Shown: positions 1 to 64,000 of the stretch, one piece after another
How the letters are laid out: each line of letters starts with the position of its first letter
Position numbering within the stretch: position 1 is the stretch's first letter
Source: an uncultured Gammaproteobacteria bacterium
Lineage (GTDB): Bacteria; Patescibacteriota; Patescibacteriia; UBA9934; GWF2-40-263
Assembly: GCA_964538435.1 (NCBI GenBank)
Contig: CAZIDX010000001.1
Location: 64,393 to 128,392, forward strand
Direction of reading: 5' to 3'
Length of the DNA: 64,000 nucleotides
Notes under the pieces: model-generated
What the model was told of the DNA's origin: nothing
Databases searched by the model: none
What the model saw: only the letters and a program-made list of their open reading frames with translations
Program-made: the position numbers and the translations under genes

Positions 1-13
1 TGGAAGCGTTGTC

Positions 14-1063
14 ATGCATACAGGTGCAGACCTTCCTAGCATCACCTTTCACAAGGTCGATGCAGCCGGGCACAAGACCCCAACCCGCATTCTGCTTGCC
101 GGCTCGCACTCCGCGCTCGTGTGGGGATGTGCAGAAGGCAGTATGCGGCCAGGGATCTGGCTCCTTCTTCCTCAACTGGCCAACAAGGTCGCAGAGCTCG
201 ACAAGCTCGCAGCGATCCATGGTGGGCCCAACGGAGGTGTGTTCTCAGGAACAAGCCGAGACAACCCAGAGCAGATCACATTCATCAACCGTCGTGGTTG
301 CTGGATGGTTCAGCCAAGCGCACAGGTCACCGCCCTTCAGGATGGAAGCCTGCTTGTGCTCGAGACGCTTGGTGACGGTACCTACGCCTATCGCGTAAGC
401 CCAGCTGGTGTGATCTCAGAGTTCACCATTGCCCCAGCAGGCAAGGAAGAACGGATCATCCAACTTCTGAGCCTCCAAGGTCGGTTCGTCCTGGCAGGGC
501 GCTCCGAGTACGGTTCATGGCTTCGTGAGTTCGGCAAGGGTGCCCAGGACGACACAGTCGATTCTGGTGTTCTCCACGGCGAGATCGAAGCCGCCTGGAA
601 TGCCCCTGGTGAGCAATCTATCGCCCTCCTGGTGCGTGTGCGAACCCCCGATGGGATGCTGCGCAGACTCCAGCTGGGAGATCAGGTTGTGTACGAAGGT
701 TCGTTCACCATGAACCACGAGGATGTCTTCTGGGCACCCTCAGGCAAGCACTTCGCTGCTGTCATTTCCGAAGGGGGTGATGGTACGCGGCATGGCAAGC
801 AACGCGTGGTGACAACCAAGCAGGTTCGCGAGATCTCTGCTGGGAAAACCGTGCGCAGTCTGCTCATCTCCGACAAGGGGGTGATCACGGCCATGATCCT
901 CTCAGACGGCCTCGCAGACCATCCGATCATCGGAATGCGGCCACATGACGCTGTCCCACATGCCTGGAATCTGCATCAAGATCCAGACGGGGCCATCGTC
1001 TACAACACGGTGATGGCATCGTATGTGATGCGATGGGAGGACAACTACGACCTCAAGCGGTAG
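14..1063 (+). CDS. hypothetical protein in a GC-rich island; the start may lie upstream of the window
   Basis: A 349 aa ORF with ATG at 14. Local GC is about 60%, against about 45% for neighbouring genes. I recognise no motif. Confidence 0.45.
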   Translation: MHTGADLPSITFHKVDAAGHKTPTRILLAGSHSALVWGCAEGSMRPGIWLLLPQLANKVAELDKLAAIHGGPNGGVFSGTSRDNPEQITFINRRGCWMVQPSAQVTALQDGSLLVLETLGDGTYAYRVSPAGVISEFTIAPAGKEERIIQLLSLQGRFVLAGRSEYGSWLREFGKGAQDDTVDSGVLHGEIEAAWNAPGEQSIALLVRVRTPDGMLRRLQLGDQVVYEGSFTMNHEDVFWAPSGKHFAAVISEGGDGTRHGKQRVVTTKQVREISAGKTVRSLLISDKGVITAMILSDGLADHPIIGMRPHDAVPHAWNLHQDPDGAIVYNTVMASYVMRWEDNYDLKR

Positions 1064-1133
1064 GGAATACGAGTACCTAACCGCTTTTCTAATACCTTGA
1101 AAAATTCGTGAAAACTGCTATTCTACAGCTGTT

Positions 1134-2495
1134 ATGCAAAAGATGTGTAAGCACATTCATCTGGTTGGAATCGGTGGAATCGGCATGTCCGCACTTGCAA
1201 AATGGTTCTTGCATGCAGACTCCTGTGTGTCAGGTTCAGATCTTGTTGATTCACAGATCATGCAAGATCTCAAGGAGCGTGGAATGACGATCACCATCGG
1301 GCACGAGGCTCAAAATGTCCCAGAGGGCACCGAGCTTCTTGTTTACTCTCCAGCTGTTCCAGAAGACAATCCTGAGCGTCTCAGAGCGCGTGAACTAGGC
1401 GCACGAGAGCGATCCTACCCAGAAATGCTTGGAGAGATCTCTGAGCACTACTCAACCATCGTTGTCACAGGCACAAATGGAAAGAGCACAACCACAGCCA
1501 TGCTGGGAAAGATTCTTGTAGATGCTGGTTATGATCCAACGGTTCTTGTGGGTTCACTTGTCCCTGATTTTAACGATGGAAATTTGCGGCTTGGCAACAG
1601 CCGATTTTTTGTTGTTGAAGGTTGTGAGTACAGAGCACACATGCTCCACCTAGATCCAGAAATGATCGTGCTAACAAACATTGAAGAAGATCATTTAGAT
1701 TTTTACCGCGATATTGATCACATCAAAGACACCTTCCAGGAATTTGTAAACAAACTCAAGGCAAAAGGATCTGTGATTCACAGTGTCTCAGATAAATACT
1801 CAATGGAACTTGAGTACCCTCGTGGAGCAAGTTACGGAAAAGAAAATGACGCCGAGTATGTTGTGGGAGAGCGTAGAATCAAAGAAGGCCTACAATCATT
1901 CATGATGTCATTTGTTCAAGACGGTCACTATATTCATGAAGTGGATCTGCCAATCCCAGGTGAGTTCAATATGATGAACGCAGCCGCAGCCATTGCCGCA
2001 GCCATGGAGCTAGGGGTGCCATTTGAGATGTGTCAACAGTCGCTCGCAAACTTCCATGGCATCTGGAGGCGTTTTGAACGCGTGGGAACATTCCAGGGTG
2101 CAGAAGTTGTCTCTGATTACGGTCATCACCCAACAGCCATCAAAGGAACAATTGAATCAGCAAGAGAGTTCTTCCCAGACAAGCGTGTCGTGCTCTGCTT
2201 TGAGCCGCACCAACACAATCGCACAAATGAACTCTTTGATCGATTTGTGGATGTGATTGGACTTGCAGATCAAACGATCGTGACCGAGATTTATGATGTT
2301 GCAGGACGAAACGAAGATCACGACGTAAGCTCAAAGGATTTGGTCAAGGCTGTAGCACAGAGTCATGTGGTGTATGTAAGCGACCACGTCCAGGCAGAGG
2401 AAAAACTCAAAGAAATTCTTACAAAAGATGACGTGTTGGTTGTGATGGGGGCAGGGGATATTGATAATCTGGCCAGAAAACTAGTAAATCTATGA
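1134..2495 (+). CDS. murC: UDP-N-acetylmuramate--L-alanine ligase
   Basis: N-terminal HLVGIGGIGMSALA and the Mur ligase P-loop VTGTNGKSTTTAML. Length 453 aa. Confidence 0.9.
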   Translation: MQKMCKHIHLVGIGGIGMSALAKWFLHADSCVSGSDLVDSQIMQDLKERGMTITIGHEAQNVPEGTELLVYSPAVPEDNPERLRARELGARERSYPEMLGEISEHYSTIVVTGTNGKSTTTAMLGKILVDAGYDPTVLVGSLVPDFNDGNLRLGNSRFFVVEGCEYRAHMLHLDPEMIVLTNIEEDHLDFYRDIDHIKDTFQEFVNKLKAKGSVIHSVSDKYSMELEYPRGASYGKENDAEYVVGERRIKEGLQSFMMSFVQDGHYIHEVDLPIPGEFNMMNAAAAIAAAMELGVPFEMCQQSLANFHGIWRRFERVGTFQGAEVVSDYGHHPTAIKGTIESAREFFPDKRVVLCFEPHQHNRTNELFDRFVDVIGLADQTIVTEIYDVAGRNEDHDVSSKDLVKAVAQSHVVYVSDHVQAEEKLKEILTKDDVLVVMGAGDIDNLARKLVNL

Positions 2496-3451
2496 CCATT
2501 AAGCAGCAACTTGAAAGCAGCGTTGGTTCTCGGTTCAAAGAAGACGAACCGCTTTCAAAGCATGTAAATTTTCGCATTGGAGGCCCAGCAAAATACTTTG
2601 TCGAAGTGCGGTCAGTTGACGAGCTAACAGCTGTGCTCGATGTAGCAAACAAAGAGATGCAGAAGTTTTTTGTCTTTGGAGGAGGATCAAACATGCTGGT
2701 AAATGATCAAGGGTTTGACGGAATCGCAATCAAAATTGGAATGCGCTCATACGAGATTCGAGGAAAAGAAGTTCGGGCAGAGTCTGGTGTGCTCTCGTCA
2801 GCTCTGGCGCGCGCAACAGCCAACCATGGGCTCAAAGGTCTCTCCTGGATGATCACACTCCCAGGAACAATCGGTGGGGCCGTGCGTGGCAATGCAGGCT
2901 GCTTTGGCGGTGAAACAAAAGATTCTATTACAAGCGTTGAGGTTCTGCGTGATGGCAAGGTCAAAACACTTGATCGCCACCAAATCGAGTTTGGCTACCG
3001 CGACTCAATGTTCAAGCACAATGAAGACATCATCCTCGCAGCATCCTTTAAGCTTAAAAACGGAGATGTGACCGAGCTTAAAGCAGAACTGGACGATCAA
3101 CTCATGCGTCGAAAAAAAGCACAACCCTTTGATGCAGGTTCAGCCGGATGCATGTTCAAAAACGCAGCTGTGACCGAAGAAGATTTGCAACGCTTATCCA
3201 AAAAACTCGATATACCATCAGAGATGAGTGCAAGCCGGCAGCTATCTGTCGGCTGGCTCATCGACCAGCTTGATCTCAAGGGCAAGGCCGTCGGTGATGC
3301 TCAAGTCTCAGGTGTGCACGGAAATTTCCTTGTGAACAGAGGTGCAGCAACAGCTGACCAGATTGTGCAGCTCATTGCACTTATCAAGACCAGAGCAAGA
3401 GATGAATATGGTATTCTATTAGAGGAGGAAGTGCAGTACATAGGCTTCTAG
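2492..3451 (+). CDS. murB: UDP-N-acetylenolpyruvoylglucosamine reductase
   Basis: FAD-binding signature FRIGGPAKYFVEV...GGGSNMLV. It overlaps the murC stop by 4 nt (ATGA). Confidence 0.88.
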   Translation: MTIKQQLESSVGSRFKEDEPLSKHVNFRIGGPAKYFVEVRSVDELTAVLDVANKEMQKFFVFGGGSNMLVNDQGFDGIAIKIGMRSYEIRGKEVRAESGVLSSALARATANHGLKGLSWMITLPGTIGGAVRGNAGCFGGETKDSITSVEVLRDGKVKTLDRHQIEFGYRDSMFKHNEDIILAASFKLKNGDVTELKAELDDQLMRRKKAQPFDAGSAGCMFKNAAVTEEDLQRLSKKLDIPSEMSASRQLSVGWLIDQLDLKGKAVGDAQVSGVHGNFLVNRGAATADQIVQLIALIKTRARDEYGILLEEEVQYIGF

Positions 3452-3486
3452 GTCTGCACTAATTATTCACTTGATTTGATACATTT

Positions 3487-3834
3487 ATGCGCATCATCCA
3501 AATGAAGGGGACAAACATGGATCTCACTGACGCTATCAAAAACCACATAGAAAGCAGAGTAGATAGCCTTAGAAAATTGTGCGCAGAGTTTGACCCAGCA
3601 GACGAGCTCAGAGTTGAAGTAGGAAAATCTACAAAAGCCCATGCAAAAGGCCCGTATTTCAGAGCAGAGTTCCAGCTCCATGTGCCAGGCAAGGACATGC
3701 GGGCTGTAGAAGAGGGAGAAGATCTCTACGTGACCATCGACCGCGTCCGCGACTCAATCAAGCGACAACTCACAGACTACAAGAATCTTCTCAAGGACAA
3801 AGCCCAACGCGGCGGACGTCCAGGAAAGGAATAA
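3487..3834 (+). CDS. hpf: ribosome hibernation promoting factor (short HPF/RaiA family)
   Basis: The N-terminus MRIIQMKGTNMDLTDAIKNHIESRV aligns with the HPF beta1-alpha1 segment (MNIQITGKNIEVTDALRDYVEEKL). Length 115 aa. Confidence 0.75.
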   Translation: MRIIQMKGTNMDLTDAIKNHIESRVDSLRKLCAEFDPADELRVEVGKSTKAHAKGPYFRAEFQLHVPGKDMRAVEEGEDLYVTIDRVRDSIKRQLTDYKNLLKDKAQRGGRPGKE

Positions 3835-3835
3835 A

Positions 3836-3867
3836 TTGAAAAAGGCAGGCAATGACCTGTCTTTTTG
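3836..3867 (+). terminator. putative rho-independent terminator after hpf
   Basis: The sequence aaggcagg-caatga-cctgtctt (one G-U wobble) is followed by a T-run. Confidence 0.4.
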
Positions 3868-3915
3868 ATTGAAAGACTTGATTTTTACTCGATTACAGGC
3901 CATAATGCGCTCCGT

Positions 3916-6678
3916 ATGAGCAAAGTGTTAAAACTCCTTTTTGGAGACCCAAATAAGAAAATGTTGGCCAATCTGCAGGTGGATGTAGACAAGATCAACG
4001 CGCTTGAAAGCAAGTTTGAAGGCTTTTCAGACGACGATCTCAAGGCCAAAACGGTTGAGTATAAGAAACGTCTCAAAGAAGGAGAGACGATTGATGACTT
4101 TGTGCACGAGGCTTTTGCTGTTGTGCGCGAAGCTGCAAAGCGGACCCTTGGACAACGTCACTATGATGTGCAGCTCATTGGTGGGCTTGCATTGCATCGA
4201 GGACAGATTGCTGAGATGAGAACAGGTGAGGGAAAAACGTTGACCTCCACCCTTGCGCTTTACACAAACGCACTGGACGGCCGTGGCTGTCATTTGATTA
4301 CAGTGAACGATTACTTGGCTCGCCGTGACACCGTATGGATGGGGCAGGTTTTTCATTTCCTCGGACTCTCAACAGCATGTATCCAGCAGCAAGGCGGATT
4401 CCTCTACGACCCAGCGTTTGAGCACGCAAACCAGACTGATGCCGAAGCTGCAGCTGCAGACTCGTTTCATATCCGCGAAGATTTCCTTCGCCCAGTCGAG
4501 CGAGACGAGGCCTACAACGCAGACATCACCTACGGAACCAACAACCAGTTTGGGTTCGACTACTTGCGCGACAACATGGCACCAACTGTGAAGGAAACCG
4601 TGATGCGCGAGCTCAACTACGCCATCATCGACGAAATCGACTCAATCCTCATCGACGAGGCGCGCACACCACTTATCATTTCTGCTCCTGCTGAAAAGTC
4701 CGGCGAGCTTTATGCTCGTTTCTCACAGATTGTACAGGGGCTTACAGAAAACGAGCACTTCAATGTTGACGAAAAAATGCGCACTTCAACGCTCACGGAC
4801 GCTGGGATCGAAAGGATCGAACAAGAGCTCGGGATTGCTAATCTCTACGCGGTTGAGCAAGGAATCTACCAGCGCTACGCTGACACAGCTCTTCGCGCGC
4901 ACGCAAACTACGAGCGTGACGTGCATTATGTTGTACAAGACGGTCAGGTCATGATCGTGGATGAGTTCACAGGTCGTCTTATGCCAGGACGGCGGTTCTC
5001 TGAAGGGATCCACCAGGCCATTGAGGCAAAAGAGGGTGTTGAGATCAAGCGAGAGAGTCAGACGCTGGCGACCATCACATTCCAAAACCTCTTCCGAATG
5101 TACAACAAACTTTCTGGTATGACAGGTACGGCCGCAACAGAAGCAGAAGAGTTTGCAAGCATTTACAATCTAGAAGTCGTTGAAATCCCAACAAACAAGC
5201 CAATCGCGCGACTAGATCGCGGCGACAAGGTTTTCAAAAACGAGCGAGGGAAGTACATGGCGCTCGTAAACGAGGTAAAGCAGCTTCAGGAAAAAGGACA
5301 GCCAGTACTTATTGGTACAGCCTCAGTTGAGAAAAACGAGATGGTGCACGTGCTGCTCACAAAAGCCGGGGTTAAGCACGAGGTGCTCAATGCGAAAAAC
5401 CACGCGCGCGAGGCAGAAATCATTGCTCAAGCTGGAGCAAAGGGTGCGATCACAGTAGCAACCAACATGGCGGGTCGCGGAGTAGACATCAAACTTGGTG
5501 GAAATCCAGGCACAAAAGAATCAGAAGAAGAAATCAAGAAACTCGGTGGACTCTTTGTGATTGGTACTGAACGTCATGACTCGCGCCGAATCGACAATCA
5601 GCTCCGTGGGCGTTCTGGTCGACAAGGAGACCCAGGTGAAACCCAGTTCTATCTCTCAATGGAAGACGGTCTCATGCGCATCTTTGGATCAGATCGTGCA
5701 AAGGGAATGATGGATAAGCTCGGGATTCCAGATGAAATGCCAATCGAAAACAAGATGATCACAGGATCAATCGAAAAGGCTCAGACTCGAGTTGAGGGGC
5801 ATCACTTTGACGCACGTAAACACCTGCTCGAGTACGACGATGTGCTCAACAAGCATCGTGAGGTTATCTACGCCCGCCGTCAGGAGATTATGGAGCGTTT
5901 TGACCAGGACCCAGAAACACTCCGGCAGCGCGTGCTCGACATCATCGAAGGAGAGATGGAGCAGGTTGTCCTCTTCCACACAAGCCCAACCGAGGCCCCT
6001 GTTCATCTTGAGGGCGAGACAAAAGAAGACGAGAAAAAGCACGACTGGAACATCGAGGAAATCATCGAGACAGCACAAACCGTCATCTTCCTCACAGACG
6101 AAAACAAAGAAGAAATCCGCAATCTCGGTCTCGAAGCCGCTGAAAACAAGCTTGACGTAGCTGTTGGTCGCACAAAGATCATTGAAAAGGTTATGGAGTT
6201 TGTAAACGAAAACTACGACAAGCTCGACAACATCTTCTCAGATCGAGCTGACGTACAAAACATCGAGCGCGGAGTCGTCCTCCGAGCAATCGACATGCTC
6301 TGGGTCGACCACCTAGCAGCCATGCGCGCACTCAGAACAGGAATCGGTCTGCAAAGCTACGGACAGCGCGACCCGCTCATTGCATACAAAAAAGAAGGAT
6401 TCAACATCTTCCAGAACCTCCTAGGATCAATCAACCACGAGATCACACACAGCTTCTTCAAGTACGCAAAGCACGCAGTTGACGTAAAAGTACAAAAAGA
6501 ACTCAACTCCTCACTCCTCACCCGAGCCGGAGTCCAAATGTCAGGCGCAAGAAAAACCTCAGACCAAAAACAGCGCCAAGCAAGCACAGGAGGAGCAGGG
6601 AAAGCCGCGCCAAAAGTAGGTCGCAACGAGCCATGCCCATGCGGATCAGGAAAGAAGTATAAGAAATGTCATGGGTGA
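3916..6678 (+). CDS. secA: preprotein translocase ATPase SecA
   Basis: The [17 protein letters not shown] start is typical of SecA, and the C-terminus has the zinc finger [15 protein letters not shown] prefer ATG at 3916 over the ORF-track TTG at 3865. It is preceded by TTGATT-17-CATAAT. Confidence 0.9.
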
Positions 6679-6696
6679 TTATCCACAAAACTGATA

Positions 6697-6728
6697 TTGA
6701 CACCACCTAAGACACATGCTGCAATAAT
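6697..6728 (+). promoter_or_regulatory. candidate promoter for the four-helix-bundle gene
   Basis: TTGACA at 6697-6702 with a weak -10 (TGCAAT/AATAAT) about 17-20 nt downstream. This TTGACA is what the ORF track used as a TTG start. Confidence 0.25.
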
Positions 6729-6762
6729 TACACAATCCCCTAATTCGGGGATTTTGTTTTAT

Positions 6763-6791
6763 ATAGGTCCAATAGGACCCTCAAGACCTAT
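6763..6791 (+). repeat. 29 bp palindromic motif, copy 1 (ataggtccaataggaccctcaagacctat), overlapping the start codon
   Basis: The outer arms ataggtc/gacctat are exact reverse complements. A second copy at 7142-7170 matches at 23 of 29 positions. Confidence 0.6.
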
Positions 6792-7332
6792 GGAGGATAA
6801 GCTAATTACAAATCAAGGTGGATATCGCAATCTAAAGTCATTTCAGAGCGCAACGATTGTTTATGATTTTACTGTACATTTTTGCGAAAAGTATATTTCA
6901 GATTGGAGAATGAAAGATCAAATGATCCATGCAGCAAGATCAGGTCGACAGAACATCGCAGAGGGATGTCAGGTGTCAGGAACATCAAAAAAGAGTGAGA
7001 TGAAGCTGGTGAATGTTGCTCGTGGAAGTTTGGAGGAGTTGTTGTTAGATTACGAAGATTATTTAAGGCAGAGAGGGGTTGAGCAGTGGAAAAAGGATTG
7101 TGATGACGCACAGAATGTGCGCTCACTCGCATATGTGGAAAATAGGTCATATAGGACCTATTCGACCTATCTATCAGACCCGTCCAAAGCTGCAAACACA
7201 GCAATCTGCCTAATTAAACAATCAACCTATTTACTTGACCGACAGTTGGGTGCGCTCCAAAAAACATTCCTTCAAGATGGTGGATTTACTGAAAGGTTGT
7301 ATAATTATCGTAAGCAAAGTAGAGGTTTTTAG
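6790..7332 (+). CDS. four helix bundle protein (TIGR02436; 23S rRNA intervening-sequence protein family)
   Basis: Family signature EKYisdwrmkDQMIHAARSgrQNIAEGcqv...KSEMKLVNVARGSLEELLLDYED. In-frame ATG at 6790. It has its own promoter-like box and a terminator. Confidence 0.75.
   Translation: MEDKLITNQGGYRNLKSFQSATIVYDFTVHFCEKYISDWRMKDQMIHAARSGRQNIAEGCQVSGTSKKSEMKLVNVARGSLEELLLDYEDYLRQRGVEQWKKDCDDAQNVRSLAYVENRSYRTYSTYLSDPSKAANTAICLIKQSTYLLDRQLGALQKTFLQDGGFTERLYNYRKQSRGF
7142..7170 (+). repeat. 29 bp palindromic motif, copy 2 (ataggtcatataggacctattcgacctat), inside the same CDS
   Basis: Same arm structure as copy 1. It encodes NRSYRTYSTY. Confidence 0.6.
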
Positions 7333-7352
7333 ACCTTCTGTGGAAGGTTTTT
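7333..7352 (+). terminator. rho-independent terminator
   Basis: accttc-tgtg-gaaggt followed by TTTT, immediately after the TAG stop. Confidence 0.5.
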
Positions 7353-7403
7353 CATCGACAAAGATGATAAGCTTACATAATAAGAGTTAAACGAAACTAA
7401 TCT

Positions 7404-7769
7404 ATGAACCCAGAAGAAAGAGAGAGATGGGCACCAAAGTTTGAATACAAAGTCGGTGAACTCGACACTGATTCAATAAAGGCCGAAATGGAAGCCCAAG
7501 ACTTCCGCTGGGACTATGTTGAAGCTGCAGTCGATTACCTCAGCAAGCCTGACGAAATCGCAAAGAACATGGGAAACTTCATTGATCTTGACCCAAATGA
7601 AGAAGAGAGGCTCATGTCTGCAATCCATCAGAAGATTGAGTGGCACACAAAAAACTATGTTGCTGGTAACAACCAAGAAGCCATCGGTGTTTACAGTAGT
7701 CCTAGTTGGGAGGTGACTCAGTTCGTTGGAGATAAAATCCGAGAGAAACTAACGTTTACAAATTTATGA
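7404..7769 (+). CDS. hypothetical protein
   Basis: 121 aa acidic ORF with no motif I recognise. Its stop overlaps the next gene's ATG. Confidence 0.45.
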   Translation: MNPEERERWAPKFEYKVGELDTDSIKAEMEAQDFRWDYVEAAVDYLSKPDEIAKNMGNFIDLDPNEEERLMSAIHQKIEWHTKNYVAGNNQEAIGVYSSPSWEVTQFVGDKIREKLTFTNL

Positions 7770-8452
7770 GCAAAGTAATTCTTATCACCGGAGGGAGTTC
7801 AGGGCTTGGGAAGGAGACAGCTAAGCTGCTTGTTCCAGACAACAAAGTTATTATCCTCTCCCATATCGAAGAAGAAGCAAAGCCGGCAGCCGAAGAGCTC
7901 GGTTGCGACTATGTGGTTGCAAACGTGACTGATGCAGAGCAGGTTGAAAAAGCAGTGGCAGAGGTTGTGGAAAAGCACGGCTCACTCGATGTTCTCATCA
8001 ACTGCGCAGGAATCTGGGAAGAGGGTCAACTTGAAGACTGCTCACCAGAGCGACTCAAGCTTGTTGTTGACATCAACCTCAACGGAACCATGCTCATGTG
8101 CCGCGCCGCGCTCCCGCAGATGAAAAAGCAAAAAGCAGGAATGATCTTTAACATCATCTCCCAAGCTGGACTCGGAGTAAAAGGCGATCGCACCGTGTAC
8201 TACGCATCAAAGTGGGGAGTCCGAGGCTTCACTGGCTGTCTTCAAAAAGACGTGCAAGCAGATGGTGTGCGCGTGACCGCTGTGTATCCTGGTGTGATGG
8301 ACACCGGCCTTTTTGACACCTCTGGTCACTCGCGAGACCTTTCAGAGGCTCTCGATCCAACAGAGACAGCAAAGACTATGGCATTTGTTATAGGTCTGGG
8401 AGAAAACACTCACGTAGGCGAGATCGGGCTTCGATCAATCACTGAGATCTAA
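7766..8452 (+). CDS. SDR family oxidoreductase
   Basis: Rossmann fold motif ITGGSSGLGKETA and the catalytic YYASKWG (YxxxK). Confidence 0.85.
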   Translation: MSKVILITGGSSGLGKETAKLLVPDNKVIILSHIEEEAKPAAEELGCDYVVANVTDAEQVEKAVAEVVEKHGSLDVLINCAGIWEEGQLEDCSPERLKLVVDINLNGTMLMCRAALPQMKKQKAGMIFNIISQAGLGVKGDRTVYYASKWGVRGFTGCLQKDVQADGVRVTAVYPGVMDTGLFDTSGHSRDLSEALDPTETAKTMAFVIGLGENTHVGEIGLRSITEI

Positions 8453-8453
8453 C

Positions 8454-8825
8454 ATGAGTCACTATCACAAAGACGCACTCGTAATATGGGGCATACTGGC
8501 AGTATTGGGGGTGGTCGGTTTTGGTTATGTGTTCGGCTGGGAGAATCCAATCTACCCAATCCTGCTCGCTACAAACCTAGCAACCTTTCTCGTAATGGGC
8601 TTTGACAAACTCCAGTCCACTACAGGAGGTCAACGCACTCCAGAGGTCGTTTTCTACGCAATGACCCTCCTCGGCGGCTCAGCAGGTATGCTTGCGGGCA
8701 TGTATCTCTTCCGTCACAAAACCCACAAAATCTCATTCCAGTTCTTTGTCGGCCTCATGATCCTCATTCAAGTCGGACTTCTGCTCTGGCTAGGACCAGA
8801 CGATCTGCTCATACTCCTAACATAA
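8454..8825 (+). CDS. DUF1294 membrane protein
   Basis: GFDKLQS...GGSAGMLAGMYLFRHKTHK matches the DUF1294 pattern. About 3 TM segments. Confidence 0.65.
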   Translation: MSHYHKDALVIWGILAVLGVVGFGYVFGWENPIYPILLATNLATFLVMGFDKLQSTTGGQRTPEVVFYAMTLLGGSAGMLAGMYLFRHKTHKISFQFFVGLMILIQVGLLLWLGPDDLLILLT

Positions 8826-8856
8826 CGAACTCTCACACAAAAAAAGGTGATTCTTT

Positions 8857-8878
8857 TTCGTAGGTACGAACAAAAATT
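8857..8878 (+). repeat. short repeated motif ttcgtaGGtacgaacaaaaatt (second copy at 29222-29243)
   Basis: The two copies match at 19-20 of 22 positions; the centre flips GG/CC. Both lie just 3' of plus-strand stop codons. Confidence 0.5.
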
Positions 8879-8911
8879 GCACACCCTCTCGAGCTCTTTA
8901 TGAGAGCAAAA

Positions 8912-8948
8912 TAAAAAAGTGAGCACCTTTGTGGTCACTTTTTTTTTG
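8912..8948. terminator. putative bidirectional terminator between convergent genes
   Basis: An A-run, then the hairpin aagtga..tcactt, then a T9 run. Confidence 0.45.
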
Positions 8949-8949
8949 A

Positions 8950-11900
8950 CTAGATTGCGTGCTCTGCTATGTATTCTTTCAGAGCATTTGCCATCTTCTC
9001 GTATCCTTCACCTGTCATGTTATCGATGAAGTTGTCGTGTGTGCCAGACTTAAGATCTATTCCTGGGTCAATGATTGGATACGCCGCACGGAATTCACTA
9101 AACGGCATCAGATCCTCGCCATTACTGAATGCGGTTTCCACAAAACTCTGTGCGGCAGTAAGAAAATCTCCACCATTTGAGAGAATCCAGTTCTCTACAC
9201 CAATCCCTCCAAGACCGCCCTGGCCATAGTCACCCTTTTTGTAGCAACCAGCTTCAGTAAGTGTCATTTTTGCAAACACAACATTTGTTACCGTCCTCTC
9301 AAAAGCTTCTTCCCCATACTTCTCGCGAATGACATTGAGTCGATCTTGCACACCAAAATGAGATGAGTATTCTTCGTGCTCAGACTTTTGAACGAATGCA
9401 ATATCGATCCCCACAGGAATATCCAAACCTGGAACCGAAATGTCTCCAAAACGGAGTTGAATATCATGGGATCCGTTATCTGTTCCACCCAGAGCCTCCA
9501 GTTTTACGATAAACGCATCAAGAAGCTCGTCTCTGCGAGCGTAATCTGCAGGATCAAGTCGGATTGCAAAGTCAAAGTCATAGTCCTTAGGTCGGTTTGT
9601 AAAGCGAGTGGATGACCCAGTCTCATGCAACTCCGCACCCGCTATAGTGGCTTCGTGATCCACCCTCCATTCAATTCCAAGGGATGTGAACGTATCTGCC
9701 ACAAGTGCACGCACAGTCTCACAAGCAACCCTTGTTGCTTCCTTGTCTTCTTGCTTTGCTCTAAGCAATTCCTCAACAGCGTTGTTGTGAAATTCATCTG
9801 CCTCTGCTCGTGCAAGATCAAATTCAGGCCCATTCAGACTCTCAATACCTGCAAGAAACTTCTCACGCATCTGGTCATATTGCTCAGGTGTAAACAAGAG
9901 CTCTCCATCAAGGTTTATGATCGGCATGTACCAACCATTCGTAGCAACATCAATTTGTAGACTCTGAAGATGGCTTTGATCAAATTCATCACCAAGCACC
10001 ACGGCATCAAACTCAGAAGAGGGGAGACCTACAGTCACACCCGTATGCCTTTCAGTTCCTTTTGTTGGCACCATTGAACCGTCGCGCCTAAGAGAGGTAA
10101 GTTGATCTGAAACCAGGAGCTCATATTTTCCTTCTCGTTTGCGAGCCTCTCTTCCAAACAAAGGCATCTGCTCACCATCATCACTTGTGCGGATAAACTG
10201 ACCTCTGTCCCTGCTGTAGAAGTACACAGGTCCATAGCCCTGAACCCACTCTTCTGCTTCACGAAGATCAGATCGAACTTCAACAAAGTCAGTATTAAAC
10301 GGGGTCATATCATTCTCGCTAGATGCTCCAAGAAACTCCATTGAAACAGAACCTCCTCTCAACACATTTCTGAAGAACTGCTCGTTAACCCCTTTAAACT
10401 GGTCTCCGCTCTGAGGCGTAAATTCACCTGAGCGAATTTCTTCTGCTAAAGCCCTACCACGCTCGTTAGCACCTGCCTTCACCTGATCCATCCGATCAAG
10501 AACTTGATCGACCGATTCATACCCAACAGGCTTTGCAAACATTTCCTCGTACCTATCAACCAAACTCTGCCCCTCTTTAACCTGCATGCTCTCCAAAAGT
10601 TGCTTGAAGGTTGTGGCAAGGCCTTCCTCATTCATTGTAAATGGTTCTTCGTCAATTTTTCCAAGCATGGACACCTCATGAGCTGTAGACATCTTTTCGC
10701 AGAAACGAGAAAACCTCTTCTGTTCCTCTTCATTCATGCCCTCAAGTCCGACTTGTTCAAATTTTTGAATAACATCCCGAGCATCTCGTATACTTTCAAG
10801 ATAGGTTCTTAGAGAGTCGTTGTTTGATTCAATATTTACACGTGTGAGCTCTCGATAAGCAACCATTCTCATGCCCCTGGTGCTCACATCTTCAAGTGAA
10901 ACAACGGGGCCATCATCAAGACGTCTATCTAGAGTGCTCTGATCACGAAGATAGATTATTTCAAAGACTTTCAGGTGTTTTCCAAACTCAGGAAGATTGT
11001 TGCGAACAAAAATTGCTTCAATCTCTTCAACAGTCTCAAGGGGTTTTTCTGTTCTGTGAATAGCTGCTATGACAGAGTCTTTTACCTTTTGAAGTGAAGC
11101 CGAAGGTGATTGTTCAATTCGTGCATAAGCTTCAAAAAGATCAGGTCGAACACCCTCAGCCTCAAAGTGCTCACGATGAAACATGATCTGCTGGAATCGG
11201 CCTTTCTCTAGCGCGGAATCTATAAGCGCGTTGTAATCAATCTTCACCCCAGCTTGATCAAAGAGCCCTCCATATCCAAGAAGCACCTCTGTCCCAGCCT
11301 TCTGAGTAAGGGAATCAGCAAGCGCCTGCACTCCAACTTGATCTATGAAATCAGCATGATACTTCAAAAGTTGAGTGAATGCATACACACCATCACTTGT
11401 TGTTGGGTCTACATGCACCTTCACCGTCTCAACGATCTGCTGAACATCATCTTTAGATAATTCAAAGTTTGGACCTTGAAAAGCATTCTTCTCCACAAGA
11501 ATCCCAATCAGTTCTGTGTGAGTATCGATCCTTCCTATCAGAAGATCTTTAATTTGATTGCGCAATTCCGGATCAAGCAGCTCAAGAAAATCTGGATCAA
11601 TTATTCGTTGAACCTCTTTCACATTTCCATACTCAGCAGCTGTAAGTGCATAACGCTGTCTTGTTTCCGGATTCAGATCAACAGCATCAAAAGTGTGCAT
11701 TTCATACACAAGTGTGACTTCATCTTGTTCAAGAAGTCTCTGCGCAAACTCATCAGCTCTTTCCCCGGAGAAGGTGGCCAAGTAAAACGGCTCTCTGGTT
11801 AACATCCATGCTCTGCTGTCCCTGAACTTATCTCGGTCAAGCCACTCAGCTCCCTCAACATCTGCATGGTCTTTCAGTTTCAATACAATATCTGCAGTGT

Positions 11901-13170
11901 CACCTGCTGATAATTCTCGAAATTGGATCATTTTTTGAACGTTTTCAAGAAGAGGAGGACCAACTTCTGGAATTGCAAGAGCTTCTGGTTTTGATTCACA
12001 AAAGGCAATAGCGAAAGCCTTGATATGTTCTTTTGTCCTCAGTGCTGATGTCTTGAGAACAAGAGGGTTTCCATGTGAAAGAGCGATCTGCACTTCATCT
12101 TCAAGAGTGATGCTTGCCGGTCGCACGGATGATTCGTAGATATAAAGAGAGTTGATTGGAGCATCCTCCTCGGCAACAGCAGCAAGTTCATTCAAAGCGT
12201 TTATTCTTGTTTCTCTATCAAAGTCAGCATTCGTTCCAAGCATAAGAATCAACCCGGGAAGACCATGCTCAAATGCAGATGTTGCGAGCATTTCTTTTTG
12301 CTGCGCACTCATCTTTACATCACGGCCACGGTCGTCATAGACAGCTTCTCTCAATTCGTCTGGGCTCAATGCCATAAGCTTCTCAAGCATGCTCTGCCTT
12401 GCCTCATCAGAAGCATGTTCAAATACAACAGGATTGAGAAAATCGCCCTTCTCACCAATCCATTCTCCCTTTTCATTGTCAAAACAAAGCGCAGCTTTCA
12501 ATTCGCTTTGAAGAGCGGTCCTTCCTACGAACACATGATCAAGACGAAGTTTCGATGCGCAAAATTCACGCATGCCCGATGCAAGAGGATCGCCTTGATC
12601 CATGTCAACCACACGTTTGAAAAATCGTTCCTGCTGATCTGATGTGAGCGCAAGACCGTCAAAGTGATGTCTTACTTGGGGAAGATTGTGGTCCACCAAA
12701 GTATCAATAAGCTTATCGTGAGTCTCAGGCGTTAAAGCGTTTCCATCAATCAAGCTTAAAAACTCGCCTGCACTGCTTGGATCCTTGGCAATGGCATCAA
12801 CAAACATCTTGACTTGCTTGTAGTCAGGCTTCTCTCCAGACACAGACAATCTGTGTGCAATCTTCTTTGGATCACCAAGCCCGATTGTTTCCAGCATCTG
12901 GTCCATTGCTTCTTCGGCTCTCTGCGCAAGACTAGCGAGCTTCTCTCGCAGTGTCTCGTCAGGTTCCTCTCCAAGGTTTTCTGCTATCTCAGATGTCATC
13001 TGTTCTCCGCTTGCAACAAAATCTTCCACATGGCCTTCAGCCTGCTCTGCAAGTTCACCAGGGACTGGCTCATACCGATCATCCAGCTCCTCATTAGACA
13101 ATGGTTCAGACTCAGCACCTGCTTTCTGGTTGTCGCGTTTGTCCTCTCTATTCATTGTCATATTCCTCAT
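8950..13170 (-). CDS. giant 1406 aa protein with a C-terminal Pol-beta-superfamily nucleotidyltransferase-like motif
   Basis: Long uninterrupted ORF with an acidic N-terminus and no signal peptide. Near the C-terminus, GSSTRFTNRPKDYDFDFAI fits hG[GS]x9-13DhDh, and GIDIAFV about 55 aa downstream fits the third acidic strand. Confidence 0.7.
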   Translation of the reverse strand: MRNMTMNREDKRDNQKAGAESEPLSNEELDDRYEPVPGELAEQAEGHVEDFVASGEQMTSEIAENLGEEPDETLREKLASLAQRAEEAMDQMLETIGLGDPKKIAHRLSVSGEKPDYKQVKMFVDAIAKDPSSAGEFLSLIDGNALTPETHDKLIDTLVDHNLPQVRHHFDGLALTSDQQERFFKRVVDMDQGDPLASGMREFCASKLRLDHVFVGRTALQSELKAALCFDNEKGEWIGEKGDFLNPVVFEHASDEARQSMLEKLMALSPDELREAVYDDRGRDVKMSAQQKEMLATSAFEHGLPGLILMLGTNADFDRETRINALNELAAVAEEDAPINSLYIYESSVRPASITLEDEVQIALSHGNPLVLKTSALRTKEHIKAFAIAFCESKPEALAIPEVGPPLLENVQKMIQFRELSAGDTADIVLKLKDHADVEGAEWLDRDKFRDSRAWMLTREPFYLATFSGERADEFAQRLLEQDEVTLVYEMHTFDAVDLNPETRQRYALTAAEYGNVKEVQRIIDPDFLELLDPELRNQIKDLLIGRIDTHTELIGILVEKNAFQGPNFELSKDDVQQIVETVKVHVDPTTSDGVYAFTQLLKYHADFIDQVGVQALADSLTQKAGTEVLLGYGGLFDQAGVKIDYNALIDSALEKGRFQQIMFHREHFEAEGVRPDLFEAYARIEQSPSASLQKVKDSVIAAIHRTEKPLETVEEIEAIFVRNNLPEFGKHLKVFEIIYLRDQSTLDRRLDDGPVVSLEDVSTRGMRMVAYRELTRVNIESNNDSLRTYLESIRDARDVIQKFEQVGLEGMNEEEQKRFSRFCEKMSTAHEVSMLGKIDEEPFTMNEEGLATTFKQLLESMQVKEGQSLVDRYEEMFAKPVGYESVDQVLDRMDQVKAGANERGRALAEEIRSGEFTPQSGDQFKGVNEQFFRNVLRGGSVSMEFLGASSENDMTPFNTDFVEVRSDLREAEEWVQGYGPVYFYSRDRGQFIRTSDDGEQMPLFGREARKREGKYELLVSDQLTSLRRDGSMVPTKGTERHTGVTVGLPSSEFDAVVLGDEFDQSHLQSLQIDVATNGWYMPIINLDGELLFTPEQYDQMREKFLAGIESLNGPEFDLARAEADEFHNNAVEELLRAKQEDKEATRVACETVRALVADTFTSLGIEWRVDHEATIAGAELHETGSSTRFTNRPKDYDFDFAIRLDPADYARRDELLDAFIVKLEALGGTDNGSHDIQLRFGDISVPGLDIPVGIDIAFVQKSEHEEYSSHFGVQDRLNVIREKYGEEAFERTVTNVVFAKMTLTEAGCYKKGDYGQGGLGGIGVENWILSNGGDFLTAAQSFVETAFSNGEDLMPFSEFRAAYPIIDPGIDLKSGTHDNFIDNMTGEGYEKMANALKEYIAEHAI

Positions 13171-13318
13171 CGGTTAACATGCATTTCACTTTTCGGGCAG
13201 CAACATCACTAATGCGCCTTTCAAACATAGAAAGCGCCTTGAGCTGCTCGTGCTTCAGTTCTTTCATGGTCGCTTGAAACTCATCCCAAGCCTCTTGGAT
13301 TTCTTTTTGTGTAGCCAT
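13148..13318 (-). CDS. possible 56 aa helical protein overlapping the start of the giant gene
   Basis: ATG at 13318. Product MATQKEIQEAWDEFQATMKELKHEQLKALSMFERRISDVAARKVKCMLTDEEYDNE. It overlaps the giant ORF start by 23 nt. TAAAAT lies about 12 nt upstream. It is below the ORF-track length cutoff. Confidence 0.35.
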   Translation of the reverse strand: MATQKEIQEAWDEFQATMKELKHEQLKALSMFERRISDVAARKVKCMLTDEEYDNE

Positions 13319-13385
13319 ATTATTGCTTCAATTTTACACGAAAACACACCAAAATAGAAACACCCGTCAGGTCAAAACCGACGGG

Positions 13386-14699
13386 CTAGTTGGGGAGACG
13401 AATCTGGGCGACCAGACCGTCTGAGACAAGCTCGAGATCCATTGGACCCTTCCTTAGAAGCGCCAGGAGCCGGGCGTGTTGTTCGTCGCGAAGTCCGATG
13501 AGGACACAGTTATGGATCAGTTCCTGCTCGGCCTTAATGTTGTCGATCCTGCGCTGGATGGCACTGTGTGAGCTGTTACGCGTGATCGCGTTACACGTGA
13601 TCTGGCCCACTGCACCAAGACGGTAAAGAGTCAGCATCTGCATCGGGCCCCAATCCAAGTGAGGTTGCTCTTCCCATACAAAGATCGAAGTACCGTTCAG
13701 GAACGCTTCGTCAACATCCAGGTCGATCTCATCATCAACTGACGACTGCATCCACGTGCTCATGAGCCACTGGTTCTCAGTAGACGAGAGAATGCGTGCC
13801 TGACCCTTGTGTACAAAAGCACCGCTGATGGCTGCACTTGTTGCAATGAGGGTTGCATTCGATGACTCTGGCATTTCCTCGCGCATCTGCATGCGCCCAG
13901 GAGTTGGTCGGATCTGCACCAAGTGCCAATCATCAGGCTGATCAGGGTGAATCACGAGTTCGAGCTGAACACCGAACTTGGATCCGATCCCATTCTCAAT
14001 CACACGAGGAAGTTCTTGCGCAAGATCGGACCAGGGCAGGGTAACAGGATTCTCAACCAGCACCTCACCTCGTTGGAGCTCGACAAGAGTATTCCCATCT
14101 GTGTCCAGTACGGTAGTAGGCCCCTCATGATCCATGGTTGCACTTGTAAACTTTCGGATACCGCTCGGGCAAAATTCTCGTCCGCAGGAAATACGGACGA
14201 CAACCTGCTCGAGGATATCGCTCCATGCGATATCAACCACCACCCCAACACCCGTCACATGCTGTTGCAGTACGATGGGGATGCGGGCATGGATCGATTC
14301 GATGAGCTGGCCGCGCAGATTCGGAATCTTAACCTTGTGGGAAGGGTGAACGCCGCTGTCAGCCGAGAGCCAGTCTTCGTCATGTGCACTGCTGCGCACA
14401 ATGAGAACTTCGTTTTGGTCCTGCGCCCACGGGATACCAGCAATGAACTGGCCCATGTCCTGATGCATGACTTCAGAAAGTTGGATCCAACGCCACTTGG
14501 GCACCGAGATCTTGTCAGAGAGTCGCGCAATTCGCTTGCACAGCTCCAGTCCAAATGCTTTGCCCCCACCTGTCATCAGCGTAGTGACAAGCTGTAGATG
14601 ATCATCTGGATCCAGATGCTCAAATGCAGGATCCATCACAACAGCGCCTGCGCGCCGGTGGCCGTAAACCCAGCCACATGGGTCGAACTTCTTGTTCAT
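13386..14699 (-). CDS. PEP-utilising enzyme N-terminal (PPDK_N, ATP-grasp-like) domain protein; GC-rich
   Basis: TGGGKAFGLEL (GGKxxNL-like) and LIVRSSAHDEDWLSADSG (VRSSAxxED..SxAG) match the PPDK_N family. No His/PEP domain follows. Confidence 0.55.
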   Translation of the reverse strand: MNKKFDPCGWVYGHRRAGAVVMDPAFEHLDPDDHLQLVTTLMTGGGKAFGLELCKRIARLSDKISVPKWRWIQLSEVMHQDMGQFIAGIPWAQDQNEVLIVRSSAHDEDWLSADSGVHPSHKVKIPNLRGQLIESIHARIPIVLQQHVTGVGVVVDIAWSDILEQVVVRISCGREFCPSGIRKFTSATMDHEGPTTVLDTDGNTLVELQRGEVLVENPVTLPWSDLAQELPRVIENGIGSKFGVQLELVIHPDQPDDWHLVQIRPTPGRMQMREEMPESSNATLIATSAAISGAFVHKGQARILSSTENQWLMSTWMQSSVDDEIDLDVDEAFLNGTSIFVWEEQPHLDWGPMQMLTLYRLGAVGQITCNAITRNSSHSAIQRRIDNIKAEQELIHNCVLIGLRDEQHARLLALLRKGPMDLELVSDGLVAQIRLPN

Positions 14700-14830
14700 T
14701 TGTCCCTCCAGAGAACAATACTCCTAAATTCTAAGGTTTTTGTCAATTATTCAATACATATATGCACTTGCGAATAAGCACAAAATCCCTTACACTGTGG
14801 CCGTTATTCGCATCAGAAACATGATTTTGT

Positions 14831-16885
14831 ATGCAAACTTGGAAAGTGAAGAAAAAGAACGAAAAAAAGCCAAAGAAGACAACAGGCGTGAAAATCGCCG
14901 CAATTTTACTTCTTTTGTCTACATTCGTTTTCGCGGGATATGACTTCCCGGGTGTATGGAATGGAGCAGCTCACTCTGTTGAGTCAGCAACAGGTTGGCT
15001 TCCACCAACACTAGAGGAGGAGGATTTCCGGCTCGGTCTTGATCTGCAAGGTGGAACACATCTCATCTATGAAGCAGACATGGCAGAGATCCCGGAAGAC
15101 GATCGTCTTGAAGCCCTTGAGGGAGTAAAGGATGTTATTGAGCGTCGTGTGAACGCGTTTGGTGTGTCTGAGCCTGTTGTGCAAACAACAACCACAGGTG
15201 GCACCTATCGTGTCATCATCGAACTCGCTGGAGTTCTTGATGTAAACGAGGCTATCTCACTTATTGGTGAGACCCCAGTACTTGAGTTCAAAGAGCCGGG
15301 TCAAGAGCTTGAACGTGATCCAACAGAAGAAGAATTAGCTCAAGTGGAAACAGCAAACGAAACCGAACGTGCAGATGCACAAGCTGTGCTTAGTCGCGCG
15401 CTGGCATACGAAGATTTTGATGCACTCGTGAGCGAGTTTAGTATCGAAGTTGACAAAGAGGAGCGAAAAGGTGTGATTGAAGGAATCACAGGAGACTCCC
15501 ACTTCTCTGATTTTCTGATTCTCGCAGAAGAGAACTACATGTGGGACGGACAGGTTCACAGTAGTCTGCATGAGACTGAAGATGGTATTAACATTTTCAA
15601 GCTGGTTGAAACAACCGAGCAGGCTCAAATGGAGCTTTCTCACATTTTGGTTTGTTACGAAGGGGCAATAGGATGTGAAACCGGACTTCCACAAATCGAA
15701 GCTCACACACAGATGAGTAGTCTCAAAGATGAGCTTACGGTTGAGAACTTTGCTGAAAAAGCCATGGAGTATTCAACCGGTCCTTCAGGGCCGATTGGAG
15801 GATCTCTTGGCTGGGCATCAGCTGACATGTTCGTAACACCATTTGCTGTTGCAGCAACCGCGCTCGAAGTTGGTGGGATCTCAGACGTGATTGAGACAGA
15901 ATTTGGTTACCACATCATCTACAAAACATCAGAGCGATCTACGCCGGCATACACAATTCAGCGAATCGTAATGCCGCTTACAGATATCTATGACGTGATC
16001 CCAGAAGTTTCACCATGGGAGAACACCGAGCTTTCTGGAAAGTACCTTGAGCGTGCTGGTGTGGAATTTGATATGAACACAGGAATGCCATACGTGGCAC
16101 TCAACTTTAACAGCGAAGGTGGAGACTTGTTTGGGGAGCTGACAGAAGCGCATGTTGGAGAGCCAATTGCGATCTTCCTCGATGGACAACCAATCTCAAC
16201 ACCAACAGTTCAGCAGGCAATCTACGGAGGAAAGGCGATTATCACTGGAGATTTCACAGTAGACGAGGCAAAGCTCTTGGCTCAGCGTCTAAACGCAGGT
16301 GCGCTTCCAGTTCCTGTAAACCTGCTCTCACAACAGACAATTGGACCAACACTGGGTGCCATCTCACTTGAAAAGAGCATCAATGCAGCGCTATTTGGCT
16401 TCCTGCTCGTGGCAATCTACATGGTTGCCATGTACCGACTTCCAGGCCTAGTTGCTGTTGCTGCGCTCCTCATGTTCGCATTCCTCAACATGGCTGCGTA
16501 CCGACTCTTTGATGTGACAATCACACTGGCTGGAATCGCTGGACTTGTTCTTTCACTCGGAATTGCTGTTGATGCAAACGTGCTCATTATCGAGCGTCTC
16601 AAAGAAGAGTTTGCCTCAGGTCGAGATTTTGTCTCATCACTTGACGAAGCTTTTGCTCGCGCCTGGACAGCTATTCGAGACGGAAACATCACAACACTCA
16701 TTGCTGCTGGAGTTCTATACTGGTTTAGCTCAAGCTTTATCCGAGGGTTCGCACTCACGCTATCAATTGGTGTGATCCTCTCAATGTTCACAGCAATTAC
16801 GGTTACACGCGTATACCTCAAATCCCTCTTGGATTGGAAGGCAATTCGCAAACCAGCCTTATTCGGGTTAAAGAAACGAGACTAA
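14831..16885 (+). CDS. secD: protein translocase subunit SecD with a PrsA/PpiC-type parvulin domain inserted in its periplasmic head
   Basis: SecD motifs LGLDLQGGTHLIYEAD and the C-terminal part of P1 are present. Residues about 266-366 read SHILVCYEG...GGSLGWASADMFVTPFAVAATALEVGGISDVIETEFGYHIIYK, a parvulin signature. Confidence 0.88.
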   Translation: MQTWKVKKKNEKKPKKTTGVKIAAILLLLSTFVFAGYDFPGVWNGAAHSVESATGWLPPTLEEEDFRLGLDLQGGTHLIYEADMAEIPEDDRLEALEGVKDVIERRVNAFGVSEPVVQTTTTGGTYRVIIELAGVLDVNEAISLIGETPVLEFKEPGQELERDPTEEELAQVETANETERADAQAVLSRALAYEDFDALVSEFSIEVDKEERKGVIEGITGDSHFSDFLILAEENYMWDGQVHSSLHETEDGINIFKLVETTEQAQMELSHILVCYEGAIGCETGLPQIEAHTQMSSLKDELTVENFAEKAMEYSTGPSGPIGGSLGWASADMFVTPFAVAATALEVGGISDVIETEFGYHIIYKTSERSTPAYTIQRIVMPLTDIYDVIPEVSPWENTELSGKYLERAGVEFDMNTGMPYVALNFNSEGGDLFGELTEAHVGEPIAIFLDGQPISTPTVQQAIYGGKAIITGDFTVDEAKLLAQRLNAGALPVPVNLLSQQTIGPTLGAISLEKSINAALFGFLLVAIYMVAMYRLPGLVAVAALLMFAFLNMAAYRLFDVTITLAGIAGLVLSLGIAVDANVLIIERLKEEFASGRDFVSSLDEAFARAWTAIRDGNITTLIAAGVLYWFSSSFIRGFALTLSIGVILSMFTAITVTRVYLKSLLDWKAIRKPALFGLKKRD

Positions 16886-16886
16886 T

Positions 16887-17777
16887 ATGCGTATGAACAT
16901 CGTAGAAAACCGCAAAAAGTGGTTCGTTCTATCAGGCGTCTTCGTTGCTGGAAGCATCATTGTTGTCACGCTGCTAGGACTCAGATTCGGAATCGACTTT
17001 ACTGGCGGAAGCTTGCTCGAGGTTGAATTTGAAGCCGCACCAGTTGTTGATGAGGTTCGAAGCACGCTAGCATCAGCGGGGTATACAGACGTAGCCGTGC
17101 AGACAACGGGAGAGCATGGTGTCATTATTCGAACAGACAGTCTTTCAGAAGACGAGCATCAAACAATCCTCACATCGCTTTCAGAGGCGCATGGAGAAGT
17201 TGAGGAGATGCGTTTTGACTCCATTGGGCCAGTGATCGGTGACGAGCTTCGCAGAACTGCGCTCATGGGGGTGGCACTCACACTGCTTCTCATCGGACTC
17301 TATGTCGCATGGGCATTCCGCAAGGTTACTGAACCTGTTGCTTCGTGGAAGTATGGAGCCCTCACAATCATGACAGCATTCCATGACGTAATCATCACGG
17401 TTGGTGCGTTCTCTCTCCTTGGTTACTTCTTTGGGTGGGAGATTGGGACAGCCTTCGTGGCGGCAACGCTAACCATTCTAGGTTACTCAATCAACGACAC
17501 AGTTGTAGTTTTTGACAGGACGCGAGAAAACCTCCTTCGCCGTGCCGCAGATACATTCGAAGACACCGTTGAAATGAGCATCAAGGAAACACTCATGCGC
17601 TCACTCAACACATCTGTCACCACATTACTTGCGCTAGCTGCGATCTTCCTTTTCGGAGGTGATAGCACGCAACCCTTCGCACTCGCGCTCATAATTGGAA
17701 TCGCGATCGGTACCTACTCGTCACTATTTCTGGCAAGTCCAGCTCTGGTCGAGTGGGAGCTCGCAGGCAAAAAATAA
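16887..17777 (+). CDS. secF: protein translocase subunit SecF
   Basis: 296 aa polytopic membrane protein directly after secD, with a typical SecF core. Confidence 0.88.
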   Translation: MRMNIVENRKKWFVLSGVFVAGSIIVVTLLGLRFGIDFTGGSLLEVEFEAAPVVDEVRSTLASAGYTDVAVQTTGEHGVIIRTDSLSEDEHQTILTSLSEAHGEVEEMRFDSIGPVIGDELRRTALMGVALTLLLIGLYVAWAFRKVTEPVASWKYGALTIMTAFHDVIITVGAFSLLGYFFGWEIGTAFVAATLTILGYSINDTVVVFDRTRENLLRRAADTFEDTVEMSIKETLMRSLNTSVTTLLALAAIFLFGGDSTQPFALALIIGIAIGTYSSLFLASPALVEWELAGKK

Positions 17778-17786
17778 TATCTGGAT

Positions 17787-17814
17787 AAAAAACTGGGTTT
17801 CGACCCAGTTTTTT
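17787..17814 (+). terminator. rho-independent terminator after secF
   Basis: ctgggt-ttcg-acccag followed by TTTTTT. Confidence 0.6.
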
Positions 17815-17837
17815 GATATACTTGTCTTATCAATCCC

Positions 17838-19577
17838 ATGCCTATGATTCCATTGTTGGGTATTCCGATTGTATCGGATGCAACAGGAACAGCTGCCGCA
17901 GCAACATCATACTTCGCACAACCTATCGATGCGATTCTTTTTGATATCCTGATCTGGTTTGGTTGGATCCCGATTGCAGTCACGCTTGTCTGGGGCTTCA
18001 CGCTGGTTTGGCTTGGTTACAGACAGGCTGGGCATGTGGCCAGGCTTAAGTACATGGTGCTTGCTATCGATGTTCCTGCAATGACAGAGCAGTCACCAAA
18101 GGCACTTGAGAACCTTTTTGCATCTCTGTACGCATGTAAGTCTTCGATCACATTCAAAGAAAAATGGCTCTACGGAAAATTAAATCCAAATTTTTCATTT
18201 GAGATTGTTTCCACAGAAGGCTATATCCAATTTCTAATCAGGTTCCAAACACGATTCCGAGATGTTATTGAAGCTGGTATCTACGCACACTATCCTGATG
18301 CAGAGATCACAGAAGTTGAGGACTACACTGAACAATTTCCAAAAACCTTTCCAAACGAAACACATGAAATGTGGGGAGGGGAAATTACGTTTGACAAACC
18401 GTCCATGTACCCACTTCGGACCTATGTTGATTTTGAAGATCGGTTGTCTGCAGAACTAAAAGACCCCTTGGCCTACATGCTCGAGCAAATGGCAAAAATG
18501 AAAGCAGGGGAGCATTTTTGGATTCAGATTATTGTCCAACCTTCAACAAATAGCTGGAAGGATGCAGGTGTGAATCACGTTAAGGCTATTTACGGGGATG
18601 TCCCAAAGCCAAAAAAGAGCAAGATTGCTGCTGGAGCCGAATCGCTCATGTCTTGGCCAAACGAGCTTCTTAAAGAAGGTATAGATGTAGATTTAAGCGG
18701 ACTGCTGTTTGGTGATGCAGCAAACGGAGAAGAAGACCCTTGGAAAGTTTTCAAGCTGACATTGCCCCAAATCGAGGAGGCAAAAGCCATTTTACAAAAA
18801 TCAACAAAGGTTGGGCACGGAGTAAAAATCCGCATTCTTTACGTTGCAAAGCACAACTCCTATGTAAAGATTGAGCGCACAGCAATGGTAAAGGGGATCA
18901 TGAACCAGTACGCACACCTCAACTTCAATCGTTTTGGTCTGCATATTGCTTCAGTTCCAAAAGATGATTATTTCTGGATGAAATGGAGCTATACAAAACG
19001 CCAAAACACACTCATGAAGGCATATTGCTCACGCTCATGGGGAATTGGCGCACACAACATGTGGATGAACGTTGAGGAATTGGCAACGCTTTGGCATTTC
19101 CCTGCGGTCCACATTAAAGCACCGCTCGTTAAGAAGGCAGAGGCCAAGCGTGCCGAGCCTCCGGTTGGTCTTCCCATCACAGATCTAGAAGACACACTTC
19201 CTGGATACAAACCCACCACAGCAGACGAGGGGTTGGATCTGCCTGGGGCTGGGCAAGATCAGCAAGAATATTCAGCCGGCATTGCCACAGCTGATTCAGT
19301 GATGGGTGAGCCGCCTGTGGATCTCCCAGGAGCGAGTCTAGAGGATGGTCCGTTGCCAGAAACACTTCCTTCAACAATCGCACCAACAAGCACAGAGCAA
19401 CCAGAACCTGAAACAACAATCGATATCCCAGAGCCACCTGAACCAGAACCTGAAAAAGACCCTCTTGCATTTGAAGAAAGCGTACTCCCTGAGGTAAAGG
19501 CTCCGACCGACAAAGAAAGCCAAGAAGAACTCAAGGACGATGATGAAACATTTGTCCCACCAAACCTTCCAGTATGA
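17838..19577 (+). CDS. membrane-anchored protein with an acidic, Pro-rich C-terminus; partner of the downstream T4CP-like ATPase
   Basis: One or two N-terminal TM helices, then a roughly 480 aa soluble region. The C-terminal region is Pro-, Glu- and Asp-rich. Its stop overlaps the next ATG. Confidence 0.55.
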   Translation: MPMIPLLGIPIVSDATGTAAAATSYFAQPIDAILFDILIWFGWIPIAVTLVWGFTLVWLGYRQAGHVARLKYMVLAIDVPAMTEQSPKALENLFASLYACKSSITFKEKWLYGKLNPNFSFEIVSTEGYIQFLIRFQTRFRDVIEAGIYAHYPDAEITEVEDYTEQFPKTFPNETHEMWGGEITFDKPSMYPLRTYVDFEDRLSAELKDPLAYMLEQMAKMKAGEHFWIQIIVQPSTNSWKDAGVNHVKAIYGDVPKPKKSKIAAGAESLMSWPNELLKEGIDVDLSGLLFGDAANGEEDPWKVFKLTLPQIEEAKAILQKSTKVGHGVKIRILYVAKHNSYVKIERTAMVKGIMNQYAHLNFNRFGLHIASVPKDDYFWMKWSYTKRQNTLMKAYCSRSWGIGAHNMWMNVEELATLWHFPAVHIKAPLVKKAEAKRAEPPVGLPITDLEDTLPGYKPTTADEGLDLPGAGQDQQEYSAGIATADSVMGEPPVDLPGASLEDGPLPETLPSTIAPTSTEQPEPETTIDIPEPPEPEPEKDPLAFEESVLPEVKAPTDKESQEELKDDDETFVPPNLPV

Positions 19578-21769
19578 CAATGCATCACGACCATGAGAAC
19601 GAGGTGACGTATTTTGGAAAGACCAACTTCCGCAATCAGCTCACCAAGTTCGGAATCAAAACCGACGATAGGCGTAGGCATATCTACGTGATCGGAAAGA
19701 CCGGTATGGGTAAGACGACATTGATGGAAAACTTCATCTTGTCTGATATCTATGCGGGTCATGGTTGTTGTTATGTTGATCCTCACGGAGACACTGCAGA
19801 AAAACTTATTGACTTCATTCCAAGCTGGCGCATCAATGACGTAGTGTATTTCAACCCAGCTGATTTAGAATATCCTGTAGGATTTAATATTCTCGAAGCT
19901 GTTACAGAAAGGCATAAGCACTTAGTTGCTTCTGGAATGATGGCAGTGTTCGCCAAGATTTGGGAAGGAATGTGGTCATCGCGAATGGAATACATTCTCA
20001 ACAACACTATCCTTGCGCTCCTGGACAATCCAGGCCAAACAATGCTTGGAATCAACCGAATGATGTCTGATGCGGAATTTAGAAAGCGAATGGTTGGAAA
20101 CATTAAAGATCCGGTTGTAAAACAATTCTGGGTAAAGGAGTTCGCTAGCTGGTCAGAGAAATACGCCACAGAAGCCACAGCCGCCATTCAAAACAAGATC
20201 GGTCAGTTCTTGTCTGCGGGTGTGATCCGAAACGTGGTTGCGCAGGTTAAGTCCACAATCGACATCCGTGACATCATGGATTCTGAAAAGATTTTCATCA
20301 TCAACCTGTCAAAAGGGCGTATTGGTGAAGATAACTCCAGGCTCCTGGGTGGGTTGCTTATTACAAAAATTCAGCTCGCAGCCATGGAGCGTGTGGATGT
20401 ACCAGAAAAGGAGCGCAAAGACTTTTATCTCTACGTGGATGAGTTCCAAAACTTTGCTGTTGAATCTTTTGCGTCCATTTTGTCTGAGGCGCGTAAGTAT
20501 CGCCTTTGCCTAACCATGGCTCACCAGTACATTGCTCAGCTCACAGAAGAAGTTCGCGATGCTGTGTTTGGTAACGTTGGAACCATTCTTGCCTTTCGTG
20601 TTGGAGCAGCAGATGCCATGTACATGGAAACCGAGTTTACACCTAGGTTTCTGCCAGAAGACATTATCAATCTTCCAAAATTCAACATCTACCTCAAACT
20701 ATTGATTGATGGTGTGACAAGCCAGCCGTTTTCAGCGGTCACGCTCCCGCCAATTGCTCAAGTAACACACTCATCAGAAAAGGTGATTAGAATTGGACGT
20801 GAGCGCTATGCTGAGCCTCGTGCACACATTGAAAAGAATGTTCTCGATTGGAGCGGGCTTGGAAAACAAACGGATGAAGAGATGTATGCAGAAGCTGCAG
20901 AGAAAAAGAAAGCAGCAAAGAGCGCAAACAAACCTCGGCACGAATACAACTGCACACGCTGCAACACAGACATTGTGCTTCCGGTAGAGCTAGATCGTTC
21001 TCGTGCTATTTACTGTGACGACTGCATCACCATTGTTCGTGAGGAGCGAAAGAACAACAAAAAAGGAAAGAAAGGCAAGTCTGCTGACAAGCCAAAGCCG
21101 CCAAAGCCTTCAGAGGGCCAGGTGGTTGAAGCAAAGCCAGAAGAACCATCAATTAGTTTGAAAAAGCTGGAGACCAAGCCAGCAAAAGAAGACCGTCCTA
21201 AGCTAAAGGTTGTCCTTCCTGCAGAGATTAAAGAGCGAGAAGAAAAAGCAAAAGAAAAGGCAAGAGCTGAGAAGGAAAAACCAAAACCACCAAAACAAGA
21301 AAAAGCTCCAGAGCCAGAGAAGAAGCCAGAAGCTCCAAAACAACCAAAGCCCGAGCACAAAAAAGAAGACAAACCAAAAGAAGAAGAAACGGTCGGTCTA
21401 AAAAAGCTAGAGGAAAAACCAAAGAAACCGGTTCAGGAGGATCGGCCAAAATACAAAGTGATTCCTCCAAAGAAAAAAGAAGAACAAAAACCGAAGACAG
21501 AGGAGCAACCAAAACAAGAGGATCCAAAACCTCAAGATGCTCCAAAAAAGAAAAAGAGAAAGAGACGAAGGAAAAAGAAGCCTGGTCAAAACCCTGAGCA
21601 GCCGAAAAAAAACGAAAACAAACCTGAACCTCCAAAAGCAGACAAGCAGGACAAGCCAGAACAGGATAAAACCAAGCGGCCGCCAACACCAAAGCAGTTT
21701 CAAAAGCAAAAAACAGAAGATCACGTAAGCGGCAAGCTCAAACCTGGACAAAGCATCCAGTTTGATTAA
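19574..21769 (+). CDS. type IV coupling protein-like ATPase (TraD/TrwB/VirD4 family), soluble, with a zinc ribbon and a basic repetitive tail
   Basis: Walker A VIGKTGMGKTT, YVDPHGD, Walker B FYLYVDEFQNF, and ARKYRLCLTMAHQYIAQL. Zinc ribbon CTRCNT..CDDC. About 230 aa of K/E/P-rich tail. No N-terminal TM. Confidence 0.7.
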   Translation: MTMHHDHENEVTYFGKTNFRNQLTKFGIKTDDRRRHIYVIGKTGMGKTTLMENFILSDIYAGHGCCYVDPHGDTAEKLIDFIPSWRINDVVYFNPADLEYPVGFNILEAVTERHKHLVASGMMAVFAKIWEGMWSSRMEYILNNTILALLDNPGQTMLGINRMMSDAEFRKRMVGNIKDPVVKQFWVKEFASWSEKYATEATAAIQNKIGQFLSAGVIRNVVAQVKSTIDIRDIMDSEKIFIINLSKGRIGEDNSRLLGGLLITKIQLAAMERVDVPEKERKDFYLYVDEFQNFAVESFASILSEARKYRLCLTMAHQYIAQLTEEVRDAVFGNVGTILAFRVGAADAMYMETEFTPRFLPEDIINLPKFNIYLKLLIDGVTSQPFSAVTLPPIAQVTHSSEKVIRIGRERYAEPRAHIEKNVLDWSGLGKQTDEEMYAEAAEKKKAAKSANKPRHEYNCTRCNTDIVLPVELDRSRAIYCDDCITIVREERKNNKKGKKGKSADKPKPPKPSEGQVVEAKPEEPSISLKKLETKPAKEDRPKLKVVLPAEIKEREEKAKEKARAEKEKPKPPKQEKAPEPEKKPEAPKQPKPEHKKEDKPKEEETVGLKKLEEKPKKPVQEDRPKYKVIPPKKKEEQKPKTEEQPKQEDPKPQDAPKKKKRKRRRKKKPGQNPEQPKKNENKPEPPKADKQDKPEQDKTKRPPTPKQFQKQKTEDHVSGKLKPGQSIQFD

Positions 21770-21780
21770 GAATCCAATTC

Positions 21781-22545
21781 ATGGACCTCATTCAAGCCCT
21801 GACGTTGGGGCTCGTACAAGGTGTAACAGAATTCCTCCCGATCTCAAGTTCGGGATTCTTAATTTTGGTGCCAGAAATATTTGGTTGGGAGGTGCAAAGC
21901 CTGGCATTTGACGCCTGGCTCCATCTAGCAACTCTTGCAGCGGTTGTGTTCGCACTATTGCCAGAGGTAAAACTGATTTTCACAAACAAAAAATGGAACA
22001 AGGTTGGTTACTGGGTCGCGCTCGCTACCGTTCCAGTGGTAATTGTTGGTTTTCTCGCCAGCGATCTCATCGAAGCCTCAACTCGATCGCTACAAGTTGT
22101 TGCCTGGTCATTTATTATCTGGGGAGTCGTGCTTTACCTTGCAGATCGTTTTTCCAGGCTCCATCAAAAAGACCTCACAGCCGTAGGGTGGAAACGCTCG
22201 CTCATGATTGGTCTAGCTCAGGTAATTGCACTCATTCCAGGAACCTCACGCTCAGGAATCACCATCACAGCCGGCCTTCTCTCAGGTCTAAAACGAGAGC
22301 AAGCAGCAAGGTTCTCGTTTCTGCTTGGCATCCCAACCATTGCAGCAGCTGGAGCATTGAAGTTTCTGGATGTCTTTCAGCAGGGGGTGGCAATCAGTAT
22401 CCTCCCAATCATTGTTGGTGCTGCAGCTGCGTTTTTCACAGCATTCCTTACGATCAAGGTCCTGCTTGCGTTCCTAAAGCGCTACACATTTTCAGAGCTG
22501 GCGGTCTTCCGGATACTCCTTGGTCTTCTCCTTCTTGTTCTGTAA
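21781..22545 (+). CDS. uppP: undecaprenyl-diphosphatase
   Basis: GVTEFLPISSSGFLIL at the N-terminus and a later GTSRSG motif. Polytopic, 254 aa. Confidence 0.88.
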   Translation: MDLIQALTLGLVQGVTEFLPISSSGFLILVPEIFGWEVQSLAFDAWLHLATLAAVVFALLPEVKLIFTNKKWNKVGYWVALATVPVVIVGFLASDLIEASTRSLQVVAWSFIIWGVVLYLADRFSRLHQKDLTAVGWKRSLMIGLAQVIALIPGTSRSGITITAGLLSGLKREQAARFSFLLGIPTIAAAGALKFLDVFQQGVAISILPIIVGAAAAFFTAFLTIKVLLAFLKRYTFSELAVFRILLGLLLLVL

Positions 22546-22569
22546 ACCGCGGACCACCGCGGTTTTTTG
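22545..22569 (+). terminator. rho-independent terminator after uppP
   Basis: accgcgg-acca-ccgcggt followed by TTTTTT. Confidence 0.65.
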
Positions 22570-22596
22570 TTTAAATATTCACCAACTCTTCCGCCC

Positions 22597-22720
22597 ACCT
22601 CGTCATCCTGACCCCGCCGAAGGCGGTAGGAAGGATCCCATACTAAGCAAGAAAACCTTCAATGAGCAGCTTTAAGGTCTTCCTGAAGGGAATCCTTCGC
22701 TCCGCTCAGGATGACGAGGT
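22597..22720. other. roughly 125 nt imperfect inverted-repeat element; candidate structured RNA or MITE-like element
   Basis: Perfect 15 bp outer arms acctcgtcatcctga / tcaggatgacgaggt. Nested inner pairings gcgg..gaagga..tccc / ggga..tccttc..ccgc. It lies between the uppP terminator and the HD-domain gene. Confidence 0.35.
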
Positions 22721-22776
22721 TAGGTGATGGTAAGTTTAGATGACAACGGAAGAGAAAAATTGTAAAGTTTTGATCT

Positions 22777-24075
22777 ATGGCAAAATTTGAACTTCGTGAC
22801 CCTATTCACTCACGCATTGCATTCTCGCATTTCGAGCGATCCATCATTGATCATCGCTATGTGCAGCGGCTCAGATTCATCTCTCAGCTTGGCTTTTTGC
22901 AGTCGCTTGTCTACCCAGGTGCTCTCCACGACCGCTTTACACATTCACTCGGCGCCATGCATGTTGCAGGCCGATTGTTTGCGCGCGTTGTCTCTGACTC
23001 AAGTGTTCTCAAAGAGCGGCTGAGTCAAGATGAGGTTGAAGCACTGCGTGTGCGTATTCGAATGGCTGGACTGCTCCACGACATCGGTCACGGGCCATTC
23101 TCCCATGCCTCTGAAGTACTTTTCCCGAATCTGAACGAACTGCCAATGGACTGGTCATGGTGGAAGACAGGTCCTGCTGACCGCCAGGCCGTGCACGAAG
23201 ATTACAGCGTCCTCCTCATTAACCAAATGGCAAAGGAGGGTGTTCTCAAGCCTGATTTCGCGCAAGATGTCTGTTCTCTCATGCACAGCGATATTGAGCC
23301 GTCAGAGTGGTTTTTAGAGCTCATAGAGCGTCTCCCAAGCCTGCAAAGAGCGCTCAAAGGTTTGATTTCTGGCGAAGTGGATGCTGACCGCATGGACTAC
23401 CTGCTTCGAGACTCATATTACTGCGGAGTCGCATACGGAACATTCGACATCGACTGGCTCATTTCCTCAATCGGGGTGGGGGAGAAGGAGAATGGATCGC
23501 TTGTATTCACAATCTCAGAAAACGGAGTCCGTGCATTCGAAGACCTCCTGCTTGCGCGTTACCACATGATCGACCAGGTGTACTTTCACAAAACCAAATC
23601 TGGTTTCACACACTATCTTGAGCAAGCGATTAAGAATGAGATCGAGCTTACTATTCCAATCGATCCAGAAGAGTATGCCGCCCTTCGAGACGGGGTTGTG
23701 ATTGAGAAGCTCTTTGAAGCCGCAAAAGATGAGAAAAACTATTTTTCACACCACCTCATGAACCGCATCGCAGCCAAGCGCATCCTCAGGTTCAGGGATC
23801 TGGACGAAAAAGACATGGACGAGTTAGAGAAACTTAAACAGACCTGCAACGAGAAAAATATTCGCTGGTTCACGCACTCTGTTGCAAACGAACTCTCACA
23901 TCTAGGTGAGATTCCGCGAGAAAAGGCGCTCATCTATGTGCGCAAGAAAACACTCAGCGGCTACGAACTCATCCCAATGTTTGAGTACTCAGACCTCCTG
24001 CAAAAATACAATGAAAAACTTCGCTTCACAGACTTCTTTGTCCACCGCGAAGATTTTGATAAATTTTCCAAATAG
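22777..24075 (+). CDS. HD-domain dNTP triphosphohydrolase-like protein (dGTPase family)
   Basis: FTHSLGAMHVAGRL, LLHDIGHGPFSHASE and DADRMDYLLRDSYYCG are the three dGTPase/HD signatures. Confidence 0.8.
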   Translation: MAKFELRDPIHSRIAFSHFERSIIDHRYVQRLRFISQLGFLQSLVYPGALHDRFTHSLGAMHVAGRLFARVVSDSSVLKERLSQDEVEALRVRIRMAGLLHDIGHGPFSHASEVLFPNLNELPMDWSWWKTGPADRQAVHEDYSVLLINQMAKEGVLKPDFAQDVCSLMHSDIEPSEWFLELIERLPSLQRALKGLISGEVDADRMDYLLRDSYYCGVAYGTFDIDWLISSIGVGEKENGSLVFTISENGVRAFEDLLLARYHMIDQVYFHKTKSGFTHYLEQAIKNEIELTIPIDPEEYAALRDGVVIEKLFEAAKDEKNYFSHHLMNRIAAKRILRFRDLDEKDMDELEKLKQTCNEKNIRWFTHSVANELSHLGEIPREKALIYVRKKTLSGYELIPMFEYSDLLQKYNEKLRFTDFFVHREDFDKFSK

Positions 24076-24110
24076 AAAGAGTCCCGTTTCAGGGACTCGT
24101 GCGTTGCGCT

Positions 24111-24458
24111 CTAGGCGCGGATCTCTGCTGACTCGTGCGCTCGCAGCTGGATTAGATCCAGCGACAACTCCTCGTCTTCCTCGGCCTGCGGGATCTGGCA
24201 GACCTCGGTGCGGATCCTGAGGATGTCCAGGACAGCGCAGAGCTGGTCTGCTTCCTGACCTTCGCTGATCACCACCATGTCGAAGTCGTACGCGCAGTTG
24301 CGATCGACGAGCATGCGCAGACCATCGCGCATGTGACGGTGCCACCGGATGTCAGGCTTCATACCTTCAGGCATGCAGCCTGCGATCTGGTGCATGAGCT
24401 TGGTCTCTCGGTCCTTGTTCTTCTCGATGAGAAGAATGAAGAATTCCCTCTGCAGCAT
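24111..24458 (-). CDS. small GC-rich hypothetical protein; weak receiver-domain-like pattern
   Basis: 115 aa ORF with ATG at 24458. ILLIE..D.....YDFDMVV faintly resembles a CheY-like fold. Confidence 0.3.
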   Translation of the reverse strand: MLQREFFILLIEKNKDRETKLMHQIAGCMPEGMKPDIRWHRHMRDGLRMLVDRNCAYDFDMVVISEGQEADQLCAVLDILRIRTEVCQIPQAEEDEELSLDLIQLRAHESAEIRA

Positions 24459-24538
24459 GTGGCCTCTCTTGTGGTTGCAGGGACGGAAAAACTCTAACTG
24501 ATTGACAAAAAACCGTCAAACCCATAGATTACCTCGCT

Positions 24539-25618
24539 ATGTTAAAGAAAAAAGTTCTCCTTGGAATGTCAGGTGGTGTGGACTCCTCAGTGTCTGCTGC
24601 TTTGCTTTTGGAAGCTGGGTACGAGGTGATCGGTGCCTTCATGAAAAACTGGTCCGGATCAGTATGTGCGCCAGCAGGCGCAAACCCTGATGCAGTCGGA
24701 GAAGAGTTTGAGGAATGCGGATGGAAAGATGAGCGACGCGACGCAGCACGCGTAGCAGCAAAACTCGGAATTACGTTCGTAACATTCGACTTTGAAGAAG
24801 ATTACAGGCGCGACGTCGTTGAAAACATGTTTAAAGAGTTTGAGGCCGGCCGCACACCGAATCCTGACGTCATGTGCAACAAGTTCATCAAGTTCAAGCG
24901 CTTTATGCAGGAGGCCGACAGACTCGACTGTGAGTACGTGGCAACAGGACACTACGCCCAGAACATCAATGGACGCCTCACAGCCGGCGCTGACAAAAAC
25001 AAAGATCAAACCTACTTCCTCTGGGCAGTAAACCCAGAAGTTGTGCCTCGCATTCTGTTCCCGATCGGTAACATGGACAAACCAGACGTACGCAAGAAAG
25101 CAGAAGAACTGAGTCTCACCGTAGCAGACAAAAAGGACAGCGTAGGCATCTGCTTCGTAGGCGAAGTCGACATGCGTGAGTTCCTCCAAGCCCGCCTTCC
25201 AAAAGACCCAGGCAACGTTGTCACAACAGAAGGCGACATCCTAGGAACCCACGAAGGAATCAACTTCTACACCATAGGACAACGCCACGGCCTAAACATC
25301 GGTGGAGGGACCCCGTACTATGTCGTAGAAAAACGACCAGAAACAAAAGAGCTCGTAGTCACAAGCAACTTCCACCCTTCGCTCTTCAAGAGCGAGCTCA
25401 CAGCAAAGGATCTCAACTGGTTCGAGAGAGTAAGCACTCCAAGAAACTGCTTATGCCGCATCCGCTACAGACAACCACTACAAGAATGCACAATCACCTC
25501 GATCTCAGACACACAGGTCACAGTCGAGTTTAAAGAACCGCAACGAGCCATCACTCCAGGACAATCAATCGTGTTTTACGACGGCGAAACAGTAATCGGA
25601 GGAGGAATAATCGAATAG
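24539..25618 (+). CDS. mnmA: tRNA-specific 2-thiouridylase
   Basis: PP-loop LLGMSGGVDSSVSAALL. The candidate promoter is TTGACA-17-TAGATT. Confidence 0.9.
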   Translation: MLKKKVLLGMSGGVDSSVSAALLLEAGYEVIGAFMKNWSGSVCAPAGANPDAVGEEFEECGWKDERRDAARVAAKLGITFVTFDFEEDYRRDVVENMFKEFEAGRTPNPDVMCNKFIKFKRFMQEADRLDCEYVATGHYAQNINGRLTAGADKNKDQTYFLWAVNPEVVPRILFPIGNMDKPDVRKKAEELSLTVADKKDSVGICFVGEVDMREFLQARLPKDPGNVVTTEGDILGTHEGINFYTIGQRHGLNIGGGTPYYVVEKRPETKELVVTSNFHPSLFKSELTAKDLNWFERVSTPRNCLCRIRYRQPLQECTITSISDTQVTVEFKEPQRAITPGQSIVFYDGETVIGGGIIE

Positions 25619-25619
25619 T

Positions 25620-26597
25620 ATGAAATTCAACAAAACAATAATGATCTGCATACTTGTTGCTGCTGGTGTCGTCATGGCTGGATCAGTAGATGCGGCATAT
25701 CACAAATTTTCAGCAGATGAAGTAAATGTCTGTAACGCACCACAAGAATGGAGTTCAATCTGGACGGATGACTATGTGTGCTACACAGTAAAATCAGGAG
25801 ACACGCTCTGGGGAATCTCAGAAAGATTTTACGGTGACGGAGCTCAGTGGAAAACACTCGCAGTGAATGTAATGGCTAGATCAAATAAACATGTCACAGA
25901 ATATTTATCAGATCCACGACTCCTACAAATCGGGACAAAGATCGTATTTAACAACCGCTTGATCGAACCGTATCCAGGTTACGCTCTCGTATATGGAGAT
26001 GTAGCTCAAAATCCAGAAACAGGTGAACTGTTAACCATCTCAGGCTCAGGCACCCGACCAGGTGGGCTTGTGATTCACTCAGGAGACGAGCTCTACGACG
26101 GTCCATACCCATACATTTGGCGCATGCGCATGAGTCCGGATCGTTCAATGCTTACATATTTTGTAGACACAAAACCATCTCGACAGAGTGGATGTCCAAA
26201 CAACTATCACGGGTACCAGCTCGTTCTTAACAAAGTTGCAAACGAACACTACAGCTGCGGAAGAGATTTCAAACTCTTTTCATTCAGCCCAAACAACAAC
26301 CACTACATCCTACGCAACAACACTGGCTCTGATCCGGAAAAGTTCATCGTGCTCTCAGACCTGGGCAACAGCCAGGAATACGACTATATTGACGAACTTC
26401 AATGGATCAACGATGATACATTTGTTTACCGCGCTCAAATTGATGATGTCTGGCGTGTGGTTGTAAACAATGAAGAGTGGGGTGTACATGAATACCTCAG
26501 AGACATAAAGGAACGAGAAGGTGATGGGGGAGTCTGGAGCTACGAAGTCAGAAATGCTGACGGGAGCTACTACAAAGAAATCTTGCACCAGAAATAA
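25620..26597 (+). CDS. secreted or membrane LysM-domain protein
   Basis: N-terminal hydrophobic segment. LysM signature YTVKSGDTLWGISERFYGDGAQWKTLA. Confidence 0.65.
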   Translation: MKFNKTIMICILVAAGVVMAGSVDAAYHKFSADEVNVCNAPQEWSSIWTDDYVCYTVKSGDTLWGISERFYGDGAQWKTLAVNVMARSNKHVTEYLSDPRLLQIGTKIVFNNRLIEPYPGYALVYGDVAQNPETGELLTISGSGTRPGGLVIHSGDELYDGPYPYIWRMRMSPDRSMLTYFVDTKPSRQSGCPNNYHGYQLVLNKVANEHYSCGRDFKLFSFSPNNNHYILRNNTGSDPEKFIVLSDLGNSQEYDYIDELQWINDDTFVYRAQIDDVWRVVVNNEEWGVHEYLRDIKEREGDGGVWSYEVRNADGSYYKEILHQK

Positions 26598-26610
26598 ACA
26601 AACCAATTAG

Positions 26611-26636
26611 AAAAGAGACCTTTCAGGGTCTCTTTT
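26611..26636. terminator. bidirectional rho-independent terminator
   Basis: aaaa-gagacc-tttca-gggtctc-tttt between convergent genes. Confidence 0.55.
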
Positions 26637-26644
26637 ACGTTCGT

Positions 26645-27418
26645 CTAGCCACCGAGACGGGTTCGCCCCATCTCGACCAGATCAGCGAGTGTGGCGAGGT
26701 CGTCATCGAATAGCACCATGGTGAGCTTCTCCCACATGTGGCCGAGCTGGCCCTCGCGGAAGGCAGCGACCTTCTTGTCGACCTCACCCGGAGGGATGAT
26801 CAGGACATTGAATCCGTCCGGATGCATCATGTTCGTGTCGAAGATGGTGTCGCCGATGCTCAACACTTGCTCAGGATGAAGGTCAGAGAGCTCGCGCCAA
26901 CGTGCTGCAGCCAGCGCCTTGGTCATGGGCAGGACCAAGTTCATGTTGCAGGCCTTGACCCGCATCTGTTCATCCACACCCAGACGAATGGCGGCCACAG
27001 GGCACGCCACATCGTAGCGCTCCTGCCAGCCACGAATCATCTGCTCGATGCCGAAGCTGCAGATCAGTGCAGGGCCTACCGTATCCATGAGCTCGTACGC
27101 ACCCTCTCGAGGTGCCAGCTCAGCACCAGCCTTGATCACGTCTGCAATGAGGACACCGTCCTTTTCCGCTCGCATGATCGGCAGAAGGGCCAGTGCCGCA
27201 TCGACGGCAGCGATGTTCTCCTCCATGATCGCACCCAGCAGCCAGTCCTCATTCTCCAGATCGTCCGGGGCATTGCCGTTGTTGCGAGTCGTGTGGTACC
27301 AGTCGATGGCCTCCTTGCCGAGCCGCTTGGACTCGTCAGACATGAGCGCCTCGAACGCCCGCCACTGACTGTCCGTGATCAGGGTGCCACAAAAGTCGTA
27401 CACACCGCCACGGACCAT
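26645..27418 (-). CDS. HAD-superfamily hydrolase-like protein; GC-rich
   Basis: Motif I-like VYDFCGTLIT near the N-terminus, with Cys replacing the second Asp. Motif IV-like IGDTIFD. I prefer the internal ATG at 27418 over the ORF-track start at 27658, which overlaps the neighbouring gene. Confidence 0.45.
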   Translation of the reverse strand: MVRGGVYDFCGTLITDSQWRAFEALMSDESKRLGKEAIDWYHTTRNNGNAPDDLENEDWLLGAIMEENIAAVDAALALLPIMRAEKDGVLIADVIKAGAELAPREGAYELMDTVGPALICSFGIEQMIRGWQERYDVACPVAAIRLGVDEQMRVKACNMNLVLPMTKALAAARWRELSDLHPEQVLSIGDTIFDTNMMHPDGFNVLIIPPGEVDKKVAAFREGQLGHMWEKLTMVLFDDDLATLADLVEMGRTRLGG

Positions 27419-27611
27419 GCCCGCGAAGTCAAAGAGGTCTGGGGTCGGAACCCGAGAAATGATCTGCGGGACACCTGAATCGATCAGGGTAAGAGCGTCG
27501 TACAGGTTCGTGACGTGGGAGATGGGAAAGTGCACAGTTCCTCCTGTGATCCACAGGGATCGAAAAAGCCGTCTGTTGACGGCCTTGATCTTATCAATAT
27601 TGGTATTTGTG

Positions 27612-28202
27612 TCAATTTGCTTGCGCCCAATCGTAAAACTCAGCAGCAGAACTCGCATTCAAATCAGCGTCAATCGTTGAATATCCAGGATTATGTCCTT
27701 CCGTGATCTCAATAGGCACAGGAAGAAGCATGTATTCATTGGAAAATTTAAGTGTTGTCTGCACGGAACCTTCGATTGGAATCACATGCACAGACTCAAG
27801 AAAATTGTAGTTCACAACAGAAGCAGAGCCATTTTCAACAACGTTTTCAGTCTGATTCGTAGTTATCCACACCGGCGTACCTCCAGCCTCAACCACGATT
27901 CGTCCGCGAATAATCCGAATCGTCGGCCCATCCTCGCTCAAATCCTCAAGCTCCAGACGAGTATTTTCCGCTAGATACACATGAATATCTTCTCCAATCT
28001 TTAGCTCAAGCCAAGTATAGGCCGTGTCAACATACGCTCCGCGCTTAAACTCACTGCCAATCTGATAATCAGAAGCTCCATCAATCTGCATCACAACAAC
28101 ATCCAGCCGAGGTTCAACAACAAAGCGTTGCACGATGAGAAGTCCAAAAATAATAGCAATGATCAATCCTGACAGAACAATGGGTAAATGTTTTTTGGTC
28201 AT
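27612..28202 (-). CDS. membrane-anchored hypothetical protein
   Basis: MTKKHLPIVLSGLIIAIIFGLLIV is a single TM anchor. The first ATG is at 28202; the ORF track used a TTG. Confidence 0.5.
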   Translation of the reverse strand: MTKKHLPIVLSGLIIAIIFGLLIVQRFVVEPRLDVVVMQIDGASDYQIGSEFKRGAYVDTAYTWLELKIGEDIHVYLAENTRLELEDLSEDGPTIRIIRGRIVVEAGGTPVWITTNQTENVVENGSASVVNYNFLESVHVIPIEGSVQTTLKFSNEYMLLPVPIEITEGHNPGYSTIDADLNASSAAEFYDWAQAN

Positions 28203-28252
28203 ATGCAATCCAGGTTATGATAAGATTGTAACGTAGAAATCAAAGCTTGCCT

Positions 28253-29212
28253 ATGAAAAACATCCTAACCCTCAGCCTGCTGTGCCTAATCGTTTTTGCC
28301 GGCATTGGCTGCACACAAACCTCATCACTCTCGGCTGAAGAGGCTGCAAGCGCACTTTCACTTCAAACAGGCGCAGAGATTATCGTTCGCCCAACCGTTT
28401 TTGGTGTTGGCGGAGCAATCGTTGAGTGGCTTGGGAGTGAAGAAAACGAATGGGAGGTTGATCTAACAAGTTGGTCCACAGCTGCCTCAGTCACCCTGAG
28501 CTGGTCTGTTACCTCCGAGGTTGAAACAGACGCATCAAAAGCAGCCATCTACGCCTACGAGCAGGAATATGCAGAAACCCCAATCGGAGTTGAGATCCCA
28601 GATCCACCTGAACCGCAATACGAAGAAGTTGTGAAAAGCGGCTCACTCGCAAGCGAATCACTCTCAAACGCACAGCGCCTCACACTCCCTGAGTATTGGC
28701 CAGAAGGCGATGCGGGCGTGCAAGACTCATCACTCATTTGGCTTTCTGCCGATCAATACAACGAACTCGTAAATACACGCGCTACATCAATCAGTCTAGG
28801 TCTCTTTGACGAGTCAGTCATGCAAGCAGAAAACGCAGCAGAGACCATGCAAAACCTCGTTGATCAGTTTAAAGGCTTGTTTCCAGGATCAGAGGAGGGG
28901 GGTGATACAGAAGAGACAACTGATGCTTTGCTAGATATTACAACCGTCAACGCCGATGGTGACTGGGGGACCTACACACTCACGGTTAACAATGTTCGCA
29001 CTAAAGTCCGCACCATCGAAGCCGAAAATAAGTTTGCGACCTACACCATTCTTGCCAACCCAAACAATCCAATCATTCTAGAGATAAAACTCAGTCCATT
29101 AGCCCAAGGAACTGTTCAAGCCTTCAACCCAACAAACATAGCTAGTAGTTTCTCAGGGTATGAGATCATAAAGATAAACTCAGTCGTAAGCGAAGAAACG
29201 GAATCGATATAA
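28253..29212 (+). CDS. lipoprotein, hypothetical
   Basis: MKNILTLSLLCLIVFAGIGC is a signal peptide plus lipobox. The mature protein is Asp-, Glu-, Ser- and Thr-rich. Confidence 0.6.
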   Translation: MKNILTLSLLCLIVFAGIGCTQTSSLSAEEAASALSLQTGAEIIVRPTVFGVGGAIVEWLGSEENEWEVDLTSWSTAASVTLSWSVTSEVETDASKAAIYAYEQEYAETPIGVEIPDPPEPQYEEVVKSGSLASESLSNAQRLTLPEYWPEGDAGVQDSSLIWLSADQYNELVNTRATSISLGLFDESVMQAENAAETMQNLVDQFKGLFPGSEEGGDTEETTDALLDITTVNADGDWGTYTLTVNNVRTKVRTIEAENKFATYTILANPNNPIILEIKLSPLAQGTVQAFNPTNIASSFSGYEIIKINSVVSEETESI

Positions 29213-29221
29213 TGAATTCAC

Positions 29222-29243
29222 TTCGTACCTACGAACAAAATTC
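29222..29243 (+). repeat. second copy of the short motif ttcgtaCCtacgaacaaaattc
   Basis: Matches 8857-8878. Confidence 0.5.
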
Positions 29244-29302
29244 AGATACAAAAAAACGGCACAGTAGACAGCCCGCCCTGATCGTAGTATCGGGGTTTTG
29301 TA

Positions 29303-29330
29303 ATTGAAAACACCGTCCGTAGACGGTGCC
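29303..29330 (-). terminator. rho-independent terminator for paralog A (minus strand)
   Basis: caccgtc-cgta-gacggtg. On the minus strand it is followed by TTTT. Confidence 0.45.
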
Positions 29331-29347
29331 GTTGCCGACGTGTTCGG

Positions 29348-29827
29348 CTAGCCCATGGCGATCAGGGCGCTTGGTTGCATGAGTAGGAGCTCCGCAACGG
29401 TCATGCCGTGCTTTCGCCAGTGCTCTGCAGCCTCGAATGAGAGGCCGCCATCTTCCTCGTCAGCCAGGAAGATCTCATCGTGCAGCGGTTCCCAGTCTTG
29501 AAGCTGGCTGATGAGGTCGAGCTGCCCGCACAGGCGCCTGAACTCGGCATCCAGGAGCATCTCCATGTGGTTGTGATCCTCAGTGCTGCAGAGCTGCCTG
29601 AGCCAGTCATTCCTGATGGAAACCACCACCTCACGCCGCAGGAACACAAGCGTGCGTCCATCCAGCGGAAGTCTCTGGTGCGTTTCCGTCAGCTGACAGA
29701 GCCTGTTGCAGAATTGCCTCCAAGCATCCCGCGTCTCAGGTGCGATGAAGTTCACAAATCGAGGGTCATCAGCAAGTCTCTCCCAGACCCGCTCGCCAGT
29801 CAAAGTATCGGTGTCCACTACGACCAC
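29348..29827 (-). CDS. GC-rich hypothetical protein, paralog A of a tandem pair
   Basis: Shares (T/D)LL(T/S)GE..WE.L near the N-terminus and W...G(M/N)MT(V/I)..LLL(M/I)QPS at the C-terminus with the neighbouring gene. I prefer the GTG at 29827, which follows a perfect AAGGAG SD; the ORF-track TTG is at 29875. Confidence 0.5.
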   Translation of the reverse strand: MVVVDTDTLTGERVWERLADDPRFVNFIAPETRDAWRQFCNRLCQLTETHQRLPLDGRTLVFLRREVVVSIRNDWLRQLCSTEDHNHMEMLLDAEFRRLCGQLDLISQLQDWEPLHDEIFLADEEDGGLSFEAAEHWRKHGMTVAELLLMQPSALIAMG

Positions 29828-29911
29828 CCCTTTCTCCTTGTCAAGATTTTTAACATGACACACAGTCCACGTCAATAAGAAAACACCGCCGCAAGACAGT
29901 GTTCGTTGATC

Positions 29912-30439
29912 CTATCGGATCGGAATCAGGAACAGGCTTGGCTGGATCAGGAGCAGGTCCCGGATGGTCATGTTTCCTTGCTCCCATCTCTGCATTGCCA
30001 CAGACGAGAAACTTCCTCCACCTGGGCATTTCAGGAAGTAGCGCAGGTTATCCTCATCGAGGTCAAGCATGTCTCTGTGGTTCGTGAGTGCATCATGAAG
30101 CACATTCGCTTGCGAAATCAGAGCCATACAACCAATCTCGAGAGTAGTTACGTGATATGCCCTAGCTGCTATCTTGTCGACCTCATCAGGCAGATGTGGG
30201 TGCAGGTAGCACCTGGGAATCCATTCGCCCTCGATCAAGAACATGAGTGCAGCGTGCTTTGTCTTGATAAAACTCTCTGCACTAATACTGCTCGACAGGT
30301 GAGGAGCAAAAGTTGAGGCGATTGCATCACACAACGCCACCCAAGCTTCTTTGTTGGGCTCAGGAAACATAGATTGGAAGAGCTCTTCTTCCCGAAGTGC
30401 TTCCCAAAGCTGTTCGCCACTGAGCAGGTCAGTAGTCAT
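29912..30439 (-). CDS. GC-rich hypothetical protein, paralog B of a tandem pair
   Basis: Homologous to paralog A. The internal ATG at 30439 gives an N-terminus (MTTDLLSGEQLWEAL) that aligns with A. Confidence 0.5.
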   Translation of the reverse strand: MTTDLLSGEQLWEALREEELFQSMFPEPNKEAWVALCDAIASTFAPHLSSSISAESFIKTKHAALMFLIEGEWIPRCYLHPHLPDEVDKIAARAYHVTTLEIGCMALISQANVLHDALTNHRDMLDLDEDNLRYFLKCPGGGSFSSVAMQRWEQGNMTIRDLLLIQPSLFLIPIR

Positions 30440-30530
30440 GCGCGTCCCTTCTGCGTGCCTCCACGCGTTCTGAACGTTTTGCCACAGACAAAGCAAGCTG
30501 TCAATACACCCCACCCCACCAGCAACCAAA

Positions 30531-30625
30531 AAAGATTAAACAAAAATACAACCCATTGTTGGTGGTAGCCCATGCGATATAGGCTGCCCGGTTCCGACAA
30601 TGGGTTGTATTTTTGTTTAATCTTT
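30531..30625. repeat. perfect 29 bp inverted repeat with a 37 nt spacer; likely era terminator and boundary of the GC-rich island
   Basis: aaagattaaacaaaaatacaacccattgt ... acaatgggttgtatttttgtttaatcttt. On the minus strand the hairpin is followed by TTTTTTGG. Confidence 0.55.
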
Positions 30626-30636
30626 GAGGACGCATC

Positions 30637-31485
30637 TTATTCAAACCGAACCATCCAATGTGGATCAACTTCCACTTCCATATCCAAGAAAACTTTCGCT
30701 TGCATCACAAGCTCGAGTTCTTTGCGCGTGCTTTGCCCAATCTCTTTGATTCCACGACCACCTTGCCCAATAATCATTCGCTTGTACCGGTCATCAGTGG
30801 TGAAGATCGTGGCAGCAATGTACATCATGCCATTCTCACGCTTCTCAACCTCAGAAACTTCCACATGCGTAGTGTACGGAACCTCCTGGCGCAACCGGAG
30901 GAACAGCTTCTCTCGAATGAGCTCTGCAAGCCAGAACTTGTTCGGCATGCTTGTGAGTTGGCCTTCTGGGTAGTACGCCTCGCCCTCAGGGAGCAGCTCT
31001 AGGATGGTATCAATAAGTTTCAATGTGTTTGTGCCGCGAAGAGCTGAGACTTCAACAACATGATCAAAGTCCTCACCAAGATCTCTGTAGAAATCAATAA
31101 AAGGTTTCTTTTGAAGGTCGATCTTATTGATGACCAAAATCTTTGGGCATTTCACGTCCTTAATCATGCGGATCACAGATTTTTCTTCATCTCCAATGTC
31201 TCGAGTGGGATCGACAATGTACGCAATCACATCAACATCAACAAGAGATGCCTTCACAGCGTCAGAGAGCCTCTTTGAAAGCAGATCTTTAGCACCTTTC
31301 AGCACTCCTGGAGTGTCCACAAAAACAATCTGACCCTCTTCTCGAGAAAGAATTCCTTGAATAGGCAGGCGAGTTGTTTGCGGCTTTGGAGTTGTAATGG
31401 CGACCTTTGAGCCGACCATTGTATTCATGAGCGTGGACTTTCCAACATTAGATCGTCCAATCATGACAGCGAATCCTGATTTCAT
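30637..31485 (-). CDS. era: GTPase Era
   Basis: G1 motif GRSNVGKSTLMN and a C-terminal KH domain. Length 282 aa. Confidence 0.9.
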   Translation of the reverse strand: MKSGFAVMIGRSNVGKSTLMNTMVGSKVAITTPKPQTTRLPIQGILSREEGQIVFVDTPGVLKGAKDLLSKRLSDAVKASLVDVDVIAYIVDPTRDIGDEEKSVIRMIKDVKCPKILVINKIDLQKKPFIDFYRDLGEDFDHVVEVSALRGTNTLKLIDTILELLPEGEAYYPEGQLTSMPNKFWLAELIREKLFLRLRQEVPYTTHVEVSEVEKRENGMMYIAATIFTTDDRYKRMIIGQGGRGIKEIGQSTRKELELVMQAKVFLDMEVEVDPHWMVRFE

Positions 31486-31496
31486 AGAAATTGAGG

Positions 31497-32642
31497 TTAT
31501 CGGCGCACTAAATGTGCAACCAGCTCAACATGCGGAGTGTGCGGGAACATATCAATCGCACGCATGTTGTTAATTTGATAAAGCTTTTGTAATTCTACCA
31601 TCTCCCGAGCAAAGTTTTTGTAGTTACACGAAACATAAACAATCTCCACTGGCGCAGCATCCATGACATCCTTGAGTGCACGGTCGTGCATCCCGCTTCG
31701 AGGTGGGTCCAGGATCACAATGTCTGCATCAAACTGCTTCCAATCAAAATCTTCAGTCTTGGCTGAGTGGTATTCAGCGTCAACACCATTCGCCTTTGCA
31801 TTCTTCTTTGCATCAGCAATCGCATCTTCTACAAGCTCTACGCCAATCGTTTTCTTTGCACGCCCAGCCAGAGCGATCGAGAAGAATCCAGTTCCGCAAA
31901 AGAGATCAAGTAAGGTTTTCACAGAAAGATCTCCGCAAAACTCATCAACCGTATCAAGAAGGAGCTCAGCGCCATCAGGATTGGTTTGAAAGAAAGCATT
32001 CGGGCTAATCCGATACGTAGAACCACCAATGGTTTCATGAATCACACCATCGCCATGGATAGTCTCGAGAATATCACCAAAAGAAACGTCTCCAACTGTA
32101 CTGTTCTGCGACCAAATGAGCGTGCTCACACCTGTCTGTTCCACAAGCTTTGCAAGTTCACCTCGCAGCAAAGTCTCTTCGTCTGAGTTTGCAGGAACAC
32201 TGGTTACAATATTGAGCATCGCTTCGCCGCCTCGCGCGGTTCTGATCACTGCATAACGCAGAAGACCATGATGTGCTTTACGATCGAAAAACGAAAGACC
32301 AGCTTCCTGAGTCCATGCACGAACCACATGAAAGATCCTTTCGATTTCCTCACTGCCTAAAAAGCAGGTGTGTCCATCAATAACCTTCCACCACTTTCCC
32401 TTCATCCGCATTCCAACTCGTCCTTCAAAATCAATGACAAAGTCCATGCGATTACGGTAGTGTGCTCTCACAGGAGAGGGGAGAATGCTCTCACATTTCA
32501 AATCAAGCTCTTTGAGAGCAAAAGATCCATTAATATCCGAAAGCTTTTGCTGAAGTTGCTTCTCATACGGGATATGAGACCAGCTGCAAGAGCCGCAGAT
32601 TTCTTTGTTTGGGCAGAGTGTTTGCATAAATCGTCCGAACAC
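31497..32642 (-). CDS. rlmD: 23S rRNA (uracil-5-)-methyltransferase RlmD/RumA family
   Basis: N-terminal TRAM-like region. SAM-binding DLFCGTGFFSIALA. Catalytic VYVSCN. Confidence 0.8.
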   Translation of the reverse strand: MFGRFMQTLCPNKEICGSCSWSHIPYEKQLQQKLSDINGSFALKELDLKCESILPSPVRAHYRNRMDFVIDFEGRVGMRMKGKWWKVIDGHTCFLGSEEIERIFHVVRAWTQEAGLSFFDRKAHHGLLRYAVIRTARGGEAMLNIVTSVPANSDEETLLRGELAKLVEQTGVSTLIWSQNSTVGDVSFGDILETIHGDGVIHETIGGSTYRISPNAFFQTNPDGAELLLDTVDEFCGDLSVKTLLDLFCGTGFFSIALAGRAKKTIGVELVEDAIADAKKNAKANGVDAEYHSAKTEDFDWKQFDADIVILDPPRSGMHDRALKDVMDAAPVEIVYVSCNYKNFAREMVELQKLYQINNMRAIDMFPHTPHVELVAHLVRR

Positions 32643-32670
32643 TACCGTATTTTTGCTAAAATATCAAGGT

Positions 32671-33120
32671 ATGATTGTAATCGCTCACAATATCCGCTCG
32701 CTCCACAACGTCGGCTCCATCTTTCGTAGTGCAAACGCCTTTGGGGTTGAGAAGCTCTTCCTCACTGGCTACACCGGCGCTCCACCAAGAAAAGAGATTG
32801 CAAAGGTTTCTCTTAAGGCCGAGCACACGCTACCTTGGGAGTCGGTTGAGGATGTGGATGCCGTTATCAAAACACTCAAAAAGGATGGTTACAAGATTCT
32901 TGCGCTCGACAATGTTCCAGGGGCAGAACCTCTTGGCACTCCAATCGATAATCAGAAATTAGTGCTCATTTTGGGAAACGAGGTCGAGGGAACCGACGAG
33001 CAAACAAGAAGGTTGTGTGACAGGATTGTATTTATCCCCACCAAGGGTCACAAAAAGTCCCTAAACGTGTCTGTTGCAACAGGGGTTGCACTGTTTGCTC
33101 TCACTTCAGATTCGCGCTAA
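32671..33120 (+). CDS. SpoU/TrmH-family RNA 2'-O-methyltransferase
   Basis: MIVIAHNIRSLHNVGSIFRSANAFGV and the later LILGNEVEG motif. Confidence 0.75.
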   Translation: MIVIAHNIRSLHNVGSIFRSANAFGVEKLFLTGYTGAPPRKEIAKVSLKAEHTLPWESVEDVDAVIKTLKKDGYKILALDNVPGAEPLGTPIDNQKLVLILGNEVEGTDEQTRRLCDRIVFIPTKGHKKSLNVSVATGVALFALTSDSR

Positions 33121-33131
33121 AATAAGGCTAT

Positions 33132-33854
33132 ATGCTCAGCATTGTGATCCCCACCCTTGACGAGGAAGAAGCCCTTCCCGTCCTTCTTGAATCTATAAAG
33201 CGACAGACACTGCAGCCAGATGAAGTCATCGTGGCAGATGGTCCGTCAAAAGACAGCACAAAGGAGATTGCAAAGTCGTTTGGAGCGACGATTGTTGAAG
33301 GTGGAACAGTGGTGCAGGGAAGAAACAACGGTGCAGCACATGCAAGCACAGAGCTCATTCTCTTTTTGGATGCAGATGTAGAATTGCGCGACCCAGAATT
33401 TCTGGAAAAGTCAGTGAAAGAGATGACAAAGAGAAAACTTGATCTCGCAACCTGTGATGTGTTTCCGCTCTCAGACCGTTACATCGACCACTTCTTGCAT
33501 AAAGCCTACAACGTCTACTCACGTGCATGGGGTTCGGTCTTCCCACATGCACCTGGATTTTGCATGTTTGTGCGTAAAGAAGCACACGACAAGATAGATG
33601 GATTTGATAGTGAGATTCCATTCTGTGAAGATCATGAGTACGCACAAAGGCTCGGTAAGGTCGGAAAGTTTGGAATCCTCAAGAGCACAAAGATCCCTGT
33701 ATCAATCCGCCGCATGGATCGTGACGGAAGGATCAATATCGCAGTGAAGTATCTGCTAGCGGAGCTTCATATAGCGTTTATCGGACCAATTAAGCACAAC
33801 CGATTCAATTACACATTTGGTCACAAAAAGGAAAAAGACAAACATGGGAATTGA
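33132..33854 (+). CDS. glycosyltransferase family 2
   Basis: LSIVIPTLDEEEAL and LDADVEL (DxD). Confidence 0.8.
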   Translation: MLSIVIPTLDEEEALPVLLESIKRQTLQPDEVIVADGPSKDSTKEIAKSFGATIVEGGTVVQGRNNGAAHASTELILFLDADVELRDPEFLEKSVKEMTKRKLDLATCDVFPLSDRYIDHFLHKAYNVYSRAWGSVFPHAPGFCMFVRKEAHDKIDGFDSEIPFCEDHEYAQRLGKVGKFGILKSTKIPVSIRRMDRDGRINIAVKYLLAELHIAFIGPIKHNRFNYTFGHKKEKDKHGN

Positions 33855-34761
33855 TTCCGTGAAAGCAAAACAAATCGCCTGGCATAATATCAGCAAAGTG
33901 TCAGAGCGCGACCTGGAGGAACTGCAGGGGGATTTTCGTTTCCATCATCTTGACTACGACGACATTCGCTCTGAAACACCGATCTCAAAGATGGATCCGT
34001 ATAAGCACTACATCTTTTTTGTGTTTCACATCCCAACACTCAAAAACGAGAAAAAGCATGTTCACGGGGAAGAGCTTTATATCTTCCTTCACAAGGATGG
34101 GATCGTAACGCTCTCGCACTGGCCAATCTCAGCACTTGATGCATTTTTTGAGCGCATGAACAAAAGCGCAAAGTTCAGAAACTCCATCATGAGCAAAGGC
34201 CCAGCCTACCTCATGTACCGCATTCTCATGGAGGTGTTCCGCAATGCACTCTCTATCGTAGGCACGCTCACAACAGAGGTAACTCGACTAGAAGAAGCGA
34301 TCGAGTCGCGCCATGAAAAAACGGTCACGGTTGACCTGGCACATGTAAGACGAAATGTGCTCTTCATGCGACATATCATTGATCCGCAAAGGCGCATGCT
34401 CACCAGTCTCATGAGCACAAAGAGGGTCTTCATCAAGGAAGACAACCTGCTCTACTTTGATGACCTGCAAGACGTTCTCGACACCATCTGGCTCACTGCT
34501 GACAACCTCAAGTTGATCATTGACGGACTATTTGATGTAAACGAAGCATTGCTTTCTCACAAGACAAACGAGATCATCACATTGCTCACTATTTTGTCAG
34601 CCTCGCTCATGCTCCCAACCTTGATTGCTGGATTCTACGGCATGAATGTGCCATGGCTGCCATTTGCAAACAGTGCACCCTTTATCACATTCCTGTACGG
34701 AATTGGATTTATTGGCATGGCAATCGTTGTGGTAGCAATCGTAAAAAGGCGAGATTGGTAG
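33844..34761 (+). CDS. corA: magnesium/cobalt transporter CorA
   Basis: YGMNVPWLP (GMN motif) precedes the last TM. ATG at 33844 is chosen inside the longer ORF. Confidence 0.85.
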   Translation: MGIDSVKAKQIAWHNISKVSERDLEELQGDFRFHHLDYDDIRSETPISKMDPYKHYIFFVFHIPTLKNEKKHVHGEELYIFLHKDGIVTLSHWPISALDAFFERMNKSAKFRNSIMSKGPAYLMYRILMEVFRNALSIVGTLTTEVTRLEEAIESRHEKTVTVDLAHVRRNVLFMRHIIDPQRRMLTSLMSTKRVFIKEDNLLYFDDLQDVLDTIWLTADNLKLIIDGLFDVNEALLSHKTNEIITLLTILSASLMLPTLIAGFYGMNVPWLPFANSAPFITFLYGIGFIGMAIVVVAIVKRRDW

Positions 34762-34762
34762 T

Positions 34763-35323
34763 ATGCAAATTCCCATTGTTGTCCAACATCGTCACGTACA
34801 TCTATCTGAAGCTGACAGGAAAGCTCTTTTTGGTGATGTTGAACTGACCCCTGTTCGTTCAATCAATCAAAAGGGGCAGGTTGTATACGCACAAACCGTT
34901 CAAGTCGTTGGTCCCAATGGAAGATTTGAACACGTAAGCGTGCTGGGACCAGACCGCACTGAAACCCAGGTTGAACTGTCCGCAAGTGATGCGTTTGCAC
35001 TAGGTATTAAAACAAGTACAAGAATCTCAGGAGACGTTACTCGATCTGGCTCCTGCAAACTCATCGGTCCAGCCGGTGAAGTGCTCTCAAAAAGTTCAGT
35101 CATTATTCCTGTGAGGCACTTGCACTGCGCTCCGCAAACAGCAGAGCACCTCGGACTGTCTCATCACGACATTATTTCACTCGCAGTAAAGGAAATCGGA
35201 AACGCAACAATTGATCAGGTTGTCGTGCGAGTTCATCCAACATATACGTTGGAATTTCATCTAACAAAAGATGAAGCGGCAGAGCACTGGATTCACTCTG
35301 GTGACTCAGCAAACATTGTATGA
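34763..35323 (+). CDS. pduL: phosphate propanoyl/acetyl-transferase, PduL-like
   Basis: Two PduL repeats with [16 protein letters not shown] and [20 protein letters not shown]. Confidence 0.65.
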
Positions 35324-36612
35324 AGCGAATTCTCATCACACTCATGCTGCTCGTTGCGCCATTTGCAGCGCATGCAGGAGCTGACCTGAGTATCAATCAA
35401 AACGACGTGCGTTTCTCCACTGAATCACTGATTGCAGGAGACACGGTACGTATTTACGCGTCGATATACAACGTTGGAGACCAAGACGTGTCAGGTTACG
35501 TCACGTTCTTCCAAGGATCAGTATCGATTGGTGACTCTCAAGTAATCTCTGTGCTCTCAGGAGGAAATGCAGAAGAGGTTTACGTAGATTTTGTTGTGCC
35601 CTCAAGCTCATTCAATCTCAGAGCTGAGATTCGCGGAACTGATCCTGAAGATGTGAATCCCGACAACAATACAACAGTTACCGCAATGTACGAACCAGTT
35701 TTTGATGATGATCGAGACGGAGTAGCCAATGATGCTGACAACTGCCCAGCCACAGCAAATGCAGACCAACTTGATAGTGACGGAGATGGTCTGGGTGATG
35801 CATGCGACGACGATGATGACAACGATGGCTTGGCAGACAGTGTTGAAGATGAGCTTGGAACAGACACAACAAATCCTGACACAGACGAAGACGGCACAGA
35901 CGACCCAGATGACGCTTATCCAACCGACCCCACACGTACTCAAATCATCCCTGACCCAGAACCAGAGCCAGAACCAGAACCTGTTGAAGAGAAAGTGACC
36001 GAAGACTCACTGCTGAGCAAGCTTGCAGAAGAGGTTGCAGACGATCTACGGGAGTCTGGTTTGGTTGGTGAAGAGGTCGTAGATGAGCCTGAGGACGAGT
36101 CTGGAATTGAGAATGTGAAAATCACACTCTCACCAAATGCTCTGTTTCGTTACGAGCGAAAGCAATGGAACACATTCAATTTTGAAGTGCTTGGCCCTGA
36201 ATCTAATCAGTTCTCTTATGAGTGGGATTTTGGTGACGGCGTAACTTCGTCGAAATTAGAAGTTGAGCATGTTTACCAGGCCGCAGGTGCCTACGAAGCA
36301 ACACTCACAATAACAAGCTCAGACGGCGAGATCTCAGATGAATCAATCACGATCCTTGTTCCATTCTTCACGCTGGAAAACAATCTTGTTCTACTTGCAG
36401 TCATTGGGCTCGGAATTCTAATGATCGTTGGTATTGGCGTGATCGTTTCCATGGTCTTAAATGAGCGAAAGGCAGTGCAAGCGCATATGGCCAAGGAAGC
36501 CGAAGAAGATTGGGATGAAGACGATGAAAGCATTGAACCCAAGCGAGCGCCAAAGAAACCAAAAAAGAAGAAGGCAGTAAAAATCTCTGTAATCGAAGAA
36601 CTCGATGATTAA
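35320..36612 (+). CDS. surface protein: signal peptide, CARDB-like domain, thrombospondin type-3 Ca-binding repeats, PKD domain, TM anchor and basic tail
   Basis: [31 protein letters not shown] (TSP3 repeats). [10 protein letters not shown]...[12 protein letters not shown] (PKD). A C-terminal TM, then [10 protein letters not shown]. Confidence 0.7.
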
Positions 36613-38218
36613 ATTTTTCAATAAAGAGGCAAAGTCGATCGTCGGCGCAGCAACCATCGTCGGCGTTCTTTCTTTTGTAAGCCGAATTGTCGGCCTGATT
36701 CGTGATCGCATTCTAGCTGGGGAATTTGGGGCAGGGGATACACTCGATGTGTATTACGCTGCATTCAAAATCCCAGACTTTTTGTTTAGCTTGATTGTAG
36801 TCGGCGCACTCTCAGCTAGTTTTGTACCGATCTTTATCGATCAGTATCACAAACACATCTCCAAAAAAGCTGCGTGGCAATTTACAAACAACATCATGCA
36901 TGTGCTGGCAATTGCCATGCTTGCCATCGTATTAATCCTCTTCGCGTTTTCTGAGCCTTTCGCTGCTCTTGTTGCACCAGGTTTCCCTGAATACAAACAA
37001 CAGCTCGTTGCGCAGTTTATGCGCATCATGGTTTTCGCACAGCTCATCCTGACAGTTTCAATGGTCTTTGGGTCTGTGCTGCAAAGCATGAAGCGTTTCT
37101 TTTTGTATTCGCTTGCCCCAATTTTCTACAACGTCGGAATTATTATTGGTGCCGTATTCTTTGTTGATTGGATGGGGGCGATTGGGCTTGCTTGGGGGGT
37201 TGTTTTCGGTGCTTTTCTTCACCTGCTGATCCAGCTCATTGGAGTTCGCAACCTTGGTTATGCCTACAAATTCAGTTGTGGCCTCAAAGATGCATGTACA
37301 CGAAAACTCATAAAGCTCACAGGCCCAAGACTGCTCGGCATAGCCACTTCACAAATCCTTTTCTTAATCCTTGCCATTCTTGCCACAACACTTGTTGCTG
37401 GAAGTGTTACAGTGTTCCAGTTTGCTTACAATATTCAGTTCTTTGCAGTTGGAATTGTCGGTATCTCATTTGCTGTTGCGGTCTTTCCAACACTCTCTAC
37501 GCACGCCAGCAAAGAACACATGGAAGATTTTGTTAAGACGCTCTCAACGACGATCAGACAGGTTCTCTTTCTGATGATTCCGCTCATGACACTTTTCCTC
37601 GTGCTTCGCGCACAGATCGTTCGTGTTGTAGTAGGTGCTGGGGCCTTTGATTGGGCTGCGACAATTGCAACAGCTGACACCCTTGCATTCTTTGCACTTA
37701 CATTTATTCCACAAGCGTTAGTATTCATACTTGCACGCGCTTACTTTGCTATTCACGACACGATTACACCACTCACAGCAGCGATCATAGGAGCAGTCGT
37801 AGGAATCATCAGTGCGTTTCTCTTCGTTGATAGCTATGGTGTCATTGGTCTTGGAATGGCGTATTCACTTGCAAGTCTCGTTAACGCATCGATCCTCTGG
37901 GTTTCACTCCGACAGCGCTTGGGAACCCTAGACGAGCTTGGGATTCTGCACGCCTTTTCGAAAATGCTAGCTGCCGGTGTCTTAGGTGCGGTTGTGATGC
38001 AGGTCCTCAAGCCTGTGGCTGTCTCAATCATCTCTCTAGACACCTTCATGGGTGTGTTTACACAAGGATTCCTTGCTGGAGGTTCGGGGCTGCTTGTGTA
38101 CGTTGCAATTTCTCACGCGCTCAAGAGTAAAGAGCTCGAAGGCATTGCTTCTGCCCTGCAACGAAAGGTGCTTAGACGTTCAAGGCCAGAAGAAGCACTT
38201 TCTGAGAACACCAACTAG
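36605..38218 (+). CDS. murJ: lipid II flippase MurJ
   Basis: N-terminal [49 protein letters not shown]. About 14 TM. Length 537 aa. Confidence 0.85.
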
Positions 38219-38253
38219 ACGAGAAGGCCAACTTTTCCTAAGATGCACAAACT

Positions 38254-40140
38254 ATGAAAAGCATTCATGAAATAAGACAATCCTACCTTGATTACTTCAA
38301 AAAACAGGATCACGCCGTGATTCCGTCGGCCTCTTTGTTGCCAGAAAACGACCCAACAACGCTGTTTACAGGGTCTGGGATGCAACCGATTGTTTCATTT
38401 CTTCTTGGAGAAGATCACCCAAAAGGGAATCGACTCACAGATGCACAGAAATGCTTTCGTTCTCAAGATATTGATGAAGTAGGCGACAATAGGCATACAA
38501 CGTTTTTTGAAATGCTGGGAAACTGGTCGCTTGGCGACTACTTCAAGCAAGAACAGATTCCCTGGGTGTTTACCTGGTTAACAGAAGAGGTCGGTCTCAA
38601 TCCTGAAAACATCTACGTAACAACCTTTCGTGGAAATGAGGATCTTGGAATAGAGCGCGACACTGAATCTGTTGAGCTTTGGAAAAAAATGTTTGCAGAA
38701 AAAGGTCTTGATGCAAAAGATATTGATTTTGCAGAGCGTGATGGGATGCAAGGTGGAAGAATCTTTTACTACGATGAAACAAAAAACTGGTGGTCCCGAT
38801 CAGGTACACCAGAAAAGATGCCAGCAGGTGAGCCAGGTGGACCTGACAGTGAAATCTTTTGGGATTTTGGCGAAGATCTGGGGTTGCATGAGAAGTCCGA
38901 GTTTTCAGACCAGCCCTGCCATGTTAATTGCGACTGCGGACGCTTCCTGGAGATTGGAAACAGTGTCTTCATGGAATACATAAAAACGGAAACCGGATTT
39001 GAATCACTGCCAAACAAAAATGTTGATTTTGGAGGCGGGTTGGAGAGAATCACGGCAGCTGCAAACGGCGAGCCAGACATCTTTCTGCTTAATGTGTTTG
39101 AAAAAACACGCACTTCACTTGAGTGGCTCTCAGGAAAACAGTACTCCTCAGAACACCAATTTGCCTTTAGAGTGATCCTCGATCACATCAGAGCCAGCAT
39201 GTTTCTCATTGCTGATGGTGCCATTCCATCAAACAAGGACCAGGGTTACTTCACAAGGCGTCTCATCAGGCGCGCCATTCGTTTTGGTGGGCAATTAGGA
39301 ATTACTGAAAACTTTCTAGATCACATTGCGCCACATCTACTAGATGAGTACGCCGCATGCTATGAAGGAATAGGAGACGCCACCAAGAGAAACCAAATTA
39401 TGGATGAACTAGCTCGCGAGGAAGAAAAATTTCGGAAAACAATCACAAAGGGAGAAAAAGAGTTTGAAAAAATGTTTAAGACAGGAGAGGGGATCTCAGG
39501 AAAGGATGCATTCATCCTTTATTCAACGTACGGGTTCCCGCTTGAGCTAACAGAAGAGATGGTGCAAGAAAAAGGACTTGAGGTGGATCGCGAGGTGTTT
39601 AAGAAAGAGTTTGATCAGCACAAGGAGCTCTCGCGTGCTGGATCAGCTCAAAAATTTACTGGCGGGCTCGCAGACCACTCAAAGGAGACGGTTGCGCTGC
39701 ATACCGCCACTCACCTCATGCATCAAGCATTGAGGAATGTGCTCGGTGAGCATGTAATGCAAAGAGGTTCAAACATCACTCCAAAACGACTTCGATTTGA
39801 TTTCTCTCATCCAGAAAAGATGACAGATGAGCAAAAACAAAAGGTTGAAGAGATTGTAAACACTCAGATTGAAAAAGACTTGCCTGTCACTCAGAAGATG
39901 ATGACGCTCGAAGAAGCTAAATCAGCCGGCGCAATTGGGCTTTTCGAGGACAAATACGCATCATTAGGAGATCAGATCAAAGTATATTTCATTGGGGATG
40001 AGAATGAAGGTAATGTCTTTAGCGTGGAGGTCTGTGGAGGGCCGCATGTAGCCTCCTTAAGCGATCTGGGAACGTTCAAAATCAAAAAAGAAGAATCAGC
40101 CTCTGCTGGAATCAGGAGAATCAAGGCGATTCTTGAATAA
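38254..40140 (+). CDS. alaS: alanine--tRNA ligase, short form lacking the C-Ala domain
   Basis: Class II catalytic core (FTGSGMQP), the editing HxxxH (HTATHLMH) and CGGPHV. Only 628 aa. Confidence 0.85.
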   Translation: MKSIHEIRQSYLDYFKKQDHAVIPSASLLPENDPTTLFTGSGMQPIVSFLLGEDHPKGNRLTDAQKCFRSQDIDEVGDNRHTTFFEMLGNWSLGDYFKQEQIPWVFTWLTEEVGLNPENIYVTTFRGNEDLGIERDTESVELWKKMFAEKGLDAKDIDFAERDGMQGGRIFYYDETKNWWSRSGTPEKMPAGEPGGPDSEIFWDFGEDLGLHEKSEFSDQPCHVNCDCGRFLEIGNSVFMEYIKTETGFESLPNKNVDFGGGLERITAAANGEPDIFLLNVFEKTRTSLEWLSGKQYSSEHQFAFRVILDHIRASMFLIADGAIPSNKDQGYFTRRLIRRAIRFGGQLGITENFLDHIAPHLLDEYAACYEGIGDATKRNQIMDELAREEEKFRKTITKGEKEFEKMFKTGEGISGKDAFILYSTYGFPLELTEEMVQEKGLEVDREVFKKEFDQHKELSRAGSAQKFTGGLADHSKETVALHTATHLMHQALRNVLGEHVMQRGSNITPKRLRFDFSHPEKMTDEQKQKVEEIVNTQIEKDLPVTQKMMTLEEAKSAGAIGLFEDKYASLGDQIKVYFIGDENEGNVFSVEVCGGPHVASLSDLGTFKIKKEESASAGIRRIKAILE

Positions 40141-40196
40141 GAAATCAACTAATTTAAGGCAAAAAAAGACGGATACTCTTATCCACGGCCAAACGC

Positions 40197-40225
40197 TTGA
40201 CATTTACTGCGCACATCAGTAAAAT
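40197..40225 (+). promoter_or_regulatory. sigma70-type promoter for infA-rpmJ-rpsM-rpsK-rpsD-rpoA-rplQ
   Basis: TTGACA (40197-40202), a 17 nt spacer, then TAAAAT (40220-40225). Confidence 0.5.
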
Positions 40226-40295
40226 ACCGGCGCCTCGAAAGTTGAGTATGGCCTTGCTTTTTTCGCTAAAAGATGCTAGTATTCCGTCGATTATT

Positions 40296-40517
40296 ATGAG
40301 CAAAGGCACAAAAGACTTTATCGAGATGAGGGGGACTGTGGAAGAGCTTCTTCCATCTGCGAACTTCAAAATTACACTCGAAAACGGTCAAACTATTATC
40401 GGTCATCTTTCTGGAAAGATGCGCAAATTCAGAATCAGGATTCTTCCAGGTGACCATGTAAAGTTAGAGATCAGTCCATACGACCTAACAAAGGGTCGTG
40501 TCGTCTATCGATATTGA
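40296..40517 (+). CDS. infA: translation initiation factor IF-1
   Basis: [73 protein letters not shown]. The internal ATG at 40296 is chosen. Confidence 0.9.
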
Positions 40518-40556
40518 GATACGTCATCGAAGCGTCTTCGGTGGCGTTTATACATT

Positions 40557-40670
40557 ATGAAAGTACGAGCATCAGCTAAGAAAATTTGTCGCGACTGCAA
40601 AGTGATCCGCCGAAAAGGTAGGGTTCATGTGATTTGCAAGAACCCACGACATAAGCAACGTCAAGGATAA
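40557..40670 (+). CDS. rpmJ: 50S ribosomal protein L36
   Basis: Manual translation gives [37 protein letters not shown]. It is below the ORF-track cutoff. Confidence 0.85.
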
Positions 40671-40673
40671 TCT

Positions 40674-41060
40674 ATGGCACGTATTGCTGGAGTAAATATT
40701 CCATCAAACAAACGAATCGTGATCGCACTCACGTATATTTATGGTGTAGGACCAAAAATCTCTTCAAAGGTTTTGGCCCAAGCACAAGTTGATGAGAACA
40801 TTCGAACAAAAGACCTGAAAGACGATCAAGTAAACGCGATCCGAACAATTTTGGAAAAAACATTCCGCCTCGAAGGTGATCTCAGGCGCGACGTGCTTTC
40901 AAGCATCAAGCGCCACAAAGAAATCGGCTCATACCGAGGAACCCGCCACAGCAAAGGACTTCCTTCACGAGGGCAGCGAACCAAATCAAACTCTCGAACC
41001 GTTCGTGGAAACACCCGGCGAACAGCTGGAAGTGGACGACGAGCACTCACCAAGACCTAA
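40674..41060 (+). CDS. rpsM: 30S ribosomal protein S13
   Basis: MARIAGVNIPSNKRIVIALTYIYGVG. Confidence 0.95.
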   Translation: MARIAGVNIPSNKRIVIALTYIYGVGPKISSKVLAQAQVDENIRTKDLKDDQVNAIRTILEKTFRLEGDLRRDVLSSIKRHKEIGSYRGTRHSKGLPSRGQRTKSNSRTVRGNTRRTAGSGRRALTKT

Positions 41061-41068
41061 TACTCACT

Positions 41069-41464
41069 ATGGCAGCAACGAAGCAAAAATCTCGATCAAA
41101 GAAAAAGGCAATGCGGCAGGTGTCGCAGGGTTGTGCTTATATCCAAGCAACCTACAACAACACCATCGTAACCTTCACTGATTTGAACGGAAACACACTT
41201 GCATGGTCAAGTGCTGGTAACTGTGGATTTAAAGGTCCAAAGAAATCAACACCATATGCTGCAAGCGTAATTGTTAAAGCAGCAGCTGAACGAGTTAAGG
41301 AGTCTGGCCTAAAAGAGCTCAGTGTATTTGTAAAGGGTGTTGGATCAGGACGAGACTCTGCAGTTCGAGCACTCAATGCTAACGGATTCCACGTACTATC
41401 AATCAAAGATGTAACACCGCTTCCGCACAATGGATGCCGTGCACGTAAGCCTCGACGCGTCTAG
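41069..41464 (+). CDS. rpsK: 30S ribosomal protein S11
   Basis: Conserved S11 core (AHIQATYNNTIVTFTD...). Confidence 0.95.
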   Translation: MAATKQKSRSKKKAMRQVSQGCAYIQATYNNTIVTFTDLNGNTLAWSSAGNCGFKGPKKSTPYAASVIVKAAAERVKESGLKELSVFVKGVGSGRDSAVRALNANGFHVLSIKDVTPLPHNGCRARKPRRV

Positions 41465-41466
41465 AT

Positions 41467-42078
41467 ATGGCTAGAATGACCACTCCAATTGTAAAACTGT
41501 CACGACGACTAGGAATTGCTCTCGGAAAAGAGCATGTTGTTCGAAAACGACCATACCCACCAGGGATCCACGGTCCAAAGAACGCCTACCGACGTCGAAT
41601 TTCTGCATACGGCGAGCAGCTTCGAGAGAAGCAGAAAGCTCGTGCAATTTACGGTGTTATGGAGCGACAGTTCCGCAACTATTTTGAAAAAGCAACCCGA
41701 AAAGAAGGGAACACTGGAACAGTGCTCGTGCAAATGCTTGAGCTTCGTTTGGATAACGTTGTTCACCGACTAGGATACGCAAAAACCCGACGAATGGCAC
41801 GACAGATGGTAAACCACGGCTTCTTCCTCGTAAACGGAACAAAGGTTGATATCCCATCATTTTCTGTAAAAATCGGCGACGAGATCACCATAAAAGAATC
41901 AAAGAAAGACTCAAAGCTCGTGAAGGCGATTCCTGAAACAATGAATCAAAACCCACTTCCAAAGTGGTTGTCACGAGACAACAAGACCCTCTCTGGAAAG
42001 ATCACATCGATCCCAGAAGGAGATGATCTTGATCAGCCTTTCGACCCTACGCTCATTGTGGAGTTCTACTCCCGATAA
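41467..42078 (+). CDS. rpsD: 30S ribosomal protein S4
   Basis: MARMTTPIVKLSRRLG... with S4 and S4-domain motifs. Confidence 0.95.
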   Translation: MARMTTPIVKLSRRLGIALGKEHVVRKRPYPPGIHGPKNAYRRRISAYGEQLREKQKARAIYGVMERQFRNYFEKATRKEGNTGTVLVQMLELRLDNVVHRLGYAKTRRMARQMVNHGFFLVNGTKVDIPSFSVKIGDEITIKESKKDSKLVKAIPETMNQNPLPKWLSRDNKTLSGKITSIPEGDDLDQPFDPTLIVEFYSR

Positions 42079-42090
42079 CCTTTTGCGTCT

Positions 42091-42870
42091 ATGGAAAACA
42101 TTCTCCTTCCATCATCAATTCGTTTTGAGGCGTCAGACCGTCCAAACGAAGGCATCCTCATTGTAGAGCCTTGCTTTCACGGATACGGAACAACCCTTGG
42201 AAACGCACTACGACGCGTACTCCTTTCTTCATTGCCTGGAGCAGCCGTTACAGCTGTGAAGATCAAAGGTGTGAACCACGAGTTTCAGCCGATCGAGAAC
42301 ATTAAGGAGGACGCACTCGAGATTATTCTTAATCTCAAATCCCTTCGTTTGAAGGTCTTTAGCGACGAACCAGTTGTTCTTAATCTAACTGCCAGCGGAA
42401 AGAAAACAGTAACAGCAGCAGATATTCAGCCAAATGCTGATGTAGAAGTCGTAAACCCTGAGCTTCCATTGGCTACAATCACAGCAGACGACGGAACAAT
42501 GGACATGCAAATCACGGTAAAGCGCGGACGAGGTTACAGCTCAACAGAAGAACGTGTAAACGAGTCAAATGACCTTGGAACGATCAGTATTGATGCTCTC
42601 TTCTCACCAATCCGAAACGTTGGATACCGAGTAGAAGACACACGTGTTGGAGACATCACTAACTATGATCGCCTAATCATGAACATTGAAACAGATGGAA
42701 CGATCACTCCAGAGGACGCTGTTCATGAGTCAGTTCAAGTATTGATTAACCACTTCAATCTACTTGCTCAAAACCCTGCAGAAACTTTCGAGCCAATGCC
42801 AGGGGTTTCTGAAGAGCCAGTTGTTGAAGATGTATCTACCGAAGAACCCCAGGAGGAAACAGAAGAATAA
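42091..42870 (+). CDS. rpoA: DNA-directed RNA polymerase alpha subunit, N-terminal domain only (no alpha-CTD)
   Basis: The alpha NTD fold is present over 259 aa. It ends in an acidic tail, and rplQ follows immediately. Confidence 0.88.
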   Translation: MENILLPSSIRFEASDRPNEGILIVEPCFHGYGTTLGNALRRVLLSSLPGAAVTAVKIKGVNHEFQPIENIKEDALEIILNLKSLRLKVFSDEPVVLNLTASGKKTVTAADIQPNADVEVVNPELPLATITADDGTMDMQITVKRGRGYSSTEERVNESNDLGTISIDALFSPIRNVGYRVEDTRVGDITNYDRLIMNIETDGTITPEDAVHESVQVLINHFNLLAQNPAETFEPMPGVSEEPVVEDVSTEEPQEETEE

Positions 42871-42873
42871 ACT

Positions 42874-43224
42874 ATGCGTCATCGAAAGAAAGGAAAAATT
42901 CTAGATCGAAAGAAAGCTCCTCGGGAAGCCATGCTTCGCAATCTCGCTTCAAGCATTGTCTTGCATGAACGCGTGAAAACAACAGAAGCTAAGGCAAAGG
43001 CAGTAAAGCCTCTCGTGGAAAAAGCGATCACAACAGCAAAAACCAACTCACTTGCGTCTCGACGAAAGCTGATGAAGTTTTTCTACACAGATCTAGCTGT
43101 AAACAAACTCCTTGAGGTGCTTGGACCACGATACGCAACCCGTCCTGGTGGTTACACCCGAATCGTAAAGATCGGACACCGAAAGAACGATGGGGCTGAT
43201 ATGGTTCAAATTGAACTTGTTTAG
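42874..43224 (+). CDS. rplQ: 50S ribosomal protein L17
   Basis: MRHRKKGKILDRKKAPREAMLRNL. Confidence 0.95.
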   Translation: MRHRKKGKILDRKKAPREAMLRNLASSIVLHERVKTTEAKAKAVKPLVEKAITTAKTNSLASRRKLMKFFYTDLAVNKLLEVLGPRYATRPGGYTRIVKIGHRKNDGADMVQIELV

Positions 43225-43225
43225 T

Positions 43226-43582
43226 ATGGAAATTGCACGAGACATTCACACAATCGACGCTGAAGGAAAAGCACCAGGCCGACTTGCAACTGAGGTGGCC
43301 ACTTTGCTTATCGGAAAGCACAAACCAAGTTTTCAGCCAAACATTGATGCTGGCGACCATGTTCAGGTTATCAATGCTGCAAAAATGAAGATTACTGGCA
43401 AAAAGCTTGAGCAAAAAAAGTATTACCGACACAGTGGTTATGCTGGTGGTCTTAAGACAACAGCCATGAAGGATGTTTGGGAAAGTGACCCAGCAGAGGT
43501 TTTGAGAAAGGCCGTTTCACGCATGCTCCCAAAGAATAAGCAGCGAACCGAGCGCATGAAGCGATTGGTTGTAAAGAGCTAG
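43226..43582 (+). CDS. rplM: 50S ribosomal protein L13
   Basis: The L13 core follows the ATG at 43226, immediately after the L17 stop. Confidence 0.9.
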
Positions 43583-43583
43583 T

Positions 43584-43985
43584 ATGACAGAAGCAAATAC
43601 ATACATTGAAACCGTTGGGCGCCGAAAAGGAGCAGTAGCACGAGTGCGAATGTTCCAGGGTGGAAGCGGAAAAATCACAGTGAATGAGCGAGATTTTAAG
43701 GAATACATCCCAATTGCACTGCTTCAACAGTCAACAATGCTCCCACTAACACTCACATCAACTGATGAAATGTTTGACATCACAGTGCTAGTGAAAGGTG
43801 GTGGTGTCCATGGTCAAGCAGATGCTATTCGAATGGGGATTGCACGCGCGCTCATTGATTTCAACCCAGAATTCCGCGCTGTTTTGAAGAAAAATGGACT
43901 TCTTACACGTGACGCTCGTGTTCGTGAGAGGAAAAAATTCGGAAAGAAATCAGCTCGACGTGCACCACAGTGGTCAAAGCGATAA
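43584..43985 (+). CDS. rpsI: 30S ribosomal protein S9
   Basis: Ends in the typical ...[17 protein letters not shown]. Confidence 0.95.
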
Positions 43986-43996
43986 AATTTTCAAAA

Positions 43997-44027
43997 AACA
44001 CCTTGCAATTGCAGGGTGTTTTTGGTT
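43997..44027 (+). terminator. rho-independent terminator after rpsI
   Basis: aacaccttgcaattgcagggtgtt followed by TTT. Confidence 0.55.
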
Positions 44028-44051
44028 TTCAAACCTCGTTGACGGGCAGGT

Positions 44052-45074
44052 TTGACTATGATTAACTTCATCCACCGGGCTGTTCCGGTGGATGAGGAGA
44101 GAAACATGATAGCTGCCTCAATGGCCGCAAATACGCCGCATCGTCACAGGCTCTCAATCGGCGACCAGGCAAAGCGGGGCGCTATGAACCGGAGAGAGTT
44201 CGCGCTTCCTGAGTCATTGCTGCCCGACGATATCGGTCGTGTTCGACTTATCGGTGGTCCCCATGACATCCCTGCGGCAGTGGGTGTCAGGAGCATCATC
44301 ACACTGCAAGAAGCTGCCATGTCCATGAAGCTGGTGACAGACCACTGGCAGCTTGTTCTGGAGCCCTACGATCCCAATCTGCTCAAGCGATCACTCGCTC
44401 GGGTAAAGCAGATCGGCCCCACAGATCCGCCACCTGCATTTGGTCTCGGCGAGCCACTTCCTGCCACAAGCGACATCACTGACATGATGCAGTTGGCGCA
44501 CAAGGAGCTGTCCCGACTTCGACCTCACTACGAGGGAACCATGCTCCTGGTCGTGTTCTGGCAAGATCGTGATGGGCTGCCACACTTCGACTTCGTCGCA
44601 ACCTCCCTGGACGGACTTCGCCAAAAGCGCATGCGAGCGCTCCGGCACAACGAACGTGTCAAAGCCAGTTCAGCGCCTTTCCCATGGCCGATCCACATGC
44701 CCACGTGGCTTCCTCCTTGGATGGGGGCCGGTGTGCAGATATGGGGTGAGGGCAACTACATCGATGCTCCCATGATCCCACCAACCGACGAGTGGGTCTC
44801 AGGCAACAAGGACGCTCTCACAAAGATCGTGGACAGGCATTTCAAACCTGCTCTCTGGAGTCTTTGGAAAGCAACGTTCGCAGAACCTGAAGTGGCCGCG
44901 AAGCTGGCTAGTCAAGGGTATCGCCTGGAGGAAAGCGACCGAACAAGAATGGGTGGTGAAGAGCTCAGAGAGCTCATGGACTACCGCTCTGCAGACCCCG
45001 CAAACCTCACGGTCATGGGCGATCTGTCCATGCTCGAAGAACTCGCGGCTGACGCAATCAAGCCGCTCACATAG
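44052..45074 (+). CDS. GC-rich hypothetical protein
   Basis: 340 aa, about 60% GC, Pro- and Trp-rich. I recognise no motif. Confidence 0.45.
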   Translation: MTMINFIHRAVPVDEERNMIAASMAANTPHRHRLSIGDQAKRGAMNRREFALPESLLPDDIGRVRLIGGPHDIPAAVGVRSIITLQEAAMSMKLVTDHWQLVLEPYDPNLLKRSLARVKQIGPTDPPPAFGLGEPLPATSDITDMMQLAHKELSRLRPHYEGTMLLVVFWQDRDGLPHFDFVATSLDGLRQKRMRALRHNERVKASSAPFPWPIHMPTWLPPWMGAGVQIWGEGNYIDAPMIPPTDEWVSGNKDALTKIVDRHFKPALWSLWKATFAEPEVAAKLASQGYRLEESDRTRMGGEELRELMDYRSADPANLTVMGDLSMLEELAADAIKPLT

Positions 45075-45100
45075 ATGAGCCTGACAAGCTCATCTTTTCT
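45075..45100 (+). terminator. putative terminator
   Basis: gatgagc-ctgacaa-gctcatc followed by TTTTC. It overlaps the stop codon. Confidence 0.45.
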
Positions 45101-45139
45101 ATTTGAAAAGCCCCAAAAATCAGGTACAATAAGCTCACT

Positions 45140-46573
45140 GTGAGCTCACTTCTAGCAAGAAATACGTTTTATCTAACAACGGCAGCCATCGGACAAAAGG
45201 TTATCGCTTTTGTCTACTTTTTGTTTCTTGCACGAGTCATGCAACCAGAAAGTACAGGAACCTATTTTCTTGTTGTTTCATTCATCATGATTTTCTCTGT
45301 TGTAGCAGACTTTGGCATCACACAGGTCGTCATCAGGGAAATCGCAAAAGCACCTGATCAAGCCAAGCAGCTACTTAAAGGAGCTTTGGGAGCAAAACTG
45401 TTTTTCATGGTTATTGCAGTGTTCGCTGCAAACATTGTCAGCTTGAGTCTGGGTTATGACACTCTTGTAATTCAACTCATTCTGCTGGCTAGCGTAAATC
45501 TGTTCTTTGACGCACTTCATTTATTGTTCTATGGAGCGCTACGCGGAATGCAAAATCTTCAGTATGAGGCTCTGGGTGTGCTCGGTGGGCAAATTGCTTC
45601 AGTGACAGCTGGTGCGCTCGTGCTTTGGTTGTACCCCTCACTTTACCTTCTTGTTATAGCACTCATGCTCACATCATTTGTAAATGTTGCAGTCTCTGCT
45701 ACAAAGGTTGTGCAGAAATTGGGTGCTGGCATACTTTTACCAACATTCGAAGGAGACAGCACAAAGATCTTGCTCAAAACAGCGCTTCCATTTGCGCTCG
45801 CGGCTGTGTTTGTAAAAGTATACTCATACATTGACAGCATATTCATCTCTAAATTTTTGGGCACCGTGGAGCTTGGGTACTACTCTGTTGCCTATAAATT
45901 CACATACGCATTCCAATTCCTGCCAATGGCCTTCATTGCGGCGCTCTATCCTGGAATCAGCGCCAATATCGGCAAGGATGAATTTAGGGTCAACCAAATG
46001 ATGGAAAAGGGGATGTGGTACATGGCGATCCTGGTTATTCCAATTGCATTCGGTTTGTGGGCGATTGCCCCAGAGGCTGTTTTGCTTGCCGGAGACAGCT
46101 ACGCTCCAGCAACACCTGTCCTGCAAATCCTCATCTTTGCTCTCATTCCGTTGTTCCTTGATTTCCCAATCGGCTCACTGCTAAACGCCGCGAACAGACA
46201 ATCAACAAAAACGGCCATCATGGGTGCAACTATGGTGATCAACATTATCCTCAACTTCCTGCTCATCCCAAGAATCGGTCTTATAGGGGCAGCTATTGCT
46301 GCACTTGTGAGTTTCACTTTCTTATTTGGTGCTGGTTACTATTTCATAAACAAAATCATTCCAAGCTTCACTCACACACAGTTTCTAAAAATCCTCAGCC
46401 CAATCGTCTTAAGCGGAGGATGTATGCTTGCTGCAACACTTGTTCTTAAACCTGTTGTCGGTTGGATCACAGTCATTCCAATTTCTGCACTTGTTTATCT
46501 AGCTGCGCTCTGGTTGCTAGGCGCAATAAAGAGCTCGGACGTGCAGCTTGTCAAAAAATTGATTAAACGTTGA
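45140..46573 (+). CDS. polysaccharide biosynthesis flippase (Wzx/MOP family)
   Basis: 477 aa with about 12-14 TM. GTG start. Followed by a glycosyltransferase cluster. Confidence 0.65.
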   Translation: MSSLLARNTFYLTTAAIGQKVIAFVYFLFLARVMQPESTGTYFLVVSFIMIFSVVADFGITQVVIREIAKAPDQAKQLLKGALGAKLFFMVIAVFAANIVSLSLGYDTLVIQLILLASVNLFFDALHLLFYGALRGMQNLQYEALGVLGGQIASVTAGALVLWLYPSLYLLVIALMLTSFVNVAVSATKVVQKLGAGILLPTFEGDSTKILLKTALPFALAAVFVKVYSYIDSIFISKFLGTVELGYYSVAYKFTYAFQFLPMAFIAALYPGISANIGKDEFRVNQMMEKGMWYMAILVIPIAFGLWAIAPEAVLLAGDSYAPATPVLQILIFALIPLFLDFPIGSLLNAANRQSTKTAIMGATMVINIILNFLLIPRIGLIGAAIAALVSFTFLFGAGYYFINKIIPSFTHTQFLKILSPIVLSGGCMLAATLVLKPVVGWITVIPISALVYLAALWLLGAIKSSDVQLVKKLIKR

Positions 46574-46574
46574 T

Positions 46575-47660
46575 ATGGAGGATAATACAAAATTACTGTT
46601 AATAACACCGGACTTTCCACCAAAAAGAGGAGGTGTTGCAACCTATCTCTCCTCTCTTGCACGAGTGTTTTCAAATAACATCACTGTACTCGCTGACATC
46701 GACCCAAACTGGCAATCGTTTGATCAAAACGAACCCTATCCAATCTACCGCATGCCTTTGCTCTACAAAGTCATGTGGCCAAAATGGTGGAAGGTGACGA
46801 GATATCTAAAATCGATCAAAAACGACTACGACACGTTTCTCACAAGCCATGTGCTTCCGTTTGGCAGTGCGGCGATGTTTGCCGGAGTACCTTACATTTT
46901 GTTTGTGCACGGTATGGATATTCGATTGGCAGGAAAGAGTCTGAAAAAGAAAAAACTTGCTAAGCAAGTAATGGTAAAAGCAAAGTTGGTGGTCACAAAC
47001 TCACAAGCGCTTGCCGACGAGATAAACCGAGATTTCGGTGTTGGGGCCCTTGTCGTTCACCCATCTGTTCCAGCAGTTCTCGAAGAACCAGCCGTTGATG
47101 AATACAACGATCATATTATGTTCTTGTCCGTGAGCAGGCTCGTTGAGAGAAAAGGGCACACAAGAGTGCTCAATGCACTAGCATCTCTAAAGCGAAGCGG
47201 TAGGATCCCATCATTCAAGTACCACATTGTCGGAACAGGCCCCATGCAAACAACACTTAAAAGCATGGTTCATGAACTTGGGCTCGATGGCTTTGTGAAG
47301 TTCTACGGCGATGTTTCAGAAGCTCAGCTTCATGTGCTGTATTCAAGCTCTGATGTATTCCTTCTTCCTGTCTCTGATGATCCAGTAGACAAAGAAGGGT
47401 TTGGTCTGGTCTTCCTTGAGGCAGCTCTGCATTCAACACCCTCAATTACATCTAACATCCCAGGCGTAAACGAGGCGGTCATTCACAACCAGACCGGCCT
47501 TCTTGTTAACCCAGACGATCCTGATCAGCTTGCACAGCAGATCCTTCTCCTTGCCACAAATGTCGAGTACAGACACCAGCTAGGCAATGCTGCTCGCAAA
47601 CGAACGATCGAGGAATTCTCTTGCGAAAAACAATTTTCAAAACTCATTCCTTACTTGTGA
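46575..47660 (+). CDS. glycosyltransferase family 4
   Basis: EGFGLVFLEAALHSTPSITSNIPGVNEAV (EX7E). Confidence 0.8.
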   Translation: MEDNTKLLLITPDFPPKRGGVATYLSSLARVFSNNITVLADIDPNWQSFDQNEPYPIYRMPLLYKVMWPKWWKVTRYLKSIKNDYDTFLTSHVLPFGSAAMFAGVPYILFVHGMDIRLAGKSLKKKKLAKQVMVKAKLVVTNSQALADEINRDFGVGALVVHPSVPAVLEEPAVDEYNDHIMFLSVSRLVERKGHTRVLNALASLKRSGRIPSFKYHIVGTGPMQTTLKSMVHELGLDGFVKFYGDVSEAQLHVLYSSSDVFLLPVSDDPVDKEGFGLVFLEAALHSTPSITSNIPGVNEAVIHNQTGLLVNPDDPDQLAQQILLLATNVEYRHQLGNAARKRTIEEFSCEKQFSKLIPYL

Positions 47661-48358
47661 AGATTTCCGTAATCATCCCAACATACCAGCACGCGAAAAC
47701 AATTCTAGATTGTGTAGAGTCTTTGGTTACACAATCAAGAAGTCCAGATGAAATCATTGTGGTTGATGATGGTTCAACCGATGGAACCGAACAGGTTCTG
47801 ACCGATAGTAAAGATCAGATTCAATACATTAGACAAGAAAATGCAGGGCCGCAGTCGGCTCGGATGGCTGGATACAAAAAATCATCAGGCGATCTTTTGC
47901 TCTTTTGTGACGCCGATATCGTTGCACGAGCAAATATGCTAGAAAGGCTTGAAAACGCGCTAAAAACGCATTCTGAGGCCTCATACGCGTATGCTAGCTT
48001 CATGTGGGGCTCAAAACTATTCAAGTGCGGCCCTTTTAATGCGGATAGGCTAAAAAGAATGAATTTCATTCACACCTCAGCACTTATTCGTCGTGAGCAC
48101 TTTCCAGGATTTGATCTTTCAATAAAAAAGTTCCAAGATTGGGATCTGTGGCTCACCATGTTAGAACAGGAGCACAAAGGAGTCTTTGTTAATGAAATTC
48201 TCTACACCATCAGGCAAGAACGCAGTCGATTAAATATCTCAAGCTGGTTACCCTCGTTTGCCTACAAAATACCTTGGAGACTCATTGGATGGAAACCAAA
48301 GCGAATACAAAAATACGAAGAGGCTAGGGAAGTGATCAGAAAAAAACACCATCTATGA
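47657..48358 (+). CDS. glycosyltransferase family 2
   Basis: ISVIIPTYQHAKT and DDGSTDGT. I prefer the GTG at 47657, which overlaps the upstream TGA (GTGA), over the ORF-track start at 47621. Confidence 0.7.
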   Translation: MKISVIIPTYQHAKTILDCVESLVTQSRSPDEIIVVDDGSTDGTEQVLTDSKDQIQYIRQENAGPQSARMAGYKKSSGDLLLFCDADIVARANMLERLENALKTHSEASYAYASFMWGSKLFKCGPFNADRLKRMNFIHTSALIRREHFPGFDLSIKKFQDWDLWLTMLEQEHKGVFVNEILYTIRQERSRLNISSWLPSFAYKIPWRLIGWKPKRIQKYEEAREVIRKKHHL

Positions 48359-49200
48359 TTTCAGTTGTCACAGTCAACTACAAAACAATCGATTACACGC
48401 TCAACATGCTTGAGTCTCTTTTTGAATATCACAGCCATGATGAAATCGAGGTGTTTGTTGTGGAGAACGGCTCATGCGATAACCTGGATGAACTCAAAGG
48501 TCTTTACCCAAGGGTCAACGTTATAGAGTCAGAAACAAATCTGGGTTTTGCTGGGGGTTGCAATCTAGCCATTAAGGAGACAACAGGAGATTACGTTGTC
48601 CTTATCAATCCAGATATTGTATTTACAGGCAATGCACTCTCACGGATTGAACAGAAAATGGATCAAAATCCAGAGGTTGGAATCGGAGGTGTTTCACTAA
48701 AAAATCTCGATGGCTCACAACAAGACTGCGTGTGGTCATTCCCAACACCAATCGATCAACTCCTGCTCCTTCTCAAATGGAATCATGTCTTTCCAAATCT
48801 CAAGCCATTTAGACGGTGGCTCATGAAAGATTTTGACTACCTTTCTTCTACTGATGTGGATCAGGTCATGGGAGCATTCTTTTGCATAAGACGCAAGCTT
48901 ATTGATCAGATCGGTCTCCTCGATGATGGGTTCTTTATTTGGTATGAAGAGGTGGATTATTGCAAGCAGGCTGTTGATGCCGGTTGGCGCGTAAGATATT
49001 TCTCAGACATTTCAGCAAAACACAAGAAGGGGAGCAGCTTTGATCGGGTGCCTACAATCAAAAAACAGGCCGTGCTACGAAAGAGTGTTAGGCGCTATCT
49101 GAAGAAGCACCACGGTATCGCTGTCGGTGCATTCTTCACAATCTGTGAACCTATTTTCTATCTGTTTAGTGTTGTTGCCGCATTGGTAAAGCCCATATGA
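48355..49200 (+). CDS. glycosyltransferase family 2
   Basis: VVTVNYKTIDYT, VVLINPDI and a DxD-like motif. Confidence 0.75.
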   Translation: MISVVTVNYKTIDYTLNMLESLFEYHSHDEIEVFVVENGSCDNLDELKGLYPRVNVIESETNLGFAGGCNLAIKETTGDYVVLINPDIVFTGNALSRIEQKMDQNPEVGIGGVSLKNLDGSQQDCVWSFPTPIDQLLLLLKWNHVFPNLKPFRRWLMKDFDYLSSTDVDQVMGAFFCIRRKLIDQIGLLDDGFFIWYEEVDYCKQAVDAGWRVRYFSDISAKHKKGSSFDRVPTIKKQAVLRKSVRRYLKKHHGIAVGAFFTICEPIFYLFSVVAALVKPI

Positions 49201-50729
49201 TCAAGCAATTTTTTGGAAAACAATTCGTTTCCGGACTTATCGTTATTCTCTGCCTGAATATTGCTGCTGCAATAGGATATTTCTTAGGATTTGATGCTTT
49301 CCTGATTGCTGTGATTGCATGCGCTGCTCTTGGGGTCTCAATGGCAAACATTGAATTTGGAATAAGTCTTGCTCTTCTAGAACTATTTTCCAATGCGCAT
49401 GGGCAGCTGCTCAACATAGAAATCGCAGGATTTTCTGTTTCGCTAAGAATGGTAATTTTTGCAGCTGTAATGCTTGCTTTCATTCTCCAGCTCTTCCAAC
49501 AAAGGCTCAAGTTAGACCTACGGGATAAGCGACTATTCATATTCCTGCCAGCAGCAGCAGCTGTACTCATTGGATTCCTGTTTGGTTTCATAAGGAATGG
49601 ATTTGCCGAAGCTTTCTCAGACGGTAACGCCTACCTTTTTCTGCTTTACCTGCTGCCAATCCTGTCGATAAACTGGACAAACACAAAGAAAAAAATGCTC
49701 ATACAGATTTTGGTTGCGGGAGCCGTGTGGAATATTGCTGTGTCACTTATCACGCTCTACATCTTCTCTCATTTTGGTGAGCATGTTATCTACAACAGCT
49801 ACGTCTTCCTACGCGATCTGCGCATTGCCGAAATCACAGATCTTGGCGGAGGATTTTACAGAGTATTCCAACAATCACAGTTCTTTGTTGTGGCACTCCT
49901 TCTGCCAATACTTGCTCTGCTTACAAAACAAAAGAAGACCCCCGCATTGATCTGGGGGCTATCAAGCGCAGCTCTCAGTGTGGTAATCCTCAGCCTGTCT
50001 CGTTCATTTTGGCTTGGCTTTGCAGTATCACTGATTGCGCTTGCTGTTCTATTGATTGCAGCACGAAAACCTAAGCTCAAAACCATAAGCAAAAACACTC
50101 TTCGTTTCGTAATGTTTTCCATTCTTGGTGCATGTATTGTGATCGCTGTAGCTCTGTTTCCGATCCCCAACCAAAGCCTTAGCAGCTCTGATCTTGCCTT
50201 TGCATTCTCACAACGCGCCAGCTCAAGCGATGATGCAGCAATATCCAGCCGCTGGAACCTACTTGACCCAATGATTGAATCAATAAAATCAAACCCTATT
50301 GAAGGTGCTGGTTTTGGAAGCATTGTTACATTCACAACAGACGATCCGCGCGCACGTGAAATCAATCCGTCTGGAGAGTGGTCAGTGGTTGCCATGGAGT
50401 GGGGATGGTTAGAGATCTGGCTAAAAATGGGTGTGATCGCACCAATTGCATTTGCATACTTGCTTTTCATGACAGCCAAGATGCTTCTTACCGAAAGAAC
50501 TGAGCATCAATGGATGAGTGTCGGCCTTGTCTCAGGTCTTGTCTTTTTGACAGTCACGCACTTCTTCTCACCATACCTGAACCACCCAATTGGTCTTGGA
50601 TTCATTCTATTTTGCATCCCATTCATTCCAGAAAAGAAAATGAAAAAAGCTGCAATTGCAGCTTCTCAGACTGTGAAAAAAATGAAGCAACGATCAATCC
50701 CTGCTGTTGCCTCTAAGACAAATTCATAG
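49197..50729 (+). CDS. O-antigen ligase/polymerase-like membrane protein (Wzy_C-like)
   Basis: 510 aa polytopic protein with a large periplasmic loop, last gene of the polysaccharide locus. Confidence 0.55.
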   Translation: MIKQFFGKQFVSGLIVILCLNIAAAIGYFLGFDAFLIAVIACAALGVSMANIEFGISLALLELFSNAHGQLLNIEIAGFSVSLRMVIFAAVMLAFILQLFQQRLKLDLRDKRLFIFLPAAAAVLIGFLFGFIRNGFAEAFSDGNAYLFLLYLLPILSINWTNTKKKMLIQILVAGAVWNIAVSLITLYIFSHFGEHVIYNSYVFLRDLRIAEITDLGGGFYRVFQQSQFFVVALLLPILALLTKQKKTPALIWGLSSAALSVVILSLSRSFWLGFAVSLIALAVLLIAARKPKLKTISKNTLRFVMFSILGACIVIAVALFPIPNQSLSSSDLAFAFSQRASSSDDAAISSRWNLLDPMIESIKSNPIEGAGFGSIVTFTTDDPRAREINPSGEWSVVAMEWGWLEIWLKMGVIAPIAFAYLLFMTAKMLLTERTEHQWMSVGLVSGLVFLTVTHFFSPYLNHPIGLGFILFCIPFIPEKKMKKAAIAASQTVKKMKQRSIPAVASKTNS

Positions 50730-51659
50730 TTTTGATCCAACAAAGTCCTGATATCCATTCATGAAGGCTTCAGCCTTCATTTTTGGCTTGCCTTCTGGTT
50801 GCAGCTCATGAATCTCAAGAACCCCCTTACCACAACCGACAATTAATGCACCCTCTTCGTTTCTCACACAACCAATCTCTGCCTGAATATCACTGACTGA
50901 CACCTTTAGAAACTTGAGCCTGATCTCACTACCATCATCGCGCTTCCACACACACCATGCAGAGGGCCATGGTGAATATGCACGCATCTTCCTGTAGATT
51001 GATTCAGCCGATTCGTTCCAGTCAATCAGCCCATCGTCTCTGGTCAAAAGTCGCGTGACACTCACATTCTCATCACCTTGAGGAGAAGGTGAAATAGCAC
51101 CCCTGCTATATTCACGAAGGGTTTGAAGTAGAAGGTTTGGCCCAACAGCATGTACTTTCTCAACAAGACTTAGATAGGTCTCACCCTGATCCAAAGTAAT
51201 TGCAGCAGATGAGAGCAAGGGTCCAGTATCCATTCCATCATCCAGCAGCATAATACTCACACCTGTTTGCGCGTCGCCTTGCCGAATAGCCCACTGCATT
51301 GGAGAAGGTCCCCGATACCTGGGGAGCAGGGAAGGGTGAACATTCACACAACCAAGCCGAGGGATATCAAGCACCGCCTGCGGGATAAGTTTTCCGTAGG
51401 CAACCACAACAAACACGTCAGCACCAATAGACTCAAGTCTAGGCTTCACCGCATCAGACTTCAAACTTTTTGGCTGCAAAACAGTAATACTATTTTCCTG
51501 AGCAAGCACCTTCACAGCAGGAGGAATCAAGTTCCTGCCTCGTCCAGACGGCTTGTCAGGCTGGCAAACAACAGCGACGACCTCTGTGTCAGGGTCGTCG
51601 ATAAGTCCTTGCAAAAATGGAGTAGCAAACGCTGGTGTTCCAAAGAAAACGATGTTCAT
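50724..51659 (-). CDS. fmt: methionyl-tRNA formyltransferase
   Basis: MNIVFFGTPAFATPFLQGLI with ATG at 51659, adjacent to the def stop at 51661. Confidence 0.9.
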   Translation of the reverse strand: MNIVFFGTPAFATPFLQGLIDDPDTEVVAVVCQPDKPSGRGRNLIPPAVKVLAQENSITVLQPKSLKSDAVKPRLESIGADVFVVVAYGKLIPQAVLDIPRLGCVNVHPSLLPRYRGPSPMQWAIRQGDAQTGVSIMLLDDGMDTGPLLSSAAITLDQGETYLSLVEKVHAVGPNLLLQTLREYSRGAISPSPQGDENVSVTRLLTRDDGLIDWNESAESIYRKMRAYSPWPSAWCVWKRDDGSEIRLKFLKVSVSDIQAEIGCVRNEEGALIVGCGKGVLEIHELQPEGKPKMKAEAFMNGYQDFVGSKL

Positions 51660-51660
51660 A

Positions 51661-52134
51661 CTACATGCGCGGTGGTGATGTGTACTTCCTAACTTTATCA
51701 ATAAACAAAATGCCGTGAAGATGATCGATTTCGTGTTGAAGGATGATGCTAGACATCCCCTCAGCCTTTACAACAATTTCCTCACCGCTCTCACTAAAGG
51801 CCTCTATCTCTACTGACCGCGGCCTCTTCACAAGACCAAACACATCAGGAACAGACAAACATCCTTCTTCAGATGTAATCTTTCTAAACGATTTCTTAAC
51901 AACCTTTGGATTAATGAACACCTGTGGTTCATTGCCTGTTGCAACAATAATAATCTGTTTGTGAACTCCAATTTGAGGTGCAGCAATACCAATCCCATTC
52001 TCATACCTCATGGTCTCCTTGAGATCCTGGATCAACTCACGAACCTCTCTTGAGTCAATCTCTTCAGGGTGAACAAAATCTGACTTCTTTCGAAGCTCAT
52101 TGTTTGGATCAGTGATTACAGTTCGTGCTGTCAT
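51661..52134 (-). CDS. def: peptide deformylase
   Basis: GIGIAAPQIG, EGCLSVP and HEIDHL. Confidence 0.9.
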   Translation of the reverse strand: MTARTVITDPNNELRKKSDFVHPEEIDSREVRELIQDLKETMRYENGIGIAAPQIGVHKQIIIVATGNEPQVFINPKVVKKSFRKITSEEGCLSVPDVFGLVKRPRSVEIEAFSESGEEIVVKAEGMSSIILQHEIDHLHGILFIDKVRKYTSPPRM

Positions 52135-52149
52135 AGGTTTCCTAGATTC

Positions 52150-53976
52150 TCACAAAAGACCTTGTATGTCAATGATATAGTGGTCTGGCAATTCTGTGAA
52201 GATGGAAATGAGATGCTGTGCAATCTCACGCTGTGTACGCACCTTTAGCACGGGTGAACCCGTCTTTGAGGTGGATTCTGTGACACTGGTATGTTCAACT
52301 GATTGGAGTTTCCTCATGAGGGCATGAATCCCTATATCAGCCTTTCTTGCATCATCTTCCCGATTTTCAATAGTGATAAGAGTCGAAAAAGGAGGAAGGT
52401 CGTAACGTTGCCTTATGAGCAGCTCTTCAGATAAAAGCCGGCTTGAATCTGACAAGAATGAAGAAAAGAAATCAACATGCGACGTTTGAACCATAAAATC
52501 CGATCTCATCGAAAGTGCAACCCCTCTCCAAACACAGGCGTTATGTAAAGCTTTTTCTTTCGCATTCACATGTGTGGAATACAGAGACGTGTCTGCATCA
52601 ACTAACACAACAAGCCCAAACGAACCCGTCTTTAATGCACCATGATCCGTTTCAAGAAAATAGTTAGTGCTAATAAGAATTTGAGATTGAACATCCGAAT
52701 GATCATCCTTAGAAAGAGTCCCAATAGACGCACCTGAATATCTTTCTTGTAAAAGCCTGGCCAAACCCCTAACACCAATAGCTAAATGTTTCAGATCTGT
52801 TCCTTTGCAATAGAAACATTGACGTGGAATAGGGGAGTCTTGCTGACACCTAGCACAATGCATGACATGGTCCAAAGCCTTTGTCTGGCTATTGCACACA
52901 TTACAAACAACCCTTTCACTGCATGACTTGCAGACAAGGCCTGAAGATGCGCCTTTGCGATTCAAGACAAACAACACTCTACTACCAAGCTCCATTTCCC
53001 GTTGCACCTGACCCTCTGCCCGGGAAGAAAGAAAAGCGTTTGATGATTCCTGTCGCTCAATGTTCATATCAACAAGCAAGACAGGTTGCGATGTACTCCA
53101 CTCCAACCGACCTGATTCTGGAAACCTATGAGTATCTATGGCTCGCGGCAAAGCATCAAAAAAATAGATATTAGCTTGTGTGCGTTCATGAAATTCCCAA
53201 AGCATTGAGCGCACGTCAAAACGAGGGTTTCTATCCTGCTGCCTATGATTACTGTCCGAGCTGTTGAAAACAAAATACGAATTTATGCGCGCATCAAGCA
53301 TGAGAGCAGCCGTTTTTGTCCCGATCACAAAAGGGTCTTTCTGCTTTCTGGCTTTTTCATATCGCACAAACCGCTCATTATTCGACTCGTCTCCAGTAAG
53401 AACAATGGGCTTGAATGAGGCGAGCTGCACTTCAAGTAGTCTCGCTTCTCTTACCGTAGGAGCAATCACGCAAACACCACCCTTCTGATGTGTAAGATAG
53501 GCGGCAAGAAGCACTGCCATGCGCCTAAAATCTGGAATCTGAACAATGCACTCACGTTGATTTACAAGACGCTTAAACAATCTCGTCAGAATCTCTGTCT
53601 CATTCTTCGGTAGTGTGATCGGCCTCTGCTTTTCCTGCGGCTCATCATTCTCTTTAGCCTTTCTTTTTGGAGGTGTGGGTATTGCAACGTAAAGAATCGA
53701 TGAGACAGATTGAACAAGCTGCTTTGCAAGATATTCAAAAAAAGAGAGTTCCACCTCCCTTAACGAAATTGCATTGTTAACACCCAGTAGCGGCTGCAGC
53801 CGTATCCCGCGCTCAGGTTTTTCCTTGAGCCGTCTGACAACACCCCAAACCTCTTTTCTCCTCAAGCTTATACTCACCAATGAACCTCGTTTAACACTCA
53901 TCCCATCCGGGATTTTGTAATCAAACGATTTCATTGCACGAGGCATGCGTTGCAAAGGGTAAACTTCAGCGATCAT
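52150..53976 (-). CDS. priA: primosomal protein N' (PriA helicase), short form
   Basis: Helicase motifs and the Cys-rich zinc-binding insert CKSCSERVVCNVCNS...CARCQ. Length 608 aa. Confidence 0.8.
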   Translation of the reverse strand: MIAEVYPLQRMPRAMKSFDYKIPDGMSVKRGSLVSISLRRKEVWGVVRRLKEKPERGIRLQPLLGVNNAISLREVELSFFEYLAKQLVQSVSSILYVAIPTPPKRKAKENDEPQEKQRPITLPKNETEILTRLFKRLVNQRECIVQIPDFRRMAVLLAAYLTHQKGGVCVIAPTVREARLLEVQLASFKPIVLTGDESNNERFVRYEKARKQKDPFVIGTKTAALMLDARINSYFVFNSSDSNHRQQDRNPRFDVRSMLWEFHERTQANIYFFDALPRAIDTHRFPESGRLEWSTSQPVLLVDMNIERQESSNAFLSSRAEGQVQREMELGSRVLFVLNRKGASSGLVCKSCSERVVCNVCNSQTKALDHVMHCARCQQDSPIPRQCFYCKGTDLKHLAIGVRGLARLLQERYSGASIGTLSKDDHSDVQSQILISTNYFLETDHGALKTGSFGLVVLVDADTSLYSTHVNAKEKALHNACVWRGVALSMRSDFMVQTSHVDFFSSFLSDSSRLLSEELLIRQRYDLPPFSTLITIENREDDARKADIGIHALMRKLQSVEHTSVTESTSKTGSPVLKVRTQREIAQHLISIFTELPDHYIIDIQGLL

Positions 53977-54761
53977 AGATGAAACTGTGCTACCAAGTAC
54001 CCAACACCAAACGGAGCTTCATATGACAATAGCTCTGGTCGAAGCTGTTGCTTTTCAAGTATTCCAAACAGGATAACAAGCTGCTCGTACACACAAGCCT
54101 TTGCATTCATTCGCACAGACTCCTCAACGTTTAAAAGCGTTGATCGAGACAGATCTTTTACGGCACGAACAATCTCATCATCAAACGTTTTTGCATCTGG
54201 ATGGAAACCACCAGGCGCATCAGAAATATGACAATGCGCTAAATCACCTGAGGCAATCACGGCAATGCGCTTATTTGTGTGAGCAAAAACATCCTTCAGC
54301 ATCGCACCAAACGCAAGATGATCCTTTGTTGAAAGCCCGCTGTATGAAATGGGTACTACCTGAATATCCTTGAAGTTTGATGCAAGAAGCTCAAGAGGAA
54401 CACCTGATCCAAAATTAAGCTTCTGTGACGAATCAAGGGTTACAGGAACATCCACATCTCGCCCCCTGCGCCTGATGCTTGAGATCAGTTCTCTGTCCGG
54501 TAGAAACGTCTCAGCTGTAGACAGATCCCCAAACTCAGTAAAGTCAGTTTGAAAATAATCACTCAAATTGATTGAAAAAGCATGTTCATGCTGCGTCTCA
54601 TGCGAAGAGATTAATACGATCGTGTCCGGATTCGAAACATAAAGATTCTCAGCAATCTCGTTGATGGCATCAAGGGTCTTCTTCAGTTTTGCCTGGTTGT
54701 CTTTTCCAATAGTCGTAAGCAGAAGCGGGGAATGGGGGACAACACCTGAGAAAACAATCAT
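53973..54761 (-). CDS. LigB/MEMO-type class III extradiol dioxygenase fold protein
   Basis: VVPHSP, LISSHETQHEH and IASGDLAHCHI. Confidence 0.45.
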   Translation of the reverse strand: MIVFSGVVPHSPLLLTTIGKDNQAKLKKTLDAINEIAENLYVSNPDTIVLISSHETQHEHAFSINLSDYFQTDFTEFGDLSTAETFLPDRELISSIRRRGRDVDVPVTLDSSQKLNFGSGVPLELLASNFKDIQVVPISYSGLSTKDHLAFGAMLKDVFAHTNKRIAVIASGDLAHCHISDAPGGFHPDAKTFDDEIVRAVKDLSRSTLLNVEESVRMNAKACVYEQLVILFGILEKQQLRPELLSYEAPFGVGYLVAQFHL

Positions 54762-54762
54762 G

Positions 54763-56181
54763 TCAGTACGCAGTTACATTAATTTCCTCACCTTCGTCCT
54801 GAACAGAGAGAGAGGCGCCCAATGGATGAAGCAGCACTGACCGTTCATTGGTCCACACAACCTGATCAAAGGACCAGCCAAATGTGGCAAAGGTTTCCTC
54901 ATCAGTGATGTGATGCCGATTTCCATCTGAGACTACAAAAATATCAGGTGAGCCTGTAACGGCAATTAAACTACCATCAGCAAACTTAATGTCACCGCCG
55001 TTTTCATAAGAATCAAGATCTTCATCATCAACCTTTACGATCATAAGATCTCCGTACCGATTCTGCAAAATTTCCTTAGAATGAATCGCATACTTCACAC
55101 CATTCTCAGCATACACAATCCCACCAGTTGTCTTGCTCTGTAGCAACGTCCCTTGCGGATACACTGAGTCAACCGAGATCGATTCACCCTCCACATAAAC
55201 AAGCAAGTCATCCCATGTCACATCAACAATCTCATCTGGAGAATATCCAATCGCCCTAAACGCCTCCTGAGAAGTAAACCCACGCCGCTCATCATCAACA
55301 ATCAAGTACACAGCACCAGTAGGCGAGCGAAGCAATGAGTAGTTGGGAAAACTAATAGGATCTCCCTCAGGATACTTCTCAATCTCCGTAGTTGAAGTAG
55401 GGATTACAAGGTTTGCATTGAACCGACTGTAAAACGCAGCCTGAGAGGTGATAGCCCTACGAGCACCGTGCTGAATAAGCCAGACCCCACCAGTAGTCGT
55501 GTCCTGCAAGAGCGAACCATTCAAAAACGTCCGTACAAACCAATCGTTCCAGATGCGAACAAAGTTCTCATTACCATGAAGGTGAGGAGTGTAAGTATAA
55601 AGTGAAGAAGTCGCATAGTTCACAGGCACAACAGTAGTCCCATCAATCTCAATCTCAATCCCAGGCCCAACACCCGTCTCCGTATACCCACGACTCATAA
55701 GGTCAGTAAGATAAGACTCACGAATCCGAGCCGCTGCATAATGCACCTGATTAGCAAACCCCTTAAATTTCTGAATCCGAGGATCATCCATAGAACAATC
55801 ATCACAAACCGCATACCCCATAGCCCAAGCAAGCTGCTTTTCTGTAGGGGAATCATCTTCTACCAAACTCTGCTCACGCTGCAAGAGCACAAGCAAAAAC
55901 TCGCTGCTAATCCCATAACTCTGCGAAGCATTCCAAATAATCTCAGCTGCACTCCTCACAACACCATCCAAATCCACATCCTCATACTCAGCCAAGTACC
56001 CCCGCTCCAAAAACCGCTGAACATCCTCCAGGCTCATAGAACCATAGTCAAGCATCTCCTCATCTGAAACTAAATAATGAGGATTAAAAGTAACATCCTC
56101 ATTAGCAAATACCTCCAACCCTGGCGTAAAAGATCCAAGGATAATTGTGAGCAAAAGAAGCCCAATCGAGAGCTTTTTCAT
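54763..56181 (-). CDS. secreted hypothetical protein
   Basis: MKKLSIGLLLLTIILGSFTPGLEVFA is a signal peptide. Confidence 0.5.
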   Translation of the reverse strand: MKKLSIGLLLLTIILGSFTPGLEVFANEDVTFNPHYLVSDEEMLDYGSMSLEDVQRFLERGYLAEYEDVDLDGVVRSAAEIIWNASQSYGISSEFLLVLLQREQSLVEDDSPTEKQLAWAMGYAVCDDCSMDDPRIQKFKGFANQVHYAAARIRESYLTDLMSRGYTETGVGPGIEIEIDGTTVVPVNYATSSLYTYTPHLHGNENFVRIWNDWFVRTFLNGSLLQDTTTGGVWLIQHGARRAITSQAAFYSRFNANLVIPTSTTEIEKYPEGDPISFPNYSLLRSPTGAVYLIVDDERRGFTSQEAFRAIGYSPDEIVDVTWDDLLVYVEGESISVDSVYPQGTLLQSKTTGGIVYAENGVKYAIHSKEILQNRYGDLMIVKVDDEDLDSYENGGDIKFADGSLIAVTGSPDIFVVSDGNRHHITDEETFATFGWSFDQVVWTNERSVLLHPLGASLSVQDEGEEINVTAY

Positions 56182-56252
56182 ATGGACAAATTATACCTCA
56201 GGGCAGGTCTTCAGTAAACAAAAAAGCAGGCTTACACCTGCTTTTTACATTC

Positions 56253-58901
56253 CTATTTCTTTCCCTTCTTCTCTGTAAACGTAATCTCATCCTTTCTGGC
56301 ACCTATCGCAATCGTTGACCCCTCATGCACCTCACCTCTCACAATCTTCATTGCCAGAGGGTCCAGGATCAAAGTTTGGATCACACGCATGAGCGGTCTT
56401 GCTCCAAAGTTTGGATCAAACCCCTGGTCTGCGAGGATCTGCTTTGCAGCTGGGCTTACGGTCAGCTCAATGTCGCGTTCTTCTTTTAATCGATCAGACA
56501 CCTTTTCAATCTGCAGTTCAACAATGTTTGCGATGTGCTCTCGTGAGAGCGCGTGGAATACCACGACGTCATCGACGCGATTGAGGAACTCAGGTCTGAA
56601 GTGATCCTTGAGCATGTTGCGGACCTGTGCTTCTGTATCCTCGTGTTCATTCATATCAGAGTCTGCAAACCCCATTGAGCTCATCGTTGTGTCAGCACTG
56701 AGAATCATGTCAGAACCAATGTTGCTGGTCATGATGATCACAGTGTTCTTGAAATTCACCTTGCGTCCCTTTGCATCAGTAAGATGCCCTTCATCCAAAA
56801 TCTGCAGGAGCACGTTAAACGTATCAGGATGCGCTTTCTCAATCTCGTCAAACAAGAGTACTGAGTACGGCTTGCGTCGAACAATCTCTGTGAGCTGACC
56901 ACCTTCGTCGTACCCAATGTATCCAGGAGGGGATCCGATCATCTTTGAAACGGCATGCTTTTCCATGTACTCAGACATATCGAGTCGCACCATGGCGGCC
57001 TCGTCGTCAAACATGAACTCAGCAAGTGCGCGAGCAAGCTCGGTCTTTCCTACTCCAGTCGGTCCAAGGAACATAAATGAGCCAATCGGTCGGTTCTTCT
57101 CACCAATACCGGCACGAGAGCGCCTCAGAGCGTTTGAGATCGATACAATAGCCTCTTCCTGCCCAACAACCCTCTTTGCAAGATTGTCTTCCATACAGGC
57201 GAGTTTATCCATCTCAGACTCAAGCATCTTTTTCACTGGAATATGTGTCCATCTTGAAATGATGTTTGCAACGTCTTCCTCTTCAATAACTTCTTTCAAA
57301 AGCCCTCGCTCTTTCTGAAGCTCAACAAGCTCTTCCTGCGCTGCGTAAACAGCCTGCTCCTTTTCGGGAATCATTGAGTAGCGAATCTCAGCAACCTTTT
57401 CAAGATCACCGCGCCGCTCTTCAATCTCTGCCTCAGCACGCAGCTTCTCAATCTCAGAGTTAAGTTCCTGGATCTTAGAAATCTTTTCCTTTTCATTCTG
57501 CCAACGCCCCTCAAGAGCAGAAGTCTTTTCACGAAGATCAGCGATCTGCAATTCAATCTCCTTAAGACGCCCCTTTGAGTGCTTATCATCCTCTTTTTCA
57601 AGAGCCTTTTGCTCAATTTCAAATCGCATCAGATCGCGTTTGAGAAGATCTAGCTCCTCAGGCATTGAGTCAATCTGCATGCGAAGCGCTGCTCCAGCCT
57701 CGTCCACAAGGTCAACAGCCTTGTCTGGCAAGTTCCGATCTGTGATGTATCGATGTGAAAGCTCAGCCGCAGAAACAATCGCAGGGTCGGAAATCCGCAC
57801 ACCATGGTGCACCTCATACTTTTCCTTGATCCCGCGAAGAATCGCGATTGTGTCAGCTACGCTCGGCTCCTCTACAACAACAGGTTGGAACCGACGTTCA
57901 AGAGCAGGATCCTTTTCAATATACTTTTGATATTCTTTCAAAGTCGTAGCACCAATCGCACGCAGCTTCCCACGAGCAAGCGCAGGCTTGAGCATGTTTG
58001 ATGCATCGAGTGAGCCACCTTCGGTTGTTCCAGTTCCAACGAGCGTGTGTAGCTCATCAATGAACATAATCATCTGTCCGTTTGAGTCCTCAATTTCCTT
58101 GATCACTGCCTTCAAACGATCCTCAAACTCACCGCGGTACTTTGTGCCAGCAACCATCGAACCGATATCAAGTGAGATCACAGCCTTGTCAACAAGAGAC
58201 TCAGGAACATCACCAGCAGCAATACGCTGCGCCAGTCCTTCCACAACAGCCGTCTTACCAACACCAGCCTCACCAATGAGAACCGGGTTGTTCTTTGTGC
58301 GCCGAGAGATGACTTGCATCACACGACGAATCTCAGCATCACGACCAATGATCGGATCAAGCTCGCCGTTGCGTGCAGCCTCAGTCAAATCAAAACCATA
58401 CTTCTCAAGCGCTTGGTATCGCGACTCAGGCTCAGGGGAATCAACTTTTTGATTTCCTCTAATCTCTTTAAGCGAATTCATTACCGTCTCCTCAGTCACT
58501 TCGTAACCAAGAAGCAATCGATTGATGGCTTTGTTTGTGAGAAGCCCTAAAAGCAAATGCTCGGTTGAGATGAACTCATCACCAAAAAGTTTTGTCTTTT
58601 TGTGAGCGTTTGAAAGCACAGTTGCCATCTGCTGACTTAAAAACATCTGAGCCACTCCACCAACAGATTTCGCCTTTCCAGTAGAGGGAAGGGAATCAAG
58701 AATGGAATCGACTTCGCCTCGAAGCTCGCTTCGCTTTGGGGTGATCTTGTCAATCACAGCACCAACAACACCGTCGTCTTGTGCAAGCAAAGAAGCTAAA
58801 AGATGAATAGGCTCAAGGGCCTGCTGACCATGCTCCTGAGCAATACTATGTGCACTTTGAAGCGCTTCTTGGGATTTATGTGTAAAGTTATTTGGCATCA
58901 T
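56253..58901 (-). CDS. clpB: ATP-dependent chaperone ClpB
   Basis: Two AAA+ modules, a coiled-coil middle domain and an N-domain. I prefer ATG at 58901 ([15 protein letters not shown]) over the ORF-track GTG at 58922. Confidence 0.9.
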
Positions 58902-58915
58902 AAGAAAAGTGATAA

Positions 58916-58942
58916 TTAGCACTCTCTAGTATAGAGTGCTAA
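58916..58942. promoter_or_regulatory. CIRCE operator (HrcA binding site) in the clpB promoter
   Basis: TTAGCACTC-tctagtata-GAGTGCTAA is a perfect 9-9-9 CIRCE consensus. Confidence 0.7.
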
Positions 58943-58956
58943 AGCGGCTTTGTCAA
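58928..58956 (-). promoter_or_regulatory. sigma70-type promoter for clpB (minus strand)
   Basis: On the minus strand, TTGACA-17-TATACT. The -10 lies inside the CIRCE spacer. Confidence 0.5.
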
Positions 58957-58998
58957 CATTAACCCTGTGGTTTTTCCACAAAATTTGGTAAAATCTGC

Positions 58999-59832
58999 AT
59001 GATCAATGCGATCAAATTTATGCATCACAGAGTTCTTGGAGTAAATATCGATGATTTCTCAGAAACTCAGGTTTTGGATAGAATCAGATCCTGGCTCTCA
59101 GGAGGGGAATCAAGAATCATTGTCACCCCAAATGCTGAATTTGTACTCCAGTCCAGAAAAGACCCACTGTTTCTCAAACGCCTTCAAGAAGCCGACATGG
59201 CCGTTGCTGACAGCGTATCTATCAGATATGCCGTCTCTGCGCTTTCAGACAGACGACTGTCTCACAGATTAACCGGTGTTGATCTTGTCCAAAAAATCGC
59301 AAAGGTCTGCGAGAGTACATCTCATAAAATGCTGCTCCTTGGCGGCGCTCCACAATCCGCTGATAAAGCTGCACTCAAAATAAAGAAACGCCATCCTGAG
59401 CTAAAGATCATCACCTCAAACCCTGGACACATCGATTACGATGGAAAGCAACTGATCATACCAATCGTTGTTCAGGAATTAATTGAGGCAGAACTTCCTG
59501 ACGTGATCGCAGTTGCATTGGGGCAGGGGAAACAAGAAGCCTTCATGGACGCGGTAAAGCGAGGTGGATACGGAGTGAAAGTCATGATTGGAATCGGCGG
59601 TGCATTGGATATGATCTCAGAGCAGAAGCGACGTGCACCAAAATGGATGCGCAGACTAGGCCTGGAGTGGATCTGGCGCGTATTACTCGAACCCAAACGC
59701 ATCAAAAGAATCATCAACGCATCTTTGGTGTTCCCATGCATCATCTGCATTGAAACCATCAAGCAAAGGAGGTTTTTAAAGGCGTGCATGAACGTCTTCC
59801 CAGAAGTTATTAGACAATTACGAGGACTATGA
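58999..59832 (+). CDS. WecB/TagA/CpsF-family glycosyltransferase (GT26)
   Basis: 277 aa with the family core (VTPNAEF...LLGG...). Confidence 0.7.
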   Translation: MINAIKFMHHRVLGVNIDDFSETQVLDRIRSWLSGGESRIIVTPNAEFVLQSRKDPLFLKRLQEADMAVADSVSIRYAVSALSDRRLSHRLTGVDLVQKIAKVCESTSHKMLLLGGAPQSADKAALKIKKRHPELKIITSNPGHIDYDGKQLIIPIVVQELIEAELPDVIAVALGQGKQEAFMDAVKRGGYGVKVMIGIGGALDMISEQKRRAPKWMRRLGLEWIWRVLLEPKRIKRIINASLVFPCIICIETIKQRRFLKACMNVFPEVIRQLRGL

Positions 59833-61280
59833 ATGTAAAAACAAGAATGGCACCATCTCCAACTGGTTACCTCCACGTTGGATCTCTGCGAACAGCTTTA
59901 TACAGTTATCTTTTCGCAAAAAAACACAAGGGGACTTTTCTCCTTCGCATCGAAGACACAGACCGCACCAGATTTGTTGAAGGCGCAATGGAAGGCTTGC
60001 TGACTATCTTTAACGCGGTTGGACTTCCATATGACGAAGGTCCTGCACTAGAAGACGGCAAGGTGATTGATAAAGGCGAAAACGGTCCCTACATCCAATC
60101 GCAAAGAACTGACATTTATCGAGAGCATGCACAAAAACTTCTCGACTCAAAACATGCCTATCATTGCTTTTGCACAAAAGAACGGCTCGATGAAGTTAGG
60201 CAACGCCAACAAGCTGCAAAGCTTCCTACAAAATACGACCGCACTTGTTTAAAGCTGTCTGATGAGGAGGTGAAACAAAAACTGGATGCAGGAGAAGAGC
60301 ATGTTCTTCGACTAAAAATCCCTGAAGGAGAAACCGTTTTCGAAGATGCAATTCGAGGAACAATAAAAATCCCAAGCACCGAAATCGACGATCAGGTACT
60401 CATGAAATCTGATGGGTTCCCAACGTATCACCTAGCAGTGGTTGTTGATGACCACCTCATGAAGGTCACACACATCATACGAGGAGAAGAGTGGATCTCC
60501 TCCGTCCCAAAACACATCCTTCTCTACGAAGCTTTTGATTTTCCAAGACCTGTATATGCACATCTGCCGCTTATCCTAAATCCAGACAAATCCAAACTCT
60601 CAAAACGACAAGGCGATGTGGCTGTTGAGGACTACCTGAAAAAGGGTTACCTGCCTGAAGCTCTCATCAATTTTGTTGCCCTCCTCGGATTCAACCCGTC
60701 TGGAGATCAGGAAATCTATACAGTTGATGAGCTTATCAGTGGCTTTGATCTAAGCAAGATCAACAAGAGCGGAGCTGTCTTTGATGTGACCAAACTCGAC
60801 TGGATGAACGGTCAATACATCAAGGTCGCAGACAATTCAAGGCTTGCAAAGATGCTTGAAGGGAAGGGGATTGAAATCGAGAACGAAAAACTTCTTAAAA
60901 TTATCGAGGTTGAAAAACAGCGGTTGAACGTTGTGTTTGATCTTGTTGAAAAGGTTGCAATGTATCAAAATGACCCTACCTACGAAGAGGGGATTCTCGT
61001 CTGGAAAAAGAGTGATGCTGAAGATGCACTCGCCCAGTTAACCGCCCTCAAAGAACTCCTCACAAAAGCACCAGATCAAACCTTTGAAACAATTGAATTG
61101 ATCGAAGGTGCTGTAAAGGAGTATATTAGTAGCAGCGACCTGCAAAACGGAAACGTACTTTGGCCACTCCGCGTTGCACTTTCTGGATCAAAGAAATCTC
61201 CAAGTCCATTTGAGCTGCTTTGGATTTTCGGAAAAGAAGAAGCTCTAAAACGCATTCAGTCAGCAATAAACACATTATAA
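59829..61280 (+). CDS. gltX: glutamate--tRNA ligase
   Basis: RMAPSPTGYLHVGSLRTALYSYLFAKKHKGTFLLRIEDTD (HIGH region) and KLSKR. Confidence 0.9.
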   Translation: MNVKTRMAPSPTGYLHVGSLRTALYSYLFAKKHKGTFLLRIEDTDRTRFVEGAMEGLLTIFNAVGLPYDEGPALEDGKVIDKGENGPYIQSQRTDIYREHAQKLLDSKHAYHCFCTKERLDEVRQRQQAAKLPTKYDRTCLKLSDEEVKQKLDAGEEHVLRLKIPEGETVFEDAIRGTIKIPSTEIDDQVLMKSDGFPTYHLAVVVDDHLMKVTHIIRGEEWISSVPKHILLYEAFDFPRPVYAHLPLILNPDKSKLSKRQGDVAVEDYLKKGYLPEALINFVALLGFNPSGDQEIYTVDELISGFDLSKINKSGAVFDVTKLDWMNGQYIKVADNSRLAKMLEGKGIEIENEKLLKIIEVEKQRLNVVFDLVEKVAMYQNDPTYEEGILVWKKSDAEDALAQLTALKELLTKAPDQTFETIELIEGAVKEYISSSDLQNGNVLWPLRVALSGSKKSPSPFELLWIFGKEEALKRIQSAINTL

Positions 61281-62473
61281 TGTTAAAAAAGCTTGTCATC
61301 CTTTCGCTCATTATCGCTTGTTCAATGCAGCTAAGCGGTGGGTTTGTCTTTGCTGAAGATATTTCAGATGAAATCAACCAGTTAAATGACAGCATCAACT
61401 CAAAACGAGACAGCATCAATCAGCTAAATAGACAGATCAGTGTTTATCAGCAACAGATCGAGGAAAAGCAAGGCGAAGAGGTTAGTCTTGCTGTTGAGAT
61501 TGATCTTCTTGAAAACAGAGCAGCAAAAACAACACTTGACATCGAAGTAACAAACGAGGAAATCGATCTTGTGAACGCAGAGATCAGCATCATTTCGTCT
61601 GAAATCACCGAACTTCAAACACAACTGGAAAAAGAGCAGGGAATGATTGCTGACGTGCTACAAGAAATCCAAGTTCTCGATAACGACCTTCCTCTGCAAA
61701 CCCTTCTAGGAACAGACTCAATCGCAGAATTATTCGATGAAATTGAACGACTTGAAACAGTAACAAATGACCTCAGCACGGCAGTAGACAGCGCAAAAAC
61801 AGCAAGACTGGATCTTCTTGAAAGCAAACAAATTGAACAAGAAAAACGAGACAGACTCCTTGTGCTCGAAGAAGAGCTGCAAGATGAAATGAATCTTCTA
61901 GAGCAAGAAATCGCCTCAAAAGAACTTCTTGTGCAGGAAGTGCAAGAATCTGAAGCTGAGTTCCAAAACCTGTTGAATCAACTGGAAGAAGAGGAGGCTT
62001 TCATCAATCAGCAAATCACTCTTCTGCAAGCCGAGATTGAAGGAAAACTTAATGCCAATGATGAGATTGGTGACAGCTCGATTCTTTCCTGGCCGGTCAA
62101 CCCAACGATCAGAGGCATTTCAGCGTATTACCACGACCCAACATACCCTTACAGACACCTCTTTGAACACTCAGGAATCGACCTACCAGCCCCAACAGGA
62201 ACCACCATTGAATGTGCTGCACCTGGATATGTTGCATGGGCAAAAACAGGAAGGCTTTACGGAAATTACGTCATGGTCATTCACACAAACGGTGTTGCAA
62301 CTCTCTACGCCCACATGTCCAGAATGGATGTTACGTCAGGTGATTTTGTCACCAGGGGACAGTCGCTAGGAGCCATCGGAAGCACCGGCCTTAGCACAGG
62401 GCCGCATCTTCACTTTGAAGTGAGAAAAAATGGTATCCCAACAAACCCATTGAACTACTTGATGTCATACTAA
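61280..62473 (+). CDS. M23-family peptidoglycan metalloendopeptidase with an N-terminal coiled coil (EnvC/NlpD-like)
   Basis: YAHMSRMDV..G..VTRGQSLGAIGSTGLSTGPHLHFEV. ATG at 61280 overlaps the gltX stop (TAATG). Confidence 0.8.
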   Translation: MLKKLVILSLIIACSMQLSGGFVFAEDISDEINQLNDSINSKRDSINQLNRQISVYQQQIEEKQGEEVSLAVEIDLLENRAAKTTLDIEVTNEEIDLVNAEISIISSEITELQTQLEKEQGMIADVLQEIQVLDNDLPLQTLLGTDSIAELFDEIERLETVTNDLSTAVDSAKTARLDLLESKQIEQEKRDRLLVLEEELQDEMNLLEQEIASKELLVQEVQESEAEFQNLLNQLEEEEAFINQQITLLQAEIEGKLNANDEIGDSSILSWPVNPTIRGISAYYHDPTYPYRHLFEHSGIDLPAPTGTTIECAAPGYVAWAKTGRLYGNYVMVIHTNGVATLYAHMSRMDVTSGDFVTRGQSLGAIGSTGLSTGPHLHFEVRKNGIPTNPLNYLMSY

Positions 62474-62474
62474 T

Positions 62475-62708
62475 ATGTTAGAGTTTATTCTAAAATTTTT
62501 CGGCTGGGCATTCGTCGTCATCCCTTTGGTCGCATTTTTAAGCGTCTCAATTTGGATCCTGAAAGGAACAGCAGGGGACGACCCAGTAATCATGTCGCTT
62601 ATTGCCCTTGGCTTCACAATGTTTATCATAGGAGCAATTCTGCTACTCCTCGTTTACCTCACAGGATTTTTTGAACCATCGACATCAATGGCCTTACTGC
62701 TGGGGTAG
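62475..62708 (+). CDS. small two-TM membrane protein
   Basis: 77 aa, starting 2 nt after the M23 peptidase stop. Confidence 0.4.
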   Translation: MLEFILKFFGWAFVVIPLVAFLSVSIWILKGTAGDDPVIMSLIALGFTMFIIGAILLLLVYLTGFFEPSTSMALLLG

Positions 62709-62729
62709 GGAAGTACCCTTGAAAAATAT

Positions 62730-62756
62730 AAAAACAGAGCATCAACTCTGTTTTTA
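62730..62756. terminator. bidirectional terminator
   Basis: An A-run, then cagag-catcaa-ctctg, then TTTTT. Confidence 0.5.
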
Positions 62757-63246
62757 GTTTGATCAATTTATCAACTCACGCAACCTATAAAACATGCAAC
62801 TACCAATCCAATTTCTTTTTCGAGATTTTCAGACACTAAGCAGGGAAGAGGATCTGAGAACGCCTGCATTATTATTGTGTCGCACAATATATCTTATGCG
62901 ACATTATACGTTTTGCTTTAACACGTTTCATGCCATATTAATGCCTCCACACATACTATATAACGTTTGGTGGCACCTTCTTTTCCATCATCACATCATC
63001 CTACCAAATTTCTCAACCAACGTTTTGGCCCATATTTAAGACTCAAAATTGCTCTCTAACGTTTTCTCATGAGCTGGTACCCATGAGCAAACAAAATCTA
63101 TCTATCGACCTAAACGTGTGGAATCTACAGGTATCCTGATACCTCTCAAAACAGCACAGCGCAATTTTGAAATAGCAAATTCTGCTCTTTTTGACACTTC
63201 CCTCCTTCACCCACCCTATATCTTGCAAACTATTTTACGACACAAT

Positions 63247-63984
63247 CTATTTATAATACACATGCTCTCCAAATCGTAAATCAATATACTCAAGCTCGTC
63301 CACCTCCTTTTCAAGAGATGAGATCAACGACTGCAGTCTAACTGATTGGTCCTCAACACTTGCTGTAGGATCAAACAGAATTGAGTAACCCTGTCTGGTT
63401 TCAACACTCACCCACTTCCCTGCCAGACGATCAAAAATGGTATGAGTGAAATCAATATTCAGTAGCTCAAGGTGTTCATGGAACAAGAATACCCCTTTCA
63501 CCTCTGTATCCGTTAAGACAAAATCTCCGATTTGAGCGTCGATTTCATTTTTGTCTGTAAAAATAGGCAAGTCCCCTATCAGGCTTCCATCACTATCACT
63601 GGATTGAACAATTTCCGCCTCACTTGCTGACAGTTGCCTTACAAGAACCCCCTCAAGGTCAGCCACAAAATACGCCTCCCCTATCACCCAAAGAAGATTT
63701 GCAGTACGCTCTGTGATCGCTAAATGTAAATCGTTTCCAGATGATGAAACAGACACGTCAGCAAAAGTAAACCTCGTTGAAATAGCATTTGAAAGCTCAT
63801 CTGTCTTAAACAAGAACATGTTTGACTTACTCCAAAACAACAAAGCTGAGTCATCAAGATAGTCAGCAATGATTGGCTCAAGTTCTACGGGGTCAATATG
63901 CTCAAGTCCAGAAATCGTAATGTTATTAATGACGAACCGCTGACTACCCAACAAAAAAAGAATCCCAGCAACAAGAAAAGCCAA
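63247..63984 (-). CDS. ftsQ: cell division protein FtsQ/DivIB-like; the 5' end probably lies beyond the window
   Basis: A TM segment (FLVAGILFLLG) followed by a POTRA-like region. The ORF reaches the window edge. Confidence 0.6.
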   Translation of the reverse strand: MAFLVAGILFLLGSQRFVINNITISGLEHIDPVELEPIIADYLDDSALLFWSKSNMFLFKTDELSNAISTRFTFADVSVSSSGNDLHLAITERTANLLWVIGEAYFVADLEGVLVRQLSASEAEIVQSSDSDGSLIGDLPIFTDKNEIDAQIGDFVLTDTEVKGVFLFHEHLELLNIDFTHTIFDRLAGKWVSVETRQGYSILFDPTASVEDQSVRLQSLISSLEKEVDELEYIDLRFGEHVYYK

Positions 63985-64000
63985 ACAACCAACTGCTGCT

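Follow-up and report, generated by a model that had tools for sequence, protein, structure and literature searches.

A giant protein with predicted ADP-ribosyltransferase-like and Pol-beta nucleotidyltransferase domains from a widespread, so far unannotated family

The giant 4.2 kb gene found in the window (the whole 64,000-nucleotide stretch of DNA analyzed here) is real, and sequence comparison places its product in a large, widespread and so far unannotated family rather than among orphans. The conserved C-terminal module of about 730 aa is predicted to comprise three fixed parts, namely an all-alpha domain, a domain with an ADP-ribosyltransferase (ART) fold and a Pol-beta nucleotidyltransferase (NTase). 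We propose, giving the idea an even chance, that the giant protein is a standalone dual nucleotide-transfer enzyme with an accessory, conflict-related role and this three-part module at its C-terminus. We favour such a role over core housekeeping because both domains resemble conflict enzymes, the N-terminus is variable and the family spreads over several phyla in a pattern that looks patchy on the basis of an exact-pattern scan and MAG labels.

The giant gene and its family

The ORF occupies positions 8950..13170 of the minus strand (stop codon at 8950-8952) and encodes 1406 aa when counted from the first ATG, as the sequence-only reading had stated. Among the three in-frame ATGs (13170, 13161, and 13155), the last is the likelier start, since a Shine-Dalgarno-like GAGGA (13164..13168, minus strand, within the 3' end of a small upstream ORF) precedes it by 8 nt and the gene call on the public Logan contig coincides with it; initiation at 13155 (M6) yields 1401 aa. 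The local GC is unremarkable, and the features of the gene lie far beyond chance. The N-terminus had been described as acidic and devoid of a signal peptide, which agrees with the 28 D+E vs 9 K+R in residues 1-100 and with the lack of any hydrophobic or signal-like segment (maximum KD19 1.2); hydropathy and composition gave no TM segment either. The protein looks cytoplasmic.

A word-index search retrieved only 4 homologues, and exhaustive HMMER searches recovered 962 representative clusters at 50% identity (634 at E<1e-30), with nearly all matched proteins being giant and matching at their C-terminal end. Among GTDB species genomes, at least 219 carry a relative, in ORFs of 1200-3078 aa; complete copies mostly span 1200-2400 aa and carry the homologous domain C-terminally in nearly all cases. 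Taking the MAG labels as given, the hosts are mostly Patescibacteria and gut Bacilli with a few predatory bacteria, and they include Saccharibacteria, other Patescibacteria, Micavibrio, Pseudobdellovibrionaceae, and gut Bacilli MAGs. The earlier reading had overlooked this large family. Its remark that the middle of the protein was unrecognizable holds, as no curated family matches that region, and the family has no model in Pfam, NCBIfam, PADLOC, or PHROGs.

Conservation is concentrated in the C-terminal 730 aa (core residues 675-1406), which share 29-44% identity with ORFs in more than 75 other genomes. The N-terminal ~670 aa are not conserved: apart from P0042 (24% identity, residues 22-318) and a weak match in P0064, tblastn and phmmer found nothing similar to this acidic, lineage-specific region (residues ~6-667; 11170..13155, minus strand), and its composition and self-BLAST revealed no family, repeats or TM segment.

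The three-part C-terminal module

The all-alpha domain (residues 668-913; 10432..11169, minus strand) was modelled by AF2 (m0d37cecabc21) with pLDDT above 90 in most 10-residue blocks. It is conserved in 63 homologues and found no significant structural neighbour except designed helical repeats.

It is followed by an alpha/beta domain of predicted ART-like fold (residues ~917-1107; 9850..10422, minus strand), supported by an AF2 model with pLDDT 86.8 and pTM 0.87. This second enzyme-like domain, adjoining the NTase, had escaped the earlier reading. Its conserved residues are G922, D923, K926, G927, D954, D961, E1017, and H1042. The Foldseek top matches were PARP1, DarT, and CteC at E-values that are not significant; Tpt1 was the best structural match, with DarT also a structural neighbour. 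An hhalign comparison with Tpt1 covered 25 columns (E 0.15), and the ART models of Pfam matched none of 63 family members. Tpt1/KptA and DarT, ARTs directed at nucleic acids, thus appear to come nearest to the domain, in a likeness of fold only. The domain lacks the canonical H-Y-E or R-S-E triad as such; we infer that K926 (90% conserved in the family) and E1017 (100%) would correspond to catalytic positions one and three of an ART. Family-invariant residues are altered in the window protein and its closest relative (D959N and R1046T/S, with Thr in the window copy), and T1047V is found in the window protein only, so the ART-like domain may be altered or inactive in the window lineage.

The module ends with a Pol-beta NTase core and a PAP/OAS-type helical domain (residues ~1175-1406; 8953..9648, minus strand), an assignment drawn from Foldseek, invariant residues and weak PF01909 matches. 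The motif that had suggested an NTase, GSSTRFTNRPKDYDFDFAI, covers residues 1185-1203, 221 residues before the protein end, and holds the GS...DxD signature (9571-9618, minus strand); GIDIAFV (residues 1253-1259) contributes the third Asp, D1256 (9403-9405, minus strand), and a GGIGVENW motif (residues 1321-1328) lies in the helical part. Residues G1185, S1186, R1189, T1191, D1198, D1200, and D1256 are invariant in homologues. In Foldseek searches with the AF2 model, archaeal class I CCA-adding enzymes ranked best (3ouy, 1r89; E 3e-7), followed by OASL, Cid1, CdnC/D/E, and cGAS, and this similarity to NTase folds, together with the conserved GS, DxD, and third Asp, upholds the earlier assignment. 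At the profile level, PF01909 weakly matched 21 of 56 homologues, and SMODS, MTPAP, and DZF matches turned up occasionally; the NTase gave no HMM-level match to any PDB chain and none to Pfam above threshold. Neither GlnE nor DrrA was among the top 50 fold matches, and the AMPylation-type module suggested before therefore finds no specific support. The domain is predicted to belong to the archaeal-CCA-adding/OAS/CD-NTase branch of Pol-beta NTases and, judged by its residues, to be catalytically intact. The fold does not tell whether the enzyme would extend a primer (as CCA, PAP, TUTase) or make a second messenger (as OAS, CD-NTase), and the substrate could alternatively be a protein or a small molecule.

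In the proposed dual enzyme, D1198, D1200, and D1256 would bind NTP and Mg2+, and the NTase would add nucleotides without a template, most likely onto the 3' end of an RNA (tRNA-like). The ART-like domain would bind NAD+ or else a nucleic-acid end bearing a phosphate or ADP-ribose, and would modify or process the substrate of the neighbouring NTase; the helical domain and the fast-evolving, acidic, helical N-terminal ~670 aa may recognize a substrate, partner or trigger.

The small upstream gene and the genomic surroundings

A helical ORF of 56 aa (13148..13318, minus strand), also present in the gene call on the public contig, directly precedes the giant gene. The reported 23-nt overlap applies to the first ATG; from the likely start, the two genes share 8 nt (ATGAATAG). 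The closest relative, L083, has a 53-aa gene in the matching position with 49% identity, and homologues lie directly upstream in L003, L004, L006, L009, L010, L014, L015, L021, L023, L028, and L045, so that the small ORF is kept in ~12 other loci (L083 and ~11 more), where it either overlaps the giant gene by 4 nt (ATGA) or lies a short gap away. Independent HMM matches were obtained in L006 (3e-11) and L028 (6e-4). With this conserved partner, the translational coupling suggested earlier is probable. The small ORF is missing upstream of the giant gene in about 52 of 64 complete loci and is therefore non-essential to the family, and its product belongs to no recognizable DNA-binding or antitoxin family. 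In the window lineage and some other Patescibacteria-type lineages, a helical protein of ~50-60 aa would be co-translated from the overlapping upstream ORF and may act as a partner of the giant protein, be it regulator, inhibitor or chaperone.

An intrinsic-terminator-like hairpin with a T-run (13362..13386, minus strand; 9 pairs, 6 GC, tail GTTTCTATTT) lies between the upstream 437-aa gene and the small ORF; the small ORF and the giant gene thus seem to form a transcription unit of their own, with the hairpin as its apparent 5' boundary. As for the "-10 box" ascribed to the small ORF, a possible extended -10 (TG + TAAAAT) is indeed readable in TGTAAAAT (13331..13338, minus strand), 12 nt 5' of the ATG, but it has no -35 partner, did not come up in the consensus promoter scan and carries no statistical support. 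As a -10 element, TGTAAAAT would imply a very short leader.

Except for the small ORF, no conserved neighbours of the giant gene were detected among the family loci compared. The gene sits in a chromosomal core context (SecA, ClpB, AlaRS, MurJ, and GluRS), and phage, plasmid, and IMG/VR searches gave no giant-family match. These surroundings, with aaRS genes among them, the absence from the mobile elements searched and the cytoplasmic look of the protein would suit a housekeeping enzyme of RNA (tRNA) end repair or maturation in the producer cytoplasm, with the removal of 2'-phosphates or the handling of modified ends falling to the Tpt1-like domain and the rebuilding of 3' ends to the CCA-adding-like domain; for both catalytic domains, the best structural match is indeed a tRNA-processing enzyme (Tpt1 and the archaeal CCA-adding enzyme). 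We nevertheless regard this role as very unlikely. The Arg-His-Arg-Arg tetrad of Tpt1 is carried by N-lobe motifs to which no counterpart was found in the giant protein, the hhalign similarity being limited to its 25 columns, and the NTase region of ~230 aa shows no room for the tRNA-binding body and tail domains of the 430-441-aa archaeal enzymes. Moreover, the family occurs in a small fraction of each phylum's genomes (in a pattern-limited scan), and the 670-aa N-terminus changes faster than would be expected of a core enzyme.

A variable N-terminus fused to a conserved enzymatic module is a common pattern among sensor-effector defence proteins, and the giant protein might accordingly be a single-polypeptide anti-phage or abortive-infection protein, in which the hypervariable helical N-terminus senses an invader and the conserved module fires. 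The OAS/CD-NTase-like domain would then make a nucleotide signal or block tRNA 3' ends or, alternatively, the DarT-like domain would ADP-ribosylate nucleic acid, with the small ORF as an antitoxin-like brake. Structural neighbours that are immune enzymes (OASL, cGAS, CdnC/D/E, and DarT), the patchy look of the spread over phyla, the overlapping small gene in a classic type II toxin-antitoxin layout, and the Collierbacteria copy (L002), which adjoins HepT, CopG, and BrnT toxin-antitoxin genes, all point this way. However, PADLOC has no model for the giant protein, the small ORF or the 437-aa protein; adjacent genes are mostly housekeeping without defence islands, no NTPase or known sensor domain was found, most loci lack the small ORF, and the NTase matches CCA-adding enzymes better than CD-NTases, which leaves an immune role improbable.

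We consider it similarly doubtful that the protein is an exported effector or toxin entering a host or prey, e.g., via the T4SS-like machinery that Patescibacteria keep, where its domains would poison nucleic acids or proteins and the small protein would serve as export chaperone or in-cell inhibitor. The sole hint at export comes from a DUF8128 gene and a VirD4/TrwB-like coupling ATPase, which in L010 and L021 immediately precede the small ORF and the giant gene and in the window lie 6.4 kb away; no secretion-system neighbour is conserved in ~60 other loci. If the MAG labels are taken as given, host-dependent or predatory lineages predominate among the hosts. Saccharibacteria are reported to keep T4SS genes, for which translocation of nutrients and/or effectors was proposed (PMC7427843), and ART domains and Pol-beta NTase domains alike occur commonly in toxins and in giant "polyvalent" proteins (PMC5512222). 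The giant protein itself has neither signal peptide nor TM segment, the family is missing from the plasmid and phage collections, no conserved immunity gene was found downstream across the loci compared, and the conserved C-terminal module with a variable N-terminus is the reverse of polymorphic toxins.

Comparison with known systems

The NTase resembles the archaeal class I CCA-adding/PAP/TUTase/OAS/cGAS/CD-NTase branch in its GS-x11-DxD, third Asp, and GSxxRxT motif. CCA-adding enzymes carry a K...YG...GFSGY..ELL motif, which by eye resembles the K...YK...GGxGGxxxExW of the helical domain following the NTase in the giant family. In contrast to the CCA-adding/OAS branch, identity is only 12-17% and the domain sits beside an ART-like domain at the end of a protein of 1400 aa; archaeal CCA-adding enzymes measure 430-441 aa vs ~230 aa here, where the tRNA-binding body and tail domains are not visible, and unlike CD-NTases the giant gene has no CBASS-type partner genes.

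As in Tpt1/KptA and DarT, the ART-like domain has a first strand and helix (GDLLKGV...NILQNGS) alignable to the LYHGT...ILKxGL of Tpt1, and the invariant E1017 on a later strand. It differs in having Lys for His (or Arg) in the first catalytic position and in showing no sequence-significant similarity; the N-terminal lobe and tetrad of Tpt1 were not found, no DarG-like macrodomain partner accompanies it as in DarT, and the extra invariant acidic residues D954 and D961 are atypical of ARTs.

The small upstream gene overlapping the start of an NTase-fold gene recalls the AbiEi/AbiEii and MenA/MenT type II systems, whose NTase toxins act on tRNA 3' ends. Here, however, the putative toxin would be 1400 aa long with two enzyme-like domains, and the small gene is missing in most members, belongs to no recognizable DNA-binding or antitoxin family and has no PADLOC match. 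The large size and C-terminal enzymatic domain of a toxin-used fold are shared with polymorphic toxins, to which the protein had been likened; this likeness fails because the conserved part is C-terminal, the variable part N-terminal and no conserved downstream immunity gene exists, and the protein also lacks a signal or trafficking domain.

Polyvalent proteins come from phages, prophages, and conjugation loci and combine their domains in highly variable ways (Iyer, Burroughs, Anand, de Souza, Aravind 2017; PMC5512222), unlike the giant family with its single fixed three-domain module, its chromosomal housekeeping surroundings and no match in phage, plasmid, and IMG/VR collections. They are nonetheless alike in being giant multi-enzyme polypeptides with ART (here ART-like) and Pol-beta NTase domains, which are among the recurrent catalytic domains of polyvalent proteins, themselves interpreted as conflict effectors (PMC5512222).

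Gene structure and family of the giant protein

The six-frame ORF list placed the giant gene at 8950..13170 (-), encoding 1406 aa when counted from the first ATG, with a small ORF of 56 aa at 13148..13318 (-) overlapping its start. This pair, first noticed in a sequence-only reading of the window, is present and both members are also called as genes on a public Logan contig, where the giant gene has 1401 aa and an 8-nt overlap with the small one. Inspection of the junction revealed three in-frame ATGs (13170, 13161, and 13155). Because a GAGGA stretch (13168-13164) lies 8 nt ahead of the third and the Logan gene call has 1401 aa, M6 is the likely start of the giant gene, and the overlap with the TAG of the small ORF (13150-13148) is therefore 8 nt; the 23 nt originally reported hold only from the first ATG. 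The small ORF had also been credited with its own −10 box, which is readable upstream of it (TGTAAAAT, 13338-13331) but has no −35 partner and was missed by the promoter scan. Behind the 437-aa gene located upstream lies a terminator made of a hairpin and a T-run (13386..13362, -), so the small ORF and the giant gene look like a separate transcription unit. GC content around the giant gene was unremarkable. The giant protein is acidic along its whole length and has no hydrophobic segment, and the repeats that the sequence-only reading had thought worth seeking in its middle region were not detected by self-BLAST there or elsewhere in the protein.

Searches against Pfam, NCBIfam, PADLOC, and PHROGs returned nothing significant for the giant protein, the small ORF, or the 437-aa neighbor, and PADLOC had no match at all for the giant protein. 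A word-index search recovered only the giant protein itself and four fragments matching its last 450 aa, one of them from a Collierbacteria MAG. The orphan status suggested by this search was overturned by an exhaustive HMMER search with the fragment alignment, which yielded 962 representative clusters at E<1e-3, 634 of them below 1e-30, and by the 219 homologous loci obtained when each GTDB species was scanned through one of its genomes. Nearly all HMMER-matched proteins were 1200-2400 aa long and matched at the extreme C-terminus; likewise, the homologous region closes a giant ORF in nearly every complete locus, typically of 1200-2400 aa and at most 3078 aa, the latter in one Patescibacteria locus. 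By their MAG taxon labels as given, the best 80 of the 219 loci are assigned to many Patescibacteria classes, to “Gammaproteobacteria” MAGs, and to numerous gut “Bacilli” MAGs, plus one Micavibrio and one Pseudobdellovibrionaceae. The giant protein thus belongs to a large family (about 960 clusters at 50% identity) named in none of the curated libraries searched. Some genomes have two copies of the family (L034:31-819 and 2983-5250; L071:847-3048 and 9173-11230; the loci L077 and L079 of a single MAG), which in a Peribacteria MAG and a gut Bacilli MAG are neighbors on the same contig.

With the whole protein as tblastn query, residues ~675-1406 aligned at 29-37% identity across loci, and the first ~670 residues had no match in the homologous loci. 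Among the 150 best representatives, only one (P0042) has a common N-terminus (residues 22-318, 24% identity), its core being 44% identical to that of the window protein. A core aligning throughout behind a matchless N-terminus indicates that the selected unit is a C-terminal module of ~730 aa following a fast-evolving N-terminal region. No Pfam family covered this core in 29 full-length members, and PDB profile searches with the alignments of the nucleotidyltransferase (NTase) and of the core had no match better than E 0.18. Whole-protein phmmer against PDB yielded only matches of residues 610-680 to designer PPR proteins; these were biased and domain-less, and were dismissed as compositional.

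Two enzyme-like domains in the conserved module

The AF2 model of residues 958-1406 exhibited pLDDT values of 70-88 over the NTase domain. Its best Foldseek match was with archaeal class I CCA-adding enzymes (E 3e-7), followed by OASL, Cid1, CdnC/D/E, NF90, DncV, and cGAS; the CCA-adding, OASL, Cid1, CD-NTase, and cGAS matches all had a probability of 1.00, with E 3e-7 to 1e-3. In both the 29- and the 56-sequence alignments, G1185, S1186, D1198, D1200, and D1256 were invariant, which gives the pattern hG[GS]-x9-13-[DE]h[DE]h with a third acidic residue on a later strand, conserved across the family; R1189 and T1191 were invariant as well. The model likewise has the alpha/beta fold of NTases. 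The C-terminal domain is accordingly placed, on its modeled fold and motif, in the Pol-beta NTase superfamily, and the motif had been read correctly from the DNA. A Foldseek comparison proposed at that stage recovered SMODS/CD-NTase-type structures, but GlnE and DrrA were absent from the top 50 PDB matches, so neither a GlnE/DrrA-type adenylyltransferase nor the AMPylation module then suggested is supported. At the profile level, weak PF01909 (NTP_transf_2) matches appeared in 21 of 56 homologous regions (best 1.2e-4), SMODS was weakly matched in two of the 56, and MTPAP-like and DZF matches were isolated. Five of the 56 sequences, the window copy not among them, also gave weak matches to HEPN_RiboL-PSP (PF18735; best E 1.5e-4). 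C-terminal to the catalytic core lies an invariant K1301...Y1310-K1311...GGxGGxGVENW segment, which, compared by eye, we take to resemble the helical “neck” (or PAP/OAS substrate-binding) domain found in this branch of NTases; the giant protein ends ~80 aa past the GGIGVENW motif.

Upstream of the NTase, residues 668-1150 were modeled by AF2 from a 61-sequence alignment with high confidence (pLDDT 86.8, pTM 0.87), the model comprising an all-alpha part (668-913) followed by an alpha/beta domain (~917-1107). The top Foldseek matches of the latter were the PARP1 catalytic domain, DarT, CteC, and PARP12, none with a significant E-value; in a separate fold comparison, CteC, OspC3, SopF, PARP10/15, and the diphtheria, pertussis, and heat-labile toxins were among the lower-ranked matches. 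For ~917-1107, the fold of ADP-ribosyltransferases (ARTs), defined by a split beta-sheet NAD+-binding core, is moderately well supported by the model, and the module probably belongs to the ART superfamily by fold. A relaxed Pfam scan for ART families over 63 core sequences returned nothing recurrent. Aligning the family profile by hhalign with a small Tpt1 alignment (PDB sequences plus an E. coli KptA sequence) produced a single, nonsignificant 25-column match in the C-lobe (E 0.15), which puts GDLLKGV...NILQNGS on the Tpt1 LYHGT...ILKxGL and K926, 90% conserved, opposite the His of HGT. The canonical ART triad is H-Y-[EDQ] or R-S-E; the giant family has K926 (90%) and an invariant E1017. Tentatively, K926 would occupy the His/Arg position and E1017 would be the catalytic Glu. 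The window protein departs from family residues conserved at 97-98% by D959N (~nt 10294-10296), R1046T, and T1047V (~nt 10030-10035 for both). Two of these positions are also changed in P0042 (D959N and R1046S), T1047V being found in the window only. Judged from the sequences, these changes may mark a functional shift in the subclade of the window protein and P0042, and the ART-like domain may be different in function, or inactive, in the window lineage.

The small upstream gene and the genomic neighborhood

The 5′ end is complete in 64 loci, of which about ten carry a same-strand ORF of 49-64 aa at the start of the giant gene, stopping within a few nucleotides of it and often overlapping it in a 4-nt ATGA. 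These ORFs align with the window peptide along I-x-x-A-W-x-x-F...M/L-x-x-L...Q...L...F/Y, after which comes a charged helix. When every six-frame segment of all loci was searched with an HMM of these ORFs, the matches all lay immediately in front of the giant gene, two of them outside the training set (L006, E 3e-11; L028, 6e-4). On the contig of the closest relative (L083), a 53-aa gene was called 8 nt ahead of the giant gene there, its product having 49% identity to the window peptide over 37 residues. Conservation of the pair across relatives, raised as a check in the sequence-only reading, therefore holds in part: the layout is seen in L083 and in about 13 loci altogether, window included, but about 52 of the 64 complete loci lack the small gene, which is missing from the “Bacilli”-type and many Patescibacteria loci. 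On this sequence comparison, the small gene is a genuine partner limited to a subset of lineages, and its product would be a candidate inhibitor, chaperone, or regulator. The 437-aa gene (13386-14699, -) was rejected as part of the system, since it is not a homolog of the gene of 422 aa that occupies this position in L083, none of the other loci has a relative of it nearby, and the terminator separates it from the small ORF. It forms a singleton cluster in a collection of 15 billion proteins and had no Pfam, NCBIfam, PADLOC, PHROG, or PDB match, its only trace being a very weak match to NCBIfam PRK05849 (E 0.07).

The giant gene of the window is surrounded by chromosomal core genes (SecA, MurC, ClpB, a short AlaRS, PriA, MurJ, and GluRS), and its immediate neighbors across loci are mostly housekeeping genes. 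No conserved operon partner emerged when 686 neighbor ORFs were clustered by BLAST and the Pfam content of 125 immediate neighbors was tallied; serine recombinases accounted for four and T4SS coupling proteins for two of the 125. A mobile-element origin was dropped, as neither tblastn against 50,697 phage records and 72,556 plasmids nor IMG/VR gave a match. The alanyl-tRNA synthetase (38254-40140, +) is just 628 aa long, terminating directly behind the editing-associated tRNA_SAD domain, and is thus much shorter than the typical bacterial AlaRS of ~870 aa; this fits a reduced-genome organism. Also amid housekeeping genes, 6697-7332 (+) encodes a four-helix-bundle homolog of the “23S rRNA intervening sequence protein” (PF05635), and Rfam and ARAGORN found no rRNA or tRNA genes in the 64 kb. 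Unlike most other loci, the contig-end-cut Collierbacteria homolog (L002:1508-6535) has toxin–antitoxin-rich surroundings: it is followed by an AAA_14/DUF4143 ATPase and a HepT fragment, as well as by three genes for CopG-type antitoxins and one for a BrnT toxin.

One recurrent linkage was nevertheless hinted at. In the window, a SecD(-PpiC fusion)-SecF-DUF8128-VirD4/TrwB-like block (14831-21769, +) adjoins the small-ORF/giant unit divergently, and in two distant Patescibacteria-type loci (L010:1-6188 and L021:75-1763) the block is collinear, with DUF8128 and the VirD4/TrwB-like coupling ATPase immediately upstream of the pair. Another locus (L032) has SecDF just downstream, bringing the linkage to three or four of about 66 loci. 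This adjacency may have been inherited as ancestral synteny, or it may reflect a connection in function with type IV secretion. The first gene of the window block (14831-16885, +) encodes a 684-aa SecD-PPIase fusion, in which a PpiC-type rotamase domain (Rotamase, Rotamase_3) is inserted or fused.

Proposed role and comparison with known systems

Together, these observations revealed a large unannotated family with a fixed helical, ART-like, and NTase module behind a variable N-terminus. The catalytic residues of the NTase are intact, the coupled micro-gene is conserved in part, and the giant gene stands alone in the chromosome. The large family, the second enzyme-like domain, and the conserved micro-partner extend beyond what the sequence-only reading had proposed. 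We infer that the NTase would be active in template-free nucleotide addition, with an RNA 3′ end as the likeliest acceptor because the best structural neighbors of both domains act on nucleic acids, two of them on tRNA. The ART-like domain would add NAD+-dependent chemistry or binding on the same substrate. The biological role is probably accessory and conflict-related rather than core, given the apparent patchiness across phyla, the N-terminal hypervariability, and the toxin- and immune-type relatives. A self-acting defense protein, an exported effector, and an RNA-repair enzyme are rival explanations, any of which may hold. More speculatively, and in our estimate improbably, the family could be the founding case of giant bifunctional enzymes in which an ART-like (NAD+) and a CCA/OAS-like NTase (NTP) domain act jointly on nucleic-acid ends, serving episymbiotic, predatory, and genome-reduced bacteria as host-directed effectors, possibly with the help of a VirD4-like coupling protein, or as immune sensors made of a single polypeptide, with a dedicated micro-protein partner in some lineages.

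The gene sets of Patescibacteria and of other tiny or host-dependent bacteria are very small, yet a family member of 4-7 kb has been kept in many of them. Its module joins two folds that are key to RNA processing, to toxins, and to innate immunity, namely the Tpt1/DarT-type ART and the CCA-adding/OAS/CD-NTase-type NTase. If both domains are active, the family would constitute a new way to mark or repair nucleic-acid ends and a candidate for host manipulation by episymbionts or for phage resistance. Given the large family and its clear predicted catalytic residues, the question is directly testable with the recombinant C-terminal module.

Archaeal class I CCA-adding enzymes are standalone proteins of ~440 aa whose head/neck and body/tail domains bind the tRNA acceptor arm, whereas the giant protein offers only ~230 residues (1175-1406), an NTase core plus one helical domain; with no counterpart of the body/tail and no HMM-level similarity of the NTase region to PDB CCA enzymes, it falls outside that class. 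A paper on CCA-adding enzymes lists Patescibacteria among the lineages with canonical class II enzymes, which has no bearing on the giant family. CBASS CD-NTases adjoin effector and/or Cap2/Cap3/HORMA genes and match SMODS or PADLOC CBASS models; the giant family differs in its lack of PADLOC matches and of conserved neighbors, its rare and weak SMODS matches, and a fold similarity to CdnC/D/E that is weaker than that to CCA enzymes. The MNT of MNT-HEPN pairs is a small NTase (~100-150 aa) beside a HEPN partner, in contrast to a domain with a PAP/OAS-type helical extension in a 1400-aa host protein that has no conserved HEPN neighbor. Tpt1/KptA enzymes combine an N-terminal winged-helix lobe with an Arg-His-Arg-Arg catalytic tetrad, and the family was not assigned to them because the hhalign match is confined to its few C-lobe columns, the Tpt1 LRH and GHS motifs having no counterpart in the family profile. 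Type II toxin–antitoxin systems couple a small antitoxin gene to the toxin gene family-wide, the antitoxin neutralizing a toxic partner; of the giant family, about 13 loci fit this layout, and about 52 of 64 complete loci have no small gene. Polymorphic toxins, a label suggested from the DNA alone, have a conserved N-terminal trafficking region, a variable C-terminal toxin, and an adjacent immunity gene; the giant family is the reverse, with 730 conserved C-terminal residues, a variable N-terminus, and no conserved immunity or other gene downstream, so the label is not supported.

The nearest published concept is that of polyvalent proteins, giant conflict proteins among whose domains ART and Pol-beta NTase are listed (PMC5512222). 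Polyvalent proteins are phage- or plasmid-borne and combinatorial; the giant family is neither, with no match in the phage, plasmid, and IMG/VR collections and mostly housekeeping neighbors. Its module can be likened to a DarT/Tpt1-type ART fused with a CCA-adding/OAS-type NTase, a pairing found as a fixed module in no library or literature searched. No published account of an ART+NTase giant protein in CPR was found in a literature that left out most subscription journals, and an earlier description may therefore exist. The component folds are already known; what appears new is the fixed architecture and the family that carries it.

What the first reader, a model, noticed from the sequence alone, without database searches (positions are those of the whole stretch)
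15293..15946. SecD carries a PrsA/PpiD-like parvulin PPIase module inserted in its periplasmic P1 head
Between the conserved P1 base (LGLDLQGGTHLIYEAD...ELAGVLDV) and the conserved P1 C-terminal segment (GEPIAIFLDGQPISTPTVQ...GALPVPV), SecD has about 215 extra residues. Their end carries a textbook parvulin signature: SHILVCYEG...GGSLGWASADMFVTPFAVAATALEVGGISDVIETEFGYHIIYK. A helical segment precedes it, as in the PrsA/SurA N-domain.

A foldase physically fused to the translocon motor would be a Rosetta-stone link between SecDF and the PpiD/PrsA-type chaperones. To my knowledge this is not a standard SecD architecture.
Basis: partly seen in the sequence, partly recalled or inferred. Interest (0 to 1): 0.6.

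Follow-up and report, generated by a model that had tools for sequence, protein, structure and literature searches.

The report
SecD with built-in parvulin foldase modules
In this candidate-phyla-radiation (Patescibacteria) bacterium, the protein-export motor SecD carries two parvulin-type folding-helper domains spliced into its outward-facing domain, one nested inside the other; this links export and folding in one protein and appears to be undescribed in the literature I could search.

Summary
SecD (window 14831-16885, 684 aa) has Pfam Rotamase hits (E about 1e-18) between SecD_1st and SecDF_P1_head. About 240 residues sit in a turn that is only 4-8 residues long in minimal SecDs.

The interpretation needs correcting. 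The segment before the recognised parvulin is not a PrsA/SurA-type helical N-domain. It is a second, degenerate parvulin-like domain (D1, aa 156-262) that lacks an N-terminal beta1. Single-module relatives show a circularly permuted parvulin: the His-bearing beta1 strand follows beta4, and un-permuting in silico restores full Pfam coverage while a reversed-strand control does not. In the window protein a canonical parvulin (D2, aa 263-372) is nested in D1's beta4-beta1' hairpin.

The architecture is conserved, with 1-3 modules, in at least 72 distinct 50%-identity clusters, in split SecD and fused SecDF. Named carriers are Uhrbacteria, Magasanikbacteria, Falkowbacteria, Parcubacteria and Peribacteria. 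A Cys pair co-occurs perfectly (135 both, 38 neither, 0 single).

The window's D2 keeps three of four tetrad residues; the Asp position is Gly. The most likely function is a translocon-tethered holdase/foldase. This is a covalent counterpart of the reported PpiD-SecD, SurA-SecDF and Mycoplasma dome contacts. No paper describing it was found.

The parts
14831..16885 (+). secD gene, 684 aa, uninterrupted ORF. The start is supported by the conserved N-terminus MQTWK (M1, Q2, W4 invariant or nearly so).
   Evidence: (TIGR01129 359.6 bits, cut-off 244.4)
14882..14944 (+). TM1 helix (aa 18-38). It places everything up to about aa 500 outside the cytoplasm.
   Evidence: AF2 secondary structure; SecD topology from established knowledge of the 3aqp structure
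15008..15295 (+). P1 base, N-terminal part (Sec_GG motif and SecD_1st, aa 60-155). It ends with the strand VLEFKE.
   Evidence: (aligns to Tt SecDF 23-117)
15296..15616 (+). D1 (aa 156-262): a degenerate parvulin-like domain running alpha1 to beta4. It has no N-terminal beta1 and neither catalytic His ('DGINIFKL' where canonical parvulins have 'FGYHIIK').
   Evidence: hhalign against D2 80.7%, E=1.3e-5; isolated PF00639 score 20.8 bits, E=8e-4, profile 11-95; the D1 profile hits only parvulins in the PDB; the homologous segment is called Rotamase by Pfam in P0123 and in single-module SecDs; pLDDT 85-94
15617..15946 (+). D2 (aa 263-372): a canonical-order parvulin domain (beta1 'ELSHILVCY' to beta4 'FGYHIIYK'). 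Tetrad positions are H271 (15641-15643), G317 in place of Asp/Cys (15779-15781), T356 (15896-15898) and H361 (15911-15913). The likely disulfide pair is C275 (15653-15655) and C282 (15674-15676).
   Evidence: (TM 0.8-0.9 to the SurA P2, PrsA and Pin1 PPIase domains)
15947..16015 (+). Tail strand 'AYTIQRIVMP' (aa 373-381) and linker (to aa 395). It is the homologue of the 'EVKASHILFK' beta1 strand of single-module SecDs, and is inferred to complete the D1 sheet.
   Evidence: alignment; the AF2 strands 252-274 and 359-381 are the same length and have matching index sums; the natural deletion in P0070/P0085 joins aa 262 to about aa 372
16016..16312 (+). Remainder of the P1 head (aa 396-494), starting with 'WENTELSGKY'.
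   Evidence: PF22599 at 398-494; aligns to Tt 160 onward
16322..16840 (+). SecD membrane domain (aa 498-670). D581 in 'GIAVDANV' aligns with Tt SecDF D340.
   Evidence: D581 invariant; alignment; the proton-path role of D340 is from established knowledge
16887..17777 (+). secF gene, 296 aa, of ordinary architecture.
   Evidence: TIGR00966 280.7 bits, cut-off 160

Best explanation
SecD of this Patescibacteria (Uhrbacteria-like) organism carries a rigid two-domain parvulin module in the short turn that joins the P1 base to the P1 head.

The outer domain, D1, is a circularly permuted parvulin-like domain that has lost its catalytic residues. The inner domain, D2, is a canonical parvulin nested in D1's last hairpin, stabilised by a Cys275-Cys282 disulfide.

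SecDF sits beside the SecYEG exit, and its P1 head captures and pulls the emerging chain. The module is therefore held permanently at the point where unfolded secretory proteins appear. There it most likely binds them as a holdase or chaperone. In most family members it probably also catalyses prolyl isomerisation.

On this reading it does in cis what PrsA, PpiD or SurA do in trans in other bacteria. In the window protein the Asp/Cys tetrad position is Gly, so binding probably dominates over catalysis.

Shown here: the architecture, its position in SecD, its conservation, and the residue patterns. Inferred: strand pairing and nesting, the disulfide, substrate contact, and any activity.
For: - Domain calls and insertion point.
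- D1 is a parvulin homologue.
- Circular permutation in single-module relatives: the order alpha1...'FGYHIIK'-linker-'EVKASHILFK'. Moving that strand to the front extends PF00639 coverage from profile 8-10 to 1, and PF13616 from 28-29 to 14-15. It adds 2.6-6.4 bits (PF00639) and 3.2-8.7 bits (PF13616) in 3 of 4 proteins. A reversed-strand control gives no extension and no gain.
- Nesting: the two 23-residue AF2 strands 252-274 and 359-381, and a natural variant (P0070/P0085) that has lost exactly aa 263-372.
- Selection on D2: H271 166/173, T/S356 172/173, H361 172/173, F338 168/173, position 317 D/E 124/173.
- Cys275/Cys282: both present in 135, neither in 38, one alone in 0.
- SecD remains a motor: D581 is invariant and aligns to Tt D340, and secF is intact.
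- Breadth: at least 72 of the 150 best 50%-identity cluster representatives carry 1-3 modules at the same site. 25 GTDB species representatives carry it, including fused SecDF forms.
- Most inserts (59 of the 72 with a parvulin-HMM hit) have exactly one G[YFW]H motif and one xH[ILV] motif.
- Independent precedent for the partnership: PpiD contacts the SecD periplasmic domain (PMC9643414). SurA binds the holotranslocon, and AlphaFold places its two parvulin domains on the SecDF P1 head (PMC9987972). PrsA-like PPIC lipoproteins form a dome on SecYEG-SecDF in M. pneumoniae.
Against: - No activity or binding data exist for any member.
- The window protein has Gly at the Asp/Cys tetrad position, as do 32 of 173 relatives, so catalysis may be weak or absent here.
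- The whole-protein model has pTM 0.43.
- Two close relatives have lost D2, and many Patescibacteria SecDs have no insert, so the module is dispensable in some lineages.
- I could not check whether these genomes lack a free-standing PrsA/PpiD-type protein. Only the 64-kb window was scanned, and it has none.
Confidence: 0.6

Rival explanations
1. The parvulin-like modules are mainly structural. They would act as a rigid spacer or docking platform that enlarges or repositions the P1 head, or binds a partner such as SecYEG, YidC, the cell wall, an S-layer or a host surface. They would not handle secretory substrates.
For: - D1 has lost all catalytic residues.
- The window's D2 lacks the Asp.
- The same site holds other inserts with no parvulin signal (P0148, P0260, P0231, P0172), so it tolerates assorted additions.
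- Module number varies from 0 to 3 and appears to change readily.
Against: - D2 keeps both His, the Thr/Ser and the hydrophobic pocket Phe in at least 96% of 173 sequences, and D/E at position 317 in 72%. That is hard to explain for a mere spacer.
- Single-module forms keep the full tetrad despite the permutation.
Confidence: 0.2
2. The module acts in cis on SecD itself. For example, it could isomerise or clamp a proline-containing hinge segment to gate the swinging of the P1 head.
For: The insert sits exactly at the base-head junction. The linker after the tail strand contains conserved Pro residues ('MPLT...IPEVSPW').
Against: There is no precedent. The flanking turn is only 4-8 residues, with no conserved Pro, in SecDs without an insert. 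This reading also does not explain the tandem or nested build.
Confidence: 0.1
3. One reading: a complete PrsA/PpiD/SurA-like unit, meaning a helical N-terminal chaperone domain plus a parvulin, was inserted.
For: - A long helix (aa 166-191) precedes the recognised parvulin.
- The best Foldseek hit for the insert is full-length SurA.
Against: - No SurA_N or trigger-factor-type family hits the insert.
- The segment's profile hits only the parvulin domains of SurA, PrsA and PpiD, from alpha1 to beta4.
- hhalign matches D1 to D2.
- Pfam calls the homologous segment Rotamase in relatives.
Confidence: 0.03
4. Assembly chimera, a frameshift-fused ORF, or a decaying gene.
For: None found.
Against: - The identical protein occurs on two contigs from separate assemblies.
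- More than 100 homologues of the same length and domain order exist.
- The ORF is uninterrupted.
- The motor residues are conserved.
Confidence: 0.01

Closest known systems
SurA (E. coli periplasmic chaperone; PDB 1m5y)
   Same: It has two parvulin domains in one chain, the first without PPIase activity (established knowledge). It is the best sequence and fold match to the insert. It is reported to bind the holotranslocon, and AlphaFold models place its parvulin domains on the SecDF P1 head (PMC9987972).
   Different: SurA is soluble, and its chaperone core is an N/C-terminal helical domain, which is absent here. Its parvulin domains are both in canonical order, not permuted or nested. Its clients are outer-membrane proteins, which Patescibacteria are not thought to have (my own knowledge; not tested here).
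PpiD-YfgM (E. coli inner-membrane chaperone at SecYEG)
   Same: It is a membrane-tethered parvulin-containing protein positioned over the Sec exit. [quoted passage not shown] Its parvulin domain lacks PPIase activity (established knowledge), as may the window's Gly317 D2.
   Different: It is a separate polypeptide with its own TM anchor and extra non-parvulin domains. Its association is non-covalent and dynamic.
PrsA (Gram-positive lipoprotein foldase; PDB 4wo7, 1zk6)
   Same: It is an extracytoplasmic, membrane-anchored parvulin foldase of single-membrane bacteria. D2 aligns to its PPIase domain, with 'EYSTDSS...GGDLGW' matching 'EYSTGPS...GGSLGW'.
   Different: PrsA is a lipoprotein dimer with an NC chaperone domain. 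The window protein has no such domain, no lipobox module, and Gly where PrsA has the Asp.
M. pneumoniae 'dome' complex (Mdp436/444/489 on SecYEG-SecDF)
   Same: In a genome-reduced bacterium, PrsA-like PPIC-domain proteins are near-obligately assembled on the Sec translocon, including SecDF. Only one PPIC domain retains catalytic residues. Here, likewise, typically one module per SecD retains them.
   Different: That complex is a non-covalent assembly of separate large lipoproteins forming a chamber. Here the parvulin domains are spliced into SecD itself.
Canonical SecDF (T. thermophilus 3aqp/5yhf; D. radiodurans 5xan)
   Same: All SecD hallmarks are present: GG motif, P1 base and head, six-TM RND-like domain, the TM4 Asp, and a partner SecF.
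   Different: About 240 extra residues forming two parvulin-like domains sit at the base-head junction. None of the solved SecD/SecDF chains carries a parvulin.

Membership tests
SecD (TIGR01129 / Pfam SecD_1st + SecDF_P1_head + SecD_SecF_C) | Score above the curated family thresholds, with all SecD regions present in order | tested here: met
   TIGR01129 359.6 bits against 244.4; PF21760, PF22599, PF02355 and PF07549 are all above cut-off
SecD (TIGR01129 / Pfam SecD_1st + SecDF_P1_head + SecD_SecF_C) | Conserved TM4 Asp of the proton path (Tt D340) and an adjacent secF | tested here: met
   D581 aligns to Tt D340 and is invariant in 58 sequences. secF lies one base downstream, with TIGR00966 at 280.7 bits.
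SecD (TIGR01129 / Pfam SecD_1st + SecDF_P1_head + SecD_SecF_C) | PMF-driven enhancement of protein export | not testable with these tools
   Needs genetics or biochemistry
Parvulin PPIase domain (PF00639 / PF13616): D2, aa 263-372 | Parvulin sequence profile and beta-alpha3-beta-alpha-beta2 fold | tested here: met
   PF13616 66.7 bits and PF00639 63.9 bits. Foldseek TMt 0.8-0.9 to the SurA P2, PrsA and Pin1 PPIase domains. AF2 pLDDT is about 90.
Parvulin PPIase domain (PF00639 / PF13616): D2, aa 263-372 | Complete catalytic tetrad His - Asp/Cys - Thr/Ser - His (numbering and roles from knowledge of Pin1, Par14 and PrsA) | tested here: not met
   The window has H271, G317, T356 and H361, so the Asp/Cys position is Gly. 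In the family, D/E occupies position 317 in 124 of 173 sequences and G in 32 of 173, so most relatives do meet it.
Parvulin PPIase domain (PF00639 / PF13616): D2, aa 263-372 | Measurable prolyl isomerase activity | not testable with these tools
   Needs a protease-coupled or refolding assay
Parvulin-like domain: D1, aa 156-262 plus tail 373-381 | Homology to parvulins | tested here: met
   The D1 profile against the PDB gives SurA 3.8e-16, PrsA 1e-10 and PpiD 1.5e-9, and only parvulins. hhalign E=1.3e-5. The window sequence alone is just below the Pfam cut-off (20.8 against 21.7 bits).
Parvulin-like domain: D1, aa 156-262 plus tail 373-381 | Canonical strand order (beta1 first) and catalytic residues | tested here: not met
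   The domain starts at alpha1, and the beta1-equivalent follows beta4. Both His are absent from the window's D1.
PrsA / SurA / PpiD-type chaperones | Helical trigger-factor/SurA-type substrate-binding (N or NC) domain flanking the parvulin | tested here: not met
   No SurA_N-type Pfam hit at E<=0.01. The flanking segment is itself parvulin-like.
PrsA / SurA / PpiD-type chaperones | Own localisation device (lipobox, signal peptide or N-terminal TM anchor) | tested here: not met
   The module is internal to SecD, between TM1 and TM2.

The most novel reading that the evidence does not exclude
The most novel reading has three parts.

1. Patescibacteria have merged the extracytoplasmic foldase with the PMF-driven export motor. 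The SecD P1 domain would then hand the emerging chain directly to a built-in parvulin, replacing free PrsA/PpiD/SurA-type factors. This would be the first natural covalent fusion of a translocon component and a folding catalyst.

2. The fusion uses a circularly permuted parvulin fold, which I found no description of.

3. A second, canonical parvulin is nested inside the permuted one, giving three levels of domain-in-domain insertion joined by a continuous two-stranded beta ribbon.
Probability: 0.45. Interest if true: 0.72.

Novelty: new variant of a known kind. Interest (0 to 1): 0.6.

Why it matters
How SecDF cooperates with periplasmic or extracellular chaperones is an open question. It currently rests on crosslinks, low-resolution EM and AlphaFold models for PpiD-SecD, SurA-SecDF and the Mycoplasma dome.

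A conserved natural fusion of parvulin domains into the SecD P1 junction is independent evolutionary evidence that this partnership is functional. It also points to where on SecD the chaperone acts.

It offers a simpler experimental system: one polypeptide with fixed stoichiometry, plus natural variants with 0, 1, 2 or 3 modules, with and without the catalytic Asp.

The permuted and nested parvulin topology is of separate interest for protein-fold evolution and for engineering domain insertions.

For the biology of Patescibacteria, it suggests how organisms with very small genomes economise on envelope proteostasis.

Tried and rejected
1. PrsA/SurA N-domain reading of aa 156-262: rejected.

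2. Origin of D2 by duplication of the SecD-resident permuted module: inconclusive. A profile of the single-module cores scores D2 (median 65 bits) no better than free-standing parvulins (median 76 bits). That free-standing set was itself selected for similarity to D2, which biases the comparison.

3. Single versus multiple origins: a neighbour-joining tree of the SecD core interleaves the 0-, 1-, 2- and 3-module states. It places the D2-less P0070/P0085 beside the window protein. The tree has long branches and no support values, so I use it only as a hint that module number changes readily.

4. Foldseek against AFDB50, to obtain UniProt entries and organisms: the library was not available.

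5. Cluster names for distant representatives: almost none carry names.

6. Other parvulins in the window: none found in six-frame ORFs. This says nothing about the rest of the genome.

7. Neighbouring ORFs: no Pfam hits in my scan. The precomputed table lists DUF8128, TrwB/TraG-like, BacA and HD genes downstream. I see no obvious functional link to the finding.

8. Literature: six searches combining SecD/SecDF with parvulin, PPIase, PpiC, rotamase, fusion, Patescibacteria or CPR, and parvulin with circular permutation, found no description of the fusion or of a permuted parvulin. The library lacks most subscription journals, so absence is not proof.

9. Co-variation of G317 with position 325 (GGSLGW against GGDLGW): no clean coupling.
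Full report
**Observation**

The window holds an uninterrupted 684-aa ORF at 14831..16885 (+), followed one base later by a 296-aa ORF at 16887..17777. They are SecD and SecF: TIGR01129 scores 359.6 bits against a cut-off of 244.4, and TIGR00966 scores 280.7 against 160.

Pfam places SecD_1st at aa 98-155, Rotamase_3 at 254-364 (E=3.4e-18), Rotamase at 283-366 (E=2.7e-17), SecDF_P1_head at 398-494 and SecD_SecF_C at 498-659. The finding's coordinates correspond to aa 155-372, and all the quoted peptides are present.

Against T. thermophilus SecDF (3aqp), aa 56-155 align to Tt 23-117 and aa 401-676 to Tt 160-435. About 245 residues therefore stand where Tt has about 42.

The same protein is found on two contigs, including an independent Logan assembly. 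118 of the 120 closest homologues (58-81% identity, about 660-700 aa) have the same Pfam content.

**Exact insertion point**

Minimal SecDs of related organisms read '...GETPFLEFK', then a 4-8 residue turn, then 'x(W/F)xxTxL(S/T)GxxL...'. In the window protein the insert (aa 156-395) lies in that turn. It sits between the last strand of the P1 base N-part ('VLEFKE', aa 150-155) and the first head strand ('WENTELSGKY', aa 396-405).

The SecD motor looks intact. D581 in 'GIAVDANV' aligns with Tt D340 and is invariant in 58 family members. The role of D340 in the proton path is established knowledge, not tested here.

**What precedes the recognised parvulin**

The evidence says otherwise:

- No SurA_N-type family hits the segment.
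- A profile of this segment aligns to the D2 profile by hhalign (80.7%, E=1.3e-5), matching 'EDFDALVSEFS...G' to 'ENFAEKAMEYS...GGSLGW' and 'ETEDGINIF' to 'ETEFGYHII'.
- In a relative that is 45% identical to the window protein over the P1 region (P0123), Pfam calls two Rotamase stretches, the first at 165-266.
- The isolated window segment scores 20.8 bits (E=8e-4) on PF00639 over profile positions 11-95, just under the 21.7-bit cut-off.
- A profile of the segment from the window and ten two-module relatives hits only parvulins in the PDB. These include SurA at 3.8e-16 (both its parvulin domains, residues 173-252 and 281-354), the PrsA PPIase domain 1zk6 at 1e-10 (residues 15-92 of 93), the PpiD parvulin 2kgj at 1.5e-9, and Pin1.
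- AF2 models are confident here, with pLDDT 85-94 in the whole-protein model and a mean of 88.5 for the insert alone. They give the same order of elements in both halves.
- The best Foldseek hit for the insert is SurA over 217-248 columns. Single parvulin domains superpose at TMt 0.8-0.9.

The segment is therefore a second, degenerate parvulin-like domain (D1). It starts at alpha1 and has no N-terminal beta1 and neither catalytic His.

**Circular permutation and nesting**

Relatives of about 560-620 aa carry a single module at the same site. Their order is:

1. the SecD 'LEFKE' strand
2. alpha1
3. 'SEDPGSKxKGGDLG'
4. 'TQFGYHIIKK' (beta4, second His)
5. a variable linker of about 8-60 residues
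6. 'EVKASHILFK'
7. the P1 head

The sixth element is the canonical His-bearing parvulin beta1, placed after beta4.

I tested this by moving that strand to the front in silico:

| Protein | PF00639 start, native → un-permuted | PF00639 bits, native → un-permuted | PF13616 start, native → un-permuted | PF13616 bits, native → un-permuted |
|---|---|---|---|---|
| P0134 | 10 → 1 | 87.1 → 93.4 | 29 → 15 | 100.8 → 108.8 |
| P0153 | 10 → 1 | 71.6 → 74.2 | 28 → 14 | 91.2 → 94.4 |
| P0176 | 8 → 1 | 85.3 → 91.7 | 28 → 14 | 98.4 → 107.1 |
| P0159 | 4 → 4 | 78.1 → 79.3 | 17 → 15 | 89.1 → 92.0 |

The effect is weak in P0159.

Prepending the reversed strand as a control left the PF00639 start at profile 8-10 and the scores at 87.1, 71.2 and 85.6 bits.

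In the window protein the homologous tail strand is 'AYTIQRIVMP' (aa 373-381). AF2 predicts two unbroken 23-residue strands, 252-274 and 359-381. Their index sums match (252+381 = 274+359), as expected for one antiparallel ribbon running through both domains.

Two close relatives, P0070 and P0085, have lost exactly aa 263-372, leaving '...VFKYLNSSQTEDGTPAYTIQRILMP...'.

Taken together, D2 (a canonical-order parvulin) is nested in the beta4-beta1' hairpin of the permuted D1. The strand pairing itself is an inference, because I had no access to model coordinates.

**Residue conservation**

Over 173 canonical-order modules from the close family and from distant representatives:

| Position | Conservation |
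|---|---|
| H271 | 166/173 |
| F338 | 168/173 |
| T/S356 | 172/173 |
| H361 | 172/173 |
| 317 | D 108, E 16, G 32, alignment gap 14, other 3 |

Position 317 aligns with the Asp of PrsA's 'EYSTDSS'.

The window protein is in the Gly minority, so it has three of the four tetrad residues. From established work on Pin1, Par14 and PrsA, loss of this residue strongly lowers catalysis. The in vivo roles of PrsA, SurA and PpiD depend little or not at all on PPIase activity. That is my own knowledge and was not tested here.

C275 and C282 occur together in 135 sequences, are both absent in 38, and never occur singly. This argues for a disulfide and fits the extracytoplasmic location.

**Distribution**

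A search of 1.84 billion cluster representatives with the P1 region found 218 proteins at E<=1e-30. Among the best 150:

| Class | Count |
|---|---|
| Two modules | 40 |
| One module | 20 |
| Larger insert, about 350-400 aa, apparently three modules (e.g. P0150) | 12 |
| Other insert at the same site, no parvulin signal | 6 |
| No insert | 55 |
| Incomplete P1 | 17 |

Pfam confirmed Rotamase domains in examples of each parvulin-bearing class, and in fused SecDF proteins of 1015-1061 aa.

Most inserts (59 of the 72 with a parvulin-HMM hit) carry exactly one G[YFW]H motif and one xH[ILV] motif.

In GTDB species representatives, 25 of the 80 retained loci have the parvulin inside SecD. Their record titles name Candidatus Uhrbacteria, Magasanikbacteria, Falkowbacteria, Parcubacteria, Peribacteria and the 'Patescibacteria group'. 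Several TPA bins are labelled 'uncultured Gammaproteobacteria', and one is labelled 'Candidatus Binatia'. I regard those labels as unverified.

The closest named relatives of the window protein are Uhrbacteria SecDs.

**Mechanism**

What is shown is the architecture. A rigid pair of parvulin-like domains is permanently attached at the base-head junction of the SecD P1 domain, outside the membrane, in a protein that keeps its motor residues and its SecF partner.

What I infer is the function. SecDF lies next to the SecYEG exit, and its P1 head binds and pulls the emerging chain (established model from the T. thermophilus work). The module would therefore meet unfolded secretory proteins first. 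It would hold them, and in members with a full tetrad it would catalyse prolyl isomerisation.

Independent literature supports this partnership in trans:

- SurA binds the holotranslocon, and all AlphaFold models put its two parvulin domains on the SecDF P1 head (PMC9987972).
- In M. pneumoniae, PrsA-like PPIC lipoproteins form a dome on SecYEG-SecDF, with only one catalytically equipped PPIC domain (bioRxiv 10.1101/2025.04.25.650208 and 10.1101/2024.09.05.611430).

The fusion is thus a Rosetta-stone-type confirmation of these contacts.

I give this reading a probability of 0.6. The main rival, at 0.2, is a chiefly structural or docking role. That is suggested by the degenerate D1, by Gly317 here, by the other inserts at this site and by the apparent ease with which modules are gained and lost. 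The strong conservation of the D2 pocket argues against it.

**Comparison with what is known**

The protein is a member of the SecD family. Its D2 is a member of the parvulin fold family, but in this genome it fails the full-tetrad criterion. It is not a PrsA/SurA/PpiD-type chaperone, because the helical substrate-binding domain that defines those proteins is absent. The best description is that it works like a PpiD or PrsA tethered at the translocon, without belonging to those families.

**Novelty**

Public databases already hold hundreds of these proteins, annotated simply as 'protein translocase subunit SecD', and their Pfam content is precomputed. The sequences themselves are therefore not new.

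I found no paper that describes a SecD-parvulin fusion or a circularly permuted parvulin. The searchable library omits most subscription journals, so this absence is not proof.

I rate the finding as a new variant of known kinds (SecD; parvulin), with interest 0.6.

**Limits**

- There are no functional data for any member.
- I had no model coordinates or PAE.
- The whole-protein pTM is 0.43, so the orientation of the module is unknown.
- No whole-genome check for free-standing parvulin chaperones was possible.
- The origin of D2 is unresolved.
- The tree is only indicative.

Noticed in passing
P0070 and P0085 (relatives; the deletion corresponds to window 15617-15946): Two SecDs that are 77-79% identical to the window protein have lost exactly the inner parvulin (aa 263-372) and kept D1 and the tail strand. 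They are natural 'D2-less' variants. In a rough tree they sit next to the window protein.
   Followed up: partly
P0150, P0152, P0157, P0167, P0181, P0182, P0226 (relatives of about 775-830 aa): SecDs with about 350-400 residues at the same insertion site. Pfam sees a Rotamase_2 stretch plus a full Rotamase in P0150, so there appear to be three parvulin-like modules.
   Followed up: partly
P0148, P0260, P0268, P0231, P0172, P0151 (relatives): SecDs with 74-246 extra residues at the same base-head turn but no significant parvulin or other Pfam hit in the insert. The site seems to be a hotspot for insertions of unknown nature.
   Followed up: partly
L001, L006, L010, L012, L018, L019, L021, L023, L032 (titled 'uncultured Gammaproteobacteria bacterium') and L007 ('Candidatus Binatia'): These genome bins carry the Patescibacteria-type two-module SecD. 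L001 is the closest GTDB representative to the window, at 46% identity over the insert. The taxonomic labels of these TPA bins look unreliable.
   Followed up: no
window 8950-13170 (-), 13386-14699 (-): Two large ORFs (1406 aa and 437 aa) lie upstream of secD on the opposite strand and have no Pfam hit at E<=0.001.
   Followed up: partly
window 17838-19577 (+) and downstream (L081 9014-13715): The ORF after secF (579 aa) has a Pro/Glu-rich C-terminal tail. It had no Pfam hit in my scan but is listed as DUF8128 in the precomputed table. It is followed by a TrwB/TraG-like coupling-protein ATPase gene and by bacA. This pairing could be part of a secretion or DNA-transfer apparatus.
   Followed up: no
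L040 3503-4549 (MAG titled 'Nanoarchaeota archaeon'): A 349-aa ORF with a parvulin domain that also matches the D1 profile, in a bin labelled as a DPANN archaeon. It has no SecD context.
   Followed up: no
L015 3437-6526 (Magasanikbacteria), L068 3260-6319 (Peribacteria); P0154, P0156, P0180, P0193, P0201, P0215, P0234, P0247: Single-chain SecDF fusions of 1015-1100 aa also carry the parvulin insert. The insert therefore occurs in both split and fused SecD/SecF gene arrangements.
   Followed up: partly

Follow-up and report, generated by a model that had tools for sequence, protein, structure and literature searches.

Two adjacent genes of an Uhrbacteria genome predicted to encode the halves of a split type IV coupling protein

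Two genes on one strand of a 64-kb window (the whole stretch of DNA that was analysed) raise the question of whether a type IV coupling protein (T4CP) can be encoded in two pieces, and what such a protein would do at a housekeeping locus. The original prediction placed a membrane protein and a T4CP-type ATPase at positions 17838–21769, and both open reading frames were confirmed there on the + strand (open reading frame list). ORF-A encodes 579 residues and ORF-B 731, and the TGA of ORF-A overlaps the ATG of ORF-B as ATGA. In 90% clusters, ORF-B has more than 8000 relatives and ORF-A more than 1200, and a DUF8128 profile search returned 2620 clusters at 50% identity. Since their relatives in clusters number in the thousands, both are real genes rather than chance ORFs. 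The genome is that of a member of the Uhrbacteria (Patescibacteria). The locus is laid out as follows:

17787..17814, + strand: hairpin AAAAAACTGGGT-ttcg-ACCCAGTTTTTT, in the intergenic gap that separates secF from ORF-A, read off the sequence directly
17838..19577, + strand: ORF-A, predicted N-terminal half of a split coupling protein, with TM helix, DUF8128, acidic tail and C-terminal motif
19574..21769, + strand: ORF-B, predicted soluble ATPase of T4CP type, carrying a zinc ribbon, a basic tail and a motif at the C-terminus
21781..22565, + strand: uppP (BacA), 11 nt 3' of ORF-B; the span ends with a hairpin

As predicted, secD and secF lie 5' of ORF-A and uppP lies 3' of ORF-B. The hairpin at 17787..17814, which is missing from the terminator-like hits of a consensus scan, is probably an intrinsic terminator, in which case the pair would begin its own transcript. 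A strong terminator-like hairpin (22544–22565) follows uppP, which is probably co-transcribed with the pair in this genome only. The rest of the window, as judged from the neighbouring genes within ~10 kb and the ten largest other ORFs, consists of housekeeping genes. The genes within ~10 kb of the pair (Pfam marks) and the ten largest other ORFs include no VirB4, VirB6 or relaxase, in agreement with the expectation that VirB-like genes are absent nearby. The GC content across 14–24 kb (0.45–0.49) equals that of the remainder of the window, with no compositional anomaly.

By sequence, ORF-B belongs to the VirD4/TrwB/TraD (T4CP) family as a soluble ATPase, with the following parts:

19574..20908, + strand: ATPase core, residues 1–445, from Pfam and hhalign to TrwB
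20951..21025, + strand: zinc ribbon CxxC-x17-CxxC (C460, C463, C481, C484)
21044..21727, + strand: K/E/P-rich basic disordered tail, residues 491–718, from charge, repeats and pLDDT
21728..21766, + strand: C-terminal peptide SGKLKPGQSIQFD, consensus [KR]PG[QE]x[IV]xF[DE] in the ORF-B alignment A2

The catalytic motifs are intact, and each of the sequences quoted in the original prediction is present: Walker A GKTGMGKT within VIGKTGMGKTT (residues 41–48; 19694–19717), YVDPHGD (residues 67–73), Walker B FYLYVDEF within FYLYVDEFQNF (residues 284–294; 20423–20455) and ARKYRLCLTMAHQYIAQL (residues 306–323). The segment ARKYR...AHQ (20489–20542) aligns with GRKAG...GLQ of TrwB, and an all-alpha insertion is seen in the secondary structure at about residues 106–236. 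Three T4CP models of Pfam score above cut-off: TrwB_AAD_bind (49.3 bits, cut-off 20.5), T4SS-DNA_transf (27.1, cut-off 20.1) and TraG-D_C (26.5, cut-off 22). The best NCBIfam matches are the VirD4-like CD1115 and TraD models, far below every T4CP equivalog cut-off; among PDB sequences, DotL and TrwB match best. Aligned to residues 108–392 of TrwB with hhalign, ORF-B matches with 94.7% probability (E 6e-8), and the 270 aligned columns take in the all-alpha-domain region. For the ATPase, AF2 gave a poor model (pLDDT 50), whose top fold match is Cagbeta and whose second is HerA. The core is 58–84% identical to homologs across Uhrbacteria and relatives.

The FtsK_SpoIIIE model (14.9, cut-off 24) and the HerA/DUF87 model (19.4, cut-off 23.2) both fall short, and a Pfam profile search of ORF-B found no gamma domain. 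ORF-B therefore groups with the T4CPs and not with the FtsK/HerA-type pumps. Membrane-tethered or soluble hexameric DNA translocases such as FtsK, SpoIIIE, SftA and HerA share the ASCE P-loop superfamily with ORF-B, which differs from them in missing the gamma domain and the HAS barrel and in having the T4CP-typical all-alpha insertion.

The C-terminal part of ORF-B also agrees with the original prediction in its main features. The zinc ribbon reads CTRC-x17-CDDC at residues 460–484, with C460, C463 and C484 invariant and C481 at least 90% conserved in A2. Its matches to PF23477 and TIGR04272 are sub-threshold, and PF23477 is marked on many homologs. The tail of the predicted ~230 residues is K/E/P-rich, with 68 K, 10 R, 40 P and a net charge of +31 over residues 491–731 and a pLDDT below 50. 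It contains the run KKKKRKRRRKKK (residues 658–669; 21545–21580), and A2 shows a conserved KRKRxRKKK run. The two predicted repeats of ~30 residues, starting at residues 528 and 608 (21155–21214 and 21395–21460), are genuine, though they stand out only modestly from the low-complexity background: their Smith-Waterman score is 152, against 106 ± 10 in composition-preserving shuffles, of which one in 500 reaches 152.

Hydropathy was assessed on the Kyte-Doolittle scale with a 19-residue window and a threshold of 1.6. No window of ORF-B exceeds 1.6, as expected of an ATPase without N-terminal TM helices. ORF-A has a single such segment (about residues 29–61, maximum 2.19 at residue 33), and its AF2 model has a helix at residues 30–63; several N-terminal TM segments had been predicted, of which one clear membrane helix is left. 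The parts of ORF-A are:

17928..18020, + strand: transmembrane helix, residues ~31–61, from hydropathy and the AF2 model
18051..19175, + strand: DUF8128 alpha/beta core, predicted cytoplasmic, residues 72–446, from alignments, AF2, hhalign and Foldseek
19176..19553, + strand: acidic, proline-rich disordered tail, residues 447–572, from charge and pLDDT
19554..19574, + strand: conserved C-terminal peptide VPPNLPV, family consensus PPxNLP[FIVTY]

The basic residues YRQAGHVARLKY after the helix suggest, by the positive-inside rule, an N-out, C-in topology. The large soluble domain that had been expected is the ~375-residue cytoplasmic DUF8128 (PF26449); the identical gene bears this Pfam mark, as do 118 of the 120 homologs listed for ORF-A. 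Its core carries the motifs LAIDVPxxTEQxPKA and EELATLWHFP, with columns invariant in alignments A1 and A3, and a basic segment, KAPLVKKAEAKRAEPPVGLP; the AF2 pLDDT is ~85 across residues 72–420. The 133 C-terminal residues (447–579, tail and terminal motif) have a net charge of −29 and 23 P, and the tail has a pLDDT below 50. In each of the 26 close homologs, the segment after the EPPxGL motif is net negative (−9 to −29). P574, L577 and P578 of the terminal peptide do not vary in A1, and their conservation in A3 is 90% or more.

The decisive result for reading the pair as a split coupling protein is that single proteins elsewhere hold both halves in the same order. In phrog_5156 (824 positions), ORF-A matches profile positions 50–290 (E 5e-14) and ORF-B positions 407–806 (E 3e-60). 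Residues 16–322 of gp156 of Bacillus phage G match the DUF8128 profile with 97.6% probability (E 4e-12, hhalign), and ORF-B matches the C-terminal half of the same protein (tblastn E 2e-42). Four phage proteins, aligned together, give 98.4% for DUF8128 and 100% for the ATPase, collinear; further fused phage forms are Shanette gp151, SP8 and 0105phi7-2 gp033. The sole unsplit example with the full TM, DUF8128-like and ATPase layout is an 812-residue protein encoded on a linear plasmid of an Embleya (Streptomycetaceae), annotated as a 'type IV secretory system conjugative DNA transfer family protein'. It has a TM segment at about residues 34–56, as in ORF-A, a DUF8128-like region at residues 80–400 (95%, E 4e-8, against a merged DUF8128 and phage profile, and only 26.7% against A3 alone) and the ATPase at residues 411–780 (100%, E 6e-44).

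The unsplit forms are one gene rather than two, and the phage forms have an internal hydrophobic stretch in place of the N-terminal TM segment. Gained in the pair are the PPNLP acidic tail of ORF-A and the zinc ribbon and ~230-residue basic tail of ORF-B, whereas a basic patch and a KPGxxFxD C-terminus are common to the pair and phage G gp156, which ends in ...KPKKRRAKPGLEFLDN. The surroundings also differ. The pair is at a housekeeping locus, whereas the Embleya gene follows PrgI/VirB3-like and VirB4-like genes and precedes Replic_Relax and SLT/NlpC-P60 genes, phage G gp156 neighbours the VirB4-like gp155, and other unsplit phage forms adjoin relaxase-like and partition genes. Where informative, the neighbours of the relatives are genes of DNA processing (Replic_Relax, ParA/RepA and RepB primase). 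Judged by sequence, the pair is a split coupling protein and the unsplit TM-DUF8128-T4CP proteins are the family to which it belongs. This is a stronger case than the original prediction could make, as it joins the T4CP scores of ORF-B, the collinear fusions and the co-conservation of the pair. The idea that ORF-A is a membrane anchor holds as far as its one TM helix goes; "anchor only" does not, since this T4CP subtype has DUF8128 as its conserved N-terminal module. ORF-A is thus classed as the coupling family's own N-terminal module.

ORF-B resembles the VirD4/TrwB/TraD proteins (TrwB of R388, DotL, Cagbeta) in its Walker A and B and Arg/Gln motifs and in the position of the all-alpha insertion. 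It differs in that its polypeptide is without an N-terminal TM domain, with a ~375-residue DUF8128 supplied in trans, in the extra zinc ribbon and basic tail, and in the lack of relaxase or T4SS genes near the pair. A subclass of T4CPs without TM domain is known to work with a separate membrane protein, as in TraJ/TraI of pIP501 (PMC7434980), and in these and the TraG-TraJ pairs a soluble coupling ATPase would likewise reach the membrane via an adjoining membrane protein. Those partners are described as small, unlike ORF-A (579 residues) with its large conserved cytoplasmic domain, and in the systems related to the pair DUF8128 is covalently joined to the ATPase within one T4CP.

In fold comparison, DUF8128 has significant matches to nothing but chains of the VirB4 protein TrwK (Foldseek E 6e-4 to 6e-3, probability 0.96–1.0), with a TM-score of only 0.28. 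No sequence-level similarity of DUF8128 to the VirB4 N-terminal domain, TrsD or TrsE was found, and no sequence test supports a VirB4 link. The VirB4-type proteins compared were TrwK of R388, TrsD of pSK41/pGO1 and CedB/CedD of the Sulfolobales Ced DNA importer (split or partial VirB4 N-terminal domains). TrwK has a similar arrangement, an N-terminal domain of ~400 residues followed by an ATPase of ~400, and CedD, which is required for DNA import, combines a TM segment, a VirB4-NTD-like domain and an ATPase (PMC11868833). The NCBIfam CedD model touches ORF-B with 30 bits. The ATPase of ORF-B is T4CP-like rather than VirB4-like, with the P-loop alone aligning to VirB4/TrwK (hhalign), whereas CedD has a HerA/VirB4-type ATPase.

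Synteny was sampled at 80 species-level DUF8128 loci. The pair is co-conserved, with ORF-B directly 3' of DUF8128 on the same strand in 56 loci. Six of the other 24 are cut by contig ends, and ~17 with enough flanking DNA have DUF8128 with no adjacent ATPase; the partnership is therefore not obligatorily encoded in cis. The PPxNLP motif ends the protein in most loci, with or without an adjacent ATPase. The zinc ribbon is found in ~40 of 49 complete adjacent ATPases (two copies in the closest Uhrbacteria), and the C-terminal peptide of ORF-B in about half of the adjacent ATPases. The genes secD and secF are upstream in ~50 of the 80 loci, and the order secD-secF-(x)-DUF8128 is kept even where the ATPase is not adjacent; uppP is downstream in 4 only. 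The "core-like" position inferred for the pair thus stands for secDF and falls for uppP. Hundreds of species have the pair fixed at a syntenic site of the chromosome, its sequence strongly conserved, and the family is nearly absent from viral contigs, one of which carries a tail-less copy. The setting is accordingly read from the sequences as vertical and core-like.

We consider it rather likely that the pair forms two halves of a T4CP subtype, a membrane-bound motor or receptor that would serve DNA transport. The unsplit subtype runs from a membrane helix through DUF8128 to a VirD4/TrwB-like ATPase, the gene having been split at the interdomain linker in this lineage. ORF-A would be held in the membrane by its one helix with DUF8128 exposed to the cytoplasm, and ORF-B, made by translational coupling, would dock on it to give a probably hexameric, ATP-driven motor or receptor. 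The PPNLP acidic tail, the one or two zinc ribbons, the basic tail and the KPGQxIxF peptide are lineage-specific additions whose probable functions are nucleic acid binding and the tethering of the two halves or of partner proteins. Its most likely job would be the usual one of a T4CP, the capture of a DNA or nucleoprotein substrate for a membrane channel. For that channel, the leading candidate is the relaxase-less T4SS that most Patescibacteria encode elsewhere on the chromosome and that has been suggested to take in DNA or other macromolecules from hosts. We infer a physical complex, its hexameric form, a DNA substrate, the T4SS link and a direction of transport, with DNA handling for this T4SS as the leading candidate for the biological role and an exapted role as the other. 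In support, VirB4 is found in 2,417 of 3,035 Patescibacteria assemblies, few relaxases occur, and the import of DNA or other macromolecules is a published proposal; 5,713 VirD4-type T4CP homologues were counted across 2,918 Patescibacteria genomes, only 148 of them near virB4 (PMC12102498). Against the reading, a t4cp homologue of Southlakia epibionticum (not necessarily an ORF-B ortholog) was non-essential while other T4SS genes were essential (PMC12102498), and the genes covered around the pair include no VirB4, VirB6 or relaxase.

The location far from any virB4, beside secDF in a housekeeping region, is also what an exapted DNA translocase working without a T4SS would show, whether in chromosome segregation or division clearance, as FtsK, SpoIIIE and the soluble SftA, or in pulling in competence-channel DNA. 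Such exaptation of the Patescibacteria t4cp has been raised as something that cannot be ruled out (PMC12102498), and the very high conservation of the ATPase core, the basic tail and zinc ribbon, and the frequent upstream neighbour of DUF8128 loci, a sigma70-region-4 and HARE-HTH DNA-binding protein, would fit it. We regard it as unlikely, given the sub-threshold FtsK_SpoIIIE score, the missing gamma domain and the lack of any link to ComEC or division genes in the 80 loci. Moreover, the unsplit relatives with informative neighbours (the Embleya plasmid and phage Shanette) adjoin relaxase-like genes, and the Embleya relative is in a classical T4CP context beside VirB4-like and VirB3-like genes.

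Two further explanations are less likely still. An accessory of Sec-linked protein export or envelope biogenesis, which recruits protein substrates like effector-translocating T4CPs or acts with SecDF, its basic tail binding acidic lipids instead of DNA, would account for the kept secD-secF-(x)-DUF8128 order, for secA 11 kb upstream in the window and for the probable co-transcription of uppP. It is decidedly improbable: a terminator-like hairpin separates secF from ORF-A, uppP is rarely linked, synteny is weak evidence in small, slowly rearranging genomes, and the informative neighbours of the relatives are DNA-processing genes. Highly improbable is a mobile-element remnant or defence component rather than a cellular machine. 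ORF-B does match the PADLOC model of the MADS ATPase mad8 (59.7 bits, E 8e-17), and relatives occur on plasmids, in phages and beside transposases, as well as in the tail-less viral copy; however, PADLOC matches nothing in ORF-A, the genes nearby include neither other MADS genes nor a methyltransferase, and the fixed chromosomal site and even GC content argue against it.

The split-pair finding gives DUF8128, a domain of unknown function, a likely role, and it suggests that these tiny symbiotic bacteria have a conserved, membrane-bound motor for handling DNA.

The two genes overlap as ATGA, the start codon of ORF-B sharing bases with the stop codon of ORF-A, as read from the sequence; this is the geometry of translational coupling. 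The genes and the hairpins on either side are:

17787-17814: terminator-like hairpin, 3' of secF
17838..19577, + strand: ORF-A, 579 aa
19574..21769, + strand: ORF-B, 731 aa
22544-22565: strong terminator-like hairpin, 3' of uppP

Since the hairpins lie 3' of secF and 3' of uppP, the transcription unit in this genome probably consists of ORF-A, ORF-B and uppP.

ORF-A had been predicted to contain several N-terminal transmembrane (TM) segments. A hydrophobic segment is present (residues ~29–61), but it is single. In the AlphaFold2 (AF2) model this segment is a single long helix that leads into an alpha/beta domain, and pLDDT is ~85 over residues 72–420. The last 133 residues (window 19176–19574) are acidic and proline-rich, with a net charge of −29. 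With its hydrophobic ...NLP[FV] end, this tail resembles the C-terminal tail of SSB in construction.

ORF-B contains all of the motifs from which a coupling protein (T4CP) had been proposed: GKTGMGKT (residues 41–48), YVDPHGD, FYLYVDEFQNF, ARKYRLCLTMAHQYIAQL and KKKKRKRRRKKK. Both Walker A (GKTGMGKT) and Walker B (YLYVDEF) are intact. The expected lack of TM helices was borne out by hydropathy analysis, with no window above 1.6. The C4 zinc ribbon (CxxC-x17-CxxC, residues 460–484) is also present. The last 241 residues (window 21044–21766) form a basic tail with a net charge of +31. Its two repeats are real, although modestly above compositional background (score 152 versus 106 ± 10 in shuffled sequences), and DNA-level repeats in this region are of low complexity only. 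The repeats (window 21155–21214 and 21395–21460; consensus KKLE..EDRPK[LY]KV) are possibly degenerate copies of the zinc ribbon. The second (GLKKLEEK..., from residue 608) aligns where close homologs have a second CxxC-x17-CxxC ribbon (..LDxSRPxxC..), and direct alignment of the repeats with the ribbon gave weak scores of 22–26. The disordered tails of ORF-A and ORF-B are opposite in charge, and each ends in a conserved short peptide.

ORF-B was compared with Pfam models of T4CPs and of other DNA-pumping ATPases, as listed below.

Pfam scores of ORF-B (bits) and cut-offs
TrwB_AAD_bind: 49.3, cut-off 20.5, above
T4SS-DNA_transf: 27.1, cut-off 20.1, above
TraG-D_C: 26.5, cut-off 22, above
HerA/DUF87: 19.4, cut-off 23.2, below
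FtsK_SpoIIIE: 14.9 (P-loop region only), cut-off 24, below

The original prediction of a TraD/VirD4-type ATPase is thus upheld by three T4CP models and by an alignment with TrwB, in which a profile of 25 family members matches over 270 columns (residues 22–325 to TrwB 108–392; 94.7%, E 6e-8). Grouping with FtsK or HerA, which was to count against it, was not found, as both Pfam models are below cut-off. An FtsK/SpoIIIE pump was rejected on its motor score and for want of a match to the KOPS-reading Ftsk_gamma domain, and a HerA pump on its DUF87 score and for want of an N-terminal HAS barrel. PF10412 is marked on all 120 ORF-B homologs among the matches listed. The closest solved-structure sequences are DotL and TrwB, both weak (E ~7e-4). 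The ORF-B/TrwB hhalign alignment spans TrwB 181–315, the position of the all-alpha domain, which comprises G184–G297 in TrwB (PMC7434980). ORF-B residues ~106–236 are predicted, in a low-confidence model, to be all-helical, between strands at 90–93 and 240–244. ORF-B therefore has the all-alpha domain between Walker A and Walker B that serves as a criterion for T4CPs, and the Arg/Lys and Gln motifs after Walker B also align with those of TrwB. Against VirB4/TrwK, where TrwK is the VirB4 of R388, only the P-loop aligns (19 columns, 3.7% probability), and neither of the VirB4-type ATPase models, P-loop_TraG and AAA_10, matches ORF-B.

ORF-B also scores below the cut-off of every NCBIfam T4CP equivalog, the best being CD1115 (41.8, cut-off 250) and SXT_TraD (39.9, cut-off 366). 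Because it falls so far below these cut-offs, ORF-B is, on sequence grounds, a distant member of the T4CP family. The AF2 model of ORF-B is poor (pLDDT 50), since the underlying alignment is shallow (Neff 2.2); its fold matches (Cagbeta 0.95, HerA 0.89, VirB4 C-terminal domain (CTD) 0.47) carry little weight and agree with the sequence results.

Two features set the pair apart from typical T4CPs. T4CPs carry an N-terminal TM domain on the same polypeptide, whereas here the TM helix is on ORF-A and none is on ORF-B. T4CPs are also usually encoded with a relaxase and/or a type IV secretion system (T4SS), whereas no relaxase and no T4SS gene (VirB4, VirB6 and others) was found among the genes within 10 kb or among the ten largest remaining ORFs in the window, in line with the noted absence of VirB-like genes nearby. 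A T4CP subclass without a TM domain, in which a soluble protein works with a separate membrane protein, is recognised, as in TraJ/TraI of pIP501 (PMC7434980). The membrane partner in the present pair differs from that case in being large and homologous to part of an unsplit protein.

The surroundings are those of a housekeeping region. Going by the names that the homologs carry, the organism belongs to Candidatus Uhrbacteria (Patescibacteria). The pair was described as lying between secDF and uppP, which is correct here (secD and secF upstream; uppP, an HD-domain protein and mnmA downstream) but does not extend to the family, as uppP is downstream in only four of 80 loci and was rejected as a functional partner. 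Elsewhere the window contains secA, murJ, alaS, priA and clpB, and no tRNA gene was found in its 64 kb. The genes secA, secD and secF (window 3865–6678 and 14831–17777) are all within 14 kb upstream of the pair, and secD has inserted rotamase (PpiC-type) domains. Two ORFs without a Pfam match, of 1406 aa (window 8950–13170, −) and 437 aa (window 13386–14699, −), adjoin secD on its upstream side and are read from the other strand.

The identity of ORF-A was revealed by its domain, PF26449 (DUF8128), which is marked on a gene identical to ORF-A in a Logan contig and on 118 of 120 homologs among the matches listed. No mention of DUF8128 or PF26449 was found in the searchable literature. Both proteins match, collinearly, a single phage protein family, phrog_5156 (824 positions; function unknown in PHROGs): ORF-A residues 91–340 correspond to positions 50–290 (E 5e-14) and ORF-B residues 30–425 to positions 407–806 (E 3e-60). 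Fused proteins of 825–913 aa with DUF8128-like and T4CP-like halves are encoded by large Bacillus phages and one plasmid-prophage, and no mention of them was found in the literature either:

L088: Bacillus phage G, 90859-93336
L089: Shanette gp151
L090: 0105phi7-2 gp033
L091: SP8

In phage G gp156 (825 aa), residues 16–322 match the DUF8128 profile (97.6%, E 4e-12, 306 columns), and tblastn aligns its C-terminal half with ORF-B at E 2e-42. An alignment of the G, Shanette, SP8 and 0105phi7-2 proteins matches DUF8128 at 98.4% (columns 76–376) and the ATPase at 100% (columns 413–833). The hydrophobic stretch of the phage proteins is internal, not N-terminal. Phage G gp155, adjoining gp156, is VirB4-CTD-like; Shanette gp150, adjoining gp151, is a Replic_Relax protein, with an actin-like ALP protein upstream; and the fused gene of the plasmid-prophage 0105phi7-2 adjoins ParA/RepA and RepB primase.

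A further unsplit protein (812 aa) is encoded on a linear plasmid of Embleya (Streptomycetaceae). Its parts are a hydrophobic segment (residues ~34–56), a DUF8128-like region at residues 80–400 (95%, E 4e-8 against the merged DUF8128 and phage profile; 26.7% against the DUF8128 profile alone) and an ATPase at residues 411–780 (100%, E 6e-44). The gene order is PrgI (VirB3-like), a VirB4-like ATPase carrying P-loop_TraG, AAA_10 and TraC_F_IV, the 812-aa protein, a Replic_Relax relaxase-like protein, and an SLT plus NlpC/P60 hydrolase; from its gene content, the locus is recognisable as a monoderm T4SS/conjugation module. Other relatives vary at the N-terminus, which is collinear and DUF8128-like in a haloarchaeal protein (1193 aa), at a weaker 50%, and unrelated in one from Bradyrhizobium; a Sulfitobacter plasmid encodes the ATPase core by itself. 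On a Pontibacillus sp. ALD_SL1 megaplasmid (L093:5983-7254), a 423-aa DUF8128-like protein (99%, E 5e-18) with an N-terminal hydrophobic segment has its last 24 residues aligned with the ATPase N-terminus, and is apparently what remains of a fused gene after truncation or disruption. Located 3 kb downstream of it is a 'sigma factor-like HTH' gene.

As both halves are collinear in the unsplit relatives, the pair is, judged from these alignments, a fission form of one TM-DUF8128-ATPase coupling protein. No one-polypeptide form was found among the 120 + 120 + 150 Patescibacteria relatives listed. The suggestion that the upstream gene supplies a membrane anchor agrees with its TM helix but understates it, since the fused relatives identify DUF8128 as the N-terminal module of the family itself. 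Moreover, because phage G gp156 ends in ...KPKKRRAKPGLEFLDN, the basic patch and terminal peptide appear to be older than the split.

At the 50% identity level, 2620 clusters match the DUF8128 profile, of which 876 do so at E ≤ 1e-30, and the domain is present in at least 542 species-representative genomes. The best 80 of these, which were compared at the locus level, are Patescibacteria or metagenome-assembled genomes titled generically or evidently wrongly, and include Uhr-, Magasanik-, Falkow-, Buchanan- and Kerfeldbacteria and the Parcubacteria group. The pair is co-conserved, where the opposite was to count against the proposal: in 56 of the 80 loci the ORF-B core is the next gene downstream, in the same orientation. 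Six of the other loci are cut by contig ends. DUF8128 occurs without an adjacent ATPase or any other ATPase in about 17 loci, in one of which a T4CP-like gene (41% identical) is 5 kb away. The conserved features extend to the termini. ORF-A relatives end in PPxNLP[FIVTY] after an acidic disordered tail, while ORF-B relatives have a single or double zinc ribbon, a basic tail that includes a KRKRKRKKK-type run and, in about half of the members, a C-terminal [KR]PG[QE]x[IV]xF[DE].

Immediately upstream of DUF8128 in 33–38 of the 80 loci is a protein of ~345 aa with Sigma70_r4 (N-terminal) and HARE-HTH (C-terminal) domains (e.g. L038:4750-5787), on the same strand and often between secF and DUF8128; no homolog is present in the window. 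Possibly this protein serves the module as a DNA-binding accessory.

IMG/VR viral contigs contain almost no members of the family: one DUF8128 fragment and three ATPase relatives. On one contig (L085:4956-6254; IMGVR_UViG_3300015370_000561) the ATPase core is present as a 432-aa, 59%-identical copy without zinc ribbon or tail and with no DUF8128 nearby, beside M23-peptidase-like and HNH-like genes; the contig may come from a Patescibacteria phage that has taken up one half of the module. Another (L086:5007-8154; IMGVR_UViG_3300006917_000008) has two distant T4CP-like paralogs in tandem, which are 29% and 25% identical to ORF-B.

When the DUF8128 model was searched against the PDB with Foldseek, TrwK chains took ranks 1–6 and 8 (E 6e-4 to 6e-3, probability 0.96–1.0, ~440 columns), with low TM-scores (0.26–0.28 on all 579 residues, ~200 of them disordered) and an rmsd of at least 8 Å. 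The other top-ten matches were two FAD-linked enzymes (0.63 and 0.54) and an ESX-3 translocon chain (0.92). Because no CTD-only VirB4 (4ag5/4ag6), TrwB, HerA or FtsK was among the top 50 matches, we infer that the likeness is to the VirB4 N-terminal domain (NTD), as a lead rather than a finding. The ORF-B ATPase model, in contrast to the DUF8128 model, does match chains of this kind. Sequence comparisons of DUF8128 were negative: hhalign gave at most 1% probability against TrwK, an 18-sequence VirB4-NTD alignment, TrsD (of pSK41) and TrsE; PDB sequences gave 0 matches; the VirB4 N-terminal models (CagE_TrbE_VirB and related) gave no Pfam match, including in a scan of 40 family members; and the merged DUF8128 and phage profile matched none of VirB4, TrsE, TrsD, TrsK, phage G gp155 and TrwB. 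The CedD protein of the Sulfolobales Ced system, which is needed for DNA import, has a TM segment, a VirB4-NTD-like domain and an ATPase (PMC11868833). The layout of the pair is similar (TM, N-terminal domain, ATPase), but ORF-B scores 30.4 bits against the NF053655 cut-off of 600 and is therefore no member.

The pair is probably a split coupling protein serving the chromosomal T4SS of Patescibacteria. ORF-A would hold ORF-B at the cytoplasmic face of the membrane, forming a T4CP-like motor that is probably hexameric; the zinc ribbon and basic tail of ORF-B would bind nucleic acid; and the terminal peptides could link either half to the other or to a partner. A parallel for such a link is F-plasmid TraD, whose C-terminal tail binds TraM. 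The unsplit relatives have relaxase-like neighbours, to which Embleya adds VirB4-like and VirB3-like ones, and this argues for coupling of a DNA substrate to a T4SS as the original function. Of 3,035 Patescibacteria assemblies, 2,417 encode VirB4; relaxases are very rare in the phylum, only 148 of 5,713 VirD4-type homologues in 2,918 genomes are near virB4, comF, recG and radA are often present at T4SS loci of class ABY1, and import of DNA or other macromolecules has been proposed for these systems (PMC12102498). The same survey notes that the t4cp of S. epibionticum was non-essential and is possibly exapted. An exapted DNA translocase independent of the T4SS is an unlikely alternative on our assessment.

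Synteny only, in that secD-secF precedes the module in the same orientation in about 50 of the 80 loci, suggests an export role linked to Sec, which we regard as very improbable. A remnant of a defence system or mobile element is more improbable still. ORF-B residues 14–351 (window 19574–20630) do match PADLOC mad8 of the MADS system (59.7 bits, E 8e-17), but context and conservation contradict such an origin: the match is that of ORF-B alone, with no other MADS gene nearby, and the family keeps its synteny and scarcely occurs on viral contigs, so that neither a defence system nor mobile-element cargo was retained. The match itself suggests that mad8 may be a T4CP-like ATPase.

A bolder joint reading, which goes beyond the split coupling protein and is decidedly doubtful, would make DUF8128 a divergent VirB4-type NTD and the family a third branch of VirB4/VirD4 ATPases, with a VirB4-like front half and a T4CP-like motor. 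The split form in ABY1-type Patescibacteria would then be a vertically inherited, T4SS-unlinked housekeeping machine that moves DNA or host-derived nucleoprotein across or along the membrane, and would be a candidate for the way in which these symbionts, auxotrophic for nucleotides, obtain nucleic acid.

Patescibacteria account for a large part of bacterial diversity, lack nucleotide synthesis and rely on host cells; in the single species tested, the T4SS is essential. The ATPase set had already been counted in the literature, and DUF8128 is an existing Pfam entry. A 2025 survey reported thousands of orphan T4CP homologues in the phylum and went no further than to suggest possible exaptation (PMC12102498). 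One such orphan is now placed as half of a two-gene unit, with a partner identified as DUF8128. New relative to the searchable literature are the conserved split unit of ATPase and DUF8128, and the place of DUF8128 as the N-terminal module of a T4CP subtype whose unsplit form is encoded in an actinobacterial T4SS cluster and by Bacillus phages, a placement that gives the domain a working annotation; that the module may be VirB4-NTD-like, according to the fold model, is also new. These results define a T4CP subtype with a VirB4-like layout and offer experimental handles on DNA movement, namely the conserved peptide at either C-terminus, the tails of opposite charge and the zinc ribbon. The pair would matter more if it proved to be a T4SS-independent motor for nucleic-acid acquisition, or an evolutionary bridge between VirB4 and VirD4.
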